Assembly (NCBI GenBank): GCA_964446685.1
Contig: CAYUPO010000004.1
Span: 20,164-84,163 of the forward strand
Origin: an uncultured Gammaproteobacteria bacterium
GTDB taxonomy: Bacteria > Patescibacteriota > Microgenomatia > Daviesbacterales > UBA10151
Length of the DNA stretch: 64,000 nt
Reading direction: 5' to 3'
The notes under the pieces: generated by a model
The model's input: only the letters and a program-made list of their open reading frames with translations
Database searches by the model: none
What the model was told of the DNA's origin: nothing
Program-made: the position numbers and the translations under genes
Shown here: piece after piece, positions 1 through 64,000 of the stretch
Layout of the letters: every line of letters starts with the position of its first letter
Position numbering within the stretch: the stretch's first letter is position 1

Positions 1-287
1 TCGAAGAGGTGCTACCGGCAGATTCTTTGCTAATTTAAGTGGTTGGGATACAGGGTCTAAAGCCATATTTTTTGTTTAATTTGTCATTCTGGCTTGTCCA
101 GAATCTAATCAAGAGTTGATAGTATATAGTATCTTACAAATAAAAGAAAACAGTAATATTTTTCTGAAATTTGTTTAATCCTTATCAACTGAGGATTTAT
201 GCTAAGCGTAGTCGAAGCATTAGCAGTAATATATCACGAGTGCTAAATCATGTCAACCTAGTTACCTGAAAGAAAGTATAATCTCAA

Positions 288-557
288 CTAAAGAGGTAAA
301 TAGCTTTTAGGAATTCCATGTTCTTTTCTGAAGTCTGTCACCTCTAAAACCCGCCTCATGCTATCTCTAGGCAAAGCTCGAGCTAGAAAACGTTGTATAG
401 GTTCAGGAAAAACATGATAAATTACCTTTTCTGGAATACTTAATAAGGCTTCTTTTCTATCTAATCTAAGTTCAGGAATAAGCGGTTCAACTTTTCGGTC
501 TCGACGGGACAAAATTAAATAATTTAATCTTTTCCTCAGTTCTTTTGAATCACTCAT
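288..557 (-). CDS. hypothetical small basic protein
   Basis: 89-aa ORF with no recognisable motif; it sits immediately downstream of the corrinoid adenosyltransferase gene on the same strand. Confidence 0.4.
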   Translation of the reverse strand: MSDSKELRKRLNYLILSRRDRKVEPLIPELRLDRKEALLSIPEKVIYHVFPEPIQRFLARALPRDSMRRVLEVTDFRKEHGIPKSYLPL

Positions 558-580
558 AAAGATATTCTAAAGCTTATTCT

Positions 581-1135
581 CTAATAATCAACCCCGGGCT
601 TAGCTAAAAATCCTTTTTGGAAGGGGTGTTTTACCTGCACCATCTCTGTTACTAGATCTGCGTGTTTAAAAAGAGATGGTCTGCCATGATGTCCTGTTAA
701 GACCAAATCCAACTTTTCCGGTTTATCTTTAATCAGCTGAATGACCTGTTTCTCAGACAACAGCTTGCCCGCAACTGCTCCGACTATCTCATCGGCTATC
801 ACCACATCCCATTTGCCTTTTGTAACTTCCTTATATAATAAGTCATACGTCTCCCCTGCCATCTTCTTATGCTCTTTGATGTCATATTGGTCATCAAAGA
901 TCTTCACAAATCCTAAGCCACCTTGGATTAATTTAACGTAAGGCGCAAGCATTTTAACCCCTTCCTGCTCCCCGGTAAACCAGACTTTACCAAACTGCAC
1001 AATCAACACCTTCTTCTTATACCCCGCAGCCCGCAAGGCCAACCCCAAAGCCCCCGTAGTCTTCCCCTTCCCTTCACCGGTATACACAATCACCAGCCCC
1101 TTAGTCGTCTCCTTATATTTAGGTTCTTTTGCCAT
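581..1135 (-). CDS. cobO: cob(I)yrinic acid a,c-diamide / corrinoid adenosyltransferase (CobA/CobO/BtuR family)
   Basis: P-loop TGEGKGKTTGALGLALRAAG and overall CobA-type layout. The ORF track starts at 1219, but the internal Met MAKEPKYK (ATG at 1135) gives the family-typical ~185 aa. Confidence 0.8.
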   Translation of the reverse strand: MAKEPKYKETTKGLVIVYTGEGKGKTTGALGLALRAAGYKKKVLIVQFGKVWFTGEQEGVKMLAPYVKLIQGGLGFVKIFDDQYDIKEHKKMAGETYDLLYKEVTKGKWDVVIADEIVGAVAGKLLSEKQVIQLIKDKPEKLDLVLTGHHGRPSLFKHADLVTEMVQVKHPFQKGFLAKPGVDY

Positions 1136-1246
1136 AAATGTAGTATATCTTTCCCAAATAAAAAGTCCAACAATCGTTTGCCTTATATCCTTAAGGTATT
1201 TTAAAGTATTACTTGACATCCTTTTGGGTAATACTATAATCCATGT

Positions 1247-2011
1247 ATGCCGAAAAATCCTGATTTATTAGCTAAAATTCAAACCAGAAGAATTCCCCAA
1301 GGAGTTCATACCCCTTACGATACCAGAGATTATGTACCATACACTCAACAACCTGAAGCAAGTATTGCTGGATCATACATAGAAGGCCTTTTATCACCAC
1401 GACATGGAATTGCTATTGAAGGAGTGAGTATACAAACTGATCCCGGCAGAAGCACAACTCATTTCTCTTTTGCTTTACATGGAGATAAATTACCGACATT
1501 CCGCATGCTTAATCTTGATCAGTGGAGGATCGATAAATCCGTAGAATTAGGCGAACTTTTTAACCCCGCACTTACTGATACTAATGATTCATATCATCAG
1601 CAGGGTGCTGCATTATTAAAACGAAGAGTGCAAGTAAGTCCTTTACATAGTGGACCATATTTATTTCCTGAACAGGTTAAGCATGGGGATATAGGTACTG
1701 AAATCCAACCAATCGTTTTGACTGACATATCCGCCCATCCATTTGTATATAGAATTGGTTCTGTCTTAGTAGGAGAAGATCTTACCCGAGCTTTAGTAAG
1801 TGTGACTACACAAGAAGCATCAGCATTTTTAAAAGATGAAATTAGTTTACTAGCTGATAATAATCGAGATACTTCAGCCCGATTACAACAAATAATTAAT
1901 GATGCAACTCTTGACTTAAAAGCTAAACAATACCAATTTCGAGCTGAAACTGATCATCTTCGAGGAATACGGGATAGATTAGTACAACGAACAACACCTC
2001 CACAATCCTAA
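1247..2011 (+). CDS. hypothetical protein
   Basis: 254-aa ORF with coding-like composition and no recognised motif. Confidence 0.45.
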   Translation: MPKNPDLLAKIQTRRIPQGVHTPYDTRDYVPYTQQPEASIAGSYIEGLLSPRHGIAIEGVSIQTDPGRSTTHFSFALHGDKLPTFRMLNLDQWRIDKSVELGELFNPALTDTNDSYHQQGAALLKRRVQVSPLHSGPYLFPEQVKHGDIGTEIQPIVLTDISAHPFVYRIGSVLVGEDLTRALVSVTTQEASAFLKDEISLLADNNRDTSARLQQIINDATLDLKAKQYQFRAETDHLRGIRDRLVQRTTPPQS

Positions 2012-2044
2012 AAAAATTCCCAATTCTCTAACGGTGAATTTACC

Positions 2045-2590
2045 TGAAGAACATACTAACACATGGAATAACCGCAAGAATAGCAGTTTTTAAGAGAATG
2101 GAGTGCTACATGACAACGATTAATGTAGTAACGTAATTCTCGCAAGAAATGTTACTCAACACATTGAATAACCACAGGAGTAACATTTTTTAAGATATTG
2201 AAGTGCTATTGAGAAAACTATCTCAATAGTAGCGGAAATATCGAAAGAAATGTTACTCAGCACATTGAATAACCACAGGAGTAACATTTTTTAAGATATT
2301 GAAGTGCTATTGAGAAAACTATCTCAATAGTAGCGGAAATATCGAAAGAAATGCTATTAACATATGCTATAACCACAGCTATAGCATTTCTTAAGATAAC
2401 GGAGTGCTACAAGACAGCGATCATTGTAGCAATGTAGTTATCGCAAAAAGTGCTAACACATAGAATACCCGCAAGAATAGCACTTTTTAAGAGAATGGAG
2501 TGCTACATGACAACGATTAATGTAGTAACGTAATTCTCGCAAGAAATGTTACTCAGCACATTGAATAACCACAGGAGTAACATTTCTTAC
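2045..2590. repeat. tandem array of ~97-103 bp structured repeat units (about 5.5 copies) overlapping the 3' end of nrdJ
   Basis: Units start near 2050, 2149, 2250, 2351, 2449 and 2546. Each has hairpin 1 (e.g. ATGTTACTC-loop CAGCACATTGAATAACCACAG-GAGTAACAT) followed by TTTTTTAAGA, a conserved GGAGTGCTA, then hairpin 2. Stems covary between units. Confidence 0.85.
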
Positions 2591-5090
2591 ATCCTTCTTC
2601 ATAGACAAAGGATGCCTGGCCGCATTCTGGGCAGAGGTCGGCGGTTACTTTGGTGGGGTCAGTTACACCCTGGGAAAAAAGCGGAGCTCCGACTACGTCA
2701 TCCACTCCGGTGTTCGGAGTCGAAGCTGGGCTGGTTTCTGCTTTTTCTTCAGTTAAATTAAGTGGCATTGTTTCAGCTTTGGCTTCACCCAGGTCTAGTC
2801 CACCCAAAGCCATATCTTCTGACAAAACTTTCGCAACAGCGTCTCCCAAACTCATCACCCGGTCTTTGCCAAATCCAACATGGGAAGATCCGCCAATTCC
2901 CCGCAGCTGAGAAGCAATCTTTTGAGCTACCTCTTTTGGATTGGAGTTCGCAGTTCTAGCCAGTCTCAAAGACATCGATATCAATCGTCCGATCGCTTCA
3001 GCATCAGCCATAGTATGCATTCCACCCCGTCCAATGGTAATAAATACTTCAAACGGCATATCCTGTTCATCACGGTTGATAGTCACATACGCTTCACCAA
3101 CCGGAGTTAATACTTTGTAGGTTCTTCCCCGCAAAATCATTGGTCTGGAAGTAGTCACTGCCGGAGCAATTACTTCCTCTTTCTTTTCTTCCTTCTTCTC
3201 TTCGTGATAGAGCACTCCGGCTCTTGATCCGTCCCGGAAAAATGTCACACCTTTACAACCCATTTTGTAAGCTTCCATATAAAGCTCCTTCACCTGGTCC
3301 ACTGTAAAGTCGAAAGATGCATTGGCTGTTTTGGAGATGGATGAATCAGTATATCCCTGAATCAAAGCCTGAACTCTGACATGATCAAGTGGTGACATAT
3401 CATTAGCTCCGACATAATAATCAGGCTTCTGTTCATAAGTTTTGTCAGGATTTTCCTTCTGCCACTGTTCATACAGTGGATGCAAAATAGTATGCTCACC
3501 AATCCGGTCGCGTCTGATAAATTTAAAATCAAATACTGGTTCAATTCCTGAAGATACTCCAGCTAACAAAGAAGTAGTTCCGGTAGGCGCCTGAGTCAGG
3601 ATAACCGCATTTCGGATCCCCTGTTTACTGATTTTATCCTGAATATATTTTGGCAACTGTTTAATAAAATGACCCTGTAAGTATTTTTCAGCATCAAATT
3701 TTGGAAAAGCGCCTTTTTCTTTCGCCAGATCAGATGATGTTTCATAAGAAGCGTCCCTGATAGTCTGATAAATCTTCTCAATTACCGGCATCGCTTCAGC
3801 ACTACCATAACGCAATTTCATTTTAATCAGGGCGTCTCCCAGACCCATTGTTCCGATACCAGTCCGGCGGATCTCTTTGGCTTTGATCTCATTTTGTTCC
3901 CAGAAGTAATAATTGGCATCGACTACATTGTCCATAAATCTCATTGAAGTCCTGGTTTTAGCATCCAGATCTTCAAAATCAAAAGATCCATCTTCTTTAA
4001 CAAATGCGGACAAATTCATCGCCCCCAGATTACAGACTGCCCATTCACCCAATGGCTGTTCACCACATGGATTAGTTGAAAGCAATTTTTCAAAATACCA
4101 GGTGTTACTCCATTTATTACTTCTTTCCAAAAAGTGCAGACCAGGTTCAGCTGATTTCCAGGCGGAAGTACAAATCTGATCCCAGATCTCCCGGGCTGGC
4201 ATTCTGGAATACTCAACCACTTTTTTACCCATATCAGTCCAGTTTTCCAGCACTCCATCCCATTTTTCATCATATTCAGGATCGGCAATATCCGGAAATA
4301 CTGTTACCCATTCTTCATCTTTTTGAACAGCTTCCATAAATTTATCTGACACACAGACAGACAGGTTGGCTCCAGGAATAGACACGCCGTCTTCTTTAGC
4401 ATGAATAAATTCAATTACATCAGGATGCCAGTCATGCAGCATCAGCATCAAAGCTCCGCGTCTGGATCCACCCTGCTGGATCACATCATGATTGGCAGCA
4501 GAATAAAGCTTAGCCCAGGAAACAGGACCTGAGGATTTACCGTTTACTTTTCTGACTCTGGCTCCATTTGGTCTAAGGGAAGACAAATTAATACCTACAC
4601 CACCACCTCGGGCCTGGATCTCAACAGTGTGAGTAATATTTTCCATAATTCCTCCCCGGGAATCTTTTGGTGAAGGGATCACATAACAGTTAAAAAAAGT
4701 TACTTCATATCCAGTCCCAGCTCCTGACAAAATACGACCAGCCGGAACAAATTTAAATCCTTCCATTGCTTCATAAAACCTTTGACCCCACAGTTTTCTC
4801 AGCTCTGGTGTCTTTTCCATATGAGCAATCCCCGCAGCCACTCTCTGCCACATCTCTTCCGGAGTTGTTTCAACTGGATCTCCTTTAGCATCTTTTAAAG
4901 AATACCTGTCCATGAAAACTTTTTGTCTGACACCATCAAGCTCTGTTTTTGTCCGGATAGTTGGCATTATCAATTCTGAAGTAGGAACAATACCATTTTT
5001 GGATTTAGAGATTTTGGTCTGAGGAACAGCTACCTGCAAAGCAACTGATTTTAAACTTTTTCCTGCTGTTTTTGTTTTAGTTTGTTTCAT
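2553..5090 (-). CDS. nrdJ: ribonucleotide reductase, adenosylcobalamin-dependent class II (NrdJ-like), with C-terminal zinc ribbon
   Basis: NPCGEQPLGEW active-site motif, no ATP cone, C-terminal CPECG...CKKCYSCGYSMC ribbon, NrdR gene directly upstream. The ORF extends to 5141, but MKQTKTKT (ATG 5088-5090) is the likelier start. Confidence 0.75.
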   Translation of the reverse strand: MKQTKTKTAGKSLKSVALQVAVPQTKISKSKNGIVPTSELIMPTIRTKTELDGVRQKVFMDRYSLKDAKGDPVETTPEEMWQRVAAGIAHMEKTPELRKLWGQRFYEAMEGFKFVPAGRILSGAGTGYEVTFFNCYVIPSPKDSRGGIMENITHTVEIQARGGGVGINLSSLRPNGARVRKVNGKSSGPVSWAKLYSAANHDVIQQGGSRRGALMLMLHDWHPDVIEFIHAKEDGVSIPGANLSVCVSDKFMEAVQKDEEWVTVFPDIADPEYDEKWDGVLENWTDMGKKVVEYSRMPAREIWDQICTSAWKSAEPGLHFLERSNKWSNTWYFEKLLSTNPCGEQPLGEWAVCNLGAMNLSAFVKEDGSFDFEDLDAKTRTSMRFMDNVVDANYYFWEQNEIKAKEIRRTGIGTMGLGDALIKMKLRYGSAEAMPVIEKIYQTIRDASYETSSDLAKEKGAFPKFDAEKYLQGHFIKQLPKYIQDKISKQGIRNAVILTQAPTGTTSLLAGVSSGIEPVFDFKFIRRDRIGEHTILHPLYEQWQKENPDKTYEQKPDYYVGANDMSPLDHVRVQALIQGYTDSSISKTANASFDFTVDQVKELYMEAYKMGCKGVTFFRDGSRAGVLYHEEKKEEKKEEVIAPAVTTSRPMILRGRTYKVLTPVGEAYVTINRDEQDMPFEVFITIGRGGMHTMADAEAIGRLISMSLRLARTANSNPKEVAQKIASQLRGIGGSSHVGFGKDRVMSLGDAVAKVLSEDMALGGLDLGEAKAETMPLNLTEEKAETSPASTPNTGVDDVVGAPLFSQGVTDPTKVTADLCPECGQASFVYEEGCKKCYSCGYSMC

Positions 5091-5197
5091 TGTTATTTCT
5101 TTTTCTCGGACTAATATTATTAACTGACTGATGTAACACAATCAACCTATATTTTATACGACTTAATGTATCAAAATTCCTATAAGTTTAACTGCTC

Positions 5198-5644
5198 TTA
5201 TGACACTAAACTTGCTAATTCTTTTGTAAAATCTCCTGGCTCTTTAAACTGCCGGTAAACTGAGACAAACCGCAAATAAGCTACTTTGTCTACTTTCTTT
5301 AACTCACTACAGACTTCCCGGCCAATTACTTTACTTTCAATTTCTTTATTTTCTTTTGATTTAACCCGTCTTTCAATTTTGGCAACGATTTTAGCTAAAT
5401 CAACTGCAGCCGGTCTTTTTTCCAAAGCCCGCTGTAAACCGCGTTCAATTTTGCTGATGTCAAAAGGTTCTTTCCGGCCATTCCGCTTGATTACCAGATA
5501 CTCGACAGGTAATACTCTCTCATAGGTCGTATATCGTTTGTGGCACTTGAGACATTCTCGACGGCGCCTTATTTCACCAGTACCTTTGACTGCTCTTTTA
5601 TCAATAACCTGGCTCAAATCACTTTGGCAGTACGGACAATACAT
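5198..5644 (-). CDS. nrdR: transcriptional repressor NrdR (zinc ribbon + ATP cone)
   Basis: MYCPYCQ...CLKCHKRYTTYER zinc ribbon followed by an ATP-cone region; 148 aa; 53 bp upstream of nrdJ. Confidence 0.9.
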   Translation of the reverse strand: MYCPYCQSDLSQVIDKRAVKGTGEIRRRRECLKCHKRYTTYERVLPVEYLVIKRNGRKEPFDISKIERGLQRALEKRPAAVDLAKIVAKIERRVKSKENKEIESKVIGREVCSELKKVDKVAYLRFVSVYRQFKEPGDFTKELASLVS

Positions 5645-5660
5645 ACACTATATGTTGTGG
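5645..5660. promoter_or_regulatory. candidate NrdR box
   Basis: The reverse complement ccACAACATATAGTGT matches the 16-bp NrdR-box consensus acaCwAtATaTwGtgt at 14 of 16 positions. A second, weaker candidate lies at about 5722-5737 (ATACAAGATATTGTGC). Confidence 0.3.
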
Positions 5661-5798
5661 CTCAACCCTTACCTCACTCAACATATCTACCATAACATAA
5701 GGGCAAGAATTAGTGTCAATATACAAGATATTGTGCAGCGAGCATAAATAGTTATGTGTTTAGGAGAAACATATAAAGATGAAGCTGACTAAATTGTT

Positions 5799-6215
5799 CT
5801 ACTCAGAATCTTGTGGTTGCGTTTTAACTTGAGTTTGAGCTTCTATTCGGATCCGTCTACTTCTATCTCGCAACAATCCAAAACCCAAAAGTGCTGAACC
5901 TATTACAGACATACCGCCTGTTACCAAACCACCAACCATAACTTTTTCCGAAACTTCACTAATCTCAGCTGTATAAGCAGCAACAGCTGGATCTACAGGT
6001 TGAGTTTGATCTAAAACAACTTCAGAAGATTTATTCAGCCTCGCTGCAAGATGAGCCACAATAAGAGATCCGGGAATAACCGGGATTAAACTAGCCAAAA
6101 CAGCTTTACATACGTATCGCCTTGTTTCACTTTGTCTTCTATCTACAGCTTGCATATCTTCAGGTGAGTTAATCATGCGGGATTTATAACATCTTTGAAG
6201 AATATATTCAATCAA
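5799..6215 (-). CDS. hypothetical membrane protein
   Basis: 138 aa with hydrophobic segments and a basic C-terminal tail RDRSRRIRIE. Confidence 0.4.
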   Translation of the reverse strand: MIEYILQRCYKSRMINSPEDMQAVDRRQSETRRYVCKAVLASLIPVIPGSLIVAHLAARLNKSSEVVLDQTQPVDPAVAAYTAEISEVSEKVMVGGLVTGGMSVIGSALLGFGLLRDRSRRIRIEAQTQVKTQPQDSE

Positions 6216-6219
6216 TTAA

Positions 6220-6795
6220 CTATTTAATAAAGTTTCTCAGAAACTCCAAAAACTTATCATAATAAGTATAAAAAATATAGACATTGGCAAAAAGTAATCC
6301 CGGAAAAATAACTGATTTCTCAACAAACCCACCCGTTTTAATTCTCATTAACCGGAATGGGGGAACTCCAAAATGAATCGGAATCGGAAAAAGCCAGGGA
6401 ACACCATCTCTGGTCAGCATATCCATGAACAAATGCGACACAAAACCAATCATAAAACTCCACCAGACTACATTCATATCCACCAAGACAACACTAGACA
6501 TTGCATCAAGTAATAAGTCCAGTAAAAAGCCAAACAAAAAAACACCGAGTATGGAATGAGAAATAAATCTATGACCTCCCAAAAATCGGTAAAATACCCG
6601 CCCCCAGACTCCTCCGGCGGGCAATCTATTCCAAAGTGAAGCCGTTGGCTGATCAATATCAGGCGCCAGCCCTCCGATAAAATTCATTGATAAAGCCACC
6701 AAAACAGTTGACAATCTCATTTCAGGCAAAGGCTGCGTTGCCACAACAAAAGATAATGCAGTAAAAGCAGCTAAATCATGTGTTCTTCCAGTCAT
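6220..6795 (-). CDS. membrane-bound metal-dependent hydrolase (DUF457/YdjM-like)
   Basis: Polytopic membrane protein beginning MTGRTHDLAAFTALSF with GGLAPDID and HS..GH motifs typical of the YdjM family. Confidence 0.55.
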   Translation of the reverse strand: MTGRTHDLAAFTALSFVVATQPLPEMRLSTVLVALSMNFIGGLAPDIDQPTASLWNRLPAGGVWGRVFYRFLGGHRFISHSILGVFLFGFLLDLLLDAMSSVVLVDMNVVWWSFMIGFVSHLFMDMLTRDGVPWLFPIPIHFGVPPFRLMRIKTGGFVEKSVIFPGLLFANVYIFYTYYDKFLEFLRNFIK

Positions 6796-6830
6796 AATTT
6801 ATTAGTATTAAGTATTAAGTATTAAGTATT
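6796..6830. repeat. short tandem repeat (TATTAAGT)x4
   Basis: Seen directly: ttagtattaagtattaagtattaagtattaagag. Confidence 0.8.
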
Positions 6831-6919
6831 AAGAGAAAAGTAGCAAATTCCCTAGATTCATTACGATTTACTTACTTATACACAATAATAATATTACTCT
6901 AAATAACGATACTACACAC

Positions 6920-7309
6920 ATGTCACTGTCCAATCCTGAAATATCCTCCAAAGATTCCCCCACTTTTTTTCATCAGGTAGCACAAATACTTCACGATACC
7001 TATCCTCAGCCAGACTCAGACATCTTATCTGATTTATTAGCAGATATAAATCCTAAAAAAGCGGCCTTTTTTGCTGATTATTTAAATAGCCCAGAGTTTA
7101 AAAATCCAAATGAAATCAGACGCTTAATAGAAAGTCATGTTATTACTGAGTTAGCTGATGCAATCCAGAATCCCCAGAGACTAGCCGGAAGGAAGAGAGA
7201 AGAACCTACCCCAATAAGACAACTAAATGTAACCAGAAGAAGAGATCTATCTAGTGGAAAACCCAACAACTATCCCCAACCCCCACCCCGTTTAATACGT
7301 CTTCCATAG
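6920..7309 (+). CDS. hypothetical protein (Pro-rich C-terminus)
   Basis: 129-aa ORF with no recognisable motif. Confidence 0.35.
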   Translation: MSLSNPEISSKDSPTFFHQVAQILHDTYPQPDSDILSDLLADINPKKAAFFADYLNSPEFKNPNEIRRLIESHVITELADAIQNPQRLAGRKREEPTPIRQLNVTRRRDLSSGKPNNYPQPPPRLIRLP

Positions 7310-7480
7310 TTGAGTTAGCCTTGGTCTTACCTAAAGCTTGTAGTAATATTACATTTGACAACTGCGTGAAAAGTTTTGTACACTGTGAAAACAGATGAAG
7401 ACACAAGGCTTACTTCTAATCCTGAGCTTCCTTTCATTCTTAATGTTCTCAATAGTCACCTCAGTCTCAGCACATATCCA

Positions 7481-7970
7481 CTAAAGTAAAATTCAAAATA
7501 ACAAATTCAAAATTTCAAACAAATTCAAAAAATAAAATCAAAAACTAGCTTTGCTGGGATTTAAATAAGATACTACTTAATATCTTTAATAGTTCATTTG
7601 ACTCAAGAAGTAACATTTTTCTTTCTTTTTCTAGTATAGGGTTATTTACCGTTTCAACTTCTAACATCTCAAGCCAATATCTACTTTCTTTAGACTCTTT
7701 CCTCGAAATTCTGATTCTATGCAGAAAATCTTTTTTACTAAGAGATTCATTAGCTTCAATATAGTTAGCTCCTACCGAACCTGAAGATCGAACCACTTGT
7801 TTTCCATCTTCTAATGCTCCAATTGTTTTTGGTAGCGATTTAACAAATATTCTGACTTTTTTCCCAAACTCAAGTGTTCTATCTTCTAAATCATATTGTT
7901 TTGGATTTTCTATTTTATCCATTTGAATTTATTTGAAATTTTGAATTTGTTATTTTGAATTTTACTTTAG
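7481..7970. mobile_element. cassette bounded by a perfect 39-bp inverted repeat, carrying a four-helix-bundle gene (IVS-like / MITE-like element)
   Basis: 7481-7519 ctaaagtaaaattcaaaataacaaattcaaaatttcaaa is the exact reverse complement of 7932-7970. The right arm overlaps the last two codons of the PPIase gene. Confidence 0.45.
7545..7922 (-). CDS. four-helix-bundle protein (TIGR02436; 23S rRNA intervening-sequence protein family)
   Basis: 125 aa; matches the family pattern EF.KK...LP......Q..RS..SVGANYIEANES...KDF..R..IS.KE..ES..WL. Confidence 0.8.
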   Translation of the reverse strand: MDKIENPKQYDLEDRTLEFGKKVRIFVKSLPKTIGALEDGKQVVRSSGSVGANYIEANESLSKKDFLHRIRISRKESKESRYWLEMLEVETVNNPILEKERKMLLLESNELLKILSSILFKSQQS

Positions 7971-8636
7971 AGGCAGAATTGAAACAGTATTCATCAAATC
8001 TCCAACAGCTATCTTACTTACCACATCCTGCCCTTTAATAACCTTGCCAAAGATAGTGTAATTTGGCGGGAGACTGGTATTATCATCCAGCATAATAAAA
8101 AACTGACTTCCATTTGTATTGGGACCTGAATTTGCCATCGCAACTATTCCTTTTAAGTATTTTTTAGTAACTGGTTCATCAGCAAATTTGTAACCAGGTC
8201 CGCCTGTACCATTTCCTATCGGATCTCCTCCCTGAATCACAAATCCAGGAACCACCCGGTGAAAACTAAGACCATTATAAAATTCATCATTTGTTAAGGA
8301 AATAAAATTTGTAGCCGCTTTTGTTGCTTCTGGATAAATTTCAAACTCAATAACACCTTTATTAGTATCCAAAACTGCTTTTTTATTTTTTAATTCTTCC
8401 GCTGGCATATCTGCAAAAGGCTGAGTATATCTTTTCTTGGTTAACTGCGGAGCTGAACTCTGTTCAGGCTCAGGTTGGAGTTGATTTGTGTCCTGTTCCA
8501 TCGATAATCCAGACGAACTTGCAGCCGGAGTAGCAGATGGTTCAACTGTAAATGAACTAAGCTGAGAATAACTTAAAGCAATTACTGCTATTACGGTAAG
8601 CGCAATAAAACCAATTACAAAATGTTTCTGTGTCAT
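7962..8636 (-). CDS. ppiB: peptidyl-prolyl cis-trans isomerase, cyclophilin type, with N-terminal membrane anchor
   Basis: HRVVPGFVIQGGDP, MANSGPNTNGSQFFI and other cyclophilin motifs; N-terminal transmembrane helix. Confidence 0.9.
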   Translation of the reverse strand: MTQKHFVIGFIALTVIAVIALSYSQLSSFTVEPSATPAASSSGLSMEQDTNQLQPEPEQSSAPQLTKKRYTQPFADMPAEELKNKKAVLDTNKGVIEFEIYPEATKAATNFISLTNDEFYNGLSFHRVVPGFVIQGGDPIGNGTGGPGYKFADEPVTKKYLKGIVAMANSGPNTNGSQFFIMLDDNTSLPPNYTIFGKVIKGQDVVSKIAVGDLMNTVSILPLK

Positions 8637-8683
8637 GTCGTCCTATATATATCAGAAGAGATGATGAGGTGCAAGAGAGAAAA

Positions 8684-9085
8684 TTATTCTGGAACCTGGA
8701 TAGTTGATAAAAATGCGATAACTGCACCCAAACCGGTACCCATAGCCCCGGCTGAAAAAACAGTACTAAGAGATTCAGGCAAAGAAACTGCTCTAAATAA
8801 ACTGGAAGCTGATGTCAAAAAACCAAATTCAAAATCCGATAAAACTTGTTGCACATACAATTCCCCCAGCAACCCTCCAACTAAAAATCCTGAAATTACC
8901 AAAGTTGCAAACTTAATATTTCTTTTGGCTGTATCCGATAAAGAAACAGCTAAAGATTCTTTTTTAAGCAGTGAACTTACATCAATCGGCTGATAAACCC
9001 GGTCAGACATCCTGACCAGACTTTGTCCAGTTCCATAAAAATAATTTAAATCATGTTTCATAAATCTATTATTGCCGAGACGCAA
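8684..9085 (-). CDS. hypothetical membrane protein
   Basis: 133-aa ORF with hydrophobic helices; the start codon is uncertain (internal Met MKHDLNY is possible). Confidence 0.35.
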   Translation of the reverse strand: MRLGNNRFMKHDLNYFYGTGQSLVRMSDRVYQPIDVSSLLKKESLAVSLSDTAKRNIKFATLVISGFLVGGLLGELYVQQVLSDFEFGFLTSASSLFRAVSLPESLSTVFSAGAMGTGLGAVIAFLSTIQVPE

Positions 9086-9204
9086 CAGAATAAAATCAAA
9101 TATCTGTAGGTTTTTTGTTAGACATTGTGAGAATTTCTTACTTTAAACTTCAAAATACTATTATTGATGTGTTTGCATACAAAGAAGTTGTGTAAGTATA
9201 ATTT

Positions 9205-9684
9205 TTGAAAGAGGTAAATTTAATGCAAGAACACAGCCATAAGCTCCAAAACAAATATACCTCTCCCTACTTTAATCTGGCGATCAAACACCGGATCCAA
9301 ACCCTTCGTATTAATATGTATTGCAGTACCGCTTTTTTAACCACAAATTTTCTTCCTCAGACAACAGCTATTTTAGAAGAAACTTTACCCAGTGTCTTGA
9401 TGACTGAGTGTTTTAATGAAGAAAATCTGCCTTTCAGGGATGAAGTTAATAACACTGAAATTGCTCATTTGTTTGAACATGTCTTACTTGAATATTTATG
9501 TTTAGAAAAAATAGCTGATGGCACAAGGGATGCCTGTTTTAGCGGCCGGACACACTGGAACTGGATAAAATATCCTAAAGGAAGTTTTTTTATCAATATT
9601 ACAATGGAAAAAACAGATTTGGTTTTTCTCCCGACCGCTTTACAAAAAACGATTGTTTTGATGGAACAAATTTTAAAGAGTTAA
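9205..9684 (+). CDS. hypothetical protein
   Basis: 159-aa ORF with no recognised motif. Confidence 0.4.
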   Translation: MKEVNLMQEHSHKLQNKYTSPYFNLAIKHRIQTLRINMYCSTAFLTTNFLPQTTAILEETLPSVLMTECFNEENLPFRDEVNNTEIAHLFEHVLLEYLCLEKIADGTRDACFSGRTHWNWIKYPKGSFFINITMEKTDLVFLPTALQKTIVLMEQILKS

Positions 9685-9686
9685 GT

Positions 9687-9875
9687 TTACATTACTTTTC
9701 TTTGTCCACCTTTTCTTCCAGCAGCCCGTGCTTCATCACTACTCCATTCATGAGCAATTCCTTTTGCATGAGCAGCTTTTCCACCTTTGGAAGCGATAGC
9801 ACTTACCTGATCTGAAGACATCGCTGCAAAGCCTCGTTTACTTTTCCTTTTTTTTGATGTTTTTTTATCATCCAT
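9687..9875 (-). CDS. stress-induced KGG-repeat protein (YciG/GsiB-like)
   Basis: 62-aa basic protein with SKGGKAAH...GRKGGQ KGG-type motifs. Confidence 0.55.
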   Translation of the reverse strand: MDDKKTSKKRKSKRGFAAMSSDQVSAIASKGGKAAHAKGIAHEWSSDEARAAGRKGGQRKVM

Positions 9876-10079
9876 GATTTTTTTTCACCTCCACTCGTAA
9901 TAAAACTATAACTCGGCAATTTTAACGTCCAGTCAATTTGAGGTAAGAATCTGGCAAATGTCATCCCCCTCAATTTAGTTAAAATAATCAAAATTCTCAT
10001 CCAAACTCAGCAATTTCTTACTTTATAAGCCCGAAAGTAATAGTTGCGTAAGAATGTGCCTAAAATAGGGTAAATTAGC

Positions 10080-10108
10080 TTGAATTAGATTTTTTGCCCA
10101 CGTATAAT
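10080..10108 (+). promoter_or_regulatory. sigma70-like promoter (TTGAAT-17 nt-TATAAT) for the response regulator; near-leaderless
   Basis: TTGAAT at 10080-10085 and TATAAT at 10103-10108, with the ATG at 10116. Confidence 0.4.
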
Positions 10109-10115
10109 CCTTTCA

Positions 10116-10790
10116 ATGCTGAACAATATTTTGATTATCGAAGACGATAGCGGTCTGCAAAAGTATCTCAAAGAGTTCTTAATTGATAACGGTTTTACTG
10201 CCAATATTGCCGGAGACGGTGTTACTGCTTTGAGAATAATCAAAAAATCTCCACCTGATTTAGCTATTTTAGATCTGGGGCTACCGGATATGACCGGTGA
10301 ATCAGTATGTCTGGAAATCCGCAAAAACTATCCTAATTTGCCAGTTATTATTCTGACTGCCAAAGACACAGTGGCAGATGTTGTAGCAGGTCTCAACCTG
10401 GGTGCAGATGATTATGTGACCAAACCATTCGTAGCCGATGAACTACTTGCCCGTATTACTGCCAGACTGAGAAATCAAAATACTTCTAAAGATAATAAAT
10501 TAACAGTAGCCGATCTGGAACTAGACAATAAAACATTTGAAGTCTCCCGAAACGGTACTCAGATCCAACTAACTCCGCAGGAATTTAAACTACTTGAATA
10601 CCTGATGAACAATAAAGGCCGAATATTGACTAGAGAAATGATTTTAAACAGAGTCTGGCTTTATTCCCCTGATATTGAAACCAGAGTAGTCGATGTCTAC
10701 ATGGGCTATCTCAGAAAAAAGATCGACCAGGATTTTGAAAAGAAACTTCTCCACTCAGTCAGAGGTTTCGGGTACATGATCAAAGATTAA
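10116..10790 (+). CDS. two-component response regulator, OmpR/PhoB family
   Basis: Receiver domain (DD...D54 context ILDLGLPDM, K at TKPF) plus a C-terminal winged-helix DNA-binding domain (LTPQEFKLLEYL...VRGFGY). Confidence 0.9.
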   Translation: MLNNILIIEDDSGLQKYLKEFLIDNGFTANIAGDGVTALRIIKKSPPDLAILDLGLPDMTGESVCLEIRKNYPNLPVIILTAKDTVADVVAGLNLGADDYVTKPFVADELLARITARLRNQNTSKDNKLTVADLELDNKTFEVSRNGTQIQLTPQEFKLLEYLMNNKGRILTREMILNRVWLYSPDIETRVVDVYMGYLRKKIDQDFEKKLLHSVRGFGYMIKD

Positions 10791-10792
10791 AC

Positions 10793-11872
10793 TCAAAAAT
10801 CCCCACCATTATTTGCAGCTTTTTCCAAAGCATTTTGATACCAATGGATTTTCTGATCTCTTAAATGAATGTTAAACAAAACATCACATTGAGGTTGAGG
10901 TATACCTAACAGAAATCTCAAAACATACATCATATGTGGAAATCGTCTTGCATAATGCTCTAACTTACGATCCAATTGATTTGCAGGTGTATTTTCTTTT
11001 ATTTTTTGAATTACACTTTCAGGTAAAGGATATAGGCTAAAATCAATTCCGGCACTCTGCAAATCATCAATTTGCTTTTCAACTTGGTTGTCACTTTGAG
11101 CCATAAGCTCAGGTGTGGCCATTCTCCTCATGAGAGATGGAACTTTTCCAAAATCACCATCATAGACAATACCCTGATCAACTAGGATTTTTTCGATTGC
11201 TTCTTCAGATAATCCCTCCTGCAACACATATTTTCTGATTTGAGCTGCTCGTGTTTTGTTATCAAAATCAGACGGGACACCCCAGGTTCTAACATTTGAC
11301 CTTTTACCAATTTTTTTTGCCGCTTCACGTCCTTTATCCAGATTACCCAAGACTACTGGATCAGTGATTAATATCCAGCTAGGGCCTTTCCCCTCATCTC
11401 TGGCTCTTTTATTATGCAGAGCGATTTCTTCAAGTTTAGGATCAACTGTAGAATAGATCGCATCTGATACTTTTCCCCAAGTCTCAGAGGACCAAGCTGA
11501 CTGATGCACACCCTGCTCTTCAACAACTTTTGTAACAAATCTATCAAAGGGCAAAATTTGAGGAAGCACACCAAAACGCATCATTCTACTAACCTGTGCT
11601 CTTTTTGCCAAAAGCTCCTGTCCTTCCCTTGGAACAATAGTTTGTATACGGTCATTTAACAATTCATGCATTCTATTTAAAACTTGAACTATAATCGCTG
11701 TTTTACCTGCCCCCCCTTCCCCTATGATTTGAATTCCATCAATTTGAGGATTTTCTAGAACATCCGAAATTATTGCGGGACCTGCAGGATATCCTGATCG
11801 ATTTAATGAATTATCTAACACTTCATGAGAACAAGAAGATATCGCTTTCTCTTTAGGATTTATCATATACAT
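10793..11872 (-). CDS. P-loop NTPase of unknown function
   Basis: Walker A GEGGAGKT; co-directional with, and overlapping the 3' end of, the histidine kinase gene. Confidence 0.45.
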   Translation of the reverse strand: MYMINPKEKAISSCSHEVLDNSLNRSGYPAGPAIISDVLENPQIDGIQIIGEGGAGKTAIIVQVLNRMHELLNDRIQTIVPREGQELLAKRAQVSRMMRFGVLPQILPFDRFVTKVVEEQGVHQSAWSSETWGKVSDAIYSTVDPKLEEIALHNKRARDEGKGPSWILITDPVVLGNLDKGREAAKKIGKRSNVRTWGVPSDFDNKTRAAQIRKYVLQEGLSEEAIEKILVDQGIVYDGDFGKVPSLMRRMATPELMAQSDNQVEKQIDDLQSAGIDFSLYPLPESVIQKIKENTPANQLDRKLEHYARRFPHMMYVLRFLLGIPQPQCDVLFNIHLRDQKIHWYQNALEKAANNGGDF

Positions 11873-13046
11873 GTATAGGTAATAAAAGTTCTACAGTAGT
11901 TCCTTTACCCTCTTTGGATTTGATACTTACAAACCCTCTATGGGCACTAACAATATCCTCAACTAAATACAAACCAAGTCCCATTCCTTCTTTGTTGTGA
12001 TTTGACCCCACAAAATAACTACTTTTAACTTGATTAATATCATTTTCTTTAATACCTAAACCTTTATCGCGGACTCGAATTCTATAATATGTATCTTTAT
12101 TATCTAAACTAAGCATTACCGGATAATCATTGGATGAGAATTTACCAGCATTATCTAATAAATTCAATATAGCCTGAAGCAACTTATCAAAATCTCCAAC
12201 AACAAAAGGATCTTTATTCTCTAGCTCATTACTAACCGAAATCGATCTATCTGGATACATAAATTTAAAATTATTCTTTGCTCTGTTTAGAATTTCAGAC
12301 AAATTACACTCTTTCCATACATAATTTGTTTTTCCAGATTTAATTCTGTTAATTTCAAGTAAATCATCAATTAAAATCCTCATCCTGTTACATTCATAAG
12401 TTAGCTGATCTGCCCATCTGCTCTCGCTAGATTCCGAACCACCTAGTCTTTTAGATAATAATTGTGAGTATCCATGTATTGCTGTTAACGGCGTTCGAAG
12501 TTCATGCGCTGCCATAGAAATAAATTTATCCCGCATATTCAGTGCTTGCTGAAGCTGGCTATAAAATTCTGCCTGAGTAATGGCTAATGTAGCCATGGAT
12601 CCAAAAAGCTGCAATACATGTAATTCTTTGTTATCAAATGATCTGTCTTTTCGCGATGATCTTACAATTAATGTTCCTAAAGCTTTTTTTTTGTATGCGA
12701 GGGGGATAAACAAACTGGAGTGAACATTTTCAAATTCTTTTTCAGGATGAGCTTTTCTTAACTCATAATAATCAATCATAAATGCTTTGTTTTTAGTAAA
12801 GGCGCGATACGAAAAACCATTTTTTCTGGTTTTAACTGCGGCAATAGAAGCAGAAGAGCTATAAACTTTTTTAAATTCCCCATTCTGTACCAATAAAATC
12901 GCCCCATCATCTCCCTTTACTAACTTAATCGCCTCATTTACAACCGTAGAGTAAATCTCCTCAGGGGATAACTGAGTAAGTAATTTAAGCACAGAAGAAT
13001 AAATCATTTCTAAAATTGATTCATCTATATCATCAGTTAGGCTCAT
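11853..13046 (-). CDS. cytoplasmic sensor histidine kinase with N-terminal GAF-like domain
   Basis: H-box HELRTPLTAIHGY, N-box LLDNAGKFS, G-boxes GMGLGLYLV and GKGTTVEL; no transmembrane segment. Confidence 0.85.
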   Translation of the reverse strand: MSLTDDIDESILEMIYSSVLKLLTQLSPEEIYSTVVNEAIKLVKGDDGAILLVQNGEFKKVYSSSASIAAVKTRKNGFSYRAFTKNKAFMIDYYELRKAHPEKEFENVHSSLFIPLAYKKKALGTLIVRSSRKDRSFDNKELHVLQLFGSMATLAITQAEFYSQLQQALNMRDKFISMAAHELRTPLTAIHGYSQLLSKRLGGSESSESRWADQLTYECNRMRILIDDLLEINRIKSGKTNYVWKECNLSEILNRAKNNFKFMYPDRSISVSNELENKDPFVVGDFDKLLQAILNLLDNAGKFSSNDYPVMLSLDNKDTYYRIRVRDKGLGIKENDINQVKSSYFVGSNHNKEGMGLGLYLVEDIVSAHRGFVSIKSKEGKGTTVELLLPIHVYDKS

Positions 13047-13220
13047 ATTATATATTATAAGTCAAAAGCCCTATAAATTCACTTTTTTTTTATATTTATT
13101 ACCATTTTCTTACATAAAACACCCACAAACAAATCAACCATGAAACTAAAAAGAAGGTAAAATTGCAATATTCTTACAAAAAAGGCTTAGGTTTTTGTAC
13201 CCAAGCCTTTGTGTACTCTA

Positions 13221-13814
13221 TTAACGATGAAGATGTGTTCTGTCATCATCTAAATCTCTGATTCTGGAAGATTCATGAGTGGTCGTAGATATGGTTCTCA
13301 CTTGTTGAGCTCCAAATTTATCCATTACTCTCATGGCTTCTTCAGTCTGAGTTCCCTGTGCAGGAACTGCGACCAAAACACCACCGCTTTTAATAGATTC
13401 TTCATAAACCCGGGCTTCATTATCAGGTACCCCAAGTCCTGTTAAAGCTCCTATTAATCCTCCGGCTAATACTCCGGTTGTGGCACCGGAAACAGTTGTG
13501 GCAGCGGCTCCACTGAGTCCTAAAGCCGCAGCTAAAGGTCCGCCGATCAAAACAGCTCCGATTCCAGGAATAGCGATAGCTCCGATACCGACTAAAAGTC
13601 CGGCTAAGGCACCAATGATTCCGCCTGTAGTCGCTCCACTGGCTGCACTTTCGGCTACACTGGCTCCTGTTGCATCAGCAACTCTTTTTCCTTCAACAGT
13701 ATCCCGCATCACAATAGATAGATCTTTTGGATCATATCCTAAGCGTTCAAGATCACCAATCGCATTTTCTGCATTATCTGAGTCACTAAAAACTCCTAAT
13801 ATCATTTTTGACAT
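13221..13814 (-). CDS. general stress protein, YflT/DUF1269-like, with glycine-zipper membrane segment
   Basis: N-terminal ILGVFSDSDNAENAIGDLERLGYDPKDLSIV, a long Gly/Ala-rich hydrophobic core, and a C-terminal EARVYEESIKSGGVLVAVP repeat of the motif. Confidence 0.5.
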   Translation of the reverse strand: MSKMILGVFSDSDNAENAIGDLERLGYDPKDLSIVMRDTVEGKRVADATGASVAESAASGATTGGIIGALAGLLVGIGAIAIPGIGAVLIGGPLAAALGLSGAAATTVSGATTGVLAGGLIGALTGLGVPDNEARVYEESIKSGGVLVAVPAQGTQTEEAMRVMDKFGAQQVRTISTTTHESSRIRDLDDDRTHLHR

Positions 13815-13850
13815 ATATATTCACCTCCTCCTAGAATTAAATTACAAATT

Positions 13851-13931
13851 CAAAATTTCAAATGACAAACAATTTACAATTAAACACTTATTTATTGTTT
13901 GATATTTGGAACTTGTTATTTTGAATTTTTA
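13851..13931. repeat. solo copy of the AT-rich inverted-repeat termini seen around the four-helix-bundle cassette (MITE-like, no cargo)
   Basis: acaaattcaaaatttcaaa ... cttgttattttgaattttt closely resembles the two arms of the 7481/7970 inverted repeat. Confidence 0.4.
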
Positions 13932-13971
13932 CAAAGTTAGGGCTCGCTTTAATACGAGCCCTTTTGTTTCT

Positions 13972-14232
13972 TTATGCTCTGTTAAACATTCTCCCGATGT
14001 ATAACACCAAGAGTGAGCCTACGATTGCAACAATTAAGGAACTGAAGTTAAATCCAGTTACCGGAGTTCCAAGTAATAATCCACCGAGATAACCTCCAAC
14101 AACTGATCCGACTATTCCCAAAATGATTGATCCAAGAAGACCTCCCTGGGACTGTCTGGGATCTACAAAGTTAGCAATACTCCCGACAATAAGTCCGAAT
14201 ACTATCCAAAGTAAAAATGACATATATTTCAC
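13972..14232 (-). CDS. GlsB/YeaQ/YmgE family stress-response membrane protein
   Basis: About 85 aa with two Gly-rich helices (GSIILGIVGSVVGGYLGG) typical of transglycosylase-associated proteins. Confidence 0.8.
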   Translation of the reverse strand: MKYMSFLLWIVFGLIVGSIANFVDPRQSQGGLLGSIILGIVGSVVGGYLGGLLLGTPVTGFNFSSLIVAIVGSLLVLYIGRMFNRA

Positions 14233-14324
14233 TCACCTCCCTCTTTCTGTACTAAAATAATAGAATTTAACAGTAAGAATGGCTGTGTTTAGCCGTAAGA
14301 AAGTAGAAAGAAATGAGAGCAGAA

Positions 14325-14435
14325 AATTCAGAGTATCAGCTTTGTCAGAGTGTCAGATTACAGAAGAATCAGATATATCTGATCTTTGATTTATCTGTTA
14401 CCTGATTTATCTGATTTTAGCTGATACTCTGAATT
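14325..14435. repeat. 16-bp inverted repeat (AATTCAGAGTATCAGC / GCTGATACTCTGAATT) enclosing ~80 bp with internal TGATTTATCTG direct repeats
   Basis: Seen directly, in the glsB-upstream / lipid-kinase-downstream intergenic region. Confidence 0.6.
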
Positions 14436-14442
14436 TTCTATA

Positions 14443-15441
14443 TTAAGGATCAAGTATTTGTCGCGGATTTAAATAGGCTTCTCCTGGATCAGGAAAGCCG
14501 GTTATGACATTTAGAGCATTTGGGACAACTTCATACTGAGCTGGTGTTTCACCAAAAACTCTGGCATCTGCATGAACCATTCGTGGCCGTTTTGTTTTAA
14601 GTACAACTTTGATTCCCTGGTAGGTTTTTATTTTTTGTGTCTTGCCTCTTTTTCCGTAAAACAAATTAACAAAAAATCTGAGTAATTCATATTTAGTCAT
14701 TTTATATACCGATACAGTCAACCGGTGATCATTTAATTTTGCCTCCGGAGCCAGTTTTAGAGCAGCTCCGCTAAATGCTCCATTTGAAACAGTCACAGCC
14801 GAAGCTTTAGCATGAATTTTTTGATCATCTATCTCCACATCAACTGAATAGGTATAAAAATCAATAAAAGTTTTAATTATTTTAAAAATTTCCCCAAACT
14901 CGCCGTTTTCCATCCTTCGGATCGATTCATGCACCTGTGCTTCCCAGCCAAATCCAGAACTTTCCAGGAAAAAATATGGTTCACTAAGCTTTTCTCCCAT
15001 GTGAGTAATTTTTCCAATATCAATCTTCCTAGTTCTTCCAATCTTAATTAGAGCCACCGCTTTTTCTAAATCATTTGGAACAGACAACATTCGGGCAATA
15101 TTCATAAATGAACCAAGTGGCAAAATACCCAGTGGGACATCCGAACCAATCAGCCCATTTGCCGCTTCACCAACCGTTCCATCCCCACCAGCCACTAAGA
15201 CTGCTTTATAACCCTGTTTAATGGCTTCCTGGGCCAGTTCTTTAGCATGACCGGCTCTTTTAGTCGGTGCCAGATCAACCACAATCTGATATTTTTCCAG
15301 CAAAAACTGAACTTGTTCTAAAGTTGCTTCCGGGTTTTTATGAAAATGTAAAATTGATCTTTTTTTACCGGCCTTAGGATTAAAAATAAGTTTATATTTT
15401 ACTTTTTCAGCCAGATCAGCTTGTTTGTGGACGGTTTTCAT
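14443..15441 (-). CDS. diacylglycerol-kinase-family lipid kinase (DAGK_cat; YegS/BmrU-like)
   Basis: KLIFNPKAGKK, VLVAGGDGTVGEAANGL and GILPLGSFMN motifs. The start is probably MKTVHKQ (ATG ~15441) rather than the ORF's 15489. Confidence 0.8.
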   Translation of the reverse strand: MKTVHKQADLAEKVKYKLIFNPKAGKKRSILHFHKNPEATLEQVQFLLEKYQIVVDLAPTKRAGHAKELAQEAIKQGYKAVLVAGGDGTVGEAANGLIGSDVPLGILPLGSFMNIARMLSVPNDLEKAVALIKIGRTRKIDIGKITHMGEKLSEPYFFLESSGFGWEAQVHESIRRMENGEFGEIFKIIKTFIDFYTYSVDVEIDDQKIHAKASAVTVSNGAFSGAALKLAPEAKLNDHRLTVSVYKMTKYELLRFFVNLFYGKRGKTQKIKTYQGIKVVLKTKRPRMVHADARVFGETPAQYEVVPNALNVITGFPDPGEAYLNPRQILDP

Positions 15442-15761
15442 GTCTGATTCCTTTCTTTTTCTGGAAAATAAGCTGCAGTTCCCGGCCAATTATCAAAATA
15501 GTTTTAGCTGTCAGATAGCCAATCAGCATTCCCGCAATCACATCCGAAGGAAAATGTGCACCAATATAAACCCGACTAAATTGAATAAATAATAAATCCA
15601 ATACCAAAAACCCCACCCAAAAAAAGCAGTATTTTCCACCAACTCATCCATAAATTATGCCTAAAATAAGTACTTATAAAGTAAAAAAAATGTAAGAATC
15701 CCGTGAGTCCAAAAAAGTTCGATTCCGCATCTCCCAACAGAAATAGCTCAAAATATATCAA
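15416..15761 (-). pseudogene. PAP2-family phosphatase, apparently frameshifted or truncated
   Basis: PAP2 motif-3 RVYIGAHFPSDVIAG in ORF 15416..15616. An upstream membrane ORF 15576..15761 lies in another frame across the homopolymer ccacccaaaaaaagc (~15610-15625). Confidence 0.4.
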
Positions 15762-15790
15762 AAACTTCTTTTCCCTGATATAATCTCACC

Positions 15791-16210
15791 ATGAAAATTG
15801 AAGATGAAATATCTTCCCAGAAATACCAACTTACGCGAAGAGGGTTTCTTGATGCTGTCTATAATAGAATTCACATCGTGCATTTTTATCCCACTAATAT
15901 GCAACAAGCCAGAGTCATTCCATTATCCGTATTAGATAAATATGGAAGAGTTATGGTTGCTTTAGGTATAAGTACGTATGTACCTAAAGAAAGACAACCA
16001 CTGTCTTTGGTTCATGAGATGATTCATGTAGACCGAAGCTCTTGGGAAAAGTTAGAAAATCAACCGCGTCATAAAATAAAAAAAATTATGAGTGAAGAAG
16101 AAGATTTAACTGAAAAAGCAGCCAAAGTATTTTATGATGAACATCAGAGGTTGGCAGCTGTAGCACTTAATCATGTGTGGTTAAGACGTGAAGAGCTTCC
16201 GATTGAATAA
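15791..16210 (+). CDS. hypothetical protein with HExxH motif (possible small zinc metallopeptidase)
   Basis: SLVHEMIHVDR; 139 aa. Confidence 0.35.
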   Translation: MKIEDEISSQKYQLTRRGFLDAVYNRIHIVHFYPTNMQQARVIPLSVLDKYGRVMVALGISTYVPKERQPLSLVHEMIHVDRSSWEKLENQPRHKIKKIMSEEEDLTEKAAKVFYDEHQRLAAVALNHVWLRREELPIE

Positions 16211-16253
16211 AAATTCGTAACATAGTCCACTAGACTCAACTTTAGTTAGCTGA

Positions 16254-17225
16254 CTAAATATTGTAGTCTTTAATTACTTGCCCAGATTCAATATCACCTC
16301 GTCTATGATCTGGTTTCCAAAAAATTCCTTGTGTTCTACCAAATAGTCCTTTTTCTCTGTAATCAGCAAAGTGCCCTCTTACCTCATGAAGTGCTCTAAC
16401 CAACCCATGGCTTTCAACCTGACCTTCTTTAAGGAGCAATTCTCGCAAAGGATCAATATCTATTATGTGATACTTTGTAAGTGGATGGCCAGTTTTCTTT
16501 TCGTGGCGTTTTGAGAGTTTTACCGGCGGTTCTTCAACTCTGGTTCTAGCTCCATGACAATGCATAAAACTAACCGCTAGCAAACTAGTAAATATTTCCT
16601 GTCCAAGATTACTTCTAACTAAATCATCAACCTGATCTTCTGGAGCAGCAGATTTTCCTCCTAGCCTCTCACATACTAGAGTTGAAAGTGATTCTCCATT
16701 ACCAAGAAGTCGACCATCTTCCATAACAAACAAATCATGTGATGTAGTAACCATTGGCTTTAAATCTCCATTATCGTGAATAACCGTCCCTCTTAAAATC
16801 CATTTAGTAGCATCCAGATCTTTAGGATCAACAGTGTTTCTGTATAAAGTTTTATCAGTTTGTGTTTCAAACAATATACCTGCTCGTTTGATTCCTGCAT
16901 TATATACAGCATCACTTTGAGCAGTTCGGTATTCCATAAAAAAACTTGGATATGGTGGCGCTATACATGGCAAATCTGAACCTTTCCAGCTCTCATCAGA
17001 ATAAAAAGCTCTCAGATAATCAGCGACATTTTGAATATGAAACACGGAATTTTCCCGAACCACTCGTTGAAGTCTTCCTTCCTCATAACTAAACACTTCT
17101 TCATTTCGAGCTCCTAAAAAGCTGGATATCCTGACACCATCTGTGATAATTTTATCTGATAATTTACGTCCTAAAATTTCCATATGCGTATTATAGGATA
17201 AAAATAAAATTAGTTCAATCCTCAA
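16254..17225 (-). CDS. hypothetical protein
   Basis: 323-aa ORF with no recognised motif. Confidence 0.4.
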   Translation of the reverse strand: MRIELILFLSYNTHMEILGRKLSDKIITDGVRISSFLGARNEEVFSYEEGRLQRVVRENSVFHIQNVADYLRAFYSDESWKGSDLPCIAPPYPSFFMEYRTAQSDAVYNAGIKRAGILFETQTDKTLYRNTVDPKDLDATKWILRGTVIHDNGDLKPMVTTSHDLFVMEDGRLLGNGESLSTLVCERLGGKSAAPEDQVDDLVRSNLGQEIFTSLLAVSFMHCHGARTRVEEPPVKLSKRHEKKTGHPLTKYHIIDIDPLRELLLKEGQVESHGLVRALHEVRGHFADYREKGLFGRTQGIFWKPDHRRGDIESGQVIKDYNI

Positions 17226-17337
17226 TGAAAATATTTTTTATTAAAGTAAAAAGTTCCGACTTTATCCAAGAGAGCCAACTTTTTAATGTCTGCGCAATGG
17301 ACAATGTTAAAACTTTTTTTGATATACTTCCGTAAGA

Positions 17338-17942
17338 ATGCAAACATACCAGCAGTCTCACCCATTCTATAAAGAATTAGAAATTCCAGAATATTCTCTT
17401 TATAAATTAGAACTTGTAACACCAGATATTAAATATGCAAAAGAAAGTTTGAAATGGGTAAGTGATAAGGACGTTGGTAAATATATGGGTACAGATTTTT
17501 CAAATGTTTCTCTAATGGGTGAAGAGCAGAGATTGAAAGAAATAATAAATAATCTCGATGCTTTTAATTGGATAATAGAAGTTAATGAAAATGCGGCTGG
17601 AAACATTAATTTAAATGAAATCGAAATTCATCAAAAGAATTTGGTTTTAAAGCAGGAAAATTAAATTATCTTTTAGGTCATAGAGAATTATGGGGAAAAG
17701 GAATTACAACAGCTGCTGTTAAAAAAATATTGGAATGGGCTTTTAATACAGCTGGTTTTGAAATAATTAAATCTAGAGTTGTGCTACAAAATAAATCTTC
17801 ACAATCTGTATTAATAAAGTCGGGATTTTTGGAATATGGCAAGGAAGATTATGAAGGACCTAATTTAGGTAAACAGACTTGGTACATTACTTATAAAATT
17901 ACGAAAGATGAATGGTTAAAGTTTACTAAACCCAACATTTAA
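17338..17942 (+). pseudogene. GNAT-family N-acetyltransferase interrupted by a frameshift
   Basis: ORF 17338..17664 ends ...IEIHQKNLVLKQEN*. The adjacent frame continues ...GFKAGKLNYLLGHRELWGKGITTAAVKKILEWAF (GNAT motif A), running into ORF 17730..17942. The shift lies at ~17636-17645. Confidence 0.5.
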
Positions 17943-18078
17943 ACATACTGCTTGTATAAACTTAAAACTTTCTTATACTCACAGATTCAGGGGACGACCC
18001 CAACCATCTAACTAAATTTTCGTAAATAAATCTTAAATAAAAAGTCGTAACATAATCCCATAGAGAGAGCAAAAACTA

Positions 18079-19026
18079 TTAATATCCTAGTTTAGCAAAA
18101 GAATAATCTAGCATTGCTTTGGCATCGTCTCTTCTGTTGGTTGCTCCAAGGAGTACACCCAGGACTTCGGCGTTGCCTTTTTTGGCTAGGGTTACCAGTG
18201 TTAGGCCGGCTTCGGGTGTGTAGCCGGTTTTAAGACCCATGACACCTGGATAAGTAGTCAGTAAATTGATACCTGAGTACATATCATAATCCTGATGGGT
18301 ATCAGTTATTGGCAGGTAAATATGCTCCCTTGAACTAATATTTATTACCTCAGGCCATCTTGATATCAGATACCGACTCATCAGAGCCACATCATAGGCT
18401 GTGGAAAAATGCTCGATTAACTTTGAAGGATCGCTCGGGTCATCCTCCTCCAAACCTGAAGGATTTATAAACCAGGTGTCATTCATTCCGAGAATTTTGG
18501 TCTTTGTATTCATCAGATTGATAAATTCCTCTCTACCTGAGGCAGATTGCTCGGCCAGTACTTCAGCGGCATCATTGGCCGAAACCAAAAAAATCCCGCT
18601 TAACAGCTCCTCCAGTGTCAATCGTTCGTTTTCCTTCAGCAGCATTTTATCAGGCTCCATTTCAGCTGCCATTTTTGACACAGTGTAGGTATCAGACAGC
18701 TTTTTATTTTCCAAAGCAATAATAGCAGTCATTATTTTTGTCAGCGAAGCGATTCTTTTTTTATCACGATAATTTTTCTGAAACAGTACCTGACCAGTAT
18801 TTGCTTCGACAAAGAAAGCTGACTCAGCAGATATTTCCGGAGCGGATACAAAACTACTTGCAGAGGCTTCCTTGGGAAACCAGATATTGTCAGAATATCT
18901 CATCTTGGATACACCAAGTACCGGTGAAATCAGATCTTTATTCGGAGATGCATGAAACCAAAATATCCAGACAAAAACAAACGCTAAACACCCCATAAAT
19001 CCGGCTGCACGTAGTAACCATTTCAT
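18079..19026 (-). CDS. D-alanyl-D-alanine carboxypeptidase (peptidase S11, PBP5-like), membrane-anchored
   Basis: SxxK (ASLTKIMT), SxN (SANDAA) and KTG (KTGYT) motifs. Confidence 0.85.
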   Translation of the reverse strand: MKWLLRAAGFMGCLAFVFVWIFWFHASPNKDLISPVLGVSKMRYSDNIWFPKEASASSFVSAPEISAESAFFVEANTGQVLFQKNYRDKKRIASLTKIMTAIIALENKKLSDTYTVSKMAAEMEPDKMLLKENERLTLEELLSGIFLVSANDAAEVLAEQSASGREEFINLMNTKTKILGMNDTWFINPSGLEEDDPSDPSKLIEHFSTAYDVALMSRYLISRWPEVINISSREHIYLPITDTHQDYDMYSGINLLTTYPGVMGLKTGYTPEAGLTLVTLAKKGNAEVLGVLLGATNRRDDAKAMLDYSFAKLGY

Positions 19027-20139
19027 TTACTCTCTCCTCCCGACACCCATCGGAGGGACAGTTAAAATAGTTGGTATTTCAACAGTAAATTCCCGATCTT
19101 TGTTGGTAATTCTTTCCTGCATAATAGTTCTGACGTCCTGTGTTCCCCAATAATTTGGTCCAAATATATAATGTCCACCGCAGCCATTGCCGATAAATGA
19201 GATCACACTAAACAGACTATTCTGGGAAAAATGGACCTGACTATCACAGGCAATTTCAATAATTGAGTTGCCGGAAAATCTGTTTAAAGTCACATCCCCG
19301 CCTTTTTCCTCAAGTCCGGTTAGCAAAACTAATGCTTCTCTGGAAGGCATTTCAAAAATATTATTTACAATTGAAGGAGCTCCCAACCTTTTTGGATCTA
19401 TCACAATTCCTTTACCGTTTAAATTGAGAAACTTATTGTCTGCAATCCGGGGACTTCCTCCATCAATCCAGATTGATTCCCGTAAAGCCTGTTCAAAAAC
19501 ATTATTAATAATAGCCGCCTTACCTCTTTTTATGCAAACTGAGCATTCACCCACTTCACGCAGCAGACTATCCCGGATACTAAAATTATTACCGATCTCC
19601 AGTCGCCTATAATGAGCCATCACAGCCGATGCGATCACACCATGTTTAGCTGAGATCACATTTATGTCATATGGTGAAGGAAACTGGGCATTCGAATCAA
19701 AAGTAATTGGCTGCTCTTTGGTACCAATTGCATAGAGTGTGGAAAAATGAACCTGAATCTTTTCCTTTTCATCCCAAAAGGGTTCACCTGGTCTGACATC
19801 ATGATATTCCTCTCCGATATTAATTCCGCTTTTTAAATGCCAGGGTAAAAAATCAAAATTGAACCTATCTCCTTTGGCATCAATTTTGATAACTGTTCCC
19901 GGCATTACAGTCACCACAGTACCAGGCGTTGTCCAGACATCTCCGGTGATTCTGATCTCACCAGACCAAATCTGCTTTCTGACCAAAATACCTGAAACCA
20001 TCCCATTGCTGACTTTTTTTTCCGGCAGCACCATCGCCAGACCATAAGCTAAAAGTAAATATAACCAGGTTAAAAAAATAACCACAATCAGAAAATAAAA
20101 AAACCAGTGCAATCTTGGTAAATGAAATTTTTTAATCAT
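19027..20139 (-). CDS. membrane-anchored protein with parallel beta-helix-like repeats
   Basis: N-terminal transmembrane helix; repeated NN.F/GN.I periodicity (IINNVF, IADNKF, IVNNIF, FSGNSI) reminiscent of right-handed beta-helix repeats. Confidence 0.35.
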   Translation of the reverse strand: MIKKFHLPRLHWFFYFLIVVIFLTWLYLLLAYGLAMVLPEKKVSNGMVSGILVRKQIWSGEIRITGDVWTTPGTVVTVMPGTVIKIDAKGDRFNFDFLPWHLKSGINIGEEYHDVRPGEPFWDEKEKIQVHFSTLYAIGTKEQPITFDSNAQFPSPYDINVISAKHGVIASAVMAHYRRLEIGNNFSIRDSLLREVGECSVCIKRGKAAIINNVFEQALRESIWIDGGSPRIADNKFLNLNGKGIVIDPKRLGAPSIVNNIFEMPSREALVLLTGLEEKGGDVTLNRFSGNSIIEIACDSQVHFSQNSLFSVISFIGNGCGGHYIFGPNYWGTQDVRTIMQERITNKDREFTVEIPTILTVPPMGVGRRE

Positions 20140-20310
20140 AAAACAGGCAAATTTCCAATTTTCAAACCATAATTTTCAATCAATGCTCAATGGAAAAATG
20201 TTCAATGATCATTATTTTTAATTGTAAATTCATTGGAAATTGAAAACTGCTAATTGAAAATTTAAATAAGACTTATTGACAATGATACCAAATAAACTGA
20301 TCATTAATAT

Positions 20311-21039
20311 ATGTTCAAAGTCCTGCCCCTTTTAGTTGTTTTGTCGCTCGTTTTTGCTGCGTCTCAATTTATGCCGATTAAAAGATACGTTGCTTATTCA
20401 CTGGGAATTTCCGGTGATCCAACTTCTTCCTGCTGCGGAGATCCTGAAGTAATTGAAAAATCCAAAGGAACTTTTGATGAAGATGCCAATACAGCTATTT
20501 TTGAAGATGAAATAGTAGATTATCCTAAAACAGCTTTAGCACAGGGACAAATTGATAATGATCTGGCATTAAATAATGATCCACTTTCCACAACCACAGT
20601 TCTGGGAACAACAACAGCCTCCGGAGAAGAAAAATGGATTGAAGTATCCCTTGATCATCAAATGTTACGCGCCTGGGAAGGAAACAATATTGTCATGGAA
20701 TTTCCAATCTCTTCCGGCAGATGGTTTCCTACACCAAAAGGAACATTTAATATCTGGTACAAAACCAGAAACCAGCGGATGGAAGGCGGAAAAAAAGAGT
20801 TAGGCACTTACTACAATCTGCCAAATGTTCCGCATAATATGTTCTTTTACAAAGGCTTTGCAGTCCATGGCGCCTATTGGCATAACAACTTTGGTCATCC
20901 AATGAGTCACGGCTGTGTCAACGCTCCTTTAGATAAAGTAGCCACACTTTTTGACTGGACAGGCCCCGTCCTCCCTCCAAAAACCGGCGCAGTCAAAGCA
21001 TCTTTAACCAATCCAGGAACCAAAGTGTTTGTTCACTAA
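20311..21039 (+). CDS. L,D-transpeptidase (YkuD domain) with signal peptide
   Basis: Catalytic HG...SHGCV motif (FAVHGAYWHNNFGHPMSHGCVNAP). Confidence 0.8.
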   Translation: MFKVLPLLVVLSLVFAASQFMPIKRYVAYSLGISGDPTSSCCGDPEVIEKSKGTFDEDANTAIFEDEIVDYPKTALAQGQIDNDLALNNDPLSTTTVLGTTTASGEEKWIEVSLDHQMLRAWEGNNIVMEFPISSGRWFPTPKGTFNIWYKTRNQRMEGGKKELGTYYNLPNVPHNMFFYKGFAVHGAYWHNNFGHPMSHGCVNAPLDKVATLFDWTGPVLPPKTGAVKASLTNPGTKVFVH

Positions 21040-21043
21040 AAAG

Positions 21044-22234
21044 TTACACATCACTTAAAATTTCCACTAAAGCCGGTACAGATACCCGTGCAGATACAAT
21101 ACGATTGTCAGCTAATACACGTTGTGTTTTTGGCATATCCATTAGACTAGTTCGTAAGAAATCAATACTTTTAGGATCTACGGCTTGACTTCTAAAAAAA
21201 TCAAACATACTTTGCAGACCAGAACTGATAACAGTCCGCCTATATTCCGGATTTACCAAAAGTGAGGAGATTCGATTTTTTTTAGCTACCGCAAGATGGT
21301 CATATCCCCAAACTGTAGCAATATTTACAGTATCATCATTTAACGGTGAATGTTGTATCTGGCTGACCGGAACAGCATCAATTACTTCAGCTGCAATAGC
21401 ATTGCGAAGTGGGACACTTTCTCCGTACAATTCGTTCTTTCGCTGACGGTGTTCAAAGTAAGGAGAATTAAAATCTGTATCTTTCATCTCATGTGGAAAG
21501 TTAATTAAATTTTCTAACCACAAACGGGTATTATAAGAATTGACCGTCTCTGATTCATAAGTAGCCTTCTGAGAATCTACACTTCCCAAACCTTCTGTAT
21601 AAAGATATCCTCCAGATACAGCTCCTAACCCAGCTAAAATGAAATTTCTTCTGGATGTATTGATAGCCATCAGTGGGTCCTCAATAGTTTCAGATCGTTC
21701 AATAACTTTTTTGGCAGATAAAAATTGGGTTATACCCCACACCGCTAGTAATCCTACAATTCCCAACTTTCTTACTTCTATCTTAGCAATCTGCTGCTTT
21801 CGATCTAATTCACCTGAGGCTCCTATTAAAAATTTTTGATTGTTTGCATCAATATCTAACTGACTAGTACCCTTAATCCATTGTTTGAATGCAATATTCC
21901 ATGACAAGCTGTAACTAATAGGATCAGCAGAAACTAAGACAGTTTGATCATTTTTAGCTTTCCGCAAAGACCAATCAGCAAAATCATCCTTACTTGGCGG
22001 CTGTGACATAACAACATCAAGATCACTACGCAAAAGATTATATTGGCTATCCATAACCAAAGCATCCAAACGATCGCCAAAAACTTTTTTTATCTCTCTA
22101 TTGGTTACATCAGCCCCAGGGAAGGGTTCATTTTCTCCATGATCTGCATGGATAACCAAGACATTTTTTCCAGGAAGCTTAACCACTGGTTCATAAATAC
22201 GTGAAGTTGTCGCGTGCCTATCTATATCAAACAT
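21044..22234 (-). CDS. hypothetical protein
   Basis: 396-aa ORF with a central hydrophobic segment and no recognised motif. Confidence 0.4.
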   Translation of the reverse strand: MFDIDRHATTSRIYEPVVKLPGKNVLVIHADHGENEPFPGADVTNREIKKVFGDRLDALVMDSQYNLLRSDLDVVMSQPPSKDDFADWSLRKAKNDQTVLVSADPISYSLSWNIAFKQWIKGTSQLDIDANNQKFLIGASGELDRKQQIAKIEVRKLGIVGLLAVWGITQFLSAKKVIERSETIEDPLMAINTSRRNFILAGLGAVSGGYLYTEGLGSVDSQKATYESETVNSYNTRLWLENLINFPHEMKDTDFNSPYFEHRQRKNELYGESVPLRNAIAAEVIDAVPVSQIQHSPLNDDTVNIATVWGYDHLAVAKKNRISSLLVNPEYRRTVISSGLQSMFDFFRSQAVDPKSIDFLRTSLMDMPKTQRVLADNRIVSARVSVPALVEILSDV

Positions 22235-22250
22235 AATCTGATTATATCAT

Positions 22251-22907
22251 TTACTGTAAGACAGTTACTTTCAAATTATCGCCATCAAAGTTGAATTTAA
22301 AAGTTACTGCACTATCTTTACTGTTTAAAATATATAAATTTTGCTTAGAACTAACCCCTACTGACCCAGGATCAGCATAAATAGCTACTCCATGTTCTTT
22401 AGGAATTTCATTGATAGCAAAAAAATCATGGTTTGTAGGAGCTACTGGATTTAAATCAGCATCCTTAGCTGCCCAGTTGATGACAGAAGCTAAGTGACAA
22501 ACACCCATTCCATACAAGCGACCATCATATTTATAGCCTTCTTCACCACCAAAATGAGAATTAGATGTTAAAGCTACATTTGTATATTCTTTAGACACTA
22601 AATCATGAAAAGCAAATGTCTGCCCAGGCTGTAAAATAAATTCATATTCAAATGGAGCACGCACAGTATCCCAGTTCACAGTCGAACCTTTTGTAACTAC
22701 TCCACGCATATAGGCCATATTAAGCAATATGTTGTCTTTATAAATATCATTTAAAGGCTGATTTAATTGTCTGTGATCAAGTGAAATAGACCTTGTTCCC
22801 AGCACAACTGGTTCTACCTGCGAAGTAGCTACCGGTGCTATAACACCCACCTGTGACAAGGCTAACTGAGAAATAATAATTAATGATGAGATTGTGTTAG
22901 GTATCAT
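22251..22907 (-). CDS. secreted VanW-like domain protein
   Basis: Signal peptide; GMGVCHLASVINWAA resembles the VanW GGGVCQVSTTLYNA core. Confidence 0.45.
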   Translation of the reverse strand: MIPNTISSLIIISQLALSQVGVIAPVATSQVEPVVLGTRSISLDHRQLNQPLNDIYKDNILLNMAYMRGVVTKGSTVNWDTVRAPFEYEFILQPGQTFAFHDLVSKEYTNVALTSNSHFGGEEGYKYDGRLYGMGVCHLASVINWAAKDADLNPVAPTNHDFFAINEIPKEHGVAIYADPGSVGVSSKQNLYILNSKDSAVTFKFNFDGDNLKVTVLQ

Positions 22908-23156
22908 ATGTTTTATGCGAAGTCACAATTTTATTTATGACTCCACTCAAACACTATGAGACAAGAAGATTAACTTTACAGAGTATAATTATATCATACT
23001 ATAGGACTATAATCAAGTTAAAGAGAGTTAATTAGTAAACCAGTGAATTAGTTAATTAGACCAATTTGAGGCTAAATTTCCCTCTCCACCCCACCATAAC
23101 ATCCATCTACTATCTACCAACTACCATCTACTACCTAAATTTGCTACCTTTAATAG

Positions 23157-24878
23157 ATGCTGTCCGATTCACTTAAAAGTGTTGTAAAAGGCGATATTTT
23201 ATCTGATGAGGCATCACTAACTGCTTTTTCCAAAGATGCCTCAATCTTTGCCATCAAACCTCAGGTAGTAATTGCTCCCAAAGACACTGAAGATCTTAAG
23301 TCATTGGTTAAATTCATCAATCAGGACCTCTCACAACACCTTTCCTTAACTCCCCGCGCCGCAGGTACTTGTATGTCTGGTGGAGCTATTAATGATTCAA
23401 TTACCCTGGATATGCTTAAATACTTCAATCAGGTTTTATATGTCGGAGATGATTACGCTATAACCCAACCAGGTGTTTTTTACCGTGATTTTGAGAAAAA
23501 AACCCTTGAAAAAGACTTACTTTTACCCTGTTACACCTCATCCAGGGAATTAAACACTGTTGGTGGGATGGTCGGAAACAATTCAGCCGGAGAAAAATCT
23601 CTCAATTACGGCCAGACTGAAAGATACACTAAGCGTCTCAAAATGGTTTGTTCAGATGGCAATGAATACGAGTTTAAGCCACTAACCAAAGAACAATTTA
23701 TGGCCAAAGCCATACAGGACAACTTCGAAGGCGACCTTTACCGGAAAATCGGTAATATCATCAATGAAAATTATGATCTGATCCAGTCTCACAAACCTAT
23801 CACCAGTAAAAATTCTACCGGATATGGCCTCTGGAATGTACTCCAAAACGACCGCTTTGATCTGACCAAAGTAATTGTCGGCTCTCAGGGAACTTTGGGT
23901 ATCGTTACAGAAATTGAGTTTCAGCTGGTCAAACCCAAAACTCATACCGCTATGCTGGAAATAGAACTTGAAAATCTGGACAATCTCGACCAGATAGTCC
24001 TTGAAATACTCAAATTTGCACCTGAAAGCTTTGAATGTTTTGATGACCAGACTTTGATGTATGCCACCAAATTCATCGGCGATATCCTAAAAGACTTTAA
24101 AAAAACTCCCAAATGGCTGGCTCCTTTTAAATTAATCCCTGAAATGATTGCCTCATGGACTAAAAAATTCCCTAAACTGGTTTTGATCGCCGAATTTACC
24201 GCCGAAGAAGATTCTTCTCCAATGGAACAGGTTCATCTCTGCCAAAGTGCCTTAGCTCACTTTAATATTAAAACCCGAGCAGTCAAATCAAATGACGAAG
24301 AAAAATACTGGATTATCAGACGAGACAGCTTCAATATCTTAAGACACCATTCTGGCGGAACACTCCGAACTGCCCCATTTATTGATGACATCTGTGTCCC
24401 TCCTACCGAACTTCCAAACTTTTTGCCTAAACTGACCCAGACACTAGAGCCATACAAAGACCGGATTACCTATACCATCGCCGGGCATATTGGCAACGGC
24501 AATTTTCATATTATCCCCTTGATGGATCTGACTAAAGAAGAAGTTAGACAGGTTATTCCGGAACTTTCTCAAAAAGTTTTCCAACTGGTTAAAGAAGCCA
24601 AAGGAACAATGGCCGCAGAGCACAATGATGGACTGGTCAGAGGTTCTTATTTACCTCAAATGTATGGTGAAGATATGTTTCAACTGTTTAAAGATGTCAA
24701 AGAAGCCTTTGATCCAAATAACATCTTCAACCCACACAAAAAGACCGACGCCACCATCGAATATGCAGCAGAACACATTGATAAAACCTATGCAGTAAAA
24801 GCGATCGAAGATTATGGAAACAAAGTAACTACACCAATAGAGACCTCTCAACCAATCGCTACTGTCTACAAAAGCTAG
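23157..24878 (+). CDS. FAD-linked oxidase (FAD_binding_4 + C-terminal domain; GlcD/D-lactate dehydrogenase-like)
   Basis: TPRAAGTCMSGGA FAD-binding motif; 573 aa. Confidence 0.7.
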   Translation: MLSDSLKSVVKGDILSDEASLTAFSKDASIFAIKPQVVIAPKDTEDLKSLVKFINQDLSQHLSLTPRAAGTCMSGGAINDSITLDMLKYFNQVLYVGDDYAITQPGVFYRDFEKKTLEKDLLLPCYTSSRELNTVGGMVGNNSAGEKSLNYGQTERYTKRLKMVCSDGNEYEFKPLTKEQFMAKAIQDNFEGDLYRKIGNIINENYDLIQSHKPITSKNSTGYGLWNVLQNDRFDLTKVIVGSQGTLGIVTEIEFQLVKPKTHTAMLEIELENLDNLDQIVLEILKFAPESFECFDDQTLMYATKFIGDILKDFKKTPKWLAPFKLIPEMIASWTKKFPKLVLIAEFTAEEDSSPMEQVHLCQSALAHFNIKTRAVKSNDEEKYWIIRRDSFNILRHHSGGTLRTAPFIDDICVPPTELPNFLPKLTQTLEPYKDRITYTIAGHIGNGNFHIIPLMDLTKEEVRQVIPELSQKVFQLVKEAKGTMAAEHNDGLVRGSYLPQMYGEDMFQLFKDVKEAFDPNNIFNPHKKTDATIEYAAEHIDKTYAVKAIEDYGNKVTTPIETSQPIATVYKS

Positions 24879-25231
24879 ATGTGGATTGAAACAGGTTTAT
24901 CTCCATATTTATTCTTTTTTGAATCACCTGGTTTAAAACATAAATAAATAAAAACAAATAAATTAACTATTGGGATAACTGCTAAAAGGGTAAGCCAGGC
25001 AGATTTTCCTAAATCATGCCATCTTTTTGAATATATTGTTATATAGAAAACAATTATTAATAACCCAAAAAAGTATCTACTAAATTGAAAAAAAAGATCG
25101 GTAAAATCAGAGTTAGGATATTGAGTATAAAAATTCTTTAAGAACTTTGCAACCGAATATAAAAAAATAGTACTTATAATCCAACTAAGAGCAAAACTGC
25201 TTCTATTTATTCTTCCGGAAAAAAGTTTCAT
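24875..25231 (-). CDS. DUF805 family inner-membrane protein
   Basis: GRINRSSF ... KRWHDLGKSAW signature and two transmembrane helices. Confidence 0.7.
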   Translation of the reverse strand: MKLFSGRINRSSFALSWIISTIFLYSVAKFLKNFYTQYPNSDFTDLFFQFSRYFFGLLIIVFYITIYSKRWHDLGKSAWLTLLAVIPIVNLFVFIYLCFKPGDSKKNKYGDKPVSIHI

Positions 25232-26070
25232 TTATTACAACAAATATCAGAGATAACTTTAAATCTTTCAGGTAAAGTTTCTTTGAGGAATTTTTCTTTT
25301 TCTGCTCCCTGCATAGTGCAGACTTCCTGCCAAAGAGCTCGTCCGGCCAAAAATCCCACAGCTCCTCTGGAAACAGCTTCTTCCAGTTGCACTTTGAAGT
25401 GATCAAAACTATCTCCCCTGGTCAGTAAAATCCAGGGTATACCATCCTCCTGTAATACAGCACTGATGGTGCGGCAGGCGACAGCTGATCCGGGATATTC
25501 CATTTTATAAACATCAGGTTTGATCCCTCTTTTGATAAACATCTTTAGAGACTCAATCACAATTTTTTCTCTCTCTTCCAGTGTAATATCATGATCAGAC
25601 TCATACGTCACAATTTCTAAAAATAATGGATAATCTCTGGATTTACATTCTTCTACAACTGTTCTGGCTGTCTCCAATTGTTGTTCAGCAGTTTTAAGAA
25701 AAGGATTGAAAAAAAGTAATATTTTGGCTCCACCTGCTCCCCAATCCATCAACTTGGGCACTCCATATTCTAGTTTAGTCAGGCGTTCTCCGCCCTGATC
25801 TTCATAACCGGTTTTTTCAACTGGAAGCAAAAATGGTTTGGTTTTTTCAGTATAAGCCGGAAGTCCGTAATCAGGATCAATTAAAACACCACTCATTTGT
25901 GGTTTGACGGCATTGATAATCTCTCTTTTCAGATCAATTGCCTGTTGGTCAGTCACCGCATCGCCATTTGATGGATTCATCAGCTTTTTAAAGCTACCAC
26001 GATGATCCAAAGCTAACATCAAAAACTTTCCGTCTTTTAGAAATGGCGCTAAATCAGGCATTAAAACCAT
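25228..26070 (-). CDS. class I aldolase of the LacD/tagatose-1,6-bisphosphate aldolase family
   Basis: MLALDHRGSF matches the LacD ALAFDQRG region. The ORF extends to 26136, but the start is probably the internal Met MVLMPDL. Confidence 0.5.
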   Translation of the reverse strand: MVLMPDLAPFLKDGKFLMLALDHRGSFKKLMNPSNGDAVTDQQAIDLKREIINAVKPQMSGVLIDPDYGLPAYTEKTKPFLLPVEKTGYEDQGGERLTKLEYGVPKLMDWGAGGAKILLFFNPFLKTAEQQLETARTVVEECKSRDYPLFLEIVTYESDHDITLEEREKIVIESLKMFIKRGIKPDVYKMEYPGSAVACRTISAVLQEDGIPWILLTRGDSFDHFKVQLEEAVSRGAVGFLAGRALWQEVCTMQGAEKEKFLKETLPERFKVISDICCNK

Positions 26071-26356
26071 TGTTGCACAACTCAATTCCAGCTGTCCAGT
26101 AGAAATCCTGCATAGCCTAAATCTATAAATTATCATTTAGTTTCATTTTGCATTGAAACGAAGGGCGTTAAGAAAAAATTACGGAGAGCAAGAGGGGGAC
26201 GTCCGCATACTTGCGGAGGGGGCAGACTTTCCCCCCTTAAACGGAGTAATTTTTTTAGCCCGACTTTCCTGCAAAATTGTTTTTGGTACTTTTCCAAAAA
26301 AGTACAAGAAAAAAATAAAGTGACAAGTTGATTGATCAAAGTTTATAATAGCCTCT

Positions 26357-26926
26357 ATGCAGAAAGATAAACCAACTAAATTCCCCCCAACCGCCAAAAA
26401 AGTATTTGATGGCATCCTTTATGACGTCTATCAATGGCCCCAGGAACTTTACGATGGAACAACCTCAACCTATGAAAGAATCAACCGTCAGGACACAATC
26501 AGTGTTTTGGGAGTGACAGAAGACAATAAAATACTTCTGATTGAGGAAGAACAGCCTCACCGTCCTAAAAGTATCAGCCTGGTTGCCGGAAAAGTTGATC
26601 CAGGAGAAACCCCGGAACTAGCAGCTGAAAGAGAGCTACTGGAAGAAACAGGCTACAAAGCAGCAAGGATGGAAAAATGGTTTACTTATCATCCTGATTT
26701 AAATATCGACTGGACAGTTTTTGTATATCTGGCAAAAGGATTAAAGAAAATAGCAGATCAAAAATTAGAGGGCGGAGAAAAAATCACTCCAAAGCTGTAT
26801 ACCTTTGATGAATTCATCGAATTTGCTTCATCAGATCAATTTAATGCGCTGCAAATCAAAGTCAGGGTACTGGAAGCAAAACTTGATCCGAAAAAAATGA
26901 CAGAGCTAAAGGAGTTATTAACTTAA
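26357..26926 (+). CDS. NUDIX hydrolase
   Basis: Nudix box GKVDPGETPELAAERELLEETG. Confidence 0.8.
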   Translation: MQKDKPTKFPPTAKKVFDGILYDVYQWPQELYDGTTSTYERINRQDTISVLGVTEDNKILLIEEEQPHRPKSISLVAGKVDPGETPELAAERELLEETGYKAARMEKWFTYHPDLNIDWTVFVYLAKGLKKIADQKLEGGEKITPKLYTFDEFIEFASSDQFNALQIKVRVLEAKLDPKKMTELKELLT

Positions 26927-27915
26927 AACTCTACTGCAGAAATCTTCTTATTTTCATTTAGTCTTTCCTGTAGTTTATTTTTGCTTAACAATCCTTTTTG
27001 CGGACCTACCTGTTCCACAACTGATGCACTATTAGCAGCTCCCCAACGCATAGCATCAGGTAAAGCTTCACCATTTAATAATCCGGCAACTGTCGCTGTT
27101 GCAAAAGCATCCCCAGCTCCTGTCATCTCAACCAGCTTAGCTGGAAAAATATCCAGTTTCCAGTAAGTCTCACCGTCATAACCATAAGATCCTTGTTTAC
27201 CATCTGTTATCACTACTTTTTTAGCTCCCAGATTGAGTAACCCAGTCAGCAATTTTTTTACAGACAACTTTTCGCTTTTTTCATGTCCCAGAAAATGTCT
27301 GGCTTCCTGAACATTCATAATCAAAAATTCACACAGAGACAACAATCGGCTTTGTTTCTTAGCTCCCTGTTTGATCTGAAAAGTACCAGGTTGATAAGCC
27401 AGTTTGGCTCCTGAGCGCTCCAGATAATTTATCAGCTGCTCTATCACATTTGATTCCACATAAGATGATGACATTGATGTCAGGTAAACCCATTTAGCTT
27501 TTTCCAGATCCGGCAAATGAAATTTCCAAGGCTGATGATGAACCAATATAGTTCGCTCTCCTTTAAAACTGAGAATTATATTGTGATTTGAAGGCAGATT
27601 GGATACTTCTATCACATATCTGGTATCAACCCCCTCTTTCTTAAACTTCTGTCTGATCCGGAGATCATCTTCCTCATCATCTTTATTTCCTGAATGAGTA
27701 TAAATAGCAGTTTTTAATCCCAGCCTGGCACTTCCAACAGCATTATTGGCAGCATTTCCAGCAACCATCGATTCACCACTTTCTACCGGAACCTTAGCGC
27801 CAAAAGGCAATGCCAGTAAGATAGTATTCCCATTTTTACTGGAAAGTATCTCCGCTTCATTTAAGGGAATTACTGTATCAATTACTGTGTCGCCAATAGA
27901 GATTAAATCAAACAT
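26923..27915 (-). CDS. PfkB-family carbohydrate kinase
   Basis: C-terminal DTTGAGDAF signature and an N-terminal GG dipeptide region. Confidence 0.8.
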   Translation of the reverse strand: MFDLISIGDTVIDTVIPLNEAEILSSKNGNTILLALPFGAKVPVESGESMVAGNAANNAVGSARLGLKTAIYTHSGNKDDEEDDLRIRQKFKKEGVDTRYVIEVSNLPSNHNIILSFKGERTILVHHQPWKFHLPDLEKAKWVYLTSMSSSYVESNVIEQLINYLERSGAKLAYQPGTFQIKQGAKKQSRLLSLCEFLIMNVQEARHFLGHEKSEKLSVKKLLTGLLNLGAKKVVITDGKQGSYGYDGETYWKLDIFPAKLVEMTGAGDAFATATVAGLLNGEALPDAMRWGAANSASVVEQVGPQKGLLSKNKLQERLNENKKISAVEF

Positions 27916-27932
27916 AGATATTAAAACCGGAT

Positions 27933-28439
27933 TTATTTAGCAATTACACAGGCTGTCACACTTTGCTTTAACAATACGAAAAATGAAAACAGAAGCAGTC
28001 CAATAGCTAAAACAGAAACTTCAGCACCTTTAAATGGCAGATACCCCACACTACCCGACATACCTAAAAGGCCGAGTAACGGCAATCCACACGAAGCACA
28101 ACCACCACCAGCCGTACCAAACAAAGTCCCCAGGCCAAATGCCCAGTGACTGGATCTTTTAGCAAAACTATACCGGATTCTTTTATAAGACAACATTAGA
28201 TTGGCTCCTGTCAGAAGTCCGATGATAATCAAAATCAGCAAACTACTCAGACTCATGGCTGTAGTCAGTCCCTGAATCAGAGCTAAGCTTATTTCAAATT
28301 TATAACTAACAGGGAAATCACCAAAATAAGCCTGATTAATTAAAGAGTAGTTAGTAAAGTAAACGTTTAAAAGAATATAAAAAGCGGCAATTGCCACAGT
28401 TCCAATCAGAAATTTTCGGGTCAGGACAGATAAGAGCAT
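27933..28439 (-). CDS. polytopic membrane protein with CxxC motif (candidate DsbA redox partner)
   Basis: 168 aa with 4-5 transmembrane helices and GGGCASCGLP; lies immediately downstream of the DsbA-like gene. Confidence 0.4.
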   Translation of the reverse strand: MLLSVLTRKFLIGTVAIAAFYILLNVYFTNYSLINQAYFGDFPVSYKFEISLALIQGLTTAMSLSSLLILIIIGLLTGANLMLSYKRIRYSFAKRSSHWAFGLGTLFGTAGGGCASCGLPLLGLLGMSGSVGYLPFKGAEVSVLAIGLLLFSFFVLLKQSVTACVIAK

Positions 28440-28442
28440 AGT

Positions 28443-29270
28443 TTATTTCAACTGCTGGTCGATTACTGCCTGAAAAGCGCTATATGGTTGTGCACCAACC
28501 AGCCGTGTACCTTCTATTGTACCAGATGCATCAGACTTTCCGATAAAGAATGTTGGAGTTCCATCTGCTCCGGCAGTTCCAGCATCAGCCAGATCTTTTG
28601 CTACCTCTGCTTTGGATTTATCACTATCAAGACAGGTCTTAAAATTTGCAGAGTTCAGACCCAGTGTTCCTGCCATAGTGTAAAGTTTCTCAACTGACAA
28701 ACCTGTTCCATTTGAAGTAGTCTGTTTAAACATTTCATCATGCATTTTGTAATAAGCTTCGTCTCCGCCCTGTTCTCTGGCACAATTGGCAGCAATCGCT
28801 TCTTTTGTCGCCATTGGATCATGGAAAGAAAGAGGCAGATCCCGGAAAACTACTTTTAACTTTCCGGTATCAATATAATTAGTTTTTAACTGAGGATAAG
28901 TCTGATCGAAATATCTTTTACAAAAAGGACATTCATAATCTGAAAATTCGACCATTGTAATAGGAGCATTTTTATCACCTAATACAGCATCATCATCAAT
29001 TGAAACTTTTACCGGACCAGTTTGTTCAGGAGCTGCCGGTGCAGCGGGCGCTGAAGATGGAGTTACAGCCGCTGGTGCATCTGCTACCTTCTTTGCTGTT
29101 AATCCTTTTACTTCCAAAACTCCGCCTGACAGTAATATTGAAAGCGCAATAATACAGCTACCAATAATTATTGAAGCAGGTACTGAAATAATTGAGTGAG
29201 GATGTGGCGGTGGTGGAGGGGGAGCCATTCTTTTTTCTGTTACTACTTCTTTTTCTTCTCTTCGATTCAT
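28443..29270 (-). CDS. DsbA-family thiol:disulfide oxidoreductase, membrane-anchored
   Basis: N-terminal transmembrane helix, Pro-rich linker, CPFC active site in a thioredoxin fold. Confidence 0.8.
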   Translation of the reverse strand: MNRREEKEVVTEKRMAPPPPPPHPHSIISVPASIIIGSCIIALSILLSGGVLEVKGLTAKKVADAPAAVTPSSAPAAPAAPEQTGPVKVSIDDDAVLGDKNAPITMVEFSDYECPFCKRYFDQTYPQLKTNYIDTGKLKVVFRDLPLSFHDPMATKEAIAANCAREQGGDEAYYKMHDEMFKQTTSNGTGLSVEKLYTMAGTLGLNSANFKTCLDSDKSKAEVAKDLADAGTAGADGTPTFFIGKSDASGTIEGTRLVGAQPYSAFQAVIDQQLK

Positions 29271-29535
29271 GAGTGGAGATAGTGTACAAGATGAAAACTA
29301 ATCTGTAAAGTCGTGAAAAGGATTCATTATCATATAAAATATTCTGTAGCTAGCTACAGAATTACCCTGTTTATGATAAGAAAAAATTCTGATTTTTTCA
29401 TTTCCCGCGTGTAGTAAATAAAATTAACCGCAAAGCGTTCACAAAAAGAGCCACCACATAAGATCCGGCCTGAACAAAAAACAGAAATACCCCATTTAAA
29501 ATAGTATCAAAGACGCATCCGCACATACAAAAAAT

Positions 29536-29650
29536 TTCTAAGTACTAATTTCTAATGTCTAAACAATGTCCAAAACTAAATGTCTAACTGTTTAGTCATT
29601 GGGATTTGTTTAGAGTACTTAGAAATTAGATTAATTAGAAATTTCCCCTT
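29536..29650. repeat. palindromic intergenic repeat of the TTAGAAATTAG family
   Basis: aatttctaagtactaatttctaa ... ttagagtacttagaaattag, with a nested ctaaacaatg/cattg..ttgtttag palindrome. Confidence 0.5.
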
Positions 29651-30618
29651 CCTTTCATCCTCAGCACTTTCAAAACAGCTTTTTTAATGTCTTTATGGGT
29701 CAGGCCAAAATGTTTCATCAGCTCTATTGGCTCGCCGCTTTCACCAAAGCTGTCTTCGATCCCTATTCTGACTACAGGAACCGGATGATGTTCAGCTACA
29801 AGTTCTGCCACAGCTGAACCGAGTCCTCCGGCTTTTTGATGTTCTTCAGCTGTCACAATTGCTCCAGTCTCCTCAGCTGCTGCCAAAATAGTTTTCTGAT
29901 CAAGTGGTTTAATTGTGTGATTGTTAATAACCCGCACAGAAATATGATTTTCTTCTAACTCTTTAGCAGCCAAAAGAGCCTGGTAAACCATTACTCCACA
30001 AGCAATAATAGTAACGTCTTTTCCTTCTTTAAATACTTCAGCTTTACCAATTTCAAATGGTGTTTCTTCAGTAGTTACAACCTGAGATTTATCCCGGGAT
30101 AACCTGATATATGAAGGTTTCCCGTTTCTGGCAATTGCCTGAGTTGCTTTCTTTGCTTCAATTGCATCAGCCGGACAAACAACCACCATGTTTGGCAATA
30201 CCCGCATAATTGCCAGATCTTCCAGTGCCTGATGCGTCGCACCATCTGGACCAACTGAAATCCCAGCATGAGAACCAACAATTTTGACAGGCTGATCGTT
30301 ATAACAAATAGTAGTCCGGATCTGCTCCCAGTTTCTTCCAGGAGAAAAAGTCGCATAAGACGCCACAAATGGAATCTTCCCCACAGCCGCCATACCGGCA
30401 CCAACAGTCACCAAGTTTTGCTCAGCAACACCAACCTCAACAAATCGCTCTGGAAACTTTTTCTTAAATCCTTCCATCCGAGTTGATTCAGTCAGATCAG
30501 CACACAGAGCCACCACATTCTTATCAGCCTCCCCAGCCAACACCAACCCCTCACCAAAACCATTCCTTGTCGGAACCTGTTCAACATCTTCATCAAATAA
30601 TTTAGGATTTAATTTCAT
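29635..30618 (-). CDS. transketolase, C-terminal (pyrimidine-binding) subunit
   Basis: FVEVGVAEQNLVTVGAGMA motif; forms a split transketolase with the next gene. Confidence 0.85.
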   Translation of the reverse strand: MKLNPKLFDEDVEQVPTRNGFGEGLVLAGEADKNVVALCADLTESTRMEGFKKKFPERFVEVGVAEQNLVTVGAGMAAVGKIPFVASYATFSPGRNWEQIRTTICYNDQPVKIVGSHAGISVGPDGATHQALEDLAIMRVLPNMVVVCPADAIEAKKATQAIARNGKPSYIRLSRDKSQVVTTEETPFEIGKAEVFKEGKDVTIIACGVMVYQALLAAKELEENHISVRVINNHTIKPLDQKTILAAAEETGAIVTAEEHQKAGGLGSAVAELVAEHHPVPVVRIGIEDSFGESGEPIELMKHFGLTHKDIKKAVLKVLRMKGRGNF

Positions 30619-30633
30619 GACAAAAACCTCCAT

Positions 30634-30744
30634 TTGTCATCCTGAACTCTACCCTTGTCATCCTGAACTCGTTTCAGGATCTTCCCATGGGTAGTATCCG
30701 AAACAAGTTCGGAATGACAGATATTTGAAGATAAAAGTAAAGAT
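30634..30744. repeat. cluster of GTCATYC...GRAATGAC-type hairpin repeats
   Basis: ttgtcatcctgaactc twice, a cctgaaac/gtttcagg hairpin, and tccgaaacaagttcggaatgacag. Confidence 0.6.
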
Positions 30745-31632
30745 TTATTCATGCTCACTCCTAATTTTTCCTCTTAATGTCCTTAACTCTTTCAACGCTT
30801 CTTTAGCCTGCTCACCTTTTTTAGGAGCGCCTGGTACATCTGCAAGATCCGGTGGATTGCCATGCCATTTGTAATCATTTTCCATAAAATCAACCCCTTT
30901 TCCAGGAATAGTATGAGCAATGATCATTGTTGGCTTTCCATGAATTGCTTTCGCTTGTTCCGCCGCATCGACAATCTGCTGCATATTATGGCCATCAATC
31001 TCCAGCACATGCCAGCCAAAAGCTTCGTATTTATCTTTCAGTGAATCAAGCGGCATGATGTCTTCAGTAAAGCCATCTATCTGAATATTATTGCGATCCA
31101 TTATCGCCACTAAGTTATCCAGCTTATATTTAGCTGCAAACATCACAGCTTCCCAGGTATTGCCCTCATCGTGTTCACCATCACTGGTCAGGCAATAAAC
31201 CCGCCAGGGCTCATCATCCATTTTCCCAGCCAAAGCCATGCCAGCAGCTTGAGAAAGTCCTGATCCAAGCGGACCTGAAGTTGTTTCTAGTCCAGGCAAT
31301 GTTCCACGATGGGGATGTCCCTGAAGTTTAGTACCAAATTTACGTAATGTGGAAAGTTTTGAAACAGGAAAAAAACCGGCATGAGCCATAGTGCAATATA
31401 AAACCGGACAGATATGCCCATTTGATAAAACTAACCGATCACGCAGCTCCCACTCAGGTTGTTTTGGGTCAACATGCAGTAATTCAAAATACAAAGCAGT
31501 AAAAATATCAGCCATTCCCAAAGGTCCGGCCGAATGCCCGGAACCTGCTTCAACCAGCATCTTAATAATATCCTGACGGATAGTATTAGCTTTAAGTTCA
31601 AGTTCTTTGATACGGGAGTCAGTCAGTGACAT
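30745..31632 (-). CDS. transketolase, N-terminal (thiamine-diphosphate-binding) subunit
   Basis: GHSAGPLGMADI ... LSNGHICPVLY motifs. Confidence 0.85.
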   Translation of the reverse strand: MSLTDSRIKELELKANTIRQDIIKMLVEAGSGHSAGPLGMADIFTALYFELLHVDPKQPEWELRDRLVLSNGHICPVLYCTMAHAGFFPVSKLSTLRKFGTKLQGHPHRGTLPGLETTSGPLGSGLSQAAGMALAGKMDDEPWRVYCLTSDGEHDEGNTWEAVMFAAKYKLDNLVAIMDRNNIQIDGFTEDIMPLDSLKDKYEAFGWHVLEIDGHNMQQIVDAAEQAKAIHGKPTMIIAHTIPGKGVDFMENDYKWHGNPPDLADVPGAPKKGEQAKEALKELRTLRGKIRSEHE

Positions 31633-31689
31633 AGGCAGTAACTTTAGCTTACCGCTTTTAGCTTTTAGCGTCCAGCCCTAAGCAAACCC

Positions 31690-31925
31690 ACCGTCTGTGA
31701 TAGCACTGGGAGCAAGACCTTAAGTTACTTGGTATCAGAACGTACCGTCATTGCGAGGAGTGGATTCGACAAGCTCACCACGACGAAGCAATCTCGCAAC
31801 CAAGAATGAACTTAGTAAATTAGTTGATTCTTAGAAGCAGATTGCCGCGCGTTAATTCTTAGTATATTCGCTCGCCACGATCAGTTTCATGATTGTGGCT
31901 CGCAATGACGTTTCTTATTATTTGA
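31690..31925. repeat. composite leader repeat, copy 1 (upstream of tktA)
   Basis: Contains cgtcattgcgaggag..., gattgccgcgcgttaattcttagtatattcgctcgccacg and ggctcgcaatgacg. These are homologous to segments of 34090-34345. Confidence 0.5.
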
Positions 31926-31983
31926 GTTTTTAATACTTTGAATTTGTCTCGAATTTCGTACTTCGTAGTTAGAATTTAATCTA

Positions 31984-32661
31984 CTAGTTCATATAATTAG
32001 CAGAATCTTTTCTGGTTGTTTTAACATGGTCTCCATGATCTCCCCGCTGCAGCTCTTTTTCAAAGTCTTTTATAGCTTCAAGCACCTCTTCCGGAGATTC
32101 AACAATTTTAAAAACTTTACCTTCATCTTTTCTCATATGCATATTTTCCTGAAAAGCTTTGATGATCTTTTTCCAGAATTTTCCATATAAAATAAGCGGC
32201 TTATGATGACCAAAATAAAGTCTTGCGAGCCCCCAGGCCATGGCAAATTCTGAAATAGTACCAGTACCTCCATTAAAGACCACATATATCTGCCCTTCCC
32301 GCATCAGTGTTAAAGTCCGCTCAACATAACTGTCTGTTTTAATCTCCTCATCCATCACATTATCTTTGGATTTTCCCTCAAAATGCTTCATATCTTTAGG
32401 ATAAAGAGTCACACCGGTAACTCGTCCTCCTCCGGCTTTAGCCCCCAGTGTAGCTGCCAGCATGATTCCAGGGCCTCCGCCGTCAACTACTTCATAACCT
32501 GCTTCTGCCAACATCCGACATGTTTCGAAACAGTCTTTAAATTCCTGATCTTCAGGTTTACTGTCAGCATAGCCAAAGATAGCTACATGTGAGATAGATG
32601 GAGCTTTTTCTATTTTTTGTTTTTTACCCAAGAGCTTCCCAAATTTTTTCAAGATTTTCAT
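31984..32661 (-). CDS. LOG-family protein (TIGR00730; cytokinin riboside 5'-monophosphate phosphoribohydrolase-like)
   Basis: GGGPGIMLA and NGGTGTISE motifs. The exact start is uncertain, and the ORF overlaps the rpe 3' end. Confidence 0.75.
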   Translation of the reverse strand: MKILKKFGKLLGKKQKIEKAPSISHVAIFGYADSKPEDQEFKDCFETCRMLAEAGYEVVDGGGPGIMLAATLGAKAGGGRVTGVTLYPKDMKHFEGKSKDNVMDEEIKTDSYVERTLTLMREGQIYVVFNGGTGTISEFAMAWGLARLYFGHHKPLILYGKFWKKIIKAFQENMHMRKDEGKVFKIVESPEEVLEAIKDFEKELQRGDHGDHVKTTRKDSANYMN

Positions 32662-33256
32662 CAATATCTCCTTTCTGTAAATACGAACCAATTACCAGCC
32701 TTTCGGCTCCCGCTTCAATTAGTTTTAAGGCTGTTTCCAGATTAACACTGCCATCAACAGCCACTACTCCAACCATTTTTGAGGCATCTTTCACTTTATC
32801 ATATGTAGTTAAGAGAAAAGACTGACCTTGTTTGCCAGGATGGATCGCCATTACCTGCAAAACCTCAATTTTTTCAGAATATTTTTTTACCTCTTCTAAA
32901 GAAGTCTCCGGATTTATTGCCAAACCAGCAGACATCTCAGATTGTAAAATTAAATCCAAAGTCTCCATTACTTTTTCAGCTTCCAGATGAATAATAACCC
33001 GCTCAAAACCCTGCTCTTTCAGATCTTTGATCCAGTCAATCGGATTTTTAACCATTAAATGAGCTTCTTTGTGAAAAGGAATTTCCTGCGTTGCCAAGGA
33101 TGATGGCTGAATACTTTTTGTTTCAACCAGTTCGCCATCCATAAAATCAATATGCACCCATCCATCTTCCAAAGCCGACGCACTTTTCAGCTTGTTCAGC
33201 TGCTCAGAAAATTCAGATTCATTTGTAGCCAAAATTGCGGGAATTAGTGTAACCAT
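32624..33256 (-). CDS. rpe: ribulose-phosphate 3-epimerase
   Basis: HIDFMDGELV, MAIHPGKQGQSF and VAVDGSVN match the Rpe metal-binding and barrel motifs. Confidence 0.7.
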   Translation of the reverse strand: MVTLIPAILATNESEFSEQLNKLKSASALEDGWVHIDFMDGELVETKSIQPSSLATQEIPFHKEAHLMVKNPIDWIKDLKEQGFERVIIHLEAEKVMETLDLILQSEMSAGLAINPETSLEEVKKYSEKIEVLQVMAIHPGKQGQSFLLTTYDKVKDASKMVGVVAVDGSVNLETALKLIEAGAERLVIGSYLQKGDIDENLEKIWEALG

Positions 33257-33257
33257 A

Positions 33258-33362
33258 AGACAATTTGAAATTCACAATTTGAAATTTGAAGTTAATTTGA
33301 AATCTTTAAAATTTAATTTTGAAAACCAACTTTTCAATTCAAATTTCAAATTTCAAATTTCA
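33258..33362. repeat. AT-rich palindromic TTGAAAT/ATTTCAA intergenic repeat
   Basis: gaaattcacaatttgaaatttgaag ... caaatttcaaatttcaaatttcaaatt. Confidence 0.5.
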
Positions 33363-33364
33363 AA

Positions 33365-33823
33365 TTATTTTAATCTATACTGCTCTAGCTCTTTTAGCTT
33401 ATTTATCCGTCTAATATGTCTTTCTTCACCTGTGAAAGCGGTATTTAAAAATGTTTTTACCATCTCATAAGCAGTATCAGCTATCAGTACATCTGAAGCT
33501 AAACAGATGATATTGGCATCCTCATGTTCTCTGGACTGAGCAGCTCTTTTTTCATCAAATACCAGGCAGGATCTGACCCCCTTAACTTTATTTGCCGCCA
33601 TATCCACTCCAACTCCGGATCCGCAAATTAAAACCCCCTTGCTATCTGAATCCTCCGCAACAGCCTGTCCGACTGCCTGAGCATAATCAACATAATCATC
33701 GGCCGGATCCAAGTTTTCATTTCCCATATCTTCATATTCCAGTCCGTCAGCATCCATCCGCCTTTTTAGCTCTTCTTTTAATTCGAATCCTCTGTGATCA
33801 GCTCCGATATAAATCATGAACAT
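33365..33823 (-). CDS. rpiB: ribose-5-phosphate isomerase B
   Basis: IYIGADHRGFELKE ... VLICGSGVGVDMAANK; 152 aa. Confidence 0.85.
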   Translation of the reverse strand: MFMIYIGADHRGFELKEELKRRMDADGLEYEDMGNENLDPADDYVDYAQAVGQAVAEDSDSKGVLICGSGVGVDMAANKVKGVRSCLVFDEKRAAQSREHEDANIICLASDVLIADTAYEMVKTFLNTAFTGEERHIRRINKLKELEQYRLK

Positions 33824-34089
33824 AGCTTAGAACTTTTAGCTTTTAGTGTAAAGGGGCTGAAGATCGTCACCTATCTTCAGCGGGTGAAATACAACCACTC
33901 CGCACAGCGGAAACATAAAATACTTTTCACACAGAGATAGAGGAACTAACGCAGAGTATTAAAAATTTCCCTCATTTTTTTCCACGAAAAACCCCGCACG
34001 TAGCGGGGATTCTCGAGAACTCACTATTCAAGTAAGCTTGTTTAAAGTATCAATTTTTAAGACTTAGGTCAAGTACTACAAAATATATC

Positions 34090-34345
34090 ATTTGGGACAA
34101 TACGTCATTGCGAAGCAAGAACTTGTTCATTGCGAGGAGCGAAGCGACGTGGCAATCTCTCCTCTGCCTGTCATTCTGGCAACATAAATAGATTGACTGG
34201 AATAAAATAAGCCTTAACAATCAGCTGTCCAGAATCTTAACTAAGTTTGATTCTGGACAAGCCAGAATGACAATAGTTAATTGATTACCTGCATGTCTAC
34301 CGATAGGTTGCGCGTTGATTCTTAGTAATTTTGCTCCGCAATGAT
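34090..34345. repeat. composite leader repeat, copy 2 (upstream of rpiB-rpe-LOG)
   Basis: cgtcattgcgaagc...cattgcgaggagcgaagcgacgtggcaatc, tgtcattctggcaac...cagaatgaca and gataggttgcgcgttgattcttagtaattttgctccgcaatga, parallel to copy 1. Confidence 0.5.
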
Positions 34346-34436
34346 GAATTAGACTCCTTGAATTTCTTACACTGAATTGTTACTATAAAAACCAAATATA
34401 AACCGTAACTCTGCCTTATGTTGTGACACATGACGC

Positions 34437-35879
34437 ATGATACATGACTCACCAACTATGCCGCTGCCCAGCACACTCGTATTTCTTGACACTGAAACCA
34501 CCGGCGGAAGCCTGAGGACTGACCGGGTGATTGAGATCGGTATGCTTCGGGTGGAAAACGGTAAAGTTGTCAAAAAGTTTACTTCACTGATCAACCCTCA
34601 AAGATATGTCCCGCCGGAGATTGAAATGCTGACAGGTATTTCCGGAGCTATGGTAGACACTGCTCCAACTTTCTTTGAACTAAAAGATCAAATTCTGGAA
34701 ATGATGGAAGATGCTGTTTTTGTAGCCCATAATGCCCGGTTTGATTATGGATTTATTAAGACCGAATTTAAAAGGTTGGGAATAAATTTTTCTGCTAAAC
34801 ACTTATGCACTGTCAAACTTTCCCGCAATTTATATCCCCAATACAGTCATCACAATCTTTCAATACTAATCGAACGGCATGGATTCACAATTGAGAACCG
34901 CCACCGGGCTTTTGATGATGCTGAAGTACTTTGGAAGTTTTACCAGAAAATCCAGACAGAATTTCCAGCCGAACTAATTGAAGCTGCCGTCAGTAAAGCT
35001 CAAAAAAGACCAAGTATTCCGACCGGCCTTTCCGGAGATGATCTGGATGCCTTGCCGGAAAATCCCGGAGTTTATATTTTTTATGGAGAAAGTGGAATCC
35101 CACTCTATGTTGGAAAAAGCGTTAATATCAGGGACCGGGTTTTATCTCATTTTGCCGCTGATCACACCTCATCCCTGGAACTTAAAATTACCCAGCAAAT
35201 CAAATCAATCGAAACCATTCAGACCGAAGGAGAACTGGGAGCATTGCTTAAAGAAGCCTATTTGGTTAAAAAATTGCAACCACTTTATAACCGGAGGCTT
35301 CGTCAGAAAAATAAATTATTAGTCCTGAAATATAGCGAAAATGAACAGGGTTACTTTAGTTGTAACTATGGTATTCAAGACAATATAGACCCACAGGAAA
35401 TAGACAAGATTATCGGTGTTTTCAGAAGCAAAAAGTCTCTGCAGGAATTTCTCTTTTCAATTGCCAAAGAGCATAATTTATGTGAGAAATTACTTGGTGT
35501 AGATAAGACATCTTCTAGCTGCTTTGGATACCGTTTAGGAAGGTGTAAAGGAGCTTGCAGCAATAAAGAAAAACCTTTGTTTTACAATTTTAGATTTATG
35601 GAAATAATCGGTAAAATGAAGTTTAAAAAGTGGCCGTTTGAACAGCCAATTGTGATCGATGATTACAGCAATGACGGAACAACCAGGGACAGTTTTATTA
35701 TCAACAACTGGTGTGTTATCGGCAAAATGAATACCTCCAGTAACAAACTTGAAACAACTTTAGATATTGGTTTTAACCTGGATACTTATAAGATTCTAAA
35801 CTCCTGTCTGAACAAACCAAAGTACGCCAAACACATCCGCACCATCAACCAGGACCAAATGCAGTTGTTTCAGATTTAA
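34437..35879 (+). CDS. DnaQ-like DEDD 3'-5' exonuclease fused to a GIY-YIG nuclease domain
   Basis: Exonuclease motifs LVFLDTETTG ... FVAHNARFDYGF ... HRAFDDA, then the GIY-YIG motifs GVYIFYGESGIPLYVGKSVNIRDRVLSH. Confidence 0.7.
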   Translation: MIHDSPTMPLPSTLVFLDTETTGGSLRTDRVIEIGMLRVENGKVVKKFTSLINPQRYVPPEIEMLTGISGAMVDTAPTFFELKDQILEMMEDAVFVAHNARFDYGFIKTEFKRLGINFSAKHLCTVKLSRNLYPQYSHHNLSILIERHGFTIENRHRAFDDAEVLWKFYQKIQTEFPAELIEAAVSKAQKRPSIPTGLSGDDLDALPENPGVYIFYGESGIPLYVGKSVNIRDRVLSHFAADHTSSLELKITQQIKSIETIQTEGELGALLKEAYLVKKLQPLYNRRLRQKNKLLVLKYSENEQGYFSCNYGIQDNIDPQEIDKIIGVFRSKKSLQEFLFSIAKEHNLCEKLLGVDKTSSSCFGYRLGRCKGACSNKEKPLFYNFRFMEIIGKMKFKKWPFEQPIVIDDYSNDGTTRDSFIINNWCVIGKMNTSSNKLETTLDIGFNLDTYKILNSCLNKPKYAKHIRTINQDQMQLFQI

Positions 35880-36031
35880 AGTTTCCTATTTATCTTCTTT
35901 GTCATTCTGAAGCAAAGCTGAATAATATAATTCGAACCTACTTTTATAATCTTGTGTCTTTCACGATTGTTCAGCTTGGTTACTCTTATAAAACTTGCTA
36001 AGATAATCTAGTTAATTTTCCTGACAAATTT

Positions 36032-38665
36032 ATGCACGAATTTACCACTCCAATGATGAAACAATATATGGAAATTAAAAAACAGTATCAGGACTGTTTA
36101 CTGTTTTTCCGGATGGGAGATTTTTATGAACTATTTCTGGAAGATGCGCAGACTGGGGCAGAGGTATTAAATATTACCCTGACCGGCAGACCAAAAGGCA
36201 AAGACGGCAGAATTCCGATGGCCGGAGTTCCCTATCACGCGGTTGATATCTATCTGAATAAACTAGTCAAAGCCGGTTACAAAGTTGCCATTTGTGAACA
36301 GGTCAGCCTGCCCAATAAATACGGTATTATCGATCGCGAAGTTGTCAGGGTTGTCACTCCAGGAACAATACTGGATGAAAATGCTCTTGCCAAAAAAGAA
36401 AACAATTATATTGTCAGTTTAAATATTGAAAGTGGCACACTGGCCATATCATATGCAGATCTATCAACCGGTTTTTTTGCCGGATTTGAAAAAGAGATTG
36501 GGGAAAATATCGAACTAATTCATCAGGAAATCTCCAAAATCCATCCTGTTGAATGCATCCTGCCGGATGAGTTATATAACGATCCCGATGTTTTAAAAAT
36601 CTTAAGCCGTCAGAAAGGACTAAATTTATACTCATTTCAGGAATGGAATACATTTAGTACTCGTTCACATGAAGTACTCAAAGACTGTTTTGGCGTAAAA
36701 ACGCTAACTGCTTTTTCTCTGGATACCAAACCACTTCTGGCTCAGACAGCTGCAGCATTATTGGGATATTTCCAGCAGACCCAAAAAGCGGCTTTATCTC
36801 ATTTGAAAAAGTTTACTTATTTAAATGATGAAGATGTTTTATCACTGGACCGTTCAACCATTATTAACCTGGAACTTTTCTCCACAATCAGAGAACACGA
36901 CACAAAAGGCTCACTACTATTTGTCTTAGACCAGACAATTACTGCCATGGGCGGAAGGCTCCTCAAATCCTGGATCTCAAAACCTTTATCCCACAAAGAT
37001 GCGATTGAAGAGCGGTTTGATGCTGTTTCGGAAATCAACCAGACCAGTTCTCTTAAAGAAGATTTAAGAGATCAGTTAAAACAAATACCAGATATTGAAA
37101 GACTGCTTTCCCGGTTAAGTTTAAATTTAGGAAACGCCCGGGATATCGTCAATTTAAAAAACGCTCTTTTAATAATTCTGCAGGTAAAAAAATCTTTGCA
37201 CCAGACAAGATCCACCCTACTTAAGAAAACCATCAAAAACATCACTGAAAAACTATCTGAAGTTTGCTCACTTGTAGAAGCCAATATTGTTGATGAGCCA
37301 CCGATAGATACCAAATCAGGCGGAATTTTTAAAAGAGGCTTTAATTCAAAACTAGATGCACTTTATCATTCGATATCTAAAAGCAAAGATTGGGTTGCCA
37401 ATCTGGAAAAAGATGAAAGAGAAAGAACAGGTATCGGCTCTCTTAAAGTAAGGTTTAATAAAGTTTTTGGTTACTACATCGAAATCAGCAAATCAAATGT
37501 CAGTTTAGCTCCGGACAATTATCACCGCAAACAAACACTGGTCAATGGCGAACGTTTTATAACAGATGAATTAAAACATCATGAAGAAATTATTCTGACT
37601 GCTGAGGAAAAAATTAATGCTTTAGAGTATGAATTATTTTTAAAAACACTAAACCAAATCATATCTTTCACATCTGCAATCCAGGAAAGTGCCCAGGCCA
37701 TTGCCACAATTGATTGTTTAGCAAACTTTGCTTATCTAGCTGAAAAAGAAAAATATCAAAGGCCAAAACTAATCCTGTCCGGCGAAATGACGATCAAAAA
37801 TGGTCGCCATCCGGTGGTTGAAAAACTGTTAGACAGCGGACAGTTTGTGCCAAATGATGTTTTTTTTGACAAATCAAAAGCCCAGTTGCTACTAATAACC
37901 GGACCAAATATGGCCGGCAAATCTGTTTTTATTCGTCAAATTGCACTCATTACTCTGATGGCCCAAATCGGCTGCTTTGTCCCAGCAGAATCAGCAATCA
38001 TCACTCCGGTTGACCGGATCTTTGTCAGATCAGGCGCTTCCGATGTAATTACTTCCGGTCTTTCAACTTTCATGGTTGAAATGGTCGAAACAGCCTACAT
38101 CCTCAATAACTCAACTGAAAAAAGCCTAATTGTCATGGATGAAATAGGCCGGGGTACCAGCACTTACGATGGCATTTCACTGGCCTGGGCAATTGCTGAA
38201 TACTTAGTCACTCATTTTAAAATTCCACCTAAAACACTTTTTGCCACTCACTATCATGAACTACAAAAACTGGAAACATTTTTCCCCAGATCAGTCAAAA
38301 ATTATTCAATGGCCGTTGTTCAAAATGATGATCAACCAATTTTTCTTTATACAATTACACCTGAAGCCGCATCTCATTCTTTTGGAGTTGCAGTAGCCAA
38401 ACTAGCAGGGATTCCACCGGAAGTAATTCTTAACGCCACACAAAAATTAGGCAATCTTGAATCAAATAGTTCATATATTTCTCATGAAAAAACAGAGACC
38501 ACAGAAGACACAAATACCCTACTTGCCCGTGTCTTATTAAAAGAACTGGAAACAGTTGATATCTCCCTCATGACCCCACTGGAAGCACTAAATAAACTTT
38601 CTGAAATAAAAAATAAACTAAAACTCCTTCAGACTACCCATGATTCACTAATAAACACAAATTAG
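36032..38665 (+). CDS. mutS: DNA mismatch repair protein MutS
   Basis: N-terminal MKQYMEIKKQY..FFRMGDFYELF, Walker A GPNMAGKS, DEIGRGTSTYDG. Confidence 0.95.
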   Translation: MHEFTTPMMKQYMEIKKQYQDCLLFFRMGDFYELFLEDAQTGAEVLNITLTGRPKGKDGRIPMAGVPYHAVDIYLNKLVKAGYKVAICEQVSLPNKYGIIDREVVRVVTPGTILDENALAKKENNYIVSLNIESGTLAISYADLSTGFFAGFEKEIGENIELIHQEISKIHPVECILPDELYNDPDVLKILSRQKGLNLYSFQEWNTFSTRSHEVLKDCFGVKTLTAFSLDTKPLLAQTAAALLGYFQQTQKAALSHLKKFTYLNDEDVLSLDRSTIINLELFSTIREHDTKGSLLFVLDQTITAMGGRLLKSWISKPLSHKDAIEERFDAVSEINQTSSLKEDLRDQLKQIPDIERLLSRLSLNLGNARDIVNLKNALLIILQVKKSLHQTRSTLLKKTIKNITEKLSEVCSLVEANIVDEPPIDTKSGGIFKRGFNSKLDALYHSISKSKDWVANLEKDERERTGIGSLKVRFNKVFGYYIEISKSNVSLAPDNYHRKQTLVNGERFITDELKHHEEIILTAEEKINALEYELFLKTLNQIISFTSAIQESAQAIATIDCLANFAYLAEKEKYQRPKLILSGEMTIKNGRHPVVEKLLDSGQFVPNDVFFDKSKAQLLLITGPNMAGKSVFIRQIALITLMAQIGCFVPAESAIITPVDRIFVRSGASDVITSGLSTFMVEMVETAYILNNSTEKSLIVMDEIGRGTSTYDGISLAWAIAEYLVTHFKIPPKTLFATHYHELQKLETFFPRSVKNYSMAVVQNDDQPIFLYTITPEAASHSFGVAVAKLAGIPPEVILNATQKLGNLESNSSYISHEKTETTEDTNTLLARVLLKELETVDISLMTPLEALNKLSEIKNKLKLLQTTHDSLINTN

Positions 38666-38669
38666 GACA

Positions 38670-38755
38670 GATAGGCGTCATTCCCGCGAAAGCGGGAATC
38701 TGCAGTGTCTACTCTTAGGTATTTACAGATTCCCCTTTTCAGGGGAATGACGTAA
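38670..38755. repeat. pair of inverted GTCATTCC hairpins between mutS and mutL
   Basis: gcgtcattcccgcgaaagcgggaatc and, in the opposite orientation, gattccccttttcaggggaatgacg. Confidence 0.6.
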
Positions 38756-38764
38756 TCTATTACC

Positions 38765-40414
38765 ATGAAAACAATTCACAAACTAACTCCTTCCCAAATT
38801 GCCAAAATAGCCGCCGGTGAAGTTATTGAAAAACCAGCTTTTGCAGTCAAAGAACTAATTGAAAATTCACTTGATGCCCAGTCAAAACATATCCAGATTT
38901 TTATTGAGGAGGGTGGTCTTAAAAAAATTCTGATCATTGATGATGGTGTAGGTATGTCTGAAGAAGACCTCAAAGAATGTTTCAAACTACATACCACCAG
39001 CAAAGTCACACAGGATGATTCTTTAAATGCCATCAGATCAATGGGTTTTCGGGGTGAAGCTTTGGCCTCTCTGGCTTCCATCAGCCGGATGTCACTTCAA
39101 AGCCGGACAAATAAAGCTCCCTCCGGAACCAAAATCACACTTGCAGAAGGGAAATTATTATCCTCCTCTCCTATTGGCATGCCTTACGGCACCCAAATTG
39201 AGATCAGAGATCTCTTTTACTCTGTTCCAGGCAGAAAAAAATTTATGGAAAATCCCCAAAAGGAATACCGGACTATCCTGGATTGGGTTATCCGGATCGC
39301 CTTAGCCAATCCAACCATTCGTTTTACACTAACTCACAATAAAAAATTAGTCTTTGACCTGCCAGGTGATCAGGAAGTTATGGATCGGCTTAAATATTTT
39401 CTGAAGGAAGATTTTAAACTTTTACCTATTAATTTCGAAGATACTTATGTCAATATCAGCGGCTTTACTTCCTCAGCTTCTATTTCAACTTCCAGTTCAT
39501 CCAAACAGTTTATCTTTGTTAACAACCGCCCAATAACCGATAAATTAGTTTCAACAGCCATCAAAGAGGCATATGGTACAACAATTGAACACAATAAATA
39601 TCCAATTTATTTTATCCATATCTCTGTCCCACCGGAAATGGTAGATGTAAATGTTCACCCCAGAAAAGAGCAAGTAAATTTACTCAATCGTCAATTAATT
39701 TTTGATCAGGTCCAAAAAGCTATTTTCCAGACTTTGCAGATAAGTCATCCCTTATCTGAGATTTCAAAGCCCCCCTCTATTACAAAATCGTTTGCCGGAG
39801 AGATTTTAAGGGGTCAGGACGAATTATTTATGCTGGAAAAAAAATTCGTCAACTTAGATAAAATATTACAAATACATGATTTATTTTTATTAATTCAGGC
39901 ACAAAATGGACTAATTATTGTTGATCAACATGCTGCACATGAGCGAATTTTATATGAACAATTTAAAAAAGATTTTGAAAATAAAAAAAATAAAAAATTT
40001 AAACTTTTACACCCTCTAAAACCAGAATTTTCGATACTGGAAAATCAAATTCTGTTAGAAAACAAGGGATTTCTGGAAAATCTCGGATTTTCAGTAAATT
40101 TTAAAACAGGTACATCTATTACTCATATTCCGGAGTTACTAAAGGATCGAAATATTACCGAAATCCTAACCGAATTCATTGAACAGATCATTCAAGAAAA
40201 AAGTATTTCAATAGACTTAAAATCAGACCAGCTGCTGAAATATCTAGCCTGTAGAAGTGCAATCAAATCAGGCGATAGAATAGACACAAAACAGGCAAAA
40301 TCTCTGGTTGAAAAGCTATTTCAAACCCCAAACCACACCCACTGCCCCCACGGCCGCCCAACCTTCATTCTTCAACCGCTAAAGGAATTAAATAAACAGT
40401 TTAAACGTTTCTAG
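38765..40414 (+). CDS. mutL: DNA mismatch repair protein MutL
   Basis: N-terminal IAKIAAGEVIEKPAFAVKELIENSLDA ATPase motif; C-terminal CPHGRP endonuclease-domain motif. Confidence 0.95.
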   Translation: MKTIHKLTPSQIAKIAAGEVIEKPAFAVKELIENSLDAQSKHIQIFIEEGGLKKILIIDDGVGMSEEDLKECFKLHTTSKVTQDDSLNAIRSMGFRGEALASLASISRMSLQSRTNKAPSGTKITLAEGKLLSSSPIGMPYGTQIEIRDLFYSVPGRKKFMENPQKEYRTILDWVIRIALANPTIRFTLTHNKKLVFDLPGDQEVMDRLKYFLKEDFKLLPINFEDTYVNISGFTSSASISTSSSSKQFIFVNNRPITDKLVSTAIKEAYGTTIEHNKYPIYFIHISVPPEMVDVNVHPRKEQVNLLNRQLIFDQVQKAIFQTLQISHPLSEISKPPSITKSFAGEILRGQDELFMLEKKFVNLDKILQIHDLFLLIQAQNGLIIVDQHAAHERILYEQFKKDFENKKNKKFKLLHPLKPEFSILENQILLENKGFLENLGFSVNFKTGTSITHIPELLKDRNITEILTEFIEQIIQEKSISIDLKSDQLLKYLACRSAIKSGDRIDTKQAKSLVEKLFQTPNHTHCPHGRPTFILQPLKELNKQFKRF

Positions 40415-40598
40415 CATTTGTAATACTGCCTCTGACATTCATATCTACTTCGCCAAAGGCTTTGCCAGACAAGCACAGGCATAAATTCAAATATAACTTA
40501 GATAATAGATTGACAGATGATTGTTTTTACAGTATTGTTTTACTCCAGAGAGATGAATATCTGGAAATCAAAAAACAATTTAAATATTTTTTCCCACT

Positions 40599-40622
40599 AG
40601 AGCCACAGGGCTCTTTTTTTTT
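40599..40622 (+). terminator. rho-independent terminator after mutL
   Basis: agagcc-aca-gggctct followed by T9. Confidence 0.6.
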
Positions 40623-40645
40623 GGAAAAATAGTTAGAAAACATAT

Positions 40646-41140
40646 ATGCATGAAGTAAAATTATGGCATCCAGAATTACCAAACCTTTCTGGAGGTAATG
40701 ATAAGTTAAAAATCGGAGTCGCCTCTGTAGGGAGATTACTCACAATAATATCAGAAGATGCCCCTTCACTTAGACTGGGTGGTTTACCTTCACATCATTT
40801 AAAAAGAATTGCTCAGTATAGCGATCAAACTCCGTTGTGGATGATAAACCATCTGGGAATATCACAACCTGATTATATCGGAAAAAGTAACAATTTTGAT
40901 TTTGATATCCTTTTAAAAGAAAATGAATTTCTTGTAAAAGAACCCGACGAGTACAGACAATCCAGACATCTACAAATGATGGTGCAAGCGATTTTAAGAG
41001 GCGAACTACCACCAAATCGATACACAGATTTAATCCCAGATCAATGGCAAGATCAGATCGCTCAAGAAATAGCTAAATATGATTCAGGTCAAAAAAGATT
41101 CGTTGGACTGAAAGCTAAAGATCTTTTTACAACTACCTAG
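40646..41140 (+). CDS. hypothetical protein
   Basis: 164-aa ORF with no recognised motif. Confidence 0.4.
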   Translation: MHEVKLWHPELPNLSGGNDKLKIGVASVGRLLTIISEDAPSLRLGGLPSHHLKRIAQYSDQTPLWMINHLGISQPDYIGKSNNFDFDILLKENEFLVKEPDEYRQSRHLQMMVQAILRGELPPNRYTDLIPDQWQDQIAQEIAKYDSGQKRFVGLKAKDLFTTT

Positions 41141-41195
41141 GAAAAAATAGCCATTTTGTGCTAAAATTTACCAGTTCAAGACGTTTAAACAAAAT

Positions 41196-41266
41196 TGCCG
41201 AGTCGTCTAATGGTAGGACGACAGATTCTGGATCTGTCTATTGGGGTTCAAATCCCTGCTCGGCAA
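41196..41266 (+). tRNA. tRNA-Gln (anticodon CUG)
   Basis: Acceptor tgccgag/ctcggca, D arm cgtc-taatggtag-gacg, anticodon arm acaga-ttCTGga-tctgt, T arm tgggg-ttcaaat-ccctg; no encoded CCA. Confidence 0.7.
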
Positions 41267-41311
41267 CAAGATTAATTTCATAAACTGCAATGAACGAAGT
41301 TCAAGCAGCAA

Positions 41312-41389
41312 CGACAGATTCTGGATCTGTCTACTTCCGCAGGAAGGAGGAGTTTACTCCTCATTGGGGTTCAAATCCCTGCTCGGCAA
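41312..41389 (+). repeat. partial duplicate of the tRNA-Gln 3' half with a 30-nt insertion (att-like scar)
   Basis: acagattctggatctgtcta + cttccgcaggaaggaggagtttactcctca + ttggggttcaaatccctgctcggcaacaa. There is no complementary 5' acceptor strand upstream. Confidence 0.6.
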
Positions 41390-41507
41390 CAAAGGCTTAT
41401 TTGATCACCATTTGCGAAATTATAGCGATTTTGGGGTTGAGGCTGTGTTAATATACCTCAACTAGATCTTTTGAAATAAAGCATAATTGAACAGCATTTA
41501 TGTGGGA

Positions 41508-42014
41508 TTATATTTTGTTAAACCTTATAAGAGAATCATAAGGTTTAACACCAGTTTCAATTCGTTCAGGGATATCATAAGGTGAGTGAACAACTAAAAA
41601 TTCCAAATTTTTGAACTTTTCTGGCAACTCATGTCCCAGGTTTGTTGAATTTATCCCATTCCATAAATACCAATAACCAACCTTTCCGGACTTATAATCA
41701 ACGAATGCAGATATAAACTCTGGAAATATAAAATCTTTAACTTCGCTATGACCAACAATCTTCCATAAACCTATTTTGATAGCAGCCATCAATCCAGTTA
41801 TTACAGGTGGAAAAAGTTCTTTTCTTGCAATAATGTCTTCAATTGGAATCTGCTCTTCTAAATTGGTAATCAGATCAAAAACTTTTATTAGTGGACCATT
41901 TTTTGAATCCCAAAAGACATATTGTCCAAAAGCCTTTTTATTGTTTGACAAAGGAATTTCAAAAATATCACCCACTTTAATAAATTTATTATTCATCGGC
42001 AAATTATAACCCAA
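41508..42014 (-). CDS. putative immunity protein for the orphan Rhs C-terminal toxin
   Basis: 168-aa cytoplasmic ORF immediately downstream of, and overlapping, the orphan toxin cassette. The assignment is by position only. Confidence 0.35.
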   Translation of the reverse strand: MGYNLPMNNKFIKVGDIFEIPLSNNKKAFGQYVFWDSKNGPLIKVFDLITNLEEQIPIEDIIARKELFPPVITGLMAAIKIGLWKIVGHSEVKDFIFPEFISAFVDYKSGKVGYWYLWNGINSTNLGHELPEKFKNLEFLVVHSPYDIPERIETGVKPYDSLIRFNKI

Positions 42015-42540
42015 CTCTATTTAAAATATCACTTCCTTTTGTAACTGATTCATTATATATAGGGTTTTGAGGTGAAATACTGTTGATTTTGTTCAATAAG
42101 TTTCCAAGTCCGCTATTTTCAATTAATACTTGTTCAACTGCTTTAGCATCAGATCTTGTTAATCCGGTTAATCCTGGAATCCCTTGAAGTGATATGCCTT
42201 TAGTTGCTAAATGTTCCGAAGCTCTTCTTGCTAAATCATTAGTGATTCCATAGTAATAAGGAACTCCATTTTTAAGTGCCTGATAAACAGACACTGCTGC
42301 TTTAACCTCATTAGTACAATCACCATCTCTACATGCTGCCGCAGTACAGACGGAGCCAAGTTTTAGAAGTCCTCCAACAAACTGACCTGAAGGATCTGAT
42401 AGATTAATAGGATCAGTATTTGCAAAATTGTACCCATTTTGTGTATTAGGCTGATTAATGATACCTTCAACAGGATCTTTTGAGATAAATCCTCCTATTG
42501 TTGGGTCATAGTAGCAGATCTTTGTAAAAATTATAAATAC
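42004..42540 (-). CDS. orphan Rhs C-terminal cassette: core-end motif plus GIY-YIG-like nuclease toxin domain (no N-terminal body, no ATG at the 5' edge)
   Basis: The reverse-strand reading frame gives YYDPTIGGFISKDPVEGIINQPNTQNGYNFANTDPINLSDPSG, paralogous to the full-length Rhs core end. It is followed by VSVYQALKNGVPYYYGITNDLARRASEH...E...N, the GIY-x10-YIG-R-H-E-N pattern. Confidence 0.5.
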   Translation of the reverse strand, partial: VFIIFTKICYYDPTIGGFISKDPVEGIINQPNTQNGYNFANTDPINLSDPSGQFVGGLLKLGSVCTAAACRDGDCTNEVKAAVSVYQALKNGVPYYYGITNDLARRASEHLATKGISLQGIPGLTGLTRSDAKAVEQVLIENSGLGNLLNKINSISPQNPIYNESVTKGSDILNRVGL

Positions 42541-42554
42541 AACACCAATTGGTA

Positions 42555-42866
42555 TCAGTATATATTAAACAATATTATGCCTACAAAAAATGTCAAAAAA
42601 GCAATTATGAAGCTAAACCTTACTGCTAGAATTTCCTTTCTTAATTTATTATTTTTAAGATTTTTAGAAAAAAGATCATGGTAATACATTTCAGATTCTT
42701 CTGTGGTAGTTCGCTTATAATACAAAAAGTCACTAAAACCACTATCAGGCCTTTTGTTTATTTTTCGAAGTTTTTGAAAATACTTTACCGTTGTAACAAA
42801 CAAAAGTAATCCAATACCAAAATAAACAATAAAAAATGTAATTCTTATAGTTAAACTCAGATCCAT
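42555..42866 (-). CDS. small two-transmembrane-helix membrane protein, putative immunity protein of the full-length Rhs toxin
   Basis: 103 aa with two hydrophobic helices, directly downstream of the rhs gene. Confidence 0.4.
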   Translation of the reverse strand: MDLSLTIRITFFIVYFGIGLLLFVTTVKYFQKLRKINKRPDSGFSDFLYYKRTTTEESEMYYHDLFSKNLKNNKLRKEILAVRFSFIIAFLTFFVGIILFNIY

Positions 42867-42888
42867 ATAATCGCTTTATAAAACTTAT

Positions 42889-45800
42889 TTAGAATAGAAC
42901 AAATAAGGCATCTTTAACAGCCTCTAAAAATGTATATTTAGACGTATACTCAATTCCGGCAGGTTTAACATCAACAGGTAAGGCACCGATTCCTCCACTG
43001 ATTCCCATATTAGTTTGGTTTAACTGCTTAGTAATGGGATCAAAATTACCTTGCCCAGTAACCCCTACACGCACAGGAAAAGGAAGATCAATAGAACCTC
43101 CTGATACTACACTCATTCCATGGAGATCTGACATTTTTGAGGCAGATTTGCTATTTAACCAAGTAATATCTCCTCCTAGTGCAATATTCGGATTTGCACC
43201 AAAACTAACTGATTTTGTAGCCCCAACCTGCCAGTTATCCCCAACACCAATACATCTTTGTGTCGAGACATAGCCTCCTGCACCAGCAGAACAGCTAAAA
43301 CATATACCATTTACGGCTAACCCTGAGGGATCTGACAGATTAACTGGATCACCATTTGCAAAGTTGTATCCATTCTGAGTTTGTGGATTTGTTAAGATTC
43401 CTTCAACTGGATCCTTAGAGATAAAGCCTCCTGTGGCCGGGTCGTAGTACCGGGCTCTCATGAAATAGAGGTTTGTTTTGTCATCCAGATCTTCACCTTT
43501 ATATTGGAAATTAGCTGCTGGACCTCCGGTGAGGGAGTTACCGAAGGCATCATATGTATAAGCCTGAATATTGCTACCACCTGCTCCAACTACAAATCTG
43601 GTATTTCCCAGTCCATCCTCCAGATAGTATTTTCTATCAGAGTATCCATCTTTTCCTTCACTAACAAGCCCTACACCATAAATATAACTTGATGAATTAT
43701 TGTTTACATCAACCGTATACAAAACTTTCGACAAGTCACCCGAATTATCATTCACATATTTTAATACTGTAGTTGCTCCGGCTTTCTCAGCAATTCTATT
43801 ACCTTTTCCATCATAGACATATCCGGCATTCTCTCCAGTTGCTGGATTATTGAAACTGATTAATTTATTTTCAAAGTTGTATCCAAAAGATTTTCCATTG
43901 CCCGCTGTAGTGGAATTGGTTCTATTACCATTGTTATCGTAGGCATAAATAGTGCTTCCCTGGGTCGTCAACTGATTATCATTATTGTATGCATAATTTA
44001 TCTGTTGCCCCTGTTTTGTACTTGTCAGCCGATTTCCAACTTTATCATAAGTGTAGCCAAATGAATTATTGTTTGGGTAAGTTGCAGTTATCAAACGCAT
44101 CAGGTTGTCATAAGCAAATGTTGTTTGAGTATTTTCAGGGGATGTGACCTGATTATATTCAAGTTTAACCTGAGCTCCACCTCCCCATTCAAAATATTCC
44201 ATCACAATATTATGTGTACCTGCTGTTAGATTTTTATATACTGAATAAGTTGTTGGAGACTGTCCTCTCCATCCATCTAATACCTTTTCTCCGTCTATAA
44301 ATAGTCTAACCCCATCATCTCCGGTTGCTTTAAACTGATACATACCTGCAGCAAAATTTTGAGCTTTAGTCCATCTGGCTACAAAGTAATCCGATGTCAA
44401 TGAAGGATCTGGTGAAGATCCATCCCAGTTAAAGTTAATGTTTGCATCATTTCTTGAAAATGTCGGAGCTGTGTTTGGAAAGACAAAACCTGAATCAGTC
44501 GCAACATTCCAATATTGACCGGAAAAACCACTATCTGCTCCTGAGAGCTGAGTCATATCGAACTTAGCCACAGCACCCCAACCATCCTCATAGTATTCCA
44601 TAACTACTGTATGATTACCGGAAGTCAGACTTTTATCAGCAGTATAAGTTGTAGGGCCCTGATTGATCCATTTATCAATAATTCTTTCCCCATCAACATA
44701 CAGTCTAACTCCATCATCAGCAGTCACTTTAAACTGGTACACTCCAGCAGATAAGTTAGCTGTTTTAGTCCACTTTGCCATAAATCGATCAGTATCAATA
44801 AGAGGCTCAGGTGAGTTACCTTGCCAGTCGAAGTTAATAGTTGAATCTGTCCTGGTTAATTGGGGAGTGGTAGACGGTATTGTAAAAGAAGTTCCTGACC
44901 CTAAATTCCAATACTGTCCGGTAAAATTGGTCATTGTTGAAGTTGTAGAAATCTGACTAATATCAAGTTTTGCCAATGCACCCCAAGCGTTTTCGTAGTA
45001 TTCCATAATAATTGTATGGTTACCTGCTGCCAAATTTTTATTTATTGAATAAGTAGTAGGACCTTGGTCAACCCATTTATCAATCACTTTTTCTCCATCT
45101 ATAAATAACCTGACTCCATCATCTCCAGTTACGCTAAATTGATAATTTCCGGCAGTCAGATTGGTTGTCTTAGTCCATCTGGCTACAAAGTTGTCTACAT
45201 TAATACCAGCTGCCGGAGAATTTCCTCCCCAATCAAAGTTCACCGTTGTATCAGTTCTGGTGAGATTTGGTGTAGTAGTTGGAATTACCGGATTACTTCC
45301 TGCAGGTACATTCCAGTATTGACCTGTAAATCCCGTAATTGTTGCCTCAAGTTGCGTTACCTCCAATTTAGCGACAGCATCTCCACCATTCTCATAATAT
45401 TCCATTATCACCGTGTGATTACCAGCAGTTAGATTTTTTTCAATTGTTTCTGATGTAGTACCCTGGTCAACCCATTTATTAATAACCTGTTGCCCATCTA
45501 TAAACAACCTAAAACCATCATCACCGGTAACTTTAAAACTATAATTCCCGGCTGCAAAATTTGCTGTTTTCGTCCAGCGAGCAACAAAATTATCAGTATT
45601 AATCGGTGATCCAGGTGTTCCCCCTGCCCAGTTAAAGTTAACCGTGTTATCAGTTCGGGATAATTGCGCGCTAGTTGAAGGAATTGCCGGACTACCACCA
45701 CCTGCTGTATTCCAGTACTGAGCAGAAAAGTCTTTTAGTTCAAAAACCCCAGAGGGAGGGGGAGTTGATAGGCTTGTAGGTATTACTGTTGCATCCAGTA

Positions 45801-48800
45801 ATGAATTTTCGGTAACGGCTGTGATATTTCCAAGATTATTTCTAGTGTAATTAAATTTTGCCAGTGCAATATTTCCCTGTAGATGAGAAACTTCAGTTAT
45901 TTTATTGGCATTATCATATTGGTAATTTGTTTTTATTCCATTTGGATAAGTTCTTGAAGACAAGGTACTATTTTTATTATATTGATAATTAGTCTGCCCA
46001 CCGTTCCAATCATTTATATTGAGTAATCTTCCAGATCCATCATAATTATAAGAAACAGATCGGCTATCCGGATAAGTTATCTTGGTCAGATTATTCGCCA
46101 TATCATATTCATATTGAACCATAGCATTATTTGAATCCTTAGCAGAAATTAAACGATCAAAGACATCATAGGTATATGTTGTTGTTCCTGAAGGATCTAT
46201 CATCGTCAGAAGATTGCCCCGGTTATCATATGTGTATGAAATATTTGTTGTGTTAGGATAGTTTATTTTTTTCAGTCTATTTAGACTGTCATATTCATAA
46301 GTTGTAGTTTGGTTGTTACTATCTATTCTTTTGCTGATATTTCCCACCTGATCATATTCCCATTTCATTACTTTCCCCAAAGGAGTCGTGCTCTGAGTTC
46401 GCTGATTTAATTTGTCATATGCAAATTGAGTAGTTCTGTTTAAAGCGTCTTGCTTGGAAGTTATATTCTGGTATTGATCATATCCATAATTTGTTACTCC
46501 ACTTAGCGCGTCGGTCACTGAATTAAGACTTTGGTTCGCGTTATAACTTAACTGCGTTGAAGAATTATTAGGCTCAGTTATCCTGATTAATTTATTCTCA
46601 GCATTAAATACATTTGTAGTTGTTCCCAAAGAAGTAACAGAAGTCAGCAGATTATTATTGTTATCATATGTAAACGCTGTGGTTTTATTATCAGGGTCTT
46701 TGACCAAAGTTAACCTACCCAAAGTGTCATATGTATAGGTTGTAATATTTGACTGGGGATCTACAGAAGTCAAAATATTATTTAAGCTATCTCTTGTATA
46801 TGCTGCTGTTTTATTAAGCGGATCTGTTACACCAATTAATTGTCCTTTTGGATTGTATGAATATTTAGTGACTTTTGATCCCTCAGTTGTCTGCACCAAA
46901 TTGCCTGCTTGGTCATAACTATAGCTGGTAATTTTATTTCCACTATATCTTTGGTCAGTTGTTTTTGTTACATTATTTTTCACGTCATATTCAAAATTAA
47001 CACTAACCCCTGCAGGATCTTTTTTAGAAACAACATTTCCATTTGCATCATAATTAAAAGTAGAAATGTTTCCTTTTTTATCCTTTACAGTGAGAGGAGC
47101 GAACTCCGTTCCGTAGGTATATTCCTGTGCGTTATTTAAAGCATCCTGCTCTTTAAGAACTCTTACTTTATTATCAAAAATAGTCTTTCCCACCCGACCT
47201 TGATTATCTGATGAAGTAACAGTATTGGTAGTATTATCATAAGCGTATGTAACTATTTTTCCGTTAGCATCTTTTTGTGTGAGTAGCCGACCATCAGCAT
47301 TATAAGTATTAGTCAACACTAGCTGATTTAATCGATTAGTAATGGTTAGTAAACGATTATTGCTATCGTAAGCATATTTTGTTGCGCTACCTTTTGGATC
47401 ATTGACTGAAGTTAAGTTTCCTAAAGAGTCATAACCATAAGTTGTAACTCTTCCAGCCCAATCAGTAATAATATTTACTAATCCAGTAGTTGCGTTATAA
47501 GCCAAATTCAAATAATGGTTATTATCATCTTTTATCTGTGTCAGCTTACTATTACCGTCATAATAATAACTAATTTTATTCCCATTTTTATCTTTAATCT
47601 GTGTTAGTTTAAGTGAGGCATCAAAAATATACTCTGTTTGATCTATTGTTCTGGCAAAGTAACTTCCATCAGGCTTAATAAAAAATTTAGTATGAAAAGC
47701 AGGGTCTAAGGCAGTGTATTCACCACCACAATATCGATACTCAAATGTTTCTCTTTTACCATCCTGAAATGTTAAAGCAACTTTTCTATATCCATAGCCT
47801 TCATTTGGGCATCCAAGTTTTTCATCCCAACCCCAGTATGTTTGAGTCAAACTAGCTGGAAATAAATCCCATCCATTACCTATACTATTTTGAGCACTAC
47901 TATAAGAATTATATGCTCTGTTCAACTGCAATGATAAATCATTACTAACAGAAGTTGAAAAATCAGAAACTGCGGTAGAATACGATCCTACACTTCTAAA
48001 CGCCTCCGCTTCCACTGCAACTGAATCATAAGTTTGACCATTGCTGACAAAAGTCCAATGAACATCTTCTTTATTAACTGACTGAGATTGAGAAGCACTT
48101 TTTAAAGTACTAGCCATCCCAGAATCAGCAATATACGTATTGGCAGTTGAGAAATCCGCACCACCGCTAATTTGAGTATCGGTATTCCCTTGAGTCACCC
48201 ACGGAGTATATAAACGTGGTTTAGTTCGGGCCGTAGGATTATAGTTTGGCTGATAATTCTTTGCCCATTCAAAATTATTAGCAATTCCGGCATCTTTGAT
48301 CCATTTAATAACTCCAACAATTTGAGACAACTGTTTCGTTTGTAAATATGATGGTGATTCCTTAGCAAATTCATCATAAAGATCAGTTTGCTGTTGAGCA
48401 AAAGCAATCGCTGCATTGTTCCACTGTGGTGAGTTAGCTGCACTTGTTGGTTCTGTTAAAATCTGCATTTTAACTTGATCAAAAATAAAAGATTTTGACA
48501 CATCATCTTTTTTCAAACTTACTAGTTTTGGTGTAATCCACCATCTAGATCCTGGTGATCCAGAAGTAATTCCATTCTCTTGATATCTTTGCCAAAAAGA
48601 TTTGTAGCCTGCTACAGTAGATACAAGTACAGAACCATCAGCATTATAACCTTGACTATATTGTTTCATTTTATAATCAGCATCAAGAATAGTTTGCCCA
48701 AATTTAGTATCTTCTAAACCATCACTAAATATGACCTGCATTGGTTGAGTACGATTAGTATCATTGACTTGCGTTTCAAGACTTACAAATGGAATTGCAT

Positions 48801-49161
48801 TATTAAAAATAAGCGACCTAATAGTTACGGCTAAATCATCTTTATTAAACTTTGGTGCAGATGTATTTGTTTTTCCAATAAAAACAATTCGGTCAAGAGT
48901 ACTATCGTAATAAGCTCCAGTATACTCTGACATATTTGCCAAAAATGTAGCCGCTTGGTTTAATGCAACTCCTCCCGGTCTGACACCTGGAGCACCAACT
49001 GCTCCCCCTACTCCTCCACATGACTGAGCATTTACTGAAGAAGGACTTATTGAAAGCAACAAGTAATTTGAAATTGAAGTTAAAGTCAGAACCAATATCA
49101 AGGAAAGTGAAATAGTAGAATTAAAAACTTTGCTTAATTTACTGCTTTTTTTATTTATCAT
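42889..49161 (-). CDS. Rhs/YD-repeat polymorphic toxin (2090 aa): signal peptide, YD repeats, four tandem PA14 domains, Rhs core with DPSGL, variable C-terminal toxin domain
   Basis: Many YxYDxxGN(L/R) repeats; four ~135-aa repeats (F(T/S)GQYWN...DFxA(R/K)WTKTxN...GDDGxRLxxDG...); core end ARYYDPATGGFISKDPVEGILTNPQTQNGYNFANGDPVNLSDPSGL, then a ~150-aa Gly-rich tail. Confidence 0.9.
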   Translation of the reverse strand: MINKKSSKLSKVFNSTISLSLILVLTLTSISNYLLLSISPSSVNAQSCGGVGGAVGAPGVRPGGVALNQAATFLANMSEYTGAYYDSTLDRIVFIGKTNTSAPKFNKDDLAVTIRSLIFNNAIPFVSLETQVNDTNRTQPMQVIFSDGLEDTKFGQTILDADYKMKQYSQGYNADGSVLVSTVAGYKSFWQRYQENGITSGSPGSRWWITPKLVSLKKDDVSKSFIFDQVKMQILTEPTSAANSPQWNNAAIAFAQQQTDLYDEFAKESPSYLQTKQLSQIVGVIKWIKDAGIANNFEWAKNYQPNYNPTARTKPRLYTPWVTQGNTDTQISGGADFSTANTYIADSGMASTLKSASQSQSVNKEDVHWTFVSNGQTYDSVAVEAEAFRSVGSYSTAVSDFSTSVSNDLSLQLNRAYNSYSSAQNSIGNGWDLFPASLTQTYWGWDEKLGCPNEGYGYRKVALTFQDGKRETFEYRYCGGEYTALDPAFHTKFFIKPDGSYFARTIDQTEYIFDASLKLTQIKDKNGNKISYYYDGNSKLTQIKDDNNHYLNLAYNATTGLVNIITDWAGRVTTYGYDSLGNLTSVNDPKGSATKYAYDSNNRLLTITNRLNQLVLTNTYNADGRLLTQKDANGKIVTYAYDNTTNTVTSSDNQGRVGKTIFDNKVRVLKEQDALNNAQEYTYGTEFAPLTVKDKKGNISTFNYDANGNVVSKKDPAGVSVNFEYDVKNNVTKTTDQRYSGNKITSYSYDQAGNLVQTTEGSKVTKYSYNPKGQLIGVTDPLNKTAAYTRDSLNNILTSVDPQSNITTYTYDTLGRLTLVKDPDNKTTAFTYDNNNNLLTSVTSLGTTTNVFNAENKLIRITEPNNSSTQLSYNANQSLNSVTDALSGVTNYGYDQYQNITSKQDALNRTTQFAYDKLNQRTQSTTPLGKVMKWEYDQVGNISKRIDSNNQTTTYEYDSLNRLKKINYPNTTNISYTYDNRGNLLTMIDPSGTTTYTYDVFDRLISAKDSNNAMVQYEYDMANNLTKITYPDSRSVSYNYDGSGRLLNINDWNGGQTNYQYNKNSTLSSRTYPNGIKTNYQYDNANKITEVSHLQGNIALAKFNYTRNNLGNITAVTENSLLDATVIPTSLSTPPPSGVFELKDFSAQYWNTAGGGSPAIPSTSAQLSRTDNTVNFNWAGGTPGSPINTDNFVARWTKTANFAAGNYSFKVTGDDGFRLFIDGQQVINKWVDQGTTSETIEKNLTAGNHTVIMEYYENGGDAVAKLEVTQLEATITGFTGQYWNVPAGSNPVIPTTTPNLTRTDTTVNFDWGGNSPAAGINVDNFVARWTKTTNLTAGNYQFSVTGDDGVRLFIDGEKVIDKWVDQGPTTYSINKNLAAGNHTIIMEYYENAWGALAKLDISQISTTSTMTNFTGQYWNLGSGTSFTIPSTTPQLTRTDSTINFDWQGNSPEPLIDTDRFMAKWTKTANLSAGVYQFKVTADDGVRLYVDGERIIDKWINQGPTTYTADKSLTSGNHTVVMEYYEDGWGAVAKFDMTQLSGADSGFSGQYWNVATDSGFVFPNTAPTFSRNDANINFNWDGSSPDPSLTSDYFVARWTKAQNFAAGMYQFKATGDDGVRLFIDGEKVLDGWRGQSPTTYSVYKNLTAGTHNIVMEYFEWGGGAQVKLEYNQVTSPENTQTTFAYDNLMRLITATYPNNNSFGYTYDKVGNRLTSTKQGQQINYAYNNDNQLTTQGSTIYAYDNNGNRTNSTTAGNGKSFGYNFENKLISFNNPATGENAGYVYDGKGNRIAEKAGATTVLKYVNDNSGDLSKVLYTVDVNNNSSSYIYGVGLVSEGKDGYSDRKYYLEDGLGNTRFVVGAGGSNIQAYTYDAFGNSLTGGPAANFQYKGEDLDDKTNLYFMRARYYDPATGGFISKDPVEGILTNPQTQNGYNFANGDPVNLSDPSGLAVNGICFSCSAGAGGYVSTQRCIGVGDNWQVGATKSVSFGANPNIALGGDITWLNSKSASKMSDLHGMSVVSGGSIDLPFPVRVGVTGQGNFDPITKQLNQTNMGISGGIGALPVDVKPAGIEYTSKYTFLEAVKDALFVLF

Positions 49162-49864
49162 TTTTTAATCCAACTTCCTGAGCAGATGCAGATGAACTAG
49201 ACACTGCTGTATTTTTTTCTTTAGTTGGAGACGATGCTTCTTTATCTTTTACTTTTAGTGATGTTAATGATTCCTTTTTTTGTGATTTTTTAATCTTCTT
49301 AACCTTCTTGGGGCTTTCAGCCATCTTTTTCTGTTTATTATCTTCTAAAGTTCCCTGGGAAGAGAGTTCGTCATTTACAGTTTTTTTGACTGATAAATTA
49401 TCTTCTTCTTCAATAAAATTTAATTTTGCATCAAAACTTATCACTTGCTTTGAATTTGGTAGAACATATATATTAGGAAGTTCTAAAGTTGTGTTATCAA
49501 TTCCAGTTACTCCCTGAACATTGTGAATAAAATGAATAGCATCTCGTCTGATATTAGTTTTGAGTTTAGAAAAAGGATAAGGCTTATCAGTGCCATTGGA
49601 AAGAACAAATGAAAAACGAACTGTATCCCCACCATCCATCTCACCATTATTATTTAAATCACCCTTTTCAGTTAGCTGAATATCTGAAGTTATTTCTATT
49701 TTAGAATCATCAACTCCTTTTGGAGTCTTTTCACTTCCTAAAAGTTTTTTTCCAGATTCTATAAGATCATCAAAGGTAAGAGCTTGAGCAATTGAGGCAG
49801 AGAAAGACAGGAAAACAAGAAGTGCTAGGATAAGAACTATTTTTAAATTTTTAAATTTGCCCAT
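49151..49864 (-). CDS. secreted hypothetical protein with Lys-rich C-terminus
   Basis: Signal peptide MGKFKNLKIVLILALLVFLSFSASIAQA; overlaps the rhs start by 11 bp. Confidence 0.5.
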   Translation of the reverse strand: MGKFKNLKIVLILALLVFLSFSASIAQALTFDDLIESGKKLLGSEKTPKGVDDSKIEITSDIQLTEKGDLNNNGEMDGGDTVRFSFVLSNGTDKPYPFSKLKTNIRRDAIHFIHNVQGVTGIDNTTLELPNIYVLPNSKQVISFDAKLNFIEEEDNLSVKKTVNDELSSQGTLEDNKQKKMAESPKKVKKIKKSQKKESLTSLKVKDKEASSPTKEKNTAVSSSSASAQEVGLKNDK

Positions 49865-49914
49865 TAAGATTTTATGGTTCAGTGAATAATAACAAAGTTG
49901 ATTTAATTGTCAAT

Positions 49915-49949
49915 ACATCATAAAAACCACGGGCTTTCGCTCCGTGGTT
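49915..49949 (-). terminator. hairpin terminator (bidirectional) after the 49997..50305 gene
   Basis: aaccacgg-gctttcgct-ccgtggtt flanked by A/T runs on both sides. Confidence 0.5.
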
Positions 49950-49996
49950 TCATTTTTTCTGTCTGAAGTCCGTCCTCATCAAACAAATTTTATTTT

Positions 49997-50305
49997 TTAT
50001 TTAGAAACTATTTTTTTAACTTCCTCAGTTGTCTCCTCAGCTTTTCCTTCTAGTTGAGCTGTTGCTTCATCTTTCATGCTAGCAGCATATTCTTTGGCTT
50101 TTTCACCAACAGCTTTTGCAACTTCATGAGCTTTCTGATTTATTTTTTCATCTTTCATTGCCATTGCTCCGGCAACTCCCAGACCTGCTCCGACTATTGC
50201 ACCGGCAACACCAGCCACAACAGGATTAATATCAGAATGATCATTTTTAGCAGAATTTTTTTGTCCCTGTTTATTATGATTTTGTGTATTTGAATTATTT
50301 TGCAT
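49997..50305 (-). CDS. small glycine-zipper protein with Lys/Glu-rich tail (stress-protein-like)
   Basis: VVAGVAGAIVGAGLGVAGAMA segment followed by a KAxE-rich region; 102 aa. Confidence 0.4.
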   Translation of the reverse strand: MQNNSNTQNHNKQGQKNSAKNDHSDINPVVAGVAGAIVGAGLGVAGAMAMKDEKINQKAHEVAKAVGEKAKEYAASMKDEATAQLEGKAEETTEEVKKIVSK

Positions 50306-50391
50306 CTTTCTCCTCCTTCCTTTAGTAAAAATATTGTAGGGTTACAAAGTATGAAGAAGACATTAACAATGATAGAGTTATGTAAAGTTGA

Positions 50392-51024
50392 TTAGCTGAT
50401 ACTAATTCTATTTCTAGCAAAGATAGAACCAAGCCAGGTATGCGGATTACCATCCCAGCACCAACCTAACTTAGCCTGGTTTGCACTGATCCAAAATGCC
50501 GGCACTCTTTGGTCTCCAGAGCGTGATGCCAGTAGGGAAAAACATTTATTTTTTTCTAAAATTTCCGGAAAATGTGTCATTACCGCAATCCCTTCATCGA
50601 TTGTTAAAGGAGTATTTTCATTTTTTAAAATTTCAATTAAAGCATCCTGCGGACGGATATTTAAATACTGCTCCCCTCTATTGATATTAGTTAATAAATA
50701 TATTTCCCCCGGAATACTGACTTTATCTGATGGAATAAATTTTTCAATATCTACTGGAAATAAATTTAAAATCGGACTTTTTCCTTTGTACTCAATTTTA
50801 TCCAGTCTCTCTTTTACATCAATTAAACTATTTGTCACCACTATCACAAAAGGAATCAATCCTTTCTCCAGATCATATTCAGTATTTTGTAATTGACCAA
50901 GTTTATCTTTTAACTGCTCAAATTTATTTATAAACTGGTTTTGATTTAATCCGGCTAACTTCGGGTAACCTTTACTAATTAAGTTATTTATCTGTCTGTC
51001 AAATTCTTTATTTAATTCTTCCAT
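50392..51024 (-). CDS. hypothetical protein
   Basis: 210-aa ORF with no recognised motif. Confidence 0.4.
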   Translation of the reverse strand: MEELNKEFDRQINNLISKGYPKLAGLNQNQFINKFEQLKDKLGQLQNTEYDLEKGLIPFVIVVTNSLIDVKERLDKIEYKGKSPILNLFPVDIEKFIPSDKVSIPGEIYLLTNINRGEQYLNIRPQDALIEILKNENTPLTIDEGIAVMTHFPEILEKNKCFSLLASRSGDQRVPAFWISANQAKLGWCWDGNPHTWLGSIFARNRISIS

Positions 51025-51037
51025 TTTTATTTCCCTT

Positions 51038-51613
51038 TTAAAAAGACCTCGCAGCTATAACGATCAGAAATATCCCTGCCACATCAAGTAAATAAAGCAG
51101 TCCCAGTAACTGCCAGGTTTTCATCCGGGATACTCCCATTAACCCCAGTCCAACTTCATCAGGAAAAGGAGACATTATCACTACAGCTCCTAATATTGGA
51201 ATAATCCAAGCAAAATAAGGAGTTTTAAACAATTTTTTCAATGCTTTACCACCATGTTCCATATATAATGGCTTTAACTCTTCAAAAACTTTGTCTTTTA
51301 AATACCTCAGTATCAGATAATCTCCTACCATTCCTCCTGTACCCGCAGCTAGTGCCACACCCAAAGGATTCAGAGTATCAGCCAACTGAAACAACATCAC
51401 TGAAGCCGGAGCAACCGTAAAGATAGACACAAATAATATTCCAACAAAAAAAGCTCCCAGGTAACCAAAATTACCAATAAACTGAATAATGTTTTTTATA
51501 AACGGAGTCTCAGCAAAGAACAAAAAAACCACCACGCTGATAATTAAAAGAAAGGTGTTTTTAAATTTCCAGTGGCGCCATCTGGCGGCCAGCTCCTGTA
51601 TCTCTTCACCCAT
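51038..51613 (-). CDS. hypothetical polytopic membrane protein
   Basis: 191 aa with 4-5 transmembrane helices. Confidence 0.4.
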   Translation of the reverse strand: MGEEIQELAARWRHWKFKNTFLLIISVVVFLFFAETPFIKNIIQFIGNFGYLGAFFVGILFVSIFTVAPASVMLFQLADTLNPLGVALAAGTGGMVGDYLILRYLKDKVFEELKPLYMEHGGKALKKLFKTPYFAWIIPILGAVVIMSPFPDEVGLGLMGVSRMKTWQLLGLLYLLDVAGIFLIVIAARSF

Positions 51614-51660
51614 ATACTAACTTTAACATACCAATTACCAGCATGATATTCTATAATCAT

Positions 51661-52614
51661 GCCTGTATGTCAAATACTTCAGCTTTGCCTAAACCATTTT
51701 TAGATCGTCTTAACTCTCTTTTCGACAGTAAAACCGTTGAACTGATTTTGAAAGGTTATTCCCAACAAAGACCGACCACTTTCCGAACTAATACTTTAAA
51801 AATAACATCTGAAGATTTAGTTGCTGAACTGGAAAAACTTGATATCAAGTGTCAAAAGATCAGCTGGCTAAAAGATGGATTCGAATTAAAAACTGATAAA
51901 AAAACTTTAATTGCAACCCCGCTATATGCTGAAGGATCTCTCTATATCCAAAGTCTGACCAGTATGCTGCCACCACTTATTTTAGATCCACTGACAAATG
52001 AAAAAGTTTTAGATCTGACAGCTGCTCCTGGAAGTAAAACATCTCAATTGGCGGCTTTAATGAATAATACTGGAAAAATATTAGCCAATGACCGCCACCT
52101 GATCCGTCTGGAAAAATTAAAATACAACTTAAAAAAACAGGGTGTCACAAATACTGAGGTTAAATCTCTACAGGGTCAGGAAGTGGGAAAAAGATATCCA
52201 AATACTTTTGACAAAACGCTCCTTGATGCTCCTTGTAGTCTGGAAGGAACTTTTAGTATTCATAATCCAAAAAGTTATCAAAACTGGTCTGAGGACCTGA
52301 TCCAGGCTTTAAGCCTTAGACAAAAAGATTTGCTTTACTCCGCATATTTGGCTACTAAACCAGGTGGAACAATTGTCTACTCAACCTGTACTCTTTCACC
52401 AGAGGAAAATGAGGAAGTAGTTGATTGGTTACTCACTAAAACAGCTGGAAAAACTAAACTGGAAACAATTATTTTACCCATACCTCAATCAGTTCCTGGA
52501 TTTGATAAGTCAGCTAAGAATATTTTTGACACATCCTTAACCAATACCCTCCGGGTTTTCCCATCAGAGTTGATGGAAGGATTCTATCTAGCCAAAATTA
52601 AGAAAATAGCATAG
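51661..52614 (+). CDS. RsmB/NOP2/Sun-family RNA cytosine-C5 methyltransferase
   Basis: SAM motif DLTAAPGSKT and catalytic LLDAPCSLEG ... STCTLSPEENE. The ORF begins at 51643, but the likely start is MSNTSALP. Confidence 0.8.
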   Translation, partial: ACMSNTSALPKPFLDRLNSLFDSKTVELILKGYSQQRPTTFRTNTLKITSEDLVAELEKLDIKCQKISWLKDGFELKTDKKTLIATPLYAEGSLYIQSLTSMLPPLILDPLTNEKVLDLTAAPGSKTSQLAALMNNTGKILANDRHLIRLEKLKYNLKKQGVTNTEVKSLQGQEVGKRYPNTFDKTLLDAPCSLEGTFSIHNPKSYQNWSEDLIQALSLRQKDLLYSAYLATKPGGTIVYSTCTLSPEENEEVVDWLLTKTAGKTKLETIILPIPQSVPGFDKSAKNIFDTSLTNTLRVFPSELMEGFYLAKIKKIA

Positions 52615-52700
52615 TATATTCGTAACACGATACACACAACACGAAACACCAACACAATTTATTCGTATTGCTTATTGCGTATCACTTTTCACTAACAAAT

Positions 52701-53021
52701 ATGGATTTTACAAAGAAAAAATGTGTTCCCTGTGAAACAGGTGAAGGCAAACTGACAATCGATAAAATAAAAGAATTTATGCCGGCAGTCGAAGGCTGGC
52801 TTTTAGCTGGCGATAATCTGGTTAAAGAATTTAAATTTAATAACTTCAGAGAATCAATCAAATTTATCAACCAGGTAGCTGATCTGGCCGAAGAAGAAGG
52901 CCACCATCCGGACATCATCTGTTTTTACGACAAAGTTCGCCTTCAACTAACAACTCACGCCGCCCACGGCCTAACAGAAAACGATTTCATAATGGGAGCG
53001 AAGATTAACAATCTGAGCTAA
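52701..53021 (+). CDS. pterin-4a-carbinolamine dehydratase (PCD/DCoH)
   Basis: EEGHHPDI ... THAAHGLTENDF signature. The likely start is MDFTKKKC, within ORF 52668..53021. Confidence 0.85.
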   Translation: MDFTKKKCVPCETGEGKLTIDKIKEFMPAVEGWLLAGDNLVKEFKFNNFRESIKFINQVADLAEEEGHHPDIICFYDKVRLQLTTHAAHGLTENDFIMGAKINNLS

Positions 53022-53091
53022 CATTTCAAGCTCTGCTTATCTTAGCCGCCAAAATTAACAATTTTTAAATAAAGGGCTAAGAGAGCTTTGC

Positions 53092-53117
53092 TCATAATGG
53101 GAGCGAAGATTAACAAT
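53092..53117. repeat. 26-bp direct repeat of the PCD gene 3' end
   Basis: TCATAATGGGAGCGAAGATTAACAAT occurs at 52987-53012 (inside the CDS) and again here. Confidence 0.7.
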
Positions 53118-53329
53118 TTATAAATTATTCCACTTGTCATGCTGAACTAGTTTCAGCATCTACCCAAAATTGTAGTTCTCCACTTCGGTCGAACAATAAA
53201 ATCATTTTTGTTACTGCCTCTTAAATAAACCTAAAAAAATATTTTTCGAGTGATTAGCGAGAAATTACCTAAAATTATATTTATTTGAAATTTCTCACGT
53301 AAATTCTTATTTAATTCGTTCGAAAAATA

Positions 53330-54805
53330 TTAATATTTCGGTTCCTGAGGCGGATTAGCAATAAAATCTTTAGCTTTTTCTATTCTTTCCAATGACTTAT
53401 TCTCCCCCAAGATTTTCATACTTTCAAAAAGCGGTGGTGACACCAGCTGTCCTGAAACAGCAGCCCTGAGCAACTGGAAGAAATCCCTATTGTGTATTTC
53501 TAAACTTTTGGCCAAATCCTGAAGCGATGTTTCAAACTGTTCTTTTTCCCAACTTTCTCCTAAACCATCCAACACACTTTTTATTTTTTCTAGGACACTA
53601 ACTTTGTCTTCAATTTTTATTTTATTAAACACTGACATATCATACTCAGGTTCTGCATAAAGAAAATCTGTCAGTGGTATAAAGTCAGACAATTTTTTAA
53701 TTCGTTCTTTTATTAGTGGAACAACTGGAGCTATCAAATCCTTTTTTGGATGATCTACCAGATAATCCTGCAGTCTTTGTGTCAGATCCTGATCAGACAT
53801 CTGTCTGATATATTCCCCATTCATCCATTCCAGTTTTTGCAGATCAAACTTAACTCCATTTGATCTGATTTCTGTTTTAAAAGGTTCAAGATCAAATGCC
53901 TGAGCAAAATCCATTAAAGGAAAAATCTCTTTTCCTTCAGGATGGTTCCAGACAATATTTGCCAGATAATTTAATACAGCTTCCGGTAAAAAACCTTCTT
54001 TCTGATAGTACTCAACTGAAGTGTGGCCATGCCTTTTTGACAACTTTCCTCCACCTTCACTGTTTAAAAGAAGTGGAATATGCATAAATATCGGCATTGA
54101 GTCTTTCCAACCAAAATATTCATACAGCAGCTGATGTTTTGGAAATGAAGATATCCATTCAGTACCACGGATAACATGGGAAATTTTCATTAAATGATCA
54201 TCCACCACAACAGCCAAATGGTAAGTTGGATAACCATCAGCTTTTAAAATCACCTGGTCATCAATCTCTTTACTGTCAAATTCGATAGTACCGGTGATAG
54301 CATCAGCAACAATAATCTTAGTATTTTCCGGGATTTTCATTCGGACCACAAAAGGCAGTTCTTTTTTTAGGTTATCTTGGACTTGTTCATCACTCAGCAA
54401 TAAACAAGTTCGGTCATATCTGGGAGCTTGATGATTTTTTTCCTGCTGCTTTCTCATCTCATCTAAACGTTCTTTTGTACAAAAACACCGGTAGGCATGA
54501 CCTTTTTCCAATAGTAAGTCAGCATGTTTTTGGTATATTTCCAGTCTTTCAGATTGCCGATATGGGCCGACCTCACCAACTTCACGCGGTCCTTCATCAG
54601 GCAACAAACCTGACCACTTTAAACTGTTATAGATAACATCTTCAGCACCTTCGACAAATCGACCTCTATCCGTATCTTCAATTCGCAGAATAAACTTACC
54701 ACCAGCTTTTTTGGCTATCACATAGTCAAACATCGCCTGGTAAACCAAGCCCAAATGCGGATAACCGGTCGGAGATGGTGCAACACGCACACGTACGTCA
54801 CTCAT
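53330..54805 (-). CDS. gltX: glutamate--tRNA ligase
   Basis: HIGH-type motif APSPTGYPHLG and KLSKRHG (KMSKS). The ORF extends to 54868, but the likely start is MSDVRVRV. Confidence 0.9.
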   Translation of the reverse strand: MSDVRVRVAPSPTGYPHLGLVYQAMFDYVIAKKAGGKFILRIEDTDRGRFVEGAEDVIYNSLKWSGLLPDEGPREVGEVGPYRQSERLEIYQKHADLLLEKGHAYRCFCTKERLDEMRKQQEKNHQAPRYDRTCLLLSDEQVQDNLKKELPFVVRMKIPENTKIIVADAITGTIEFDSKEIDDQVILKADGYPTYHLAVVVDDHLMKISHVIRGTEWISSFPKHQLLYEYFGWKDSMPIFMHIPLLLNSEGGGKLSKRHGHTSVEYYQKEGFLPEAVLNYLANIVWNHPEGKEIFPLMDFAQAFDLEPFKTEIRSNGVKFDLQKLEWMNGEYIRQMSDQDLTQRLQDYLVDHPKKDLIAPVVPLIKERIKKLSDFIPLTDFLYAEPEYDMSVFNKIKIEDKVSVLEKIKSVLDGLGESWEKEQFETSLQDLAKSLEIHNRDFFQLLRAAVSGQLVSPPLFESMKILGENKSLERIEKAKDFIANPPQEPKY

Positions 54806-54861
54806 GCGGTTATTATAACATTGAATGTAATCCGTTATAATATAAAGAAGACCAACCTGCC

Positions 54862-55899
54862 ATGACACTCACTGAAACAGCTCTGTTAACTAAAAAAGCC
54901 CTCCTTTTCTCAGCAATTTTCTCTGTTGTAGCTATTTTTGCCTGGGCAGGCTATCAGTATTGGTACTACCAGGTCTATCTACCTAGCCGGCCGGTGGTCG
55001 AAGAAAAACCAGACGAACTATTTGGCCCACTTCCCCGGCTTTTTATAAAGCAAAATGCAGCTGATTCTAAAGCATATAACTACAAATTAGATACTGACAC
55101 CGGTGGATTGCCTGATAAAATACCCAAACTATACAAAGTCTATTCAGTTGCCCAGCTAGCAACCGATCTTTTAGCTTTAGACAGAGCCAAAAGTCTGGCT
55201 GGACTGATCGGCTTTAACCGAGGGTCACAGGCTATCTCAGCCACTCAGTATAAATTCCTGGATCAAACAGGGGGTGAACTGACAATTAACCTCGATACCG
55301 GTAACTTTCATATGACCAGACCCATCGCCTCTGTCAGTGCTGAGATCAATGTTGAAACCAGAGAAAATTTCCAAAATTCAGACAAAGTTGCAGACGATTT
55401 CAAAAGTTATCTTTCAAATAAAAGTTTATTAAAAGATCAGCTTCGAAACGGTAAAACCAAAGTTTTGTATGATAGATCACAAGGAGACCCCAATAAAGCC
55501 ATTATCAATATCTGGCAGGAAGATGTCGATGAGACCCCATTGGTAACTCCCACATATAACGAAGCTTTGGTCAAAGGAATGGTCACAAATTTTAGAGATG
55601 AAGTCAGAAAATACGTTTACCTGGATTACACTTTTTGGCCAATTGATCTGAAAAATTCCAGTACTTACCCATTAAAAACCGGTGAAGAGGCCTATACAGA
55701 TCTGCAGAAAGGTAGTGCCATTGTGCCATTTTCACAGGCTAAGTCAGGCGGATTTGTCTCTATCACAAAAATTTATTTAGCCTATTTCCTCAGCGAAGAA
55801 TATTCACCATATCTTCAGCCGGTCTATGTCTTTGAAGGTCCAGAATTCATCGGCTACGTCCAAGCAGTCAAAGAAGCATCTATTGACCCAACTCAGTAG
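54862..55899 (+). CDS. hypothetical membrane-anchored protein
   Basis: 345 aa with an N-terminal transmembrane helix; divergent from gltX. Confidence 0.45.
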   Translation: MTLTETALLTKKALLFSAIFSVVAIFAWAGYQYWYYQVYLPSRPVVEEKPDELFGPLPRLFIKQNAADSKAYNYKLDTDTGGLPDKIPKLYKVYSVAQLATDLLALDRAKSLAGLIGFNRGSQAISATQYKFLDQTGGELTINLDTGNFHMTRPIASVSAEINVETRENFQNSDKVADDFKSYLSNKSLLKDQLRNGKTKVLYDRSQGDPNKAIINIWQEDVDETPLVTPTYNEALVKGMVTNFRDEVRKYVYLDYTFWPIDLKNSSTYPLKTGEEAYTDLQKGSAIVPFSQAKSGGFVSITKIYLAYFLSEEYSPYLQPVYVFEGPEFIGYVQAVKEASIDPTQ

Positions 55900-56040
55900 T
55901 AGTATAAAATTTCTAATTTCTAAATAACTATAAATATCTGGTTTAGATATTTGTTATTAAGACATTATTTAGAAATTAGAAATGAGGCAAGCCTCTTTCG
56001 AGCTTTGCTCAGAAATTAGAATAATTAGAAATTTGCGGCT
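55900..56040. repeat. TTAGAAATTAG-family palindromic repeat
   Basis: ttctaatttctaaataac ... ttatttagaaattagaaatgagg-hairpin-cagaaattagaataattagaaat. Confidence 0.5.
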
Positions 56041-56041
56041 T

Positions 56042-57007
56042 TTACTCACTTACTTCCCAGCTATAATTTTGCCAGATCCAGTCCATAATTTGTTTTGTTT
56101 CTCCAAAACGATCAGCACTGTTAAGCAGCACAATTAAAATCCGGTGGTTATCTTTTTCGACCAGTGTTACCAGATTTTCACCACTTAGCTCGGTTGTCCC
56201 TGTTTTAATACCAACAACCCCATCCTGACCAAGTAACTTGTTTAGGTTATAAAGCAGATGTTGTTGGGATTTATCATAAGAAATAACTGAAGTATTTTTA
56301 GTTGCTACTATTTTAGAAAGTAATGACTGCCTAGTAAATTCTTTAGCGATTTGAGCCATATCAAAGGCAGTCGTATAATGTTCATAGTTATCAAAACCAG
56401 CTGGATTCTGAAAATGAGTATTTTTTAAACCCATTTCTTCAGCCTCTAGATTCATCTGAGCAACAAAATTACTCAATCCCCCAGGATAATTATACGCCAG
56501 AGTATAGGCAGCATCATTCCCTGAATTTAAAAGCATTCCATAAAGCAAACTCCTAAATGTCATCTGTTCCCCGGATGAAAGTCCCATACTGGATCCACCG
56601 ACCAACGCAGCAGGTGGGACAATCAATACTTCTCCGGATTTAAACTGTTTTAAGGCCACAATGGCAGTCATAATTTTTGTAGTAGAAGCCATTGATAAAC
56701 GGTTATGAATATTTTTCTGATAAAGTGGCTGATCTAAATCCATATCAACGGCATAAACACCCAATGCTGATGCTGAAGGAGTTGCAATATCTTTTGACTT
56801 TACAGTAATAACAGGCGCTTTGCTAACTCCGGCAATTTCCGGCTCCATCACAGCGATTGGTGAAGGAATCTCATTTGATGCACTGATCTTACTCTCAGCT
56901 AAGCGGACAACCTGAGGTGTACTGATCAGGAAAAATAACACAGCGGTAAATGCTGCCAGACTGATCAAAAGAGGCAGATGTTTAAACAGATTTTTTATCT
57001 TTGCCAT
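56042..57007 (-). CDS. D-alanyl-D-alanine carboxypeptidase (second S11-family paralogue)
   Basis: SMASTTKIMT (SxxK), SGNDAA (SxN) and KTGTT (KTG) motifs. Confidence 0.85.
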   Translation of the reverse strand: MAKIKNLFKHLPLLISLAAFTAVLFFLISTPQVVRLAESKISASNEIPSPIAVMEPEIAGVSKAPVITVKSKDIATPSASALGVYAVDMDLDQPLYQKNIHNRLSMASTTKIMTAIVALKQFKSGEVLIVPPAALVGGSSMGLSSGEQMTFRSLLYGMLLNSGNDAAYTLAYNYPGGLSNFVAQMNLEAEEMGLKNTHFQNPAGFDNYEHYTTAFDMAQIAKEFTRQSLLSKIVATKNTSVISYDKSQQHLLYNLNKLLGQDGVVGIKTGTTELSGENLVTLVEKDNHRILIVLLNSADRFGETKQIMDWIWQNYSWEVSE

Positions 57008-58325
57008 TGGTTATTTTCGATAAACGAATATCGACCCTTTCCATATCTCGTGGAAAAAGAGATGCTTCACGAATATTTGGCAACCCCAGGAGTAACCAGG
57101 TTAAGCGTTCCAATCCGTAAGAAAATCCACCTTCAGGCGGCATACCATATTTAAAAGCCTGCAGATACATTTCAAAGTCGTCTGGATTCATTCCCCGCTC
57201 TTTCATGATCGAAACCAGCTGATCATAATCATTTACTCTCTGGCTGCCACTTAAGATCTCAACTCCTCTAAACAACAAATCATAACTCAAGCTAAATTCC
57301 GGATCTTCCGGGTCAGGCATGGTATAAAAAGCTCTTTTAGCAGTCGGATAATGAGTAATTGTTACAAAATCAGAACCATGTTCTTCTTTAGCCCACCGAC
57401 AAATTTCCCGTTCATCCTCTGGTTCCAGATCTTTTTCTTTTCTGTTATCCCGTCCGGTTCTGTCAAAAATAATTTGCTGAGCCTCTCGCATTTTTAGTCG
57501 CGGGATAGTACCATAAGACACTGGTTCAAAACCAAAATCTTTTAATATATCTGCGCAATGCTCCTCAGCATATTTAAAAGTATTAGTTGCTACAAATTCC
57601 AGATGATCCATTAACTGAGTAAAATCAACAAATCCAAATTCACAATCCATTTGAGTGGCTTCTGACAAATGCCTGGTAGTAACTGATGGTTCAGCCCTAT
57701 ATGCATGAGCGATTGTAAACACTCTTTCAAAAGCTGGAATCAACATCTGTTTATAAAGCTGAGGACTTTGCGTCATATAGGCAGAGAATCCATAATAATC
57801 AACCCGAAACACTTCAGAACCACCTTCTGAAGCGGCAACAGCAATAGTTGGCACCACAATTTCAGTACAGTCTAACTCAGTAGCTGCTTTTCTAAATCCT
57901 TCAAGGAGTGCTGCCTGTACTTTGAAAATAGATTTTACTTTAGGATGTCTTAATGTCAGAGATCTGTTATCGAGCAAAGTTGGCAGCTGCAAATCCAACT
58001 CTTTATTTGACATATCAAAAGGCAGTTCAGCTGCTTTGGATAAAACCTCTACTTTAATGGACTGCATTTCTATTTTTCCGGTTGGAATATTTGGATTGAC
58101 CAGTTTTTCCGGACGCTCAGCAATTTTTCCGGTTATCTGAACTACATCCTGCGAACGGATATCACCCAATAAGTCTCCAGTACAAAAAACCTGAATCACA
58201 CCACTTCTATCTGCCACATCCAAAAACCCAATTTTTCCATGATCACGCCTGACCTGCACCCAGCCGGCAATTGTCACTTCCTCACCTATTTTGTTATTAC
58301 AATCTAATATTAACGTTCTTTGCAT
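56982..58325 (-). CDS. aspartate/asparagine--tRNA ligase (class IIb, archaeal-type length)
   Basis: N-terminal OB fold, motif 2 YRAE, motif 3 GMPPEGGFSYGLERL; 447 aa. Asp versus Asn specificity cannot be resolved by eye. Confidence 0.8.
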   Translation of the reverse strand: MQRTLILDCNNKIGEEVTIAGWVQVRRDHGKIGFLDVADRSGVIQVFCTGDLLGDIRSQDVVQITGKIAERPEKLVNPNIPTGKIEMQSIKVEVLSKAAELPFDMSNKELDLQLPTLLDNRSLTLRHPKVKSIFKVQAALLEGFRKAATELDCTEIVVPTIAVAASEGGSEVFRVDYYGFSAYMTQSPQLYKQMLIPAFERVFTIAHAYRAEPSVTTRHLSEATQMDCEFGFVDFTQLMDHLEFVATNTFKYAEEHCADILKDFGFEPVSYGTIPRLKMREAQQIIFDRTGRDNRKEKDLEPEDEREICRWAKEEHGSDFVTITHYPTAKRAFYTMPDPEDPEFSLSYDLLFRGVEILSGSQRVNDYDQLVSIMKERGMNPDDFEMYLQAFKYGMPPEGGFSYGLERLTWLLLGLPNIREASLFPRDMERVDIRLSKITNGKDKKSV

Positions 58326-58355
58326 ACAAGCAATTGTACCTTTTCAGGCTCAGAT

Positions 58356-58385
58356 TTGACAAGGATCAGAAGTTATGTTTAAAAT
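58356..58385 (+). promoter_or_regulatory. sigma70-like promoter TTGACA-17/18 nt-TAAAAT
   Basis: TTGACA at 58356-58361 and TTAAAAT at 58379-58385. Sits upstream of a ~125-nt leader ending in the hairpin/T-run at 58496-58520. Confidence 0.45.
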
Positions 58386-58495
58386 ACCCAAATAACCATG
58401 AAAACTTGGACTAACAGTTTTTTTACTTACTTTACCTTCCTCAAGGAGGGGGCTGTTTAATGTCTTAAAAGACACCAAGTCTAAAGACAATAGAA

Positions 58496-58520
58496 GCCTC
58501 CCAAACGGGAGGTTTTTTTT
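58496..58520 (+). terminator. terminator/attenuator hairpin GCCTCCC-AAAC-GGGAGG + T8, 22 nt upstream of a strong RBS
   Basis: First of three near-identical copies (see 59265-59289 and 60729-60752). An upstream complementary element ggagggggc (58454-58462) could form an alternative pairing. Confidence 0.5.
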
Positions 58521-58562
58521 GATCTTTTTTTAGAAAAATAATAAAGAAAGGAGGATAAAAAT

Positions 58563-58760
58563 ATGACACAAATTGAAGTTATAAGAACTGATTTATTACG
58601 ACCAAATCATGCTTTAAGAACAATTGAAGAGATAAGTCAGAGACCTGATGCTATCGCTTCAAAAGAAAGAATAGAACGTCTGAACGCTTCACCCAAAGCA
58701 AGAGCAGCAGCAGAAGCCAGAGCAGTAGCTCTTTTAAAAGCCTTAACAAAAAGGCCATAA
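58563..58760 (+). CDS. small hypothetical protein (65 aa)
   Basis: Preceded by AAAGAAAGGAGG at 58543-58554. Confidence 0.45.
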   Translation: MTQIEVIRTDLLRPNHALRTIEEISQRPDAIASKERIERLNASPKARAAAEARAVALLKALTKRP

Positions 58761-58798
58761 AAAAGTAAAAAAATAATTAAAGAAAGGAGGAAATAAAT

Positions 58799-59041
58799 AT
58801 GAGTGAAAGAAAAAATAGACCTATGTATTCAGGATTAGCAGGTGTCAGACCAGAACCAGTAAATTTTGGGCCCGCTAATCATGTGGTTGAAACCACCGCG
58901 GAAGTAAAAGCTACAGAAAAAAAGTTAGTAACTTATTCTGCCGAAGATCAGATTCGCGCATTAACCAGGATGACAATTGCTGCTGGATCAGATAGAGACA
59001 CTAGCAAACCAAGAACTAAAAATAATTGGACAGGACATTAA
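58799..59041 (+). CDS. small hypothetical protein (80 aa)
   Basis: Preceded by AAAGAAAGGAGG at 58779-58790. Confidence 0.45.
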   Translation: MSERKNRPMYSGLAGVRPEPVNFGPANHVVETTAEVKATEKKLVTYSAEDQIRALTRMTIAAGSDRDTSKPRTKNNWTGH

Positions 59042-59047
59042 AAATTT

Positions 59048-59235
59048 AACGATGGGAGTGCTACATGTGCTCCCATCAATAAATGATAATTTGACAAAAA
59101 CTATTACTGTTGTGTATCATTCCTCAAGTATGCAAAATACAGTTGCTTTAAAACAGACAAATATTATTAGTATTAGCCTCCTTCTCGTGGTGGTGCTCCT
59201 TGTGAGCATTTCAACCGGGAGGGCTTTTTTTAGCT
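59048..59235 (+). ncRNA. candidate structured non-coding element between small genes
   Basis: Perfect hairpin gatgggag-tgctacatgtg-ctcccatc at 59051-59077, then agcctcc...ccgggagggc + T7 at ~59176-59230. Shares GGAGTGCTACATG with the nrdJ repeat array. Confidence 0.3.
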
Positions 59236-59264
59236 AAAAACTAAAAAAAGTAAGGAATACCTAA

Positions 59265-59289
59265 GCCTCCCGAATGGGAGGTTTTTTTT
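59265..59289 (+). terminator. terminator/attenuator hairpin GCCTCCC-GAAT-GGGAGG + T8
   Basis: Second copy of the hairpin; 12 nt upstream of AAAGAAAGGAGG at 59302-59313. Confidence 0.5.
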
Positions 59290-59321
59290 GTTCAAAAATA
59301 TAAAGAAAGGAGGTGTTACAA

Positions 59322-59612
59322 ATGAAAAAAATTGAAAATGGAAATATACCTGGAGTAAGAATGGATAAACAAGATGCTCCAAGAATTAGAGCAAGATCAG
59401 GAGGAGTTGTTTATGGAACACATTTCGTTTACGACTCTGATGGGCCAATCTTGCCCGTTAGTGGTACAACTGAACGTTTTAATCCAAACCACACAAATTG
59501 GCAGGCAGTTGTTGAAATGATTGGCCAAAATCCTAACATGGATATTGAAACTGCAAAAAGAAAATCAATTCAATATGCTGCAGAAAACAGGACAGAATTT
59601 GGAACAAAATAA
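59322..59612 (+). CDS. small hypothetical protein (96 aa)
   Basis: Start taken at MKKIENG, directly after the conserved RBS; the ORF track begins at 59313. Confidence 0.45.
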   Translation: MKKIENGNIPGVRMDKQDAPRIRARSGGVVYGTHFVYDSDGPILPVSGTTERFNPNHTNWQAVVEMIGQNPNMDIETAKRKSIQYAAENRTEFGTK

Positions 59613-59692
59613 GGAGAATAATAATGTGTTTTATTAAACTGGAGGAGTTCAAAAGCAACTCCTCCAGAAAAAAATAAATTATATAAAAAAAT

Positions 59693-60040
59693 ATGTTAAG
59701 TATCGAAAAAATATTACCAGATGGAGAAAAAGAATCTAATATTAATGATTCGTACTCTTTTGTGGATGAAATTAGAAATATAAATCTTGAAGAATATAAA
59801 GTAGAAATTTCAACACGTAAAAGAACTGTACAAATAGTAATGCGGAGACCTCTTCTTACTCAACTGGATGAGAGATTAAGGTTATTAAAAACTTTATACC
59901 CTGCAGCAAGAAGAACTAAATGGGGCAAGAAAATACCAAATCCAGAATATAAAAAAGCCAGTTTACCAATACAAGAATACAGGAAACAACTTTCCCGCGT
60001 CCAAAAAGCAGACAGATTAACTTTAACTGGAAAAATTTAA
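59693..60040 (+). CDS. small basic hypothetical protein (115 aa)
   Basis: ORF with no recognised motif; 4-bp overlap with the next ORF, so translational coupling is possible. Confidence 0.4.
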   Translation: MLSIEKILPDGEKESNINDSYSFVDEIRNINLEEYKVEISTRKRTVQIVMRRPLLTQLDERLRLLKTLYPAARRTKWGKKIPNPEYKKASLPIQEYRKQLSRVQKADRLTLTGKI

Positions 60041-60041
60041 T

Positions 60042-60518
60042 ATGACAAATAAAGACGTATTTTTAGTTAAATACCCTGATCCAGGATTCGGAATCACCAA
60101 CACACATCCGATTATACGTACTGAAGGATTAGCAACATGTATTGCAACTGGTGGTATTTTTTCAAATAAAACGAATGAATCTTCTTTATTTATGATCCAC
60201 CAACCTGATTATGCCCATTCTTCACATATCTCTATACTACAGGAAATACTGATAAATTCACATGGTAAACTAATTGTTTTTGCCAAAATTCCTGATCAGC
60301 TAAAGCCACCTTACACAGTAAATATTGATCTTCAAAATTCTGAAACTTATGCAAAAGCTCTTGAAATATTTCTAAAAAACTTAAAAGAAGGTTTTCCTAA
60401 ATTTGATATCAACTTTCTTCCTTATGGTTCACGAAAAAACCCAACACTCTACTCATATGCCGAGATTGATCTTATTCAAAACTTAGCCATAACAGATTAC
60501 GGCTCAGTTATTATTTAA
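60042..60518 (+). CDS. hypothetical protein (158 aa)
   Basis: ORF with no recognised motif. Confidence 0.4.
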   Translation: MTNKDVFLVKYPDPGFGITNTHPIIRTEGLATCIATGGIFSNKTNESSLFMIHQPDYAHSSHISILQEILINSHGKLIVFAKIPDQLKPPYTVNIDLQNSETYAKALEIFLKNLKEGFPKFDINFLPYGSRKNPTLYSYAEIDLIQNLAITDYGSVII

Positions 60519-60654
60519 ATATTTGACTCAAAAATAAATACAAATTATAATATTTTTATGTGTTCCTATATTAGTTTTTCTATTATTATTGCCCCCATTA
60601 AAATCGCTAGATTTCAATCTCCGATTATTGTTAGCCCTAAGGGGCGCTATTTTG

Positions 60655-60752
60655 GGAGGCTTTCTATTTATTAGAAATTAGTACTTAGAAATGAGCGAAG
60701 CTCCTGCTTCGCAGTTAGAAATTTTTAAAGCCTCCCAAATGGGAGGTTTTTT
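60655..60752 (+). promoter_or_regulatory. TTAGAAATTAG-family repeat followed by the third GCCTCCC-AAAT-GGGAGG + T7 hairpin
   Basis: ttagaaattagtacttagaaatgag-cgaagctcctgcttcg-cagttagaaat, then gcctcccaaatgggagg at 60729-60745. An upstream ttgggaggctttc is complementary to the hairpin's 5' arm. Confidence 0.5.
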
Positions 60753-60907
60753 TGTGGAAAGGAATTGTCATTTCGAGCGAGGAGCGAGAAATCTCTAGAT
60801 TAAAACCAATGTTTATTCCTAGTAAATCTTAAGATCTCTCACTTCCGTCAGGAAGAAAGCTCTGCTTACTACGTTCGAGATGACGTTAAAAGAAAGGAGG
60901 TGTAAAA

Positions 60908-61171
60908 ATGGAAATACCTAAACAACGAGTTATTAATCTTAGCGCGAGTACTTGTCCTGATATGGATTGGACAAATAAACATGATCCGAATGCAATTTTA
61001 TATTTAGATTTTAAAAAACCAGGGTTAAGCTCAGTCATTGTCGATTTGACAAACACAGAACATGTAGCAAAAAATTATTTAAAAGCGATGTCTGATCCAA
61101 GTGTCCTATTATATTTAACACCGACAGTATTGTGGAGAAATAAAACAGTTAAATATCCTGCCCGGATTTAA
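60908..61171 (+). CDS. small hypothetical protein (87 aa)
   Basis: Preceded by AAAGAAAGGAGG at 60889-60900. Confidence 0.45.
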   Translation: MEIPKQRVINLSASTCPDMDWTNKHDPNAILYLDFKKPGLSSVIVDLTNTEHVAKNYLKAMSDPSVLLYLTPTVLWRNKTVKYPARI

Positions 61172-62003
61172 GATTTAGTTCTTTTTCAGCGCTTTTTCCC
61201 TGGACTACGATTTCCAGGAATCTTTTTTCGTCCAGTCCTGAGCTGCCGATTATCAATGCTGGCTTATCTTCTGGAACGTCTTTCAGACGGTTATAACATA
61301 TTAGTGTCATTCTGGCTTGTCCAGAATCAACCTTAGTCACAACAGATTGCTTCGTCGTTCCTCCTCGCAATGACGTTGGGAAAAATACTTTTTTACCCGC
61401 TTTAAAACCAATGTCTTCAGGTAAAAGTGTGGTTTTTACATTGCCAAAATTATCAATCCACCAGATAGCTTTTGGAAGATGCGGAACATTTTTTAGAGGA
61501 TATTTTTCTGAAGGTATTTCTATTCCTTCAGCCAACCAGGCAGCTACCCGAGGTAAAAATTCAAAACTCCGAAATTGAGTATGTGAAATATGCTCTACTA
61601 AATCTTTTGATACTATCCCCTGCTGTTTCAGATATTTCATTACTGTCGGAATATCCATCACATTAATATGATTGACTATTCCCAGTTTTTTAACCAAAGA
61701 CAAAGATAATCCATCAACTGATATTACAACCAATGTTTCTTTGTAATGAAAAAAACCAAATGGAGTCCCATTGGGCCATTTCTTTCCGGATTTATGGCGA
61801 GGAGCTACATTAACTAAAATAACCCCTTTCTTGCCCGCTGAAGCATCCAGCATATCTATCAGATTTCCTGCCGCTTCCAGATCTGCGTCCCAACCATTAA
61901 CACCGATAGTCGTAACATTGCATTCAAACAAAGTCGACAACCGGGTGGTTGAACGACCAAGAGCATTATCATCTTTACAATCAGTTATCAAAGTTACAAA
62001 CAT
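61149..62003 (-). CDS. SAM hydroxide adenosyltransferase family protein (DUF62; fluorinase/chlorinase-like SAM hydrolase)
   Basis: N-terminal MFVTLITDCKDDNALGR matches the DUF62 M..i.L.TDFG.(D) opening; 284 aa. Confidence 0.65.
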   Translation of the reverse strand: MFVTLITDCKDDNALGRSTTRLSTLFECNVTTIGVNGWDADLEAAGNLIDMLDASAGKKGVILVNVAPRHKSGKKWPNGTPFGFFHYKETLVVISVDGLSLSLVKKLGIVNHINVMDIPTVMKYLKQQGIVSKDLVEHISHTQFRSFEFLPRVAAWLAEGIEIPSEKYPLKNVPHLPKAIWWIDNFGNVKTTLLPEDIGFKAGKKVFFPTSLRGGTTKQSVVTKVDSGQARMTLICYNRLKDVPEDKPALIIGSSGLDEKRFLEIVVQGKSAEKELNLKSGQDI

Positions 62004-62124
62004 ATTTCATCCGTCCTCACGCCTGAGTATCCTATCACACCAGCCTATTCAATTCAATCAAACCTATTGTAAGATTTAGCAAATCAATAGTTGTATTCTT
62101 ACATCTATTTGGTAAACTTTTTTT

Positions 62125-62565
62125 ATGAATGAAAAGGGAGAAGGTCCAGATTTTCCAGGAAATATTACGCCAATAAGAGAAGGTGTAATTCCTGAACCAA
62201 ACAATCCACCAAAACCTGAAAAACCTGGAAAAAGAAAGTTTCTTCAGGCAGCAGCACTCCTACTTGCAGGCATTCCTGCCACTATTGGATCTGGTCTAAT
62301 AACAAATAATTTAACTAAACCAAATTCTGAAAATAATAATTTAGATAAACAACCAGCAAACCAACCTATGAAATCGTACAGCAAATCGCCACAATATGCT
62401 CCTACTCCAACTGAAGAAGATAAAAGAATTAGTGATGAATACCGCCAAAAACATCAGCAGATGTTAAATAATCCTGATGCTCCAGGATCTAAGATTGAAG
62501 GAATCCAACATCCTCAAAGCACAGCAACTCCATATCCAAATTCTCCTGCACATAAAATAAAATAA
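62125..62565 (+). CDS. hypothetical Pro/Asn-rich protein with one transmembrane segment
   Basis: 146-aa ORF. Confidence 0.35.
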   Translation: MNEKGEGPDFPGNITPIREGVIPEPNNPPKPEKPGKRKFLQAAALLLAGIPATIGSGLITNNLTKPNSENNNLDKQPANQPMKSYSKSPQYAPTPTEEDKRISDEYRQKHQQMLNNPDAPGSKIEGIQHPQSTATPYPNSPAHKIK

Positions 62566-62602
62566 TTGCATTTTACTATAAGTTATAATATAATATCAGT
62601 CT

Positions 62603-62905
62603 ATGCCAGAATTACAAAGTCGAGTTCAGAATTTAGATGGTCGAGTTGTTATCATCGATCCGTCTTTTGATAGAAACCCAAATCCTGTATGGGATGTGCC
62701 CACTCTTGATCAAATAAAAGCTCAGAAAAGAATATCTGATTGGGAAAAGAAAAAGAAAGCACTGGAATACCAGGGAAAATTTAGATCTCCATCACTCGCA
62801 ATGGAACTGCGATTCAAAACATCTCTAGCATACCTTCAACCATTCGTTGAAACAGGTGTGGCACTTGGAATTTATACAGATAGGCTAGTAAGACTTTTTA
62901 GCTAA
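62603..62905 (+). CDS. hypothetical protein
   Basis: 100-aa ORF. Confidence 0.35.
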   Translation: MPELQSRVQNLDGRVVIIDPSFDRNPNPVWDVPTLDQIKAQKRISDWEKKKKALEYQGKFRSPSLAMELRFKTSLAYLQPFVETGVALGIYTDRLVRLFS

Positions 62906-64000
62906 CTATAATATCTTTCACCTTCAACTGTAAATTTTCCTGACCATTGTATTTGTTTATTTCCAGGGTATATGCGACATCAGCTGTTGTGGCGTTTACC
63001 ATTTTTTTAACCAACTCTCCCATTCCAAATGCAATGGCATCAATTCCATCGGCTTTGAATTTTAAATGTTTTCCATCTGATAAAGTTCTGACATCCGACA
63101 ACTGCATCCCTCTACTGGCTAATATTATTTGGGGATTTTTATAACCAAATGGGGCAAACTGATTTATTTTTTTGACAAGCGGTTTTGACAGTAAATTACT
63201 TTCTACCTCTGCTTCAATATTCAAAACTTTTTCACCCGGCAATTCGACTGTTTCCATCAGTGTTTCCAATTTTGTTTTAAATGCGGCAATATTTTCTTCC
63301 TTCAGTGAAAAACCTGCTGCACCGGAGTGACCCCCGATATCTATTAATAAATCTGATGTTTGTCTGAGGAGTTCAACTATATTTACCCCGTCTACACTAC
63401 GGGCTGAACCTTTGGCTTTCCCATCTGATACAGACATTGCCAGGGATGGCAAATAATACTCTTCAGTAATCCTTCCGGCGATTAATCCAATGATTCCGGG
63501 ATTCCATTTATCAGACCAGAGAACCTGGATTTTATTTTCTTTTTTAACCATTAACTGCGCTTCCTCCAGCGCCTGTGCCGTCACCTGCTGCCTTTCGGTA
63601 TTTGTATCACATAGCAGCTTCGCCAGCCTTTTTGCCTTTAAAGGATCTTTAGTACACACCAGTCTCAAAGCATCAATTGCGTGAGCTAGTCTACCAATCG
63701 CATTTATTCTGGGAGCAATCATATGACCAATTTCATATGAGCCAATTGATCCTAATTCCAGTTTTGATTGTCTAACCAGCTCCTGCAATCCGATATTTTT
63801 AGTTTCATTTAATATTTTTAATCCTTCCCAGACAAAACTTCTATTAACTTCAAGAAGCGGCATCATATCAGCAATAGTGGCAATTGCTACAAGTTCCAGT
63901 AATTCATTTTCCAGTTTTTTTGAAATCTTTCCTCTTATCAAACACCAGGCCACCGCAGTACCACACATTTTTATAGAATGCACAATTGCCAAAGCCTCAG
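62898..64000 (-). CDS. recJ: single-stranded-DNA-specific exonuclease RecJ (C-terminal part; the 5' end lies beyond the window)
   Basis: DHHA1 motif IDIGGHSGAAGFSL and RecJ C-terminal OB-like region. The gene runs off the window end. Confidence 0.8.
   Translation of the reverse strand, partial: EALAIVHSIKMCGTAVAWCLIRGKISKKLENELLELVAIATIADMMPLLEVNRSFVWEGLKILNETKNIGLQELVRQSKLELGSIGSYEIGHMIAPRINAIGRLAHAIDALRLVCTKDPLKAKRLAKLLCDTNTERQQVTAQALEEAQLMVKKENKIQVLWSDKWNPGIIGLIAGRITEEYYLPSLAMSVSDGKAKGSARSVDGVNIVELLRQTSDLLIDIGGHSGAAGFSLKEENIAAFKTKLETLMETVELPGEKVLNIEAEVESNLLSKPLVKKINQFAPFGYKNPQIILASRGMQLSDVRTLSDGKHLKFKADGIDAIAFGMGELVKKMVNATTADVAYTLEINKYNGQENLQLKVKDIIVS

Follow-up and report, generated by a model that had tools for sequence, protein, structure and literature searches.

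The minus strand of the analysed stretch of DNA (64,000 nt, hereinafter the window) very probably carries a genuine polymorphic-toxin island of the Rhs type, which is ordinary as bacterial weapon loci go. This identification is supported by matches to RHS, core and PA14 domains, by a start-less orphan reading frame and by recurrence in four assemblies, as well as by a promoter-like site upstream and the absence of any predicted terminator within the five-gene block. The genes run in the order 237-aa protein, Rhs, 103-aa protein, orphan cassette and Imm26 gene. All five minus-strand genes of the original prediction were found, its order of main rhs, immunity, orphan C-terminal domain (CT) and immunity is correct, and an intact tRNA-Gln(CTG) (41196..41267, plus strand) borders the island. 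The promoter-like site (TTGACA, 16 nt, TATTAT, with a TG; 49886..49913, minus strand) lies directly upstream of the operon and is, as a consensus match only, the best in its own region, with agreement at 11 of 12 positions. Four independent Logan assemblies from four sequencing runs (L002-L005) share the gene order of the island at 99.3-100% identity.

The Rhs carrier and its accessory gene

The first gene (49151..49864, minus strand) encodes a 237-aa accessory protein for which a Pfam search returned no family. Its hydrophobic N-terminus makes it, judged from sequence, likely exported, and the end of its ORF shares 11 nt with the start of rhs, both in line with the earlier description of a secreted protein overlapping the start of rhs. 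Homologues with 32-86% identity lie directly upstream of an Rhs gene in L012, L006, L007 and L008.

The second gene (42889..49161, minus strand) encodes a full-length Rhs/YD protein of 2090 aa with RHS repeats in 18 stretches (RHS_repeat, E 2e-95), four PA14 copies (E 2.5e-59) and an Rhs-associated core (Rhs_assc_core, TIGR03696; residues 1870-1948, E 1e-17), and its shell is homologous to the solved Rhs shells 8h8a, 7q97 and Tse5 8cp6. Residues 1-46 (49024..49161, minus strand) form a signal-peptide-like segment that begins Lys-rich, continues into a hydrophobic stretch (residues about 9-39) and ends in ..SSVNAQ; nowhere else in the protein is a 19-residue stretch hydrophobic (Kyte-Doolittle >1.6). 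The four tandem PA14 domains (residues about 1163-1697; 44071..45675, minus strand), assigned by Pfam and by structure matches (6qdi, 6qe7 and 6m8m), are inserted between two YD-repeat blocks, and PA14-only relatives align to residues 1162-1697. The core (43321..43554, minus strand) ends in ..DPVNLSDPSG(L). Autoproteolysis is expected at this site, and from precedent in the Rhs family we infer that the main Rhs protein would cleave itself there.

In the WapA systems studied so far the tip is an RNase and the immunity protein is cytoplasmic, whereas here the partner of the main tip is a membrane protein. The carrier nevertheless resembles WapA/WapI of Bacillus subtilis and the WapA-type Rhs toxins of Streptococcus suis (PMC12704120) in being a signal-peptide Rhs/YD protein without T6SS PAAR/VgrG, T7SS LXG or T5SS domains, and in that its Rhs core is followed by a polymorphic tip and then directly by the immunity gene. 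It departs from them in the four PA14 domains that interrupt the shell, in the conserved exported accessory gene that overlaps the rhs start and in its N-terminal ~420 residues, for which there is no family match. The gene content looks monoderm or CPR-like.

The main tip and its candidate immunity protein

The C-terminal domain of the main Rhs protein, previously put at ~150 aa and described as resembling nothing recognised, measures 142 aa and indeed returned no match at any threshold from Pfam, NCBIfam or the PDB; at the level of sequence it is a new family. Comparison with L012 divides this main tip into a conserved N-terminal part of about 58 aa with three conserved Cys (43144..43317, minus strand; 92% amino-acid and 92-98% nucleotide identity) and a hypervariable C-terminal part of about 84 aa (42892..43143, minus strand; 55% and 53-72%, respectively), the latter rich in Gly, Ser and Val and ending in an amphipathic helix. 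The tip as a whole is 15% Gly, has a single, non-conserved His and contains few conserved acidic or basic residues of the kind typical for nucleases, deaminases and ADP-ribosyltransferases. It has no TM-grade hydrophobic stretch (best 19-residue Kyte-Doolittle mean 1.0), and its low-confidence structure prediction (pLDDT 35.6) is beta-rich. In public data, main-tip relatives were found at two other loci only, as the main tip in L012 and as an orphan in L001, counts that are lower bounds: the tip-bearing Rhs protein of L012 is absent from both protein searches and was reached via its immunity gene, and clustering of long Rhs proteins can hide the tips of non-representative cluster members.

Directly downstream of the main tip lies a gene (42555..42866, minus strand) for a 103-aa protein with two hydrophobic transmembrane segments at residues about 5-27 and 81-101. 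The loop between them (~53 residues, 13 K/R versus 7 D/E) is cytoplasmic by the positive-inside rule, so that no more than about 4 and 2 residues would be exposed outside. The best-conserved region is the membrane-proximal part of this loop (..LFS.NL..NKLR.EIL.VR.S), and the TM helices vary. A two-TM homologue directly follows the main-type tip at all three loci (window, L012 and L001), those of the other two being 37-41% identical to the window copy. The tips are 73, 72 and 92% identical and the matching immunity proteins 37, 41 and 74%, the closest tip pair thus being the closest immunity pair. Compared with L012, the rhs gene is 93-100% identical across the shell, and from the middle of the tip onwards, as well as in the gene for the membrane protein, the identity falls away sharply. 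Because it travels and co-varies with the main tip at three loci, the 103-aa protein is, on this sequence evidence, probably the cognate immunity protein of the main tip.

The orphan cassette, core-end repeats and tip exchange

The orphan frame, which is start-less, stays open on the minus strand between 42564 and 42004 and comprises ICYYDPTIGGFISKDPVEGIINQPNTQNGYNFANTDPINLSDPSGQ and then a tail unlike the main tip; its first in-frame start is a GTG at 42294. The core-end remnant (YYDPTIGG...DPSG; 42385..42513, minus strand), which has no start codon, matches the tail of Rhs_assc_core (E 6e-9). It is followed by the orphan tip (42007..42384, minus strand), in which a Cys-containing linker (..AACRDGDCTNEVKAA) leads into a Tox-URI1 / GIY-YIG nuclease domain that begins at the GTG. 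The motifs Y, YxG, R, [RK]xxE and N make up the Tox-URI1 set, and together with weak Pfam GIY-YIG matches (E up to 1, best 5e-5) in 20 of the 26 homologues in the family they bear out the earlier call of a GIY-YIG-like tip, although the window copy itself, at 18.5-19.5 bits, falls below the curated cut-off of 22.6 bits. Several of the homologues carry the name filamentous haemagglutinin or RHS in the sources they come from. Structure prediction gives a beta-beta-alpha-beta-alpha order (pLDDT 77.6, rising to 90-93 in residues 31-90 and 111-126), the five best Foldseek matches of the model are all UvrC GIY-YIG domains (probability 0.77-0.89), and Y34, Y44, R54 and H58 are spaced as Y19, Y29, R39 and Y43 in UvrC.

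The final ORF (41508-42014) encodes 168 aa from a TTG, and gene callers start it at the ATG at 41996 to give 162 aa (41508..41996, minus strand). Its Imm26 match (E 7e-12) lies above the Pfam curated cut-off, and Imm26 is among the published immunity partners of Tox-URI1 (Zhang et al. 2012, PMC3482391), which substantiates the second immunity candidate of the original prediction. The distant relative L008 has the same Tox-URI1 and Imm26 pair at the main position, and the gene after its URI1-tipped Rhs is 34% identical to the window protein. We are thus highly confident that the orphan module is a Tox-URI1 (GIY-YIG) nuclease tip with Imm26, of a known DNA-cutting kind. It shares with the published module (PMC3482391) the motif set, the RHS and filamentous-haemagglutinin carriers and the downstream Imm26, and nothing essential differs; here the tip is a start-less orphan, and the Cys linker preceding it is specific to the lineage.

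Over 43 codons (129 nt), the DNA of the main core end is 76.7% identical to that of the orphan; sixteen codons differ synonymously and eight non-synonymously, and the longest identical run is 9 nt. That the orphan is an assembly artefact, namely a collapsed or duplicated rhs 3' end, is excluded for practical purposes by this low identity and its synonymous differences, by a tail entirely different from the main rhs 3' end and by the identical arrangement in four independent assemblies. A vestige of a third core end (..GILTQPQPQNRYNFANGDQ..; 41395..41482, minus strand), ~88 nt long and broken by a stop and a frameshift, is 78-81% identical in nucleotides to other core ends. Abutting it is a partial tRNA-Gln copy (41312..41390, plus strand) that runs from the anticodon stem to the 3' end, is interrupted by about 30 inserted nt and receives no tRNA call from ARAGORN or Rfam; an exact 24-nt repeat of the tRNA 3' end occurs only at 41243 and 41366.

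The proposal that tips are swapped by recombination is supported between loci, as L001 has the main tip in an orphan position and L008 has the orphan type as its main tip. Present-day homologous (RecA-type) exchange between the main and orphan core ends of the window is doubtful because the identical run never exceeds 9 nt; other relatives may be required as donors, or the exchange may lie in the past. In Salmonella and E. coli, arrays of a main rhs and an orphan rhs-CT/immunity unit, in which main-orphan recombination expresses the orphan toxin (PMC3967940), likewise combine a start-less core-end fragment, another tip and an immunity gene, but the core-end homology in the window is short and diverged, and its second orphan has decayed to the vestige.

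The behaviour of the downstream genes also bears on whether the locus is a toxin locus at all. The four PA14 domains hint at a role in adhesion or in binding glycans, and the organism may be a symbiont, as would suit an adhesin or host-directed effector followed by unrelated small membrane and cytoplasmic proteins. We consider this very improbable: the downstream genes move with the tips and not with the genome, the two-TM gene following its tip into the orphan position of L001 and Imm26 following the URI1 tip in L008; L012 is syntenic upstream yet lacks both orphan and Imm26; and Imm26 is a curated immunity family. A check for 103-aa and Imm26 homologues at fixed positions in rhs-less relatives gave the opposite picture.

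Proposed mechanism and mode of action of the main tip

We propose that the locus is a Sec-exported Rhs polymorphic-toxin operon for contact-dependent antagonism, and to this proposal in full, membrane-acting tip included, we give somewhat better than even chances. Going by the known behaviour of Rhs proteins, the shell would enclose the tip, the core aspartyl protease would cut between G and L of DPSGL, the PA14 array and/or the accessory protein would bind the target surface, and the tip would then be released into the target. Anatomy and comparison point tentatively, at a little under even chances, to a membrane-acting main tip, which would be a non-enzymatic toxin with its conserved Cys-containing first ~58 residues serving insertion or entry and its hypervariable last ~84 residues forming the lethal, immunity-specific part. 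The 103-aa protein, with both ends outside and its basic loop inside, would neutralise the toxin inside the producer's own membrane or on its cytoplasmic side. The orphan nuclease tip would be a silent reserve, and Imm26 would protect against neighbours that deploy the Tox-URI1 nuclease as main tip, as L008 does.

The membrane mode is favoured because the tip is Gly-rich and has no conserved His, because its integral-membrane partner is barely exposed outside, because Tse5 (RhsP1)/Tsi5 of Pseudomonas aeruginosa offers a precedent, and because 10 of 52 unrelated Rhs loci likewise have a small downstream protein with at least two TM segments, two of these loci also having Gly-rich tips. Tse5-CT forms ion-conducting pores and depolarises cells, and Tsi5 has two predicted TM helices (PMC9637101, PMC10684867). 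Both systems have an Rhs shell, a tip that measures about 140-150 aa and is not predicted to be an enzyme, and a small integral membrane immunity protein. They differ in delivery (T6SS with VgrG4 for Tse5, a signal peptide here) and in their tips, which have no detectable sequence similarity (no Tse5 chain even at E 10); the main tip is without predicted TM helices and, in its low-confidence model, beta-rich, whereas Tse5-CT has predicted TM and amphipathic helices, a difference that counts against the membrane mode.

CdiA-CT regions of contact-dependent inhibition systems have a two-part organisation, and the main tip shares their conserved N-terminal part and hypervariable C-terminal part co-varying with the immunity gene, albeit on an Rhs carrier instead of a filamentous two-partner secretion carrier, with no VENN motif and no sequence similarity. 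The tip might, though this is rather unlikely, be such a two-part toxin acting in the cytoplasm, its first part crossing the target membrane, its last either binding an essential target or being an enzyme of a kind not yet recognised, and the two-TM protein neutralising it through the cytoplasmic loop. The identity breakpoint inside the tip, the lack of a TM-like segment and the predicted cytoplasmic loop, with its conserved membrane-proximal part between variable TM helices, argue for this reading; against it stand the small size of 84 residues for an enzyme, the want of a conserved His and the small number of conserved catalytic-type acidic or basic residues, the blank family and structure searches, and the fact that most reports of immunity proteins embedded in the membrane pair them with membrane-acting toxins, Tse5/Tsi5 being one case. 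The cytoplasm-facing loop fits a toxin reaching the cytoplasm equally well.

Action at the outside of the membrane or on the cell wall, with lipid II or peptidoglycan as possible targets, in the manner of glycine-rich bacteriocins or colicin M-type toxins, with the small membrane protein shielding the target, is improbable. Export by a signal peptide, the absence of visible injection-apparatus genes near the locus and the Gly-rich, Cys-containing and (in the low-confidence model) beta-rich tip would agree with it, but the few residues that the immunity protein exposes outside offer little shielding surface, and the tip has no similarity to any known wall-active domain.

The Rhs operon and its carrier protein

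The Rhs island is genuine and well formed, and it belongs to a known kind that follows established polymorphic-toxin logic. All five minus-strand frames that the original prediction described as running toward tRNA-Gln are present, and the tRNA itself (anticodon CTG; tRNA call at 41196-41267, plus strand) is the sole Rfam match. A 237-aa ORF (49151-49864, minus strand) shares the 11 nt around its stop with the start of the 2090-aa Rhs ORF (42889-49161, minus strand). Downstream on the same strand lie a 103-aa ORF (42555-42866), an orphan frame that is open from 42564 to 42004 and has no ATG, GTG or TTG ahead of GTG 42294, and a last ORF that ends at 41508 and encodes 168 aa from TTG 42014 or 162 aa from ATG 41996, the latter being the start picked by gene callers in other assemblies. 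In G+C content (0.32-0.40) the island does not stand out within the window. A strong promoter-like site matching the consensus at 11/12 positions plus TG precedes the 237-aa gene, and no terminator-like site is predicted from 43000 to 41100. Between a 102-aa gene and this promoter-like site, a 10-bp GC-rich hairpin at 49924-49950 is plausibly a terminator insulating the Rhs operon. A gene for a small Gly/Ala-rich membrane-anchored protein precedes the operon in the window (49997-50305, minus strand) and comes after the Rhs array in L001, a relative carrying the main-tip family as an orphan (3428-3784, plus strand), so that the array lies on a different side of this gene at each locus.

The 2090-aa protein is a true Rhs. 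It matches RHS_repeat (Pfam, E 2e-95, 18 stretches) and YD_repeat_2x (NCBIfam, E 3e-65), its shell is homologous to the solved shells of RhsA (7q97), Tse15 and Tse5 (8cp6), and Rhs_assc_core (TIGR03696, NCBIfam) is found at residues 1870-1948 with an E of 1e-17. The core reads ..DPVNLSDPSGL followed directly by AVNG.., which places a DPxG[LW]-type autoproteolysis motif just ahead of the 142-aa main tip; from what is known of the family, cleavage would occur between DPSG and L. Four PA14 domains (Pfam, E 2.5e-59), forming a block that matches solved PA14 domains, lie in tandem at residues ~1163-1697 (44071-45675, minus strand) and split the YD repeats into two blocks. By the same family knowledge, these domains would bind the target. 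The Rhs proteins of three relatives with other tips (L006, L007 and L008) are 150-365 residues shorter than that of the window, so PA14 copy number probably varies. The sole strongly hydrophobic stretch of the protein follows the Lys-rich N-terminal start and is signal-peptide-like; PAAR, LXG and other trafficking domains were not found with Pfam or NCBIfam, and residues ~47-470 match nothing in the family search. Signal-peptide carriers represent the general secretory route of polymorphic toxins (Zhang et al. 2012, PMC3482391), and the Rhs would, as its family suggests, be exported via the Sec pathway.

Homologues of the 237-aa protein (32-86% identity) are encoded directly upstream of each related Rhs and overlap its start, at 2968-3678 in L012 (a relative whose main tip belongs to the window's main-tip family), 6974-7726 in L006, 7-534 in L007 and 9411-9980 in L008. 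No Pfam family covers this protein; its homologues keep a core of the form ..D.N.N...DGGD..F.F...N..., and the closer relatives a Lys/Ser-rich tail. The 237-aa product is a conserved, putatively exported accessory protein of this Rhs lineage. WapA-type proteins use an Rhs route independent of secretion systems, of which the window carrier, with its signal peptide, its insertion of four PA14 domains and its conserved overlapping accessory gene, is a variant; such secretion-system-independent delivery is poorly understood.

The orphan module, tip movement and the tRNA edge

The orphan cassette (42007-42513, minus strand) repeats the final 43 codons of the Rhs core (YYDPTIGG...DPSG; NCBIfam core-tail match, E 6e-9). 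An assembly duplication is ruled out as its origin because the two core ends are only 76.7% identical in DNA, with 16 synonymous and 8 non-synonymous codon differences, and because the whole island order recurs in four independent Logan assemblies at 99.3-100% identity.

The orphan tail has 26 homologues, several labelled filamentous haemagglutinin or RHS protein at source, which share the pattern VY-x9-Y[VY]G-x7-RR-x3-H ... [RK]AVEQ ... NxINSI. The published Tox-URI1 motif set consists of Y, YxG, R, [RK]xxE and N, the carriers of these toxins include RHS and filamentous haemagglutinin proteins, and their immunity partners are Imm14, Imm26, Imm44 and Imm51 (Zhang et al. 2012, PMC3482391). In the window copy the motifs appear as Y34, Y44-Y45-G46, R54, K81-x-x-E84 and N98/N101, with R54, E84, N98 and N101 invariant or nearly so across the 26 homologues. 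The GIY-YIG score of the window tip (18.5-19.5 bits) falls under the Pfam cut-off of 22.6 (PF01541), 20/26 family members match PF01541 at E up to 1 (best E 5e-5), and the tip profile finds nothing significant among PDB sequences. The predicted structure (mean pLDDT 77.6, reaching 90-93 over residues 31-90 and 111-126) adopts a beta-beta-alpha-beta-alpha fold with the three-stranded sheet and flanking helices of GIY-YIG domains. The UvrC GIY-YIG domain accounts for all of the top five Foldseek matches (probability 0.77-0.89), and the spacing of Y34, Y44 and H58 exactly equals that of UvrC Y19, Y29 and Y43. The GIY-YIG likeness noted in the original prediction is supported by motifs, residue spacing and structural matches, and the orphan tip is a predicted Tox-URI1 (GIY-YIG) nuclease. 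Gene callers render the orphan as a 96-aa protein from GTG 42294 (minus strand), one codon ahead of the first catalytic motif (SVY), and GAGG lies 11 nt upstream of this GTG; a leaderless nuclease domain may be translated independently from there.

The gene after the orphan (41508-41996, minus strand), proposed earlier as a second immunity gene, begins 7 nt past the tip and encodes Imm26 (PF15428), scoring 45.9 bits against a gathering cut-off of 23.3 (E 7e-12; alignment spanning positions 1-86 of the 107 in the profile). L008, whose Rhs is 48% identical, likewise has a URI1 tip, there as the main one, followed by an Imm26-like gene (34% identity to the window's). With its motif set and adjoining Imm26, as in the published pairing, the orphan module is an ordinary member of the described Tox-URI1/Imm26 pair; it is already explained and adds little. 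Elsewhere in the window, a fusion of a DnaQ-type 3'-5' exonuclease with a Cho/UvrC-N-like (GIY-YIG) domain (34437-35879, plus strand) adjoins mutS and mutL; this GIY-YIG protein has a housekeeping role and is not related to the toxin.

Tips differ among the related Rhs proteins: L006 and L007 (Rhs 72% and 49% identical) share one other type, L008 has URI1 and the remnant Rhs of L001 yet another type. The main tip of the window is the orphan in L001, and the orphan type of the window is the main tip in L008. These reversed roles indicate that tips have moved, which supports the tip swapping of the original prediction in general, and main/orphan recombination has been shown experimentally in Salmonella (PMC3967940). 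Exchange between the two copies in the window is another matter: the longest exact run shared by the main and orphan core ends is 9 nt, making efficient homologous exchange between them doubtful, and the window orphan may descend from another Rhs lineage. In the window orphan (42295-42384, minus strand), L006 (13212-13256) and L007 (5423-5467), DPSG is followed by a Cys-containing linker, AACRDGDCTNEVKAA, and the main tips behind it in the latter two are of a toxin type unrelated to that of the window orphan. The linker may act as a further element for recombination or processing. All tips seen in the Rhs lineage begin with 2-3 Cys.

Between Imm26 and the tRNA lie a third, decayed Rhs core end (~41395-41482, minus strand), which is frameshifted, reads ..GILTQPQPQNRYNFANGDQ.. 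and is 78-81% identical to the other core ends, and a partial tRNA-Gln copy (41312-41390, plus strand), which covers the tRNA from its anticodon stem through its 3' end, with a ~30-nt insertion that can form two small hairpins. The core end stops exactly where the tRNA copy starts, and the exact 24-nt tRNA 3' repeat is found twice only in the window. From this arrangement, the island edge looks like an att-type scar, in which integration or deletion at the tRNA would have removed a second orphan module.

Distribution and co-divergence of the main tip and its membrane partner

Database searches uphold the earlier statement that the main C-terminal domain matches nothing: Pfam and NCBIfam return nothing even at E 10, and PDB sequences only a chance-level outer-membrane-protein match (E 0.18). 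A word-indexed search of 5.8 billion clusters gave one match, the L001 protein P0001, and a full HMMER search of 1.84 billion representatives gave P0001 again, two further near-threshold repeat proteins being judged spurious when inspected. Searches of GTDB representative genomes, JGI metagenome contigs, plasmids and phages returned no match to the tip, and among 80 generic metagenomic Rhs loci neither the tip nor its immunity protein has a relative. When the small membrane proteins were searched as a profile, only the three loci already known and L012 were retrieved.

P0001 is an orphan cassette located behind an IS-disrupted Rhs in L001, and is followed by a gene for a 100-aa protein homologous to the 103-aa protein of the window. 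The L001 Rhs itself bears a different Gly-rich tip and is accompanied by a 117-aa two-TM protein. This second tip does not align with the main tip (BLASTP E 0.049; hhalign probability 0.4%), and the two immunity proteins align weakly (23% identity, E 6e-5); membership of the two pairs in one superfamily is unproven. At 3-1838 of L001 (SRR12487014), an integrase/transposase-like frame (..HHDNGAEF..RPHQSL..) runs into the fourth PA14 of the truncated Rhs, a junction indicating that an IS element disrupted the gene.

L012 is syntenic with the window (91% nucleotide identity over 9.7 kb). Its 2090-aa Rhs (3668-9940) carries the main-tip family in the main position and is followed by a 100-aa homologue of the membrane protein; the orphan nuclease, Imm26 and tRNA-Gln are absent from this locus. 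Directly after the immunity gene, on the opposite strand, a 167-aa multi-TM protein is encoded (10290-10793, minus strand) that is weakly similar to the 117-aa two-TM protein of L001 (27% identity, E 1.6e-4) and could be a stray immunity-like gene. The L012 Rhs, with a 73% identical tip, was returned by neither protein search; tips that end long clustered proteins can hide, so the two main-tip relatives, and the apparent rarity, are lower bounds. By sequence, the main tip and its immunity protein form a new, very narrowly distributed family, with members found at three closely related loci only.

Within this family, tip and membrane protein diverge together. Between L012 and L001 the tips are 92% and the membrane proteins 74% identical; the corresponding values are 73% and 37% for the window and L012, and 72% and 41% for the window and L001. 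The comparison of the window with L012 locates the divergence. Nucleotide identity is 93-100% in the shell, 78-87% in the core end and 92-98% over tip codons 1 to ~58, and drops to 53-72% in the remainder of the tip and ~50% in the membrane-protein gene. The drop after ~58 codons divides the main tip into two parts, and its position within the tip makes the last ~84 residues and the downstream gene one fast-diverging unit. Such co-divergence of a tip end with the downstream gene is characteristic of cognate toxin/immunity pairs and predicts protection. The 103-aa immunity candidate of the original prediction gains from this result, since a homologue follows the same tip family at three loci and co-varies with it. 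The window and L012 alleles are natural specificity variants, which differ in the second half of the tip and in the immunity protein and are 93-100% identical over the rest of the 6-kb gene; they could test how membrane-embedded immunity recognises a toxin without hydrophobic helices.

Mode of action of the main tip and the source organism

The main tip is 15% Gly, Ser- and Val-rich, and has three conserved Cys near its start, and its sole His is not conserved. It contains no TM-like stretch (best 19-residue hydropathy mean 1.0), and its predicted structure is of low confidence (pLDDT 35.6), with a short amphipathic helix suggested for the last ~15 residues and none elsewhere. The 103-aa protein consists of two TM helices and a ~53-residue loop with 13 K/R versus 7 D/E. 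By the positive-inside rule, both of its ends would face outward and almost nothing would be exposed outside. The action of the main tip is probably membrane-directed, and we tentatively favor a membrane-acting, non-enzymatic toxin. Should the tip instead be a two-part toxin acting in the cytoplasm, a possible but rather doubtful alternative, the loop of the immunity protein would be the neutralising element. A third explanation, that the tip targets an envelope precursor, appears improbable.

For a membrane-acting tip, Tse5 is, by analogy, the best precedent. The Tse5 tip comprises ~150 aa and is pore-forming, its C-terminal domain is helical and hydrophobic, and Tsi5, which confers immunity to it, is predicted to have two TM helices (PMC9637101, PMC10684867). 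Both systems thus share a small immunity protein with two TM helices. In contrast to Tse5, the window tip has no predicted TM helices, only its terminal ~15 residues looking amphipathic, and it lacks sequence similarity to Tse5 (a PDB search to E 10 returned no Tse5 chain, with 8cp6 present). Small downstream ORFs with at least two TM segments occur in 10 of 52 unrelated Rhs loci having a readable tip, so the arrangement is recurrent. Two of the 10 also have Gly-rich tips followed by a two-TM protein (L060 3712-4611 and L023 775-1903, with 23% and 16% Gly), and neither pair has sequence similarity to that of the window. Gly-rich tips paired with membrane immunity may constitute a recurrent, uncatalogued class.

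New Rhs tips are common, and the main tip stands out by its natural specificity alleles and unusual carrier. A fuller proposal, unlikely to hold in its entirety, would make it a new Rhs payload class: a Gly-rich, helix-poor, non-enzymatic two-part toxin that causes a beta-type or proteolipidic lesion of the cytoplasmic membrane, is intercepted in the bilayer by a two-helix immunity protein, and is delivered by a Sec-exported four-PA14 carrier that has its own accessory protein, the producer being an uncultured bacterium, possibly a CPR-like episymbiont. The conserved Cys-bearing part of this toxin would insert and the fast-evolving part would kill, and, with an episymbiotic producer, the host cell as well as rivals could be hit.

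The gene content of the window includes VanW, YflT, YkuD, two S11 carboxypeptidases, an archaeal-type AspRS, a class II ribonucleotide reductase and a split transketolase, and outer-membrane functions were not seen among the window genes. VanW, YflT, YkuD, the AspRS and the split transketolase are genes of Gram-positive or CPR-like character, and a monoderm or CPR-like source is plausible from this content; the genes that flank the related loci gave no diagnostic signal. If the source is a CPR-type episymbiont, the Rhs carrier becomes a candidate tool with which to engage a host or competitors, and such tools are, to our knowledge, scarcely characterised in these organisms. Given the same gene content, the Gammaproteobacteria label on the closest GTDB genomes (L006, L007 and L008) may be wrong.

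Follow-up and report, generated by a model that had tools for sequence, protein, structure and literature searches.

A full-length rhs gene in the window (the whole stretch of 64,000 nt analyzed here) is followed by a second open reading frame that resembles the end of an Rhs protein and has no start codon ahead of its toxin domain. This raises the question of which toxin the frame encodes and whether the toxin is used. The locus is explained best, and in our view with good probability, as a start-less orphan Rhs/Tox-URI1 toxin module with its cognate Imm26 gene, in which the toxin is most likely silent and Imm26 protective. On the minus strand, the order is rhs, a 103-aa ORF, the start-less core end with its tip, and Imm26, as derived from the ORF list, Pfam, NCBIfam and blastn. 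Four independent assemblies share this gene order at 99.9-100% nucleotide identity.

The resident rhs gene (42889..49161, minus strand; ORF list) encodes a protein of 2090 aa with RHS_repeat (E 2e-95) and four PA14 domains (E 2.5e-59) in Pfam. Its core end reads ...YYDPATGGF...NLSDPSGL and is recognized by TIGR03696 (E 1.8e-15 on the C-terminal 203 aa). The same 203 aa have no Pfam match, and the Gly-rich C-terminal tip is without family assignment. Read off the sequence alone, the N-terminus carries a signal-peptide-like segment. A T6SS context was considered and discarded, as Pfam found neither a PAAR domain in the resident protein nor a T6SS family among the flanking ORFs scanned. Directly 3' of the gene lies the hydrophobic 103-aa ORF (42555..42866, minus strand; ORF list). 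It has no significant match in Pfam or NCBIfam, is kept at the same place in the four other assemblies and, judged by its position, presumably confers immunity to the resident tip.

The orphan frame is open from stop to stop (42004..42564, minus strand; 186 codons plus stop), the bounding stops being located at 42567-42565 and 42006-42004. The minus-strand translation of 42004..42600, '...YYDPTIGGFISKDPVEGIINQPNTQNGYNFANTDPINLSDPSGQFVGG...AAVSVYQALKNGVPYYYGITNDLARRASEHLATKGISLQGIPGLTGLTRSDAKAVEQVLIENSGLGNLLNKINSISPQNP...GL*', contains the peptide on which the first-pass annotation had based its reading. Ahead of the toxin, the frame encodes a copy of the Rhs core end, YYDPTIGGFISKDPVEGIINQPNTQNGYNFANTDPINLSDPSG (42386..42513, minus strand), that was detected by blastn, by repeat search and by the NCBIfam model TIGR03696 (Rhs_assc_core; E 6e-9, 36.3 bits versus a cutoff of 32.5). 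The homology begins at about 42513, not at 42540 as first annotated, and the corresponding segment of the resident gene is 43322..43449 (minus strand; blastn, repeat search) instead of the previously proposed 43150-43290. The two core ends are identical at 99 of 128 nt (77%) and 35 of 42 aa. The orphan copy terminates in DPSGQ, the resident one in DPSGL; the canonical motif is DPxGL.

The region is an orphan Rhs C-terminal module that keeps the last ~43 core codons, fused in frame to a toxin of ~100 aa. It consists of a core 3' end with neither an N-terminal body nor a start of its own, lies on the same strand 3' of rhs and the small membrane ORF that is its presumed immunity gene, and precedes an immunity gene of its own, in agreement with the first-pass description of an orphan cassette. 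The lack of an own start codon likewise stands: 90 open codons precede the first ATG, GTG or TTG of the frame, for which base composition gives a chance of ~0.003. This first start, at 42294 within the toxin domain, had been taken for an internal Met but is a GTG, a valine codon. Public gene callers (NCBI, JGI, Logan) give a 96-aa product from it.

The tail is assigned to the Tox-URI1-type GIY-YIG nuclease domains (42007..42294, minus strand) on the basis of Pfam, invariant columns, AF2, Foldseek, a PDB profile search and hhalign. A Pfam search of the ~100-aa tail, proposed with the first annotation as a check, returned GIY-YIG (PF01541) as the sole match, but below threshold (18.5-20.3 bits, E 7e-4 to 2.4e-3, versus a gathering score of 22.6 bits) and spanning only profile positions 7-35 of 78. 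Neither Tox-URI2 nor any other toxin-domain family was found for the orphan protein by Pfam at E<=10, and a Tox-URI1 model is absent from the output. Among 50 relatives, homologues that are 40-57% identical to the window tail, PF01541 is matched by 43 at E<=0.01 and by 14 at E<=1e-4 (best 3.2e-7).

In an alignment of 50 diverse sequences, Y9, Y19, G21, R29, A55, E59, Q60 and N73 are invariant, and R/K56 and H33 are near-invariant. Y9, Y19, G21, R29, E59 and N73 follow the order of catalytic residues of GIY-YIG nucleases, as had been noticed in the first pass. The window tail keeps every catalytic-position residue, with [RK]xxE present as K56-A-V-E59. On the minus strand, these residues are encoded at 42283-85 (Y), 42253-55 (Y), 42247-49 (G), 42223-25 (R), 42211-13 (H), 42142-44 (K), 42133-35 (E) and 42091-93 (N). 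The spacing Y-10-Y-10-R equals that of Y19/Y29/R39 in Thermotoga maritima UvrC, where R39 and E76 are the Arg and Glu positions. The family also has an invariant C-terminal motif of its own, N-x-I-N-S-I-S...NP-x-Y, without counterpart in the Pfam match.

Two AF2 models of the tail (pLDDT 80.6 and 89.0, the better one with a pTM of 0.79) both predict the order β-β-α-β-α-α, which in the GIY-YIG superfamily forms a three-stranded antiparallel sheet with helices on its flanks. The top five Foldseek matches in the PDB are all UvrC GIY-YIG domains (TM ~0.46-0.50, rmsd 2.9-3.4 A, E 0.28-0.8), and the UvrC mutants Y19F, Y29F, Y43F and N88A are named in PDB titles among the matches. Fourteen of the top 25 BFVD matches are named; 12 of these are GIY-YIG or T5orf172, the other two being a terminase-like protein (rank 8) and an unnamed Orf72. 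A trimmed alignment was required for the PDB profile search, as the untrimmed one gave FliF noise only; the top ten then include 1zg2 (E 0.016), I-TevI 1mk0 (0.11), UvrC 1yd6 (0.54) and GrxS16 2lwf (1.5), and E59 aligns to the catalytic Glu of UvrC. With hhalign, the family profile reaches E 6e-5 against the N-terminus of Escherichia coli UvrC and 6.5e-4 against I-TevI. The structure-based E-values are all weak (PDB 0.28 at best, BFVD no better than 0.006), which, like the sub-threshold Pfam score of the window tail, speaks against the preferred explanation. The predicted fold is supported by the agreement of several weak results, with no single decisive score.

Compared with UvrC and I-TevI (PDB 1YCZ/1YD6, 1MK0), the tail shares the predicted β-β-α-β-α-α core as well as Tyr, Tyr-x-Gly, Arg, Glu and Asn in matching position and spacing. 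In contrast, sequence identity is only ~20%, the toxin is without DNA-binding or other partner domains, and the family-specific NxINSIS...NPxY segment and an extra C-terminal helix are added. Sequence, motif and predicted fold support the placement of the orphan tail in the Tox-URI1 clade of GIY-YIG (URI-fold) nucleases. The GIY-YIG/URI-like character originally proposed for the tail is upheld by the sub-threshold PF01541 match together with the 43 matching relatives, the invariant residues, the predicted fold and the neighboring Imm26 gene.

The tail family is large. At E<=1e-3, 2,987 representatives at 50% identity match, and relatives are encoded at 183 genomic loci from many phyla. Several of the 26 close homologues are labeled haemagglutinin or RHS by their source. 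In each listed protein of more than 900 aa, the domain is located at the extreme C-terminus, e.g. at residues 2290-2425 of 2427. Of the 80 loci fetched, 31 lie in open frames of 1000 aa or more, and among the carriers, which are 1000-2400 aa long, are some with Rhs core ends and some with HINT-type junctions. Short copies at four loci (L025, L037, L043 and L045) have no start codon at all.

The Imm26-family gene (41508..41996, minus strand) begins 8 nt past the stop codon of the toxin and encodes 162 aa from ATG 41996, or 168 aa from the alternative TTG 42014. It matches PF15428 with E 7.4e-12 (45.9 bits versus a cutoff of 23.3) over profile positions 1-86 of 107. A homologue of this protein is encoded immediately 3' of the toxin relative at 71 of 78 other loci. 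Expression of the Imm26 gene and neutralization of the tail by its product are putative. The signature Y, YxG, R, [RK]xxE, N was given for Tox-URI1 by Zhang, de Souza, Anantharaman, Iyer and Aravind (2012, Biol Direct 7:18; PMC3482391), with Imm14, Imm26, Imm44 and Imm51 as immunity families. The tail family shows the same signature, the same C-terminal position on RHS, filamentous-haemagglutinin and HINT carriers, Imm26 as partner and an equally broad phyletic spread; the assignment was made through signature, carrier position and immunity family. The window copy differs in that it is located in a start-less orphan and not on a carrier; otherwise nothing substantive separates them. Other descriptions of Imm26 partners, as RNases (PMC11669294) or as URI-2 nucleases (bioRxiv 2026.07.13.738213), count against the preferred explanation.

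Most likely, the tail is a nuclease and its target is DNA. To our knowledge, the characterized GIY-YIG enzymes cleave DNA, and this counts against a tail that is GIY-YIG-shaped but no DNA nuclease, i.e. one that acts on RNA or is a catalytically different or inactive derivative. We consider such a protein highly improbable: the weak fold-level scores, the C-terminal motif beyond the short Pfam match and the RNase toxins linked to Imm26 in some papers would fit it, but the canonical catalytic positions are invariant in 50 diverse members with UvrC-like spacing, and Zhang et al. (PMC3482391) assigned domains of this kind to the URI nuclease fold.

Comparative genomics established the pairing of Tox-URI1 with Imm26 as early as 2012. 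The locus thus adds one more ordinary case, and its importance beyond correct annotation is small. The "hypothetical protein" of 96 aa that public data list at 42004..42294 corresponds to an orphan Rhs tip of the Tox-URI1/GIY-YIG type, and its neighbor of 162 aa to the Imm26 immunity protein. No biochemical characterization of the Tox-URI1 clade was found in the literature searched; since this holds predictions only, the very common clade (~3,000 representative clusters) is a reasonable target for biochemistry.

On a full-length carrier, such as the Rhs, haemagglutinin-like and HINT-type proteins found elsewhere, the tail would be delivered into a neighboring cell and most likely cleave DNA there through the one-metal mechanism typical of GIY-YIG enzymes, in which Tyr, Tyr and Arg would place the scissile phosphate while Glu and Asn would hold the metal. 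In the producer, Imm26 would bind the tail and block its action. In the present genome, the orphan toxin is most likely neither made nor exported, because a canonical start and a delivery scaffold are both missing, and the locus probably serves mainly as Imm26-based protection against neighbors with the same toxin. Reactivation would need fusion to the resident rhs, for which a deletion between the two core-end repeats would suffice.

Predicted PAAR-RhsA-GIY-YIG effectors of Salmonella SPI-6 and GIY-YIG Rhs-Ct groups of Stenotrophomonas (PMC10469887, PMC11669294, bioRxiv 10.64898/2026.07.13.738213) are, by description, likewise Rhs tips annotated as GIY-YIG nucleases and followed by an immunity gene. 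These effectors, however, are full-length, PAAR-bearing and T6SS-associated, and their immunity proteins are CdiI-like or from other families, whereas the resident Rhs of the window has the signal-peptide-like segment and PA14 domains, with no PAAR found and no T6SS family in the flanks scanned.

In a rival explanation, the toxin is not silent and the GTG at 42294 serves as its start. The cassette would then yield a free 96-aa GIY-YIG protein that, instead of being exported, forms a toxin-antitoxin-like addiction or defense pair with Imm26 inside the producer. The GTG is located exactly at the first β-strand (M/V-S-V-Y), so that its product would hold the full domain, and a GAGG precedes it. 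Four assemblies carry the intact frame in identical form, the 8-nt gap to the Imm26 start suits co-translation, and the 96-aa ORF is annotated in the NCBI, JGI and Logan data, which also weighs against a silent toxin. On the other hand, the GAGG and the GTG are separated by 11 nt, a poor spacing, and the 90 codons upstream are not only open but encode a recognizable Rhs core end, which argues for a gene fragment and not for a designed start. In addition, relatives elsewhere are the C-terminal parts of long proteins (1000-2400 aa), or occur as the four short copies mentioned above that have no start codon. A scan of 41300..43100 was uninformative, as it gave 7 promoter-like sites versus 7.7 expected from shuffled sequence and no terminators, and so lends no promoter to a stand-alone gene. 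A free toxin of this kind is therefore quite unlikely.

Reactivation by recombination, which would turn a silent toxin into a usable reserve, was addressed by comparing the two core ends. Orphan rhs-CT/rhsI modules have reportedly been described before by the groups of Koskiniemi and of Jackson. They are located 3' of full-length rhs genes in E. coli, Salmonella, Dickeya and Xanthomonas (bioRxiv 10.1101/2025.05.08.652813). The window module resembles them in that a fragment of the core 3' end with a conserved motif, an alternative tip and an immunity gene lie directly 3' of the main pair. The Salmonella orphan is said to have a long near-identical tract in common with the main gene and to recombine under selection. 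The window orphan, in contrast, shares with the resident gene a tract of 128 nt in which 77% of the positions are identical and no exact run exceeds 9 nt, the direct repeats being 936 nt apart. RecA-type recombination needs ~20-30 nt of identity (minimal efficient processing segments), and with such short exact runs reactivation by recombination is doubtful; the orphan appears too diverged from the resident rhs for simple homologous reactivation. The first-pass view of a silent reservoir unless recombined onto the main rhs may still be correct but is weakened by this divergence.

These short runs, well under the RecA-type requirement, would also fit a toxin left behind as a dead relic when an rhs tip was displaced or imported, and now beyond reactivation, with selection acting on Imm26 alone and the frame still intact because the event was recent. 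The junction DPSGQ departs from the canonical DPxGL, the remnant further downstream indicates that such fragments decay here, and no rearranged or recombinant version is found among the four other assemblies, which are all colinear. Nevertheless, we regard a dead relic as unlikely, though a reading to be taken seriously. The 186-codon frame is intact with all catalytic-position residues kept, and the shared core-end tract has 29 nt but only 7 aa differences, which argues for long divergence of both copies under purifying selection and not for decay. Rare recombinants, moreover, would be invisible to four short-read assemblies.

The intact frame also weighs against the preferred explanation, since the openness of 90 codons (chance ~0.003) next to a decayed remnant is unexpected for a purely silent relic. 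The frame might be intact because it is in use, either as a free nuclease held in check by Imm26 (from GTG 42294 or by another non-canonical route) or through a non-homologous exchange of tips at the tRNA-Gln-adjacent site. The latter route is proposed because RecA would need a shared tract less diverged than this one; a free cytosolic nuclease, in turn, would make the locus an addiction or defense module derived from a polymorphic-toxin tip. We consider such use very unlikely and retain the silent toxin with a protective Imm26.

The remnant is a third core-end copy in a state of decay (FISKDLVEVY*...NRYNFANGD; 41403..41490, minus strand) that was identified by repeat search, translation and three-way alignment. 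It has lost 1 nt, contains a stop codon and is truncated at 41403. Active tip, intact orphan and decayed remnant give a three-stage picture of Rhs tip turnover that extends up to a partial tRNA-Gln duplicate. The intact tRNA-Gln (CTG) is located at 41196..41267 (plus strand; ARAGORN; Rfam RF00005, 58.8 bits). Two copies of the tRNA 3' end, 123 nt apart, are the only ones in the 64-kb window, so that no island boundaries can be defined. A second tRNA gene at 41308..41392 was rejected, as ARAGORN and Rfam make no call there and the 5' acceptor strand and D arm are missing. This plus-strand segment is a partial duplicate of the tRNA-Gln 3' part (exact 30-nt repeat, 41240-41269 = 41363-41392) that comprises the anticodon arm, an insert of ~31 nt, the T arm and the acceptor 3' strand, and it abuts the decayed core-end remnant.

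All relevant features of the locus lie on the minus strand. The ORF list places the resident full-length rhs gene (2090 aa) at 42889..49161 (-) and a hydrophobic ORF of 103 aa at 42555..42866 (-). The orphan Rhs C-terminal frame (42004..42564) opens after a TAA at 42567-42565. Translation of 42004..42600 (-) gives YILIPIGVVFIIFTKICYYDPTIGGFISKDPVEGIINQPNTQNGYNFANTDPINLSDPSGQFVGG...AAVSVYQALKNGVPYYYGITNDLARRASEH...AKAVEQVLIENSGLGNLLNKINSIS...GL*, in exact agreement with the peptide quoted in the first-pass annotation, so that a start-less orphan frame carrying this peptide is confirmed. The resident Rhs core terminates in YYDPATGGFISKDPVEGILTNPQTQNGYNFANGDPVNLSDPSGL, and the core-end piece of the orphan scores above the cutoff of the NCBIfam Rhs-associated-core model (E 6e-9). 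Between 42386..42513 in the orphan and 43322..43449 in the resident rhs, 99 of 128 nt are identical; the partner site previously set at 43150-43290 was thus off by ~170 nt.

The orphan indeed lacks a start codon of its own, no ATG, GTG or TTG being found in frame before 42294. The codon at this position, formerly taken for an internal Met, is a GTG that encodes valine in the continuous frame. As the earliest in-frame candidate it could serve for stand-alone expression of the tail, which is improbable; the 90 codons 5' of it are all open, with a chance of ~0.003 from base composition alone. Since the tip has neither a start nor a carrier in this genome, its product is probably not made. That the tip is a dead relic, with selection acting on the downstream immunity gene only, is somewhat unlikely.

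For the tail itself, no single score is decisive, and all independent lines point the same way, to a GIY-YIG type. A profile search, suggested at first pass as a check, gives a sub-threshold match: Pfam GIY-YIG is the sole family matched by the window copy (18.5-20.3 bits depending on trimming, E 2.4e-3 to 7e-4), just under the gathering score of 22.6 bits and across only the first 28 domain residues. In a trimmed alignment of 50 diverse family members, 43 match the model with E values of at most 0.01, 14 of them with at most 1e-4 (best 3.2e-7). Invariant columns of the 50-member alignment are Y9, Y19, G21, R29, A55, E59, Q60 and N73, and R/K56 and H33 are nearly invariant. The spacing Y-10-Y-10-R-4-H equals that of Y19/Y29/R39/Y43 in T. 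maritima UvrC, a protein that also has E76; PDB entry titles give the names of its mutants. Four GIY-YIG proteins are among the top ten of a PDB sequence profile search, namely BH0048/UPF0213 (1zg2, E 0.016), I-TevI (1mk0, 0.11), UvrC (1yd6, 0.54) and GrxS16 (2lwf, 1.5), and toxin E59 is aligned there with the catalytic Glu of UvrC. With hhalign, the family profile aligned to the N-terminus of E. coli UvrC at E 6e-5 and to I-TevI 1-97 at E 6.5e-4, using what we take to be the sequences of both targets; the I-TevI stretch agrees with the PDB profile-search alignment.

AlphaFold2 models (119 aa, pLDDT 80.6; 99 aa, pLDDT 89.0 and pTM 0.79) have the element order β-β-α-β-α-α. For both, the best five Foldseek matches in the PDB are all UvrC GIY-YIG domains (TM 0.46-0.50 on target, rmsd 2.9-3.4 A, 70-72 columns), but with E values of only 0.28-0.8. 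Among the top 25 predicted viral structures, 14 are named, 12 of them GIY-YIG or T5orf172 (E 0.006-0.2). The proposed GIY-YIG assignment is supported by the concordance of the sole, sub-threshold Pfam match, the matches of the relatives, the invariant residues and the predicted fold.

The 126-aa tail retrieved 26 homologues with E values down to 2e-24 (leaving out an identical 96-aa call), several bearing the source names filamentous haemagglutinin or RHS-repeat protein. When a single genome was scanned for each species, 183 loci with relatives emerged, in Chloroflexota, Pseudomonadota, Bacteroidota, Planctomycetota, Acidobacteriota, Bacillota, Patescibacteria and others, and an exhaustive profile search yielded 2,987 representatives (50% identity) at E<=1e-3, 1,686 of them at <=1e-10. 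In all listed hits above 900 aa, the domain stops a few residues from the C-terminus (e.g. 2290-2425 of 2427 and 1701-1823 of 1826). Among 80 fetched loci, 31 have open frames of >=1000 aa ending in a toxin copy, ~20 copies sit in short open frames without contig-end truncation, and four have no start codon ahead of the match. Carriers include Rhs core ends (loci L016, L074) and HINT-type junctions (L064, L070, L072). Given its C-terminal placement on long, varied carriers, the tail behaves as a polymorphic-toxin tip.

The gene for Imm26 (162 aa, minus strand) starts with an ATG at 41996, 8 nt past the toxin stop, and matches Pfam Imm26 well over threshold (E 7.4e-12). At 52 of 78 related loci, the ORF directly 3' of the toxin is homologous to it by phmmer, and an HMM built from these matches raises the count to 71, which indicates a toxin-immunity pairing conserved across phyla. 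Going by what is known of the family, the toxin domain on a carrier would enter a target cell by release or delivery. There it would cleave nucleic acid, with DNA the most likely substrate, through the one-metal mechanism of GIY-YIG enzymes, and in the producer it would be neutralised by Imm26. The Imm26 gene alone could protect against neighbours deploying this toxin. Imm26 is among the immunity families listed for the GIY-YIG (URI-fold) clade Tox-URI1 (Zhang et al. 2012, PMC3482391), and has also been given as a partner of RNases (PMC11669294) and of URI-2 nucleases (bioRxiv 2026.07.13.738213). The co-occurrence at 71 of 78 loci supports the original pairing with Tox-URI1. A tail activity other than DNase is very unlikely.

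The resident Rhs comprises RHS repeats and four PA14 domains, the latter inserted in its body and encoded by four tandem units of ~400 nt (44159..45603 (-)). Together with an N-terminus that reads as signal-peptide-like and no PAAR domain found by Pfam, the PA14 domains suggest a Sec-exported, carbohydrate-binding protein rather than a T6SS effector. No T6SS genes are evident near rhs. Neither its Gly-rich tip past DPSGL (~144 aa, 42889..43321 (-)) nor the 103-aa ORF is assigned to a Pfam or NCBIfam family, and the two may form an uncharacterised, possibly membrane-acting toxin/immunity pair. Another assembly holds an Rhs variant that is ~90% identical and whose tip is a diverged form of this one (P0033).

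The resident and orphan core-end repeats are in direct orientation, 936 nt apart. A crossover between them would remove both the 103-aa ORF and the resident tip, leaving the GIY-YIG tip fused to the PA14-Rhs body. Exact runs within the 77%-identical tract are <=9 nt, and RecA-type recombination normally needs far more identity. The 29 nt differences cause only 7 aa changes, which suggests that the orphan derives from a different, long-diverged rhs lineage and not from the resident gene. In four further assemblies of this population the region is colinear, at 99.9-100% identity. For these reasons, the crossover is not readily expected.

Just downstream of Imm26, a third, decayed core-end copy (FISKDLVEVY*..NRYNFANGD, ~41403..41490 (-)) carries a stop codon and a 1-nt deletion that shifts the frame. 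It looks like what is left of an earlier orphan that has lost its tip and immunity gene. Resident tip, orphan and decayed core end thus record at least three successive tips at the locus. The third copy is truncated where a partial duplicate of the 3' part of tRNA-Gln starts (41308..41392 (+)), 40 nt past the intact tRNA-Gln(CTG) gene (41196..41267 (+)); the duplicate contains a ~31-nt insert as well as 30 nt repeated exactly. These are the only two tRNA-Gln copies within the 64-kb window, and the position of the partial one beside the Rhs remnant suggests a scar left by a past integration or deletion.

The locus belongs to an already known type of toxin/immunity module. A 2012 study already described Tox-URI1 paired with Imm26 on RHS carriers (PMC3482391), Rhs tips of GIY-YIG type are a routine annotation in Salmonella and Stenotrophomonas (PMC10469887, PMC11669294, bioRxiv 10.64898/2026.07.13.738213), and orphan modules of the same anatomy are textbook Rhs biology (bioRxiv 10.1101/2025.05.08.652813). 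Only three features are mildly unusual: the recombination tract has diverged strongly, the frame is perfectly intact although it has no start, and the series of fossils runs up to a tRNA fragment.

The toxin and Imm26 both have their closest relatives in Anaerolineae/Chloroflexota genomes (L005-L015, L046, L077); in Anaerolinea thermolimosa, two short copies without a start are identical to each other (L007, L008). A pre-toxin linker, 'ADGD(P/C)TNE', is common to these relatives and the window copy (CRDGDCTNE), which hints at a donor lineage or at the phylogenetic neighbourhood of the ~35% GC genome.

Follow-up and report, generated by a model that had tools for sequence, protein, structure and literature searches.

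Probable leader-peptide attenuators of phenylalanine, leucine and isoleucine type ahead of hypervariable small genes in a Daviesbacteria-like bacterium

Introduction

The closest described systems are the enterobacterial amino-acid leaders (pheA/pheST, leu, ilvGMEDA/ilvBN, trp, his, thr; Rfam RF01859). They combine a short ORF containing a run of cognate codons with overlapping 1:2, 2:3 and 3:4 helices, of which 3:4 is an intrinsic terminator, and the stop codon is placed so that the terminating ribosome masks segment 2. In mycobacteria, leaderless polycysteine short ORFs are described as first-cistron sensors of a Cys "ribulon", in which a ribosome halted at consecutive codons for one amino acid changes the RNA structure and several loci respond collectively; the control is translational, the RBS of the following gene being exposed by the stalled ribosome (Canestrari et al., bioRxiv 10.1101/834739). 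The composition of the proteins made has been considered too: amino-acid biosynthetic enzymes are reported to have a low cognate bias (Fasani and Savageau, PMC4209129), and for Chlamydia, an obligate symbiont, starvation programmes coded by Trp content have been described, the amino-acid content dictating which proteins are made in starvation (PMC3937554).

Here we have analyzed a block of small genes (58356-61171, + strand, as are all the features below) of an uncultured Daviesbacteria-like bacterium that belongs to the candidate phyla radiation (CPR). By the window we mean the whole stretch of 64,000 nucleotides. The ORF with its codon run, the overlapping helices and the position of the stop codon are all like those of the enterobacterial leaders, and a leaderless sensory short ORF, putative stalling on one amino acid that would switch an RNA structure and a putative collective response of several loci are shared with the ribulon as described. 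An earlier note made from the sequence alone could not place the block in any described system; this holds for the cargo, the fold of one protein (p158) apart, but the mechanism appears to work like attenuation of the trp/phe/leu/ilv type.

Three tandem units in the block

The promoters, leader ORFs, terminators and six small genes of the block are arranged as three tandem units (A, B and C). The motif GCCTCCC-N4-GGGAGG was found on this strand at 58496-58512, 59265-59281 and 60730-60746, with a run of seven or eight T directly 3' of each hairpin, and has no further copy in the 64 kb (chance expectation 0.01). All three hairpins had been seen before, the third being displaced by one base (60730-60753 with its T-run). 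One sigma-70 promoter with an 11/12 match is located 140-200 nt ahead of each hairpin, at 58356-58385, 59091-59120 and 60523-60551, so that each hairpin closes its own promoter-to-terminator unit. Inside the unit a leader ORF starts 6-12 nt 3' of the -10 box, without a Shine-Dalgarno sequence, and ends just beyond a G-rich element that forms its 3' end and pairs with a CT-rich segment upstream. The G-rich complements of the hairpins, already noticed, are GGAGGGGGC (58445-58453), GGGAGGGC (59217-59224) and GGGAGGCTTT (60654-60663); the promoters of units B and C and the amino-acid-rich leader ORFs, i.e., the putative sensing part, had been overlooked. The four segments consist of Shine-Dalgarno-like and anti-Shine-Dalgarno-like words: CCUCC-like in segment 1, GGGAGG-like in segment 2, CCUCCC in segment 3 and GGGAGG plus the U-run in segment 4.

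Only 12-42 nt separate the terminator from the RBS or ATG of the cargo, the ATG coming directly after the U-run in many loci, and neither the promoter scan nor inspection of the sequence revealed a promoter-like site between terminators and cargo genes. In some loci the 3' arm of the terminator may also act as the Shine-Dalgarno sequence of the next gene. The RBS AAAGAAAGGAGG, correctly described as identical before four genes, has exactly four copies in the window (58543, 58779, 59302 and 60889), all of them inside the block and at 8, 8, 8 and 7 nt from the ATG. The six products were reported as unrecognisable and we found no above-threshold match for them in Pfam, PHROGs, PADLOC or NCBIfam.

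Two related loci, L001 and L002, have an AsnRS that is 93% identical. Between AsnRS and SAM_HAT both carry all three units with their order unchanged, although most cargo genes are different.

The Phe-, Leu- and Ile-type units

The promoter of unit A (TTGACA-18-TAAAAT, 58356-58385) is kept in L001 and L002; it was the one noticed before, with a spacer counted as 17 instead of 18 nt. The ATG of its Phe-type leader ORF (MKTWTNSFFTYFTFLKEGAV, 58398-58460) lies 12 nt after the -10 box without a Shine-Dalgarno sequence, and ORF and frame are kept in L001, L002 and some 18 more units. Segment 1 (CCTTCC, 58435-58440) and segment 2 (GGAGGGGGC) form a 1:2 hairpin of -8.7 kcal/mol (RNAfold), and alignment A1 shows hardly any variation in TTTACCTTCC-N4-GGAGGG. 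Segments 3 and 4 make up the intrinsic terminator AGAAGCCTCCC-AAAC-GGGAGG+T8 (58492-58520), and segment 3 (58496-58502) is also able to pair with segment 2 instead (2..3 fold -23.6 kcal/mol, terminator -15.8 kcal/mol). Two genes follow, each with the RBS AAAGAAAGGAGG: p65 (58543-58760 with the RBS, gene 58563-58760) and p80 (58779-59041, gene 58799-59041). Phe, Tyr and Trp are all missing from the p65 protein, whose homologues are 92% identical in L002 and 39% in L001 (dN/dS 0.4-0.6); p80 has a homologue in L001. A hairpin without T-run (GATGGGAG...CTCCCATC, 59051-59077, read from the sequence) closes the operon, and a similar one is found in L001 and L002.

In unit B, the promoter TTGACA-18-TATCAT (59091-59120, 11/12 match) precedes the Leu-type leader ORF MQNTVALKQTNIISISLLLVVVLLVSISTGRAFFS (59130-59237), which belongs to a family of 53 units (alignment A2). 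Segment 1 (AGCCTCC, 59175-59181) is followed by an inner hairpin, P1a, by segment 2 (GGGAGGGC, 59217-59224) and by a folded hairpin, P2 (about 59224-59250), with the leader stop codon inside; the intrinsic terminator of segments 3 and 4 is AAGCCTCCC-GAAT-GGGAGG+T8 (59263-59289). Behind it, p96, p115 and p158 form a conserved operon. The first, p96 (59302-59612 with the RBS AAAGAAAGGAGG, gene 59322-59612), has one Leu among 96 residues and a dN/dS of about 0.2, and the leader ahead of its homologues in seven other loci (L128, L129 and L131-L135) is always Leu-type. Between p96 and p115 there is a hairpin (CTGGAGGAGTT...AACTCCTCCAG, 59639-59667, -18.5 kcal/mol by RNAfold) with an A-run after the stem, not a T-run. 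The basic protein p115 (59693-60040) and p158 (60042-60518) are not Leu-poor, although they are behind a Leu-type unit. By eye, from the translations, the C-terminus of p115 looks like that of the 215-aa product of the middle gene of this conserved operon on other contigs.

The promoter of unit C is TTGACT-17-TATAAT (60523-60551, 11/12 match) and the ATG of the Ile-type leader ORF (MCSYISFSIIIAPIKIARFQSPIIVSPKGRYFGRLSIY, 60558-60674) comes only 6 nt after the -10 box, for which reason the leader mRNA is probably leaderless. In L001 and L002 the leader reads M.S.F.IIASIIINSPV.GRYFGRLS... Segments 2 (GGGAGGCTTT, 60654-60663) and 3 (AAAGCCTCCC, 60727-60736) are exactly complementary, with a 2..3 fold of -31.4 kcal/mol, and the terminator is AAAGCCTCCC-AAAT-GGGAGG+T7 (60727-60753). 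An inverted-repeat element of 118 nt (GTCATTTCGAGCG...CGTTCGAGATGAC, 60767-60884, -40.7 kcal/mol by RNAfold) is located between this terminator and the RBS of p87; related copies occur at other sites in the window, and L001 and L002 lack it at the equivalent position. The last gene, p87 (60889-61171 with the RBS AAAGAAAGGAGG, gene 60908-61171), with 5 Ile among 87 residues, is only mildly poor in this amino acid. It has a homologue in L001, 59-60% identical (tblastn, MAFFT; dN/dS 0.24), besides which none was found in 5.8 billion proteins.

Related units in other genomes

The 85 non-identical related units that we collected come from genomes and metagenomes of Microgenomates. There are three classes, Phe-rich A, Leu-rich B and Ile-rich C, whose leaders contain 21% Phe, 27% Leu and 23% Ile, respectively, and the units often form arrays, e.g., in the order B-C-A in L104 and L123. 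The Leu-type peptide resembles a lone transmembrane helix, and its N-terminus is fairly conserved (MSK..DLR+.EIL). The leader stop codon is always found 9-15 nt beyond segment 2, whichever the frame in which the Leu-type ORFs read this segment (the endings are ..LGGLFR or ..GRSF). A stop position that is fixed while the frame varies indicates that what matters is the translation and not the peptide. In four relatives (L129 and L131-L133) the start does not seem to be leaderless, with an apparent 5' UTR some 45 nt long.

Some of the genes behind the units are cognate biosynthetic genes. A Phe-type unit is directly ahead of DAHP synthase in L014 and L007 (Pfam 1e-59 for these two) and in L104 (Pfam 1.9e-83). 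In L123 a partial ORF of the BLAST cluster of the L104 DAHP synthase appears, from its coordinates, 3' of a Phe-type unit; this assignment comes from the clustering and not from a Pfam scan, the automated scan having called no first ORF there. In L012 an Ile-type unit precedes a synthase with HMGL-like and LeuA_dimer domains (citramalate/isopropylmalate type). Leu-type units were found ahead of RelA/SpoT (L049) and of an operon with an M20 peptidase (L013), and none of those collected lay immediately ahead of a gene for leu or ilv biosynthesis.

RNA structure

In the 53 Leu-type units of A2 the terminated fold was 84.5% paired, a value reached by none of 500 shuffles. Double changes were numerous in P1a and P2 (at pair 142-154, AU in 25, GC in 15 and GU in 9) and the 1:2 pairing reached 86%. 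The antiterminator 2:3 helix was 82.5% paired and includes a compensatory pair (UA 34, CG 9). Class A units had segment 2 and segment 3 flanks that were more complementary within a unit than between units (9 of 500 permutations). The core CCUCCC:GGGAGG pairs never vary and give no covariation signal, so that the argument for the 2:3 helix comes from one strongly compensatory pair and the flanks. When segment 1 of L036 was masked, the minimum-free-energy fold turned from terminator to antiterminator. A crude simulation of the stalled ribosome by full-length minimum-free-energy folding kept the very stable terminator of unit A at most positions and gave a mixed outcome for units B and C. The switch would have to be kinetic, i.e., co-transcriptional. 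The covarying antiterminator pairing, together with the lack of a promoter-like site or room for one behind the terminators, supports the terminator/antiterminator layout suggested by the first reading.

Composition of the cargo and fold of p158

The amino acid frequencies were compared over non-redundant first cargo proteins of up to 140 aa (13 of class A, 33 of class B and 8 of class C). The Phe fraction was 0.009 in class A vs. 0.038 and 0.025 in the other two (p = 3.6e-5), that of Leu 0.052 in class B vs. 0.080 and 0.088 (p = 1.7e-3) and that of Ile 0.027 in class C vs. 0.071 and 0.065 (p = 4.3e-4). Among the 20 residues the cognate one was the most depleted in every class, and no label permutation out of 20,000 matched the observed pattern. 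Within the window p65 and p96 fit this sparing and p87 does not clearly do so. A co-regulated small-protein system, as had been offered, is a fair description of the cargo.

The AlphaFold2 model of p158 (pLDDT 86.6) gave as best Foldseek matches CheD (2f9z_C, E 8e-5, TM 0.53) and NTAN1 (6a0e, E 2e-4). Only three homologues were found among 1.84 billion representatives, with T27, T32, C33, H53, P55, D56 and H59 invariant. The stretch GLATC...H.PD, with its invariant Thr, Cys and His, resembles the catalytic motif of the CheD/NTAN1/YfiH/CNF1 fold and, by the model, p158 is probably a Cys-His amidohydrolase. Unlike CheD and NTAN1, it is found in an operon with an amino-acid attenuator and not in a chemotaxis or N-degron locus; identity to them is 13% or less, and no match was detected in Pfam or NCBIfam, nor by sequence in the PDB.

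Alternative explanations

Given the anatomy, conservation, covariation, gene associations and composition bias observed, we consider it likely that the block is made up of three leader-peptide attenuators of transcription, ribosome-mediated and independent of one another, that sense charged tRNA-Phe, tRNA-Leu and tRNA-Ile. It speaks against this reading that T-rich sequence easily yields hydrophobic peptides. Attenuators of the same kind could sense translation stress in general (antibiotics, slow ribosomes), like the erm, vmlR and bmrCD leaders. The segment words and terminator common to the three classes would suit this, as would a cargo mostly outside amino-acid biosynthesis and the RelA/SpoT behind one Leu-type unit. 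However, each class is enriched in a different single amino acid and its cargo is depleted in that one and not in the other two, and DAHP synthase goes with Phe-type units and the citramalate/isopropylmalate-type synthase with one Ile-type unit, which makes the stress reading unlikely. Quite unlikely, too, is that each unit is a gene of its own for a small RNA or a small hydrophobic peptide (membrane peptide, type I toxin), with a constitutive terminator and with independent expression of the small genes downstream. The peptides are indeed hydrophobic, those of Leu-type resembling a transmembrane helix, but their C-terminal part shifts with the frame while RNA sequence and stop position stay constant. 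The terminators are strong and retained in full-length minimum-free-energy folds; yet covariation is seen in the hairpins that separate the segments, compensation in the antiterminator pairing, and the 12-42 nt before the cargo RBS or ATG hold no promoter-like site. Phe-type units are also found ahead of DAHP synthase, and the cognate-specific depletion would not be explained by this model.

A trans-acting factor could also set the antitermination, be it a TRAP/PyrR/LicT-like protein, uncharged tRNA (T-box) or a free 30S on segment 2, as the Shine-Dalgarno-like and anti-Shine-Dalgarno-like words of all four segments might pair with 16S rRNA or among themselves and some relatives are not strictly leaderless. 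Such a model needs none of the conserved features of the ORF (its promoter-adjacent start, the cognate codon runs over segment 1, the stop past segment 2), and with neither a T-box nor another known leader family detected we regard it as very improbable. An origin from a phage or plasmid was proposed in the earlier note; taken together with the view that the repeats are relics of duplicated cassettes and do not regulate, it has scarcely any credibility left. It would account for a cargo hypervariable between genomes with 93% identical AsnRS, for a 5' cassette common to non-homologous genes and for the MITE-like insertion. Nevertheless, the chromosomal position between AsnRS/AspRS and SAM_HAT is conserved, the units are kept across many genomes, there were no PHROG or PADLOC matches, a scan of 2.9 million viral contigs for the unit motif gave a single chance match, and the cargo is under purifying selection (dN/dS 0.2-0.56).

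Comparison with known attenuators and significance

In the attenuation model, whose conditional read-through, ribosome stalling and cargo function are inferred, a ribosome supplied with plenty of the amino acid would reach the stop codon and cover segment 2, the 3:4 terminator would form and transcription would stop. With zero translation 1:2 would form first and 3:4 would terminate again. If the cognate aminoacyl-tRNA were scarce, the ribosome would stall on the Phe, Leu or Ile codons in or just before segment 1, leaving segment 2 free for segment 3 (the antiterminator), and the RNA polymerase would enter the cargo genes: p65 and p80 in unit A, p96, p115 and p158 in unit B and p87 in unit C, with the strong RBS AAAGAAAGGAGG ahead of p65, p80, p96 and p87.

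The likeness to the enterobacterial leaders extends to DAHP synthase and citramalate/isopropylmalate synthase behind Phe- and Ile-type units in relatives. The leader ORFs differ from them in lacking a Shine-Dalgarno sequence and starting 6-13 nt 3' of the -10 box, all four segments derive from GGAGG/CCUCC words, three different specificities form arrays, and the host is a CPR bacterium, a group for which we found no leader-peptide attenuators of this kind in the literature. The units had no Rfam match above threshold; Phe_leader was the only family to match all three, at 28-35 bits against a gathering threshold of 55, the similarity being mainly to the terminator and the UUUACCUUCC stretch. 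Compared with the Cys ribulon as described, the control here would be by an intrinsic terminator instead of translational, and the cargo there is cysteine metabolism.

The cargo of the window also differs from that of the enterobacterial leaders in being non-biosynthetic: hypervariable small proteins, the first ones poor in the cognate residue. As reported for biosynthetic enzymes and for Chlamydia, proteins that would be made during a shortage are poor in that amino acid, but the bias seen here concerns tiny ORFans instead of pathway enzymes, and is tied one-to-one to the specificity of the upstream attenuator. First cargo proteins so low in the sensed amino acid could still be synthesized during that specific shortage. 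Classical attenuators that would drive hypervariable small proteins sparing the cognate amino acid, together with the conserved operon of p96, p115 and p158, are an unusual combination.

Anatomy of the three units

The block at 58356-61171 on the + strand holds three successive units (A, B and C) located in a Daviesbacteria-like member of the Microgenomates, within the candidate phyla radiation (CPR); MAGs of this group provide the best matches to the flanking class II AsnRS/AspRS. The pattern GCCTCCC-N4-GGGAGG, directly followed in each copy by a T-run of 7-8, matched the + strand of the whole 64 kb only at 58496, 59265 and 60730 (chance expectation 0.01), all three within the block, and the three repeated hairpins described in the earlier note were thus borne out. 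The same holds for the 12-mer ribosome binding site (RBS) that had been noticed at four genes: AAAGAAAGGAGG is found exactly four times in the window, always within the block, with the ATG 8, 8, 8 and 7 nt downstream. It is absent at p115 and p158 (the six cargo proteins are named by their length in amino acids). The G-rich complements of the hairpins are present at 58445-58453, 59217-59224 and 60654-60663, and the sigma-70 promoter proposed at 58356-58385 scored 11/12. Two more 11/12 promoters came out of the same scan, at 59091-59120 and 60523-60551, so that the block is better described as three promoter-to-terminator units, each followed by small genes (p65 and p80 behind A, p96, p115 and p158 behind B, p87 behind C), than as a single operon with three internal hairpins.

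In units A, B and C an ATG without Shine-Dalgarno is located 12, 9 and 6 nt after the -10 box, respectively. The leader ORFs, all on the + strand, are of Phe type in unit A (58398-58460, MKTWTNSFFTYFTFLKEGAV), of Leu type in unit B (59130-59237, MQNTVALKQTNIISISLLLVVVLLVSISTGRAFFS) and of Ile type in unit C (60558-60674, MCSYISFSIIIAPIKIARFQSPIIVSPKGRYFGRLSIY). The G-rich element that had been taken as an antiterminator lies at the 3' end of each leader ORF, and a CT-rich stretch within the same ORF (CCTTCC in A, AGCCTCC in B and GCCCCC in C) can pair with it. This gives a four-segment layout, with segment 1 CT-rich, segment 2 GGGAGG-like, segment 3 CCTCCC and segment 4 GGGAGG plus the U-run. 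The FFTYFTF codons of unit A end on segment 1, the LLLVVVLL codons of unit B begin on it and the IIIAPI codons of unit C overlie it, while the stop codon lies 7-13 nt 3' of segment 2. Comparing the folds of the three leaders, a check suggested in the earlier note, gave the 1:2, 2:3 and terminator folds in all of them, with predicted stabilities for the 1:2 region, the 2:3 region and the terminator of -8.7, -23.6 and -15.8 kcal/mol in unit A, -20.4, -20.0 and -14.3 kcal/mol in unit B, and -20.9, -31.4 and -15.2 kcal/mol in unit C. Another strong hairpin (CTGGAGGAGTT...AACTCCTCCAG, -18.5 kcal/mol) was detected between p96 and p115, at 59639-59667, followed by an A-run and not by a T-run.

A promoter-proximal leader ORF, enrichment in one amino acid, mutually exclusive 1:2, 2:3 and 3:4 helices and a stop near segment 2 are the features of ribosome-mediated transcription attenuators of the phe/leu/ilv kind, and this is probably what the three units are. 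The attenuator proposed in the earlier note becomes more specific in this way, with leader peptides that would sense Phe, Leu and Ile. On Phe, Leu or Ile codons overlying segment 1, a shortage of charged tRNA would stall the ribosome and free segment 2 for the antiterminator, whereas a ribosome that reached the leader stop would cover segment 2 and lead to termination, as would a leader without any translation. The cargo would then be induced by shortage of the specific cognate amino acid. This reading draws on genome sequences, in which the anatomy, its conservation, the covariation (in the accessory hairpins and beside the 2:3 core), a frame-independent stop, codon enrichment, the association with cognate biosynthetic genes at other loci and the sparing of the cognate residue are all apparent.

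Related units in other Microgenomates

We fetched 49 loci around AsnRS homologues for comparison. The two closest relatives, L001 and L002 (AsnRS 93% identical), repeat this set of three units, unchanged in order, between the AsnRS and the SAM_HAT gene, and the small genes between the units are mostly different from those of the window. Such units are found in many other Daviesbacteria/Microgenomates loci. A metagenome scan with a 19-nt motif of the second unit type produced 74 loci, ca. 45 of them true units, often with members of the other two types nearby (e.g., in the order B-C-A in loci L104 and L123). Altogether 85 non-identical units were collected, 53 of class B (Leu), 18 of class A (Phe), 11 of class C (Ile) and 3 unclassified. 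The leaders contain 21% Phe in class A, 27% Leu in class B (with Val and Ile at ca. 8-9% each) and 23% Ile in class C. The ATT/TTA repeats of class C were considered as ambiguous Ile/Leu frames, and this was rejected, as the reading frame set by the promoter-proximal ATG is that of Ile, both in the window and in L012. Three units with the same terminator, L115 119-238(-), L088 1013-1131(-) and L122 664-783(+), have leaders outside the Phe, Leu and Ile classes, e.g., VNKVYRLLLKLLLPPKREGFLRNLK, and may represent further specificities or mis-assigned frames.

A promoter scoring at least 9/12 was detected in 58 of 70 related units, mostly ending 6-13 nt before the leader ATG, and the leader ORFs are therefore usually leaderless or nearly so; in the lineage of L129 and L131-L133 the 5' UTR is seemingly ca. 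45 nt. The first-cargo ATG was located directly 3' of the terminator U-run in nine loci (L013, L014, L017, L036, L049, L064, L069, L104 and L123). With this arrangement, which is common among related loci, the terminator's 3' arm, GGGAGG, may double as a Shine-Dalgarno, and such a dual role could couple transcriptional and translational control. The window, unlike those loci, has separate AAAGAAAGGAGG sites.

Folding and covariation

Pairs were counted on a MAFFT alignment of the 53 class B units. In the terminated fold 84.5% of the cells were paired, a value that 0 of 500 shuffles reached and that clearly exceeds all slid controls; by helix, the figures were 86% for 1:2 and 88% for the terminator, and in the antiterminated fold 82.5% for 2:3. 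The CCUCCC:GGGAGG core pairs never vary and so are silent on covariation, either way. Five pairs of the inner hairpin P1a changed on both sides, and in P2, the hairpin between segments 2 and 3, pair 142-154 is AU in 25 units, GC in 15 and GU in 9. P2 is common to both conformations and juxtaposes segments 2 and 3. In the antiterminator itself, the pair beside the invariant core is compensatory (UA 34, CG 9, UG 6, other 4).

The 9-nt flanks of segments 2 and 3 were also compared. In class A their complementarity was higher within than between units (9 of 500 permutations); TTGCTA/TAGCAA in L008 is an example of such flanks, and GGTTGTTTGGCG/CGCAACAAACC another one, in the class C unit of L012. 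The same permutation test was not significant for class C, with n=10 units, and is uninformative for class B because its flanks are nearly invariant. With segment 1 masked, the minimum-free-energy fold of the L036 unit lost P1 and the terminator and became the antiterminator GGGAGGUCUUU:AAGACCUCCC. A simulation of the stalled ribosome, with its footprint masked in the full-length minimum-free-energy fold, gave ambiguous profiles; we do not count it as support, since the terminators are thermodynamically too stable. Given this stability and the ambiguous footprint profiles, the switching decision must be kinetic.

Alternative explanations

As an alternative, the short ORFs were considered as genes for a type I toxin or a functional small membrane peptide. 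Class B ORFs do read segment 1 in one shared frame, as Leu-Leu. Segment 2, at a distance that is not kept a multiple of three, is read as ..LGGLFR* in 40 units or as ..GRSF*/GRAF* in 10 (window included). The C-terminus is therefore not conserved where the RNA sequence is, and the peptide explanation was rejected. The stop lies 9-15 nt 3' of the segment 2 core throughout the 53 Leu-type units, in whichever frame, and its position is constant across frames because TTTTTAGRTAA carries stops in two of them. The attenuation model requires such a stop, for which a functional peptide can hardly account. The possibility that the leaders hold genes for tRNAs or other known RNAs was considered and rejected. 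The Rfam T-box model gave no match in 58300-61250 even at E up to 10, and no Rfam family reached its threshold on the units of the window or of eight related loci. At permissive thresholds the Phe leader (RF01859) was the only family matching all three units, with 35.0, 29.8 and 28.1 bits against a gathering threshold of 55, the rest being noise. An FMN riboswitch (90.7 bits) was found in the Microgenomates locus L036, at 18910-19034 (-), so these genomes use classical riboswitches too.

The earlier note had also considered a phage- or plasmid-derived islet. The six proteins gave no significant PHROG match (best E 0.093) and the Leu-type motif had one chance match in IMG/VR; the mobile islet, which found no support in these phage-protein and viral-contig searches, was rejected. 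There is a repeat starting GTCATT[GT]CGAG, for which a degenerate pattern recovered no copies and a looser regular expression found four in the window, at 60767-60884, 31747(+), 31909(-) and 61374(-). The first of them is a 118-nt inverted repeat (RNAfold -40.7 kcal/mol) located between the terminator of the Ile attenuator and the RBS of p87, a place taken by a small gene in L001 and L002; this copy resembles an insertion of MITE type in the regulated leader. The SAM_HAT-like protein (ORF 61149-62003) has a 20-aa in-frame insertion at ca. 61315-61374 (- strand), within ..PTSLRGGTTKQSVVTKVDSGQARMT.., that is absent from the L001/L002 orthologues. As this insertion coincides with the repeat copy GTCATTGCGAGGAGG..., the element has apparently been absorbed into the coding sequence.

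Genes located behind the units

DAHP synthase is the first enzyme of aromatic amino-acid synthesis, and a Phe-type unit is located directly 5' of its gene in L014, L007 and L104 (Pfam E 1e-59 to 2e-83), with dehydroquinate synthase coming next in L014. In L123 the automated first-ORF call returned nothing behind the Phe-type unit; a partial ORF grouped by BLAST with the L104 synthase apparently comes next, at a position derived from coordinates. The Ile-type unit of L012 is 5' of a synthase with HMGL-like and LeuA_dimer domains, of the citramalate/isopropylmalate type. Leu-type units precede an operon with an M20 peptidase in L013 and, at 9765-9922 (-) in L049, directly a full-length RelA/SpoT homologue (HD_4, RelA_SpoT and TGS domains), so in the latter genome Leu-tRNA charging may gate the production of the (p)ppGpp enzyme itself. 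Most units, though, precede ORFs of 60-130 aa of no known family and with little mutual similarity, and 103 of 195 downstream ORFs are singletons. In the window, p65, p80, p96, p115, p158 and p87 belong to no known family, and none of them is recognisable as a gene for biosynthesis, tRNA charging (synthetase) or transport of the cognate amino acid.

Searches of the six proteins against Pfam, PHROGs, PADLOC and NCBIfam gave nothing significant. The statement in the earlier note that the products match nothing recognisable therefore stands, by family searches, for p65, p80, p87, p96 and p115, which have no family assignment, and has to be modified for p158, for which a CheD/NTAN1-like fold is predicted. 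The small cargo genes are real; their dN/dS against a few homologues was 0.19-0.24 (p87, p96 and p158) and 0.42-0.56 (p65). The identity to the L001 counterpart was 39% for p65 and 60% for p87 versus 93% for AsnRS, and the cargo thus changes or is replaced much more rapidly than the genes on either side. Word-indexed homology searches with p87 and p96 retrieved the query itself only, and an exact-sequence look-up of p87 gave no record; a profile of three p96 homologues found two more.

The cargo of unit B is a conserved operon. All the p96 homologues found (L128, L129 and L131-L135) are behind the same Leu-type leader, and the order leader, p96, variable middle gene and p158 is seen in full on the contigs of sufficient length (L128, L129 and L133). 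The C-terminus of p115 resembles by eye that of the 215-aa middle protein. L128, L129 and L131 have a pseudouridine synthase gene beside the operon, and in the first and the last of them a divergent Aminotran_4 gene adjoins the operon as well. Immediately 5' of a gene for a TPP enzyme (acetolactate-synthase type) there is one p158 homologue (contig of P0004), a position that hints at a link to branched-chain amino-acid metabolism.

Only three homologues of p158 were found among 1.84 billion representatives, and the four sequences share the invariant residues T27, T32, C33, H53, P55, D56 and H59. Single-sequence AlphaFold2 was unusable (pLDDT 34.6) and the four-sequence alignment was needed, with which pLDDT was 86.6. 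Foldseek matched this model to CheD (E 8e-5, probability 1.0) and NTAN1 (E 2e-4), then to YfiH and CNF, i.e., the Cys-His amidohydrolase/deamidase fold. Pfam and NCBIfam were negative at the sequence level, and against PDB sequences the p158 profile had a chance match only. Based on the fold matches and the invariant residues, p158 is a probable Cys-His amidohydrolase.

Several non-homologous small genes, in the window (58543-58577) and in the L001/L002 islets, have one 5' cassette, AAAGAAAGGAGG-N8-ATGACACAAATTGAA, and the N-terminus MTQIE. This cassette could be a recombination site that swaps cargo genes between strains.

The first cargo is poor in the cognate amino acid

We compared the composition of the non-redundant first downstream proteins of up to 140 aa (13 of class A, 33 of class B and 8 of class C). 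The Phe fraction was 0.009 in class A, versus 0.038 in B and 0.025 in C (Mann-Whitney p 3.6e-5 for the depletion of A; long-ORF background 0.050). Leu amounted to 0.052 in class B, with 0.080 in A and 0.088 in C (p 1.7e-3; background 0.103), and Ile to 0.027 in class C, with 0.071 in A and 0.065 in B (p 4.3e-4; background 0.077). Among all 20 residues the cognate one shows the strongest depletion in every class, and 0 of 20,000 label permutations matched the observed diagonal. In the window, p65 has zero Phe, Tyr and Trp and p96 a single Leu in 96 residues; p87 is only mildly Ile-poor (5/87), and p115 and p158 are not Leu-poor. As an independent line, this sparing supports both the amino-acid specificity of the putative sensors and the proposed production of the first cargo during that shortage. 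A low cognate bias is known in biosynthetic enzymes (PMC4209129), and starvation programmes coded by amino-acid content are known in Chlamydia (PMC3937554).

Comparison with known attenuators

The cis-mechanism would be that of the textbook phe/leu/ilv attenuators, and the units fall outside the Rfam Phe_leader family. They also differ from the textbook cases in their leaderless ORFs, in segments written in Shine-Dalgarno/anti-Shine-Dalgarno vocabulary, in the arrays of different specificities, in a mostly non-biosynthetic cargo and in their CPR host. Leaderless sensory short ORFs have been described in mycobacteria (10.1101/834739), where they act on translation and on cysteine genes, whereas the units found here end in an intrinsic terminator. 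Full-text literature searches found no paper on leader-peptide attenuation in CPR/Patescibacteria. The mechanism in cis is old, and what appears to be new is the regulon logic, i.e., specificity-matched and cognate-spared small proteins in tandem cassettes.

Significance for CPR biology

To our knowledge, almost nothing is known about gene regulation in CPR bacteria, which have tiny genomes and few regulators and depend on a host for amino acids. A broader view, which we put forward tentatively and regard as rather unlikely, is that of a modular "hunger response" of an ultra-small episymbiont, built from the tandem attenuators and specific for single amino acids, in which shortage of a host-derived amino acid makes the corresponding cassette release fast-evolving small proteins nearly devoid of that residue. 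Possible targets of the released proteins are the host and the bacterium's own proteome; an NTAN1/CheD-like amidase, as p158 might be, could for example feed a regulated proteolysis that restores the supply, and the cargo may be swapped between strains by recombination at the cassette. If true, such a regulon would be of a type without a described precedent among attenuators, and Microgenomates would have their first resolved gene-regulatory circuit.

Leader-peptide attenuation is the oldest known RNA-based sensor, and our analysis indicates that CPR bacteria probably employ it in the form of a reusable cassette, in at least three specificities (Phe, Leu and Ile). Its predicted targets extend beyond the few retained biosynthetic genes to RelA/SpoT, a peptidase-containing operon and, most of all, numerous tiny ORFan proteins. 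That the amino acid sensed corresponds one to one with the one missing from the first cargo supports the sensor specificity from genomes alone, and would mark these small proteins as starvation-specific products. The three RNA motifs, absent from Rfam, are candidates for annotation pipelines. Dozens of small-protein families gain a predicted condition of induction, and the response of a CPR cell when a single host-derived amino acid becomes limiting is made testable.
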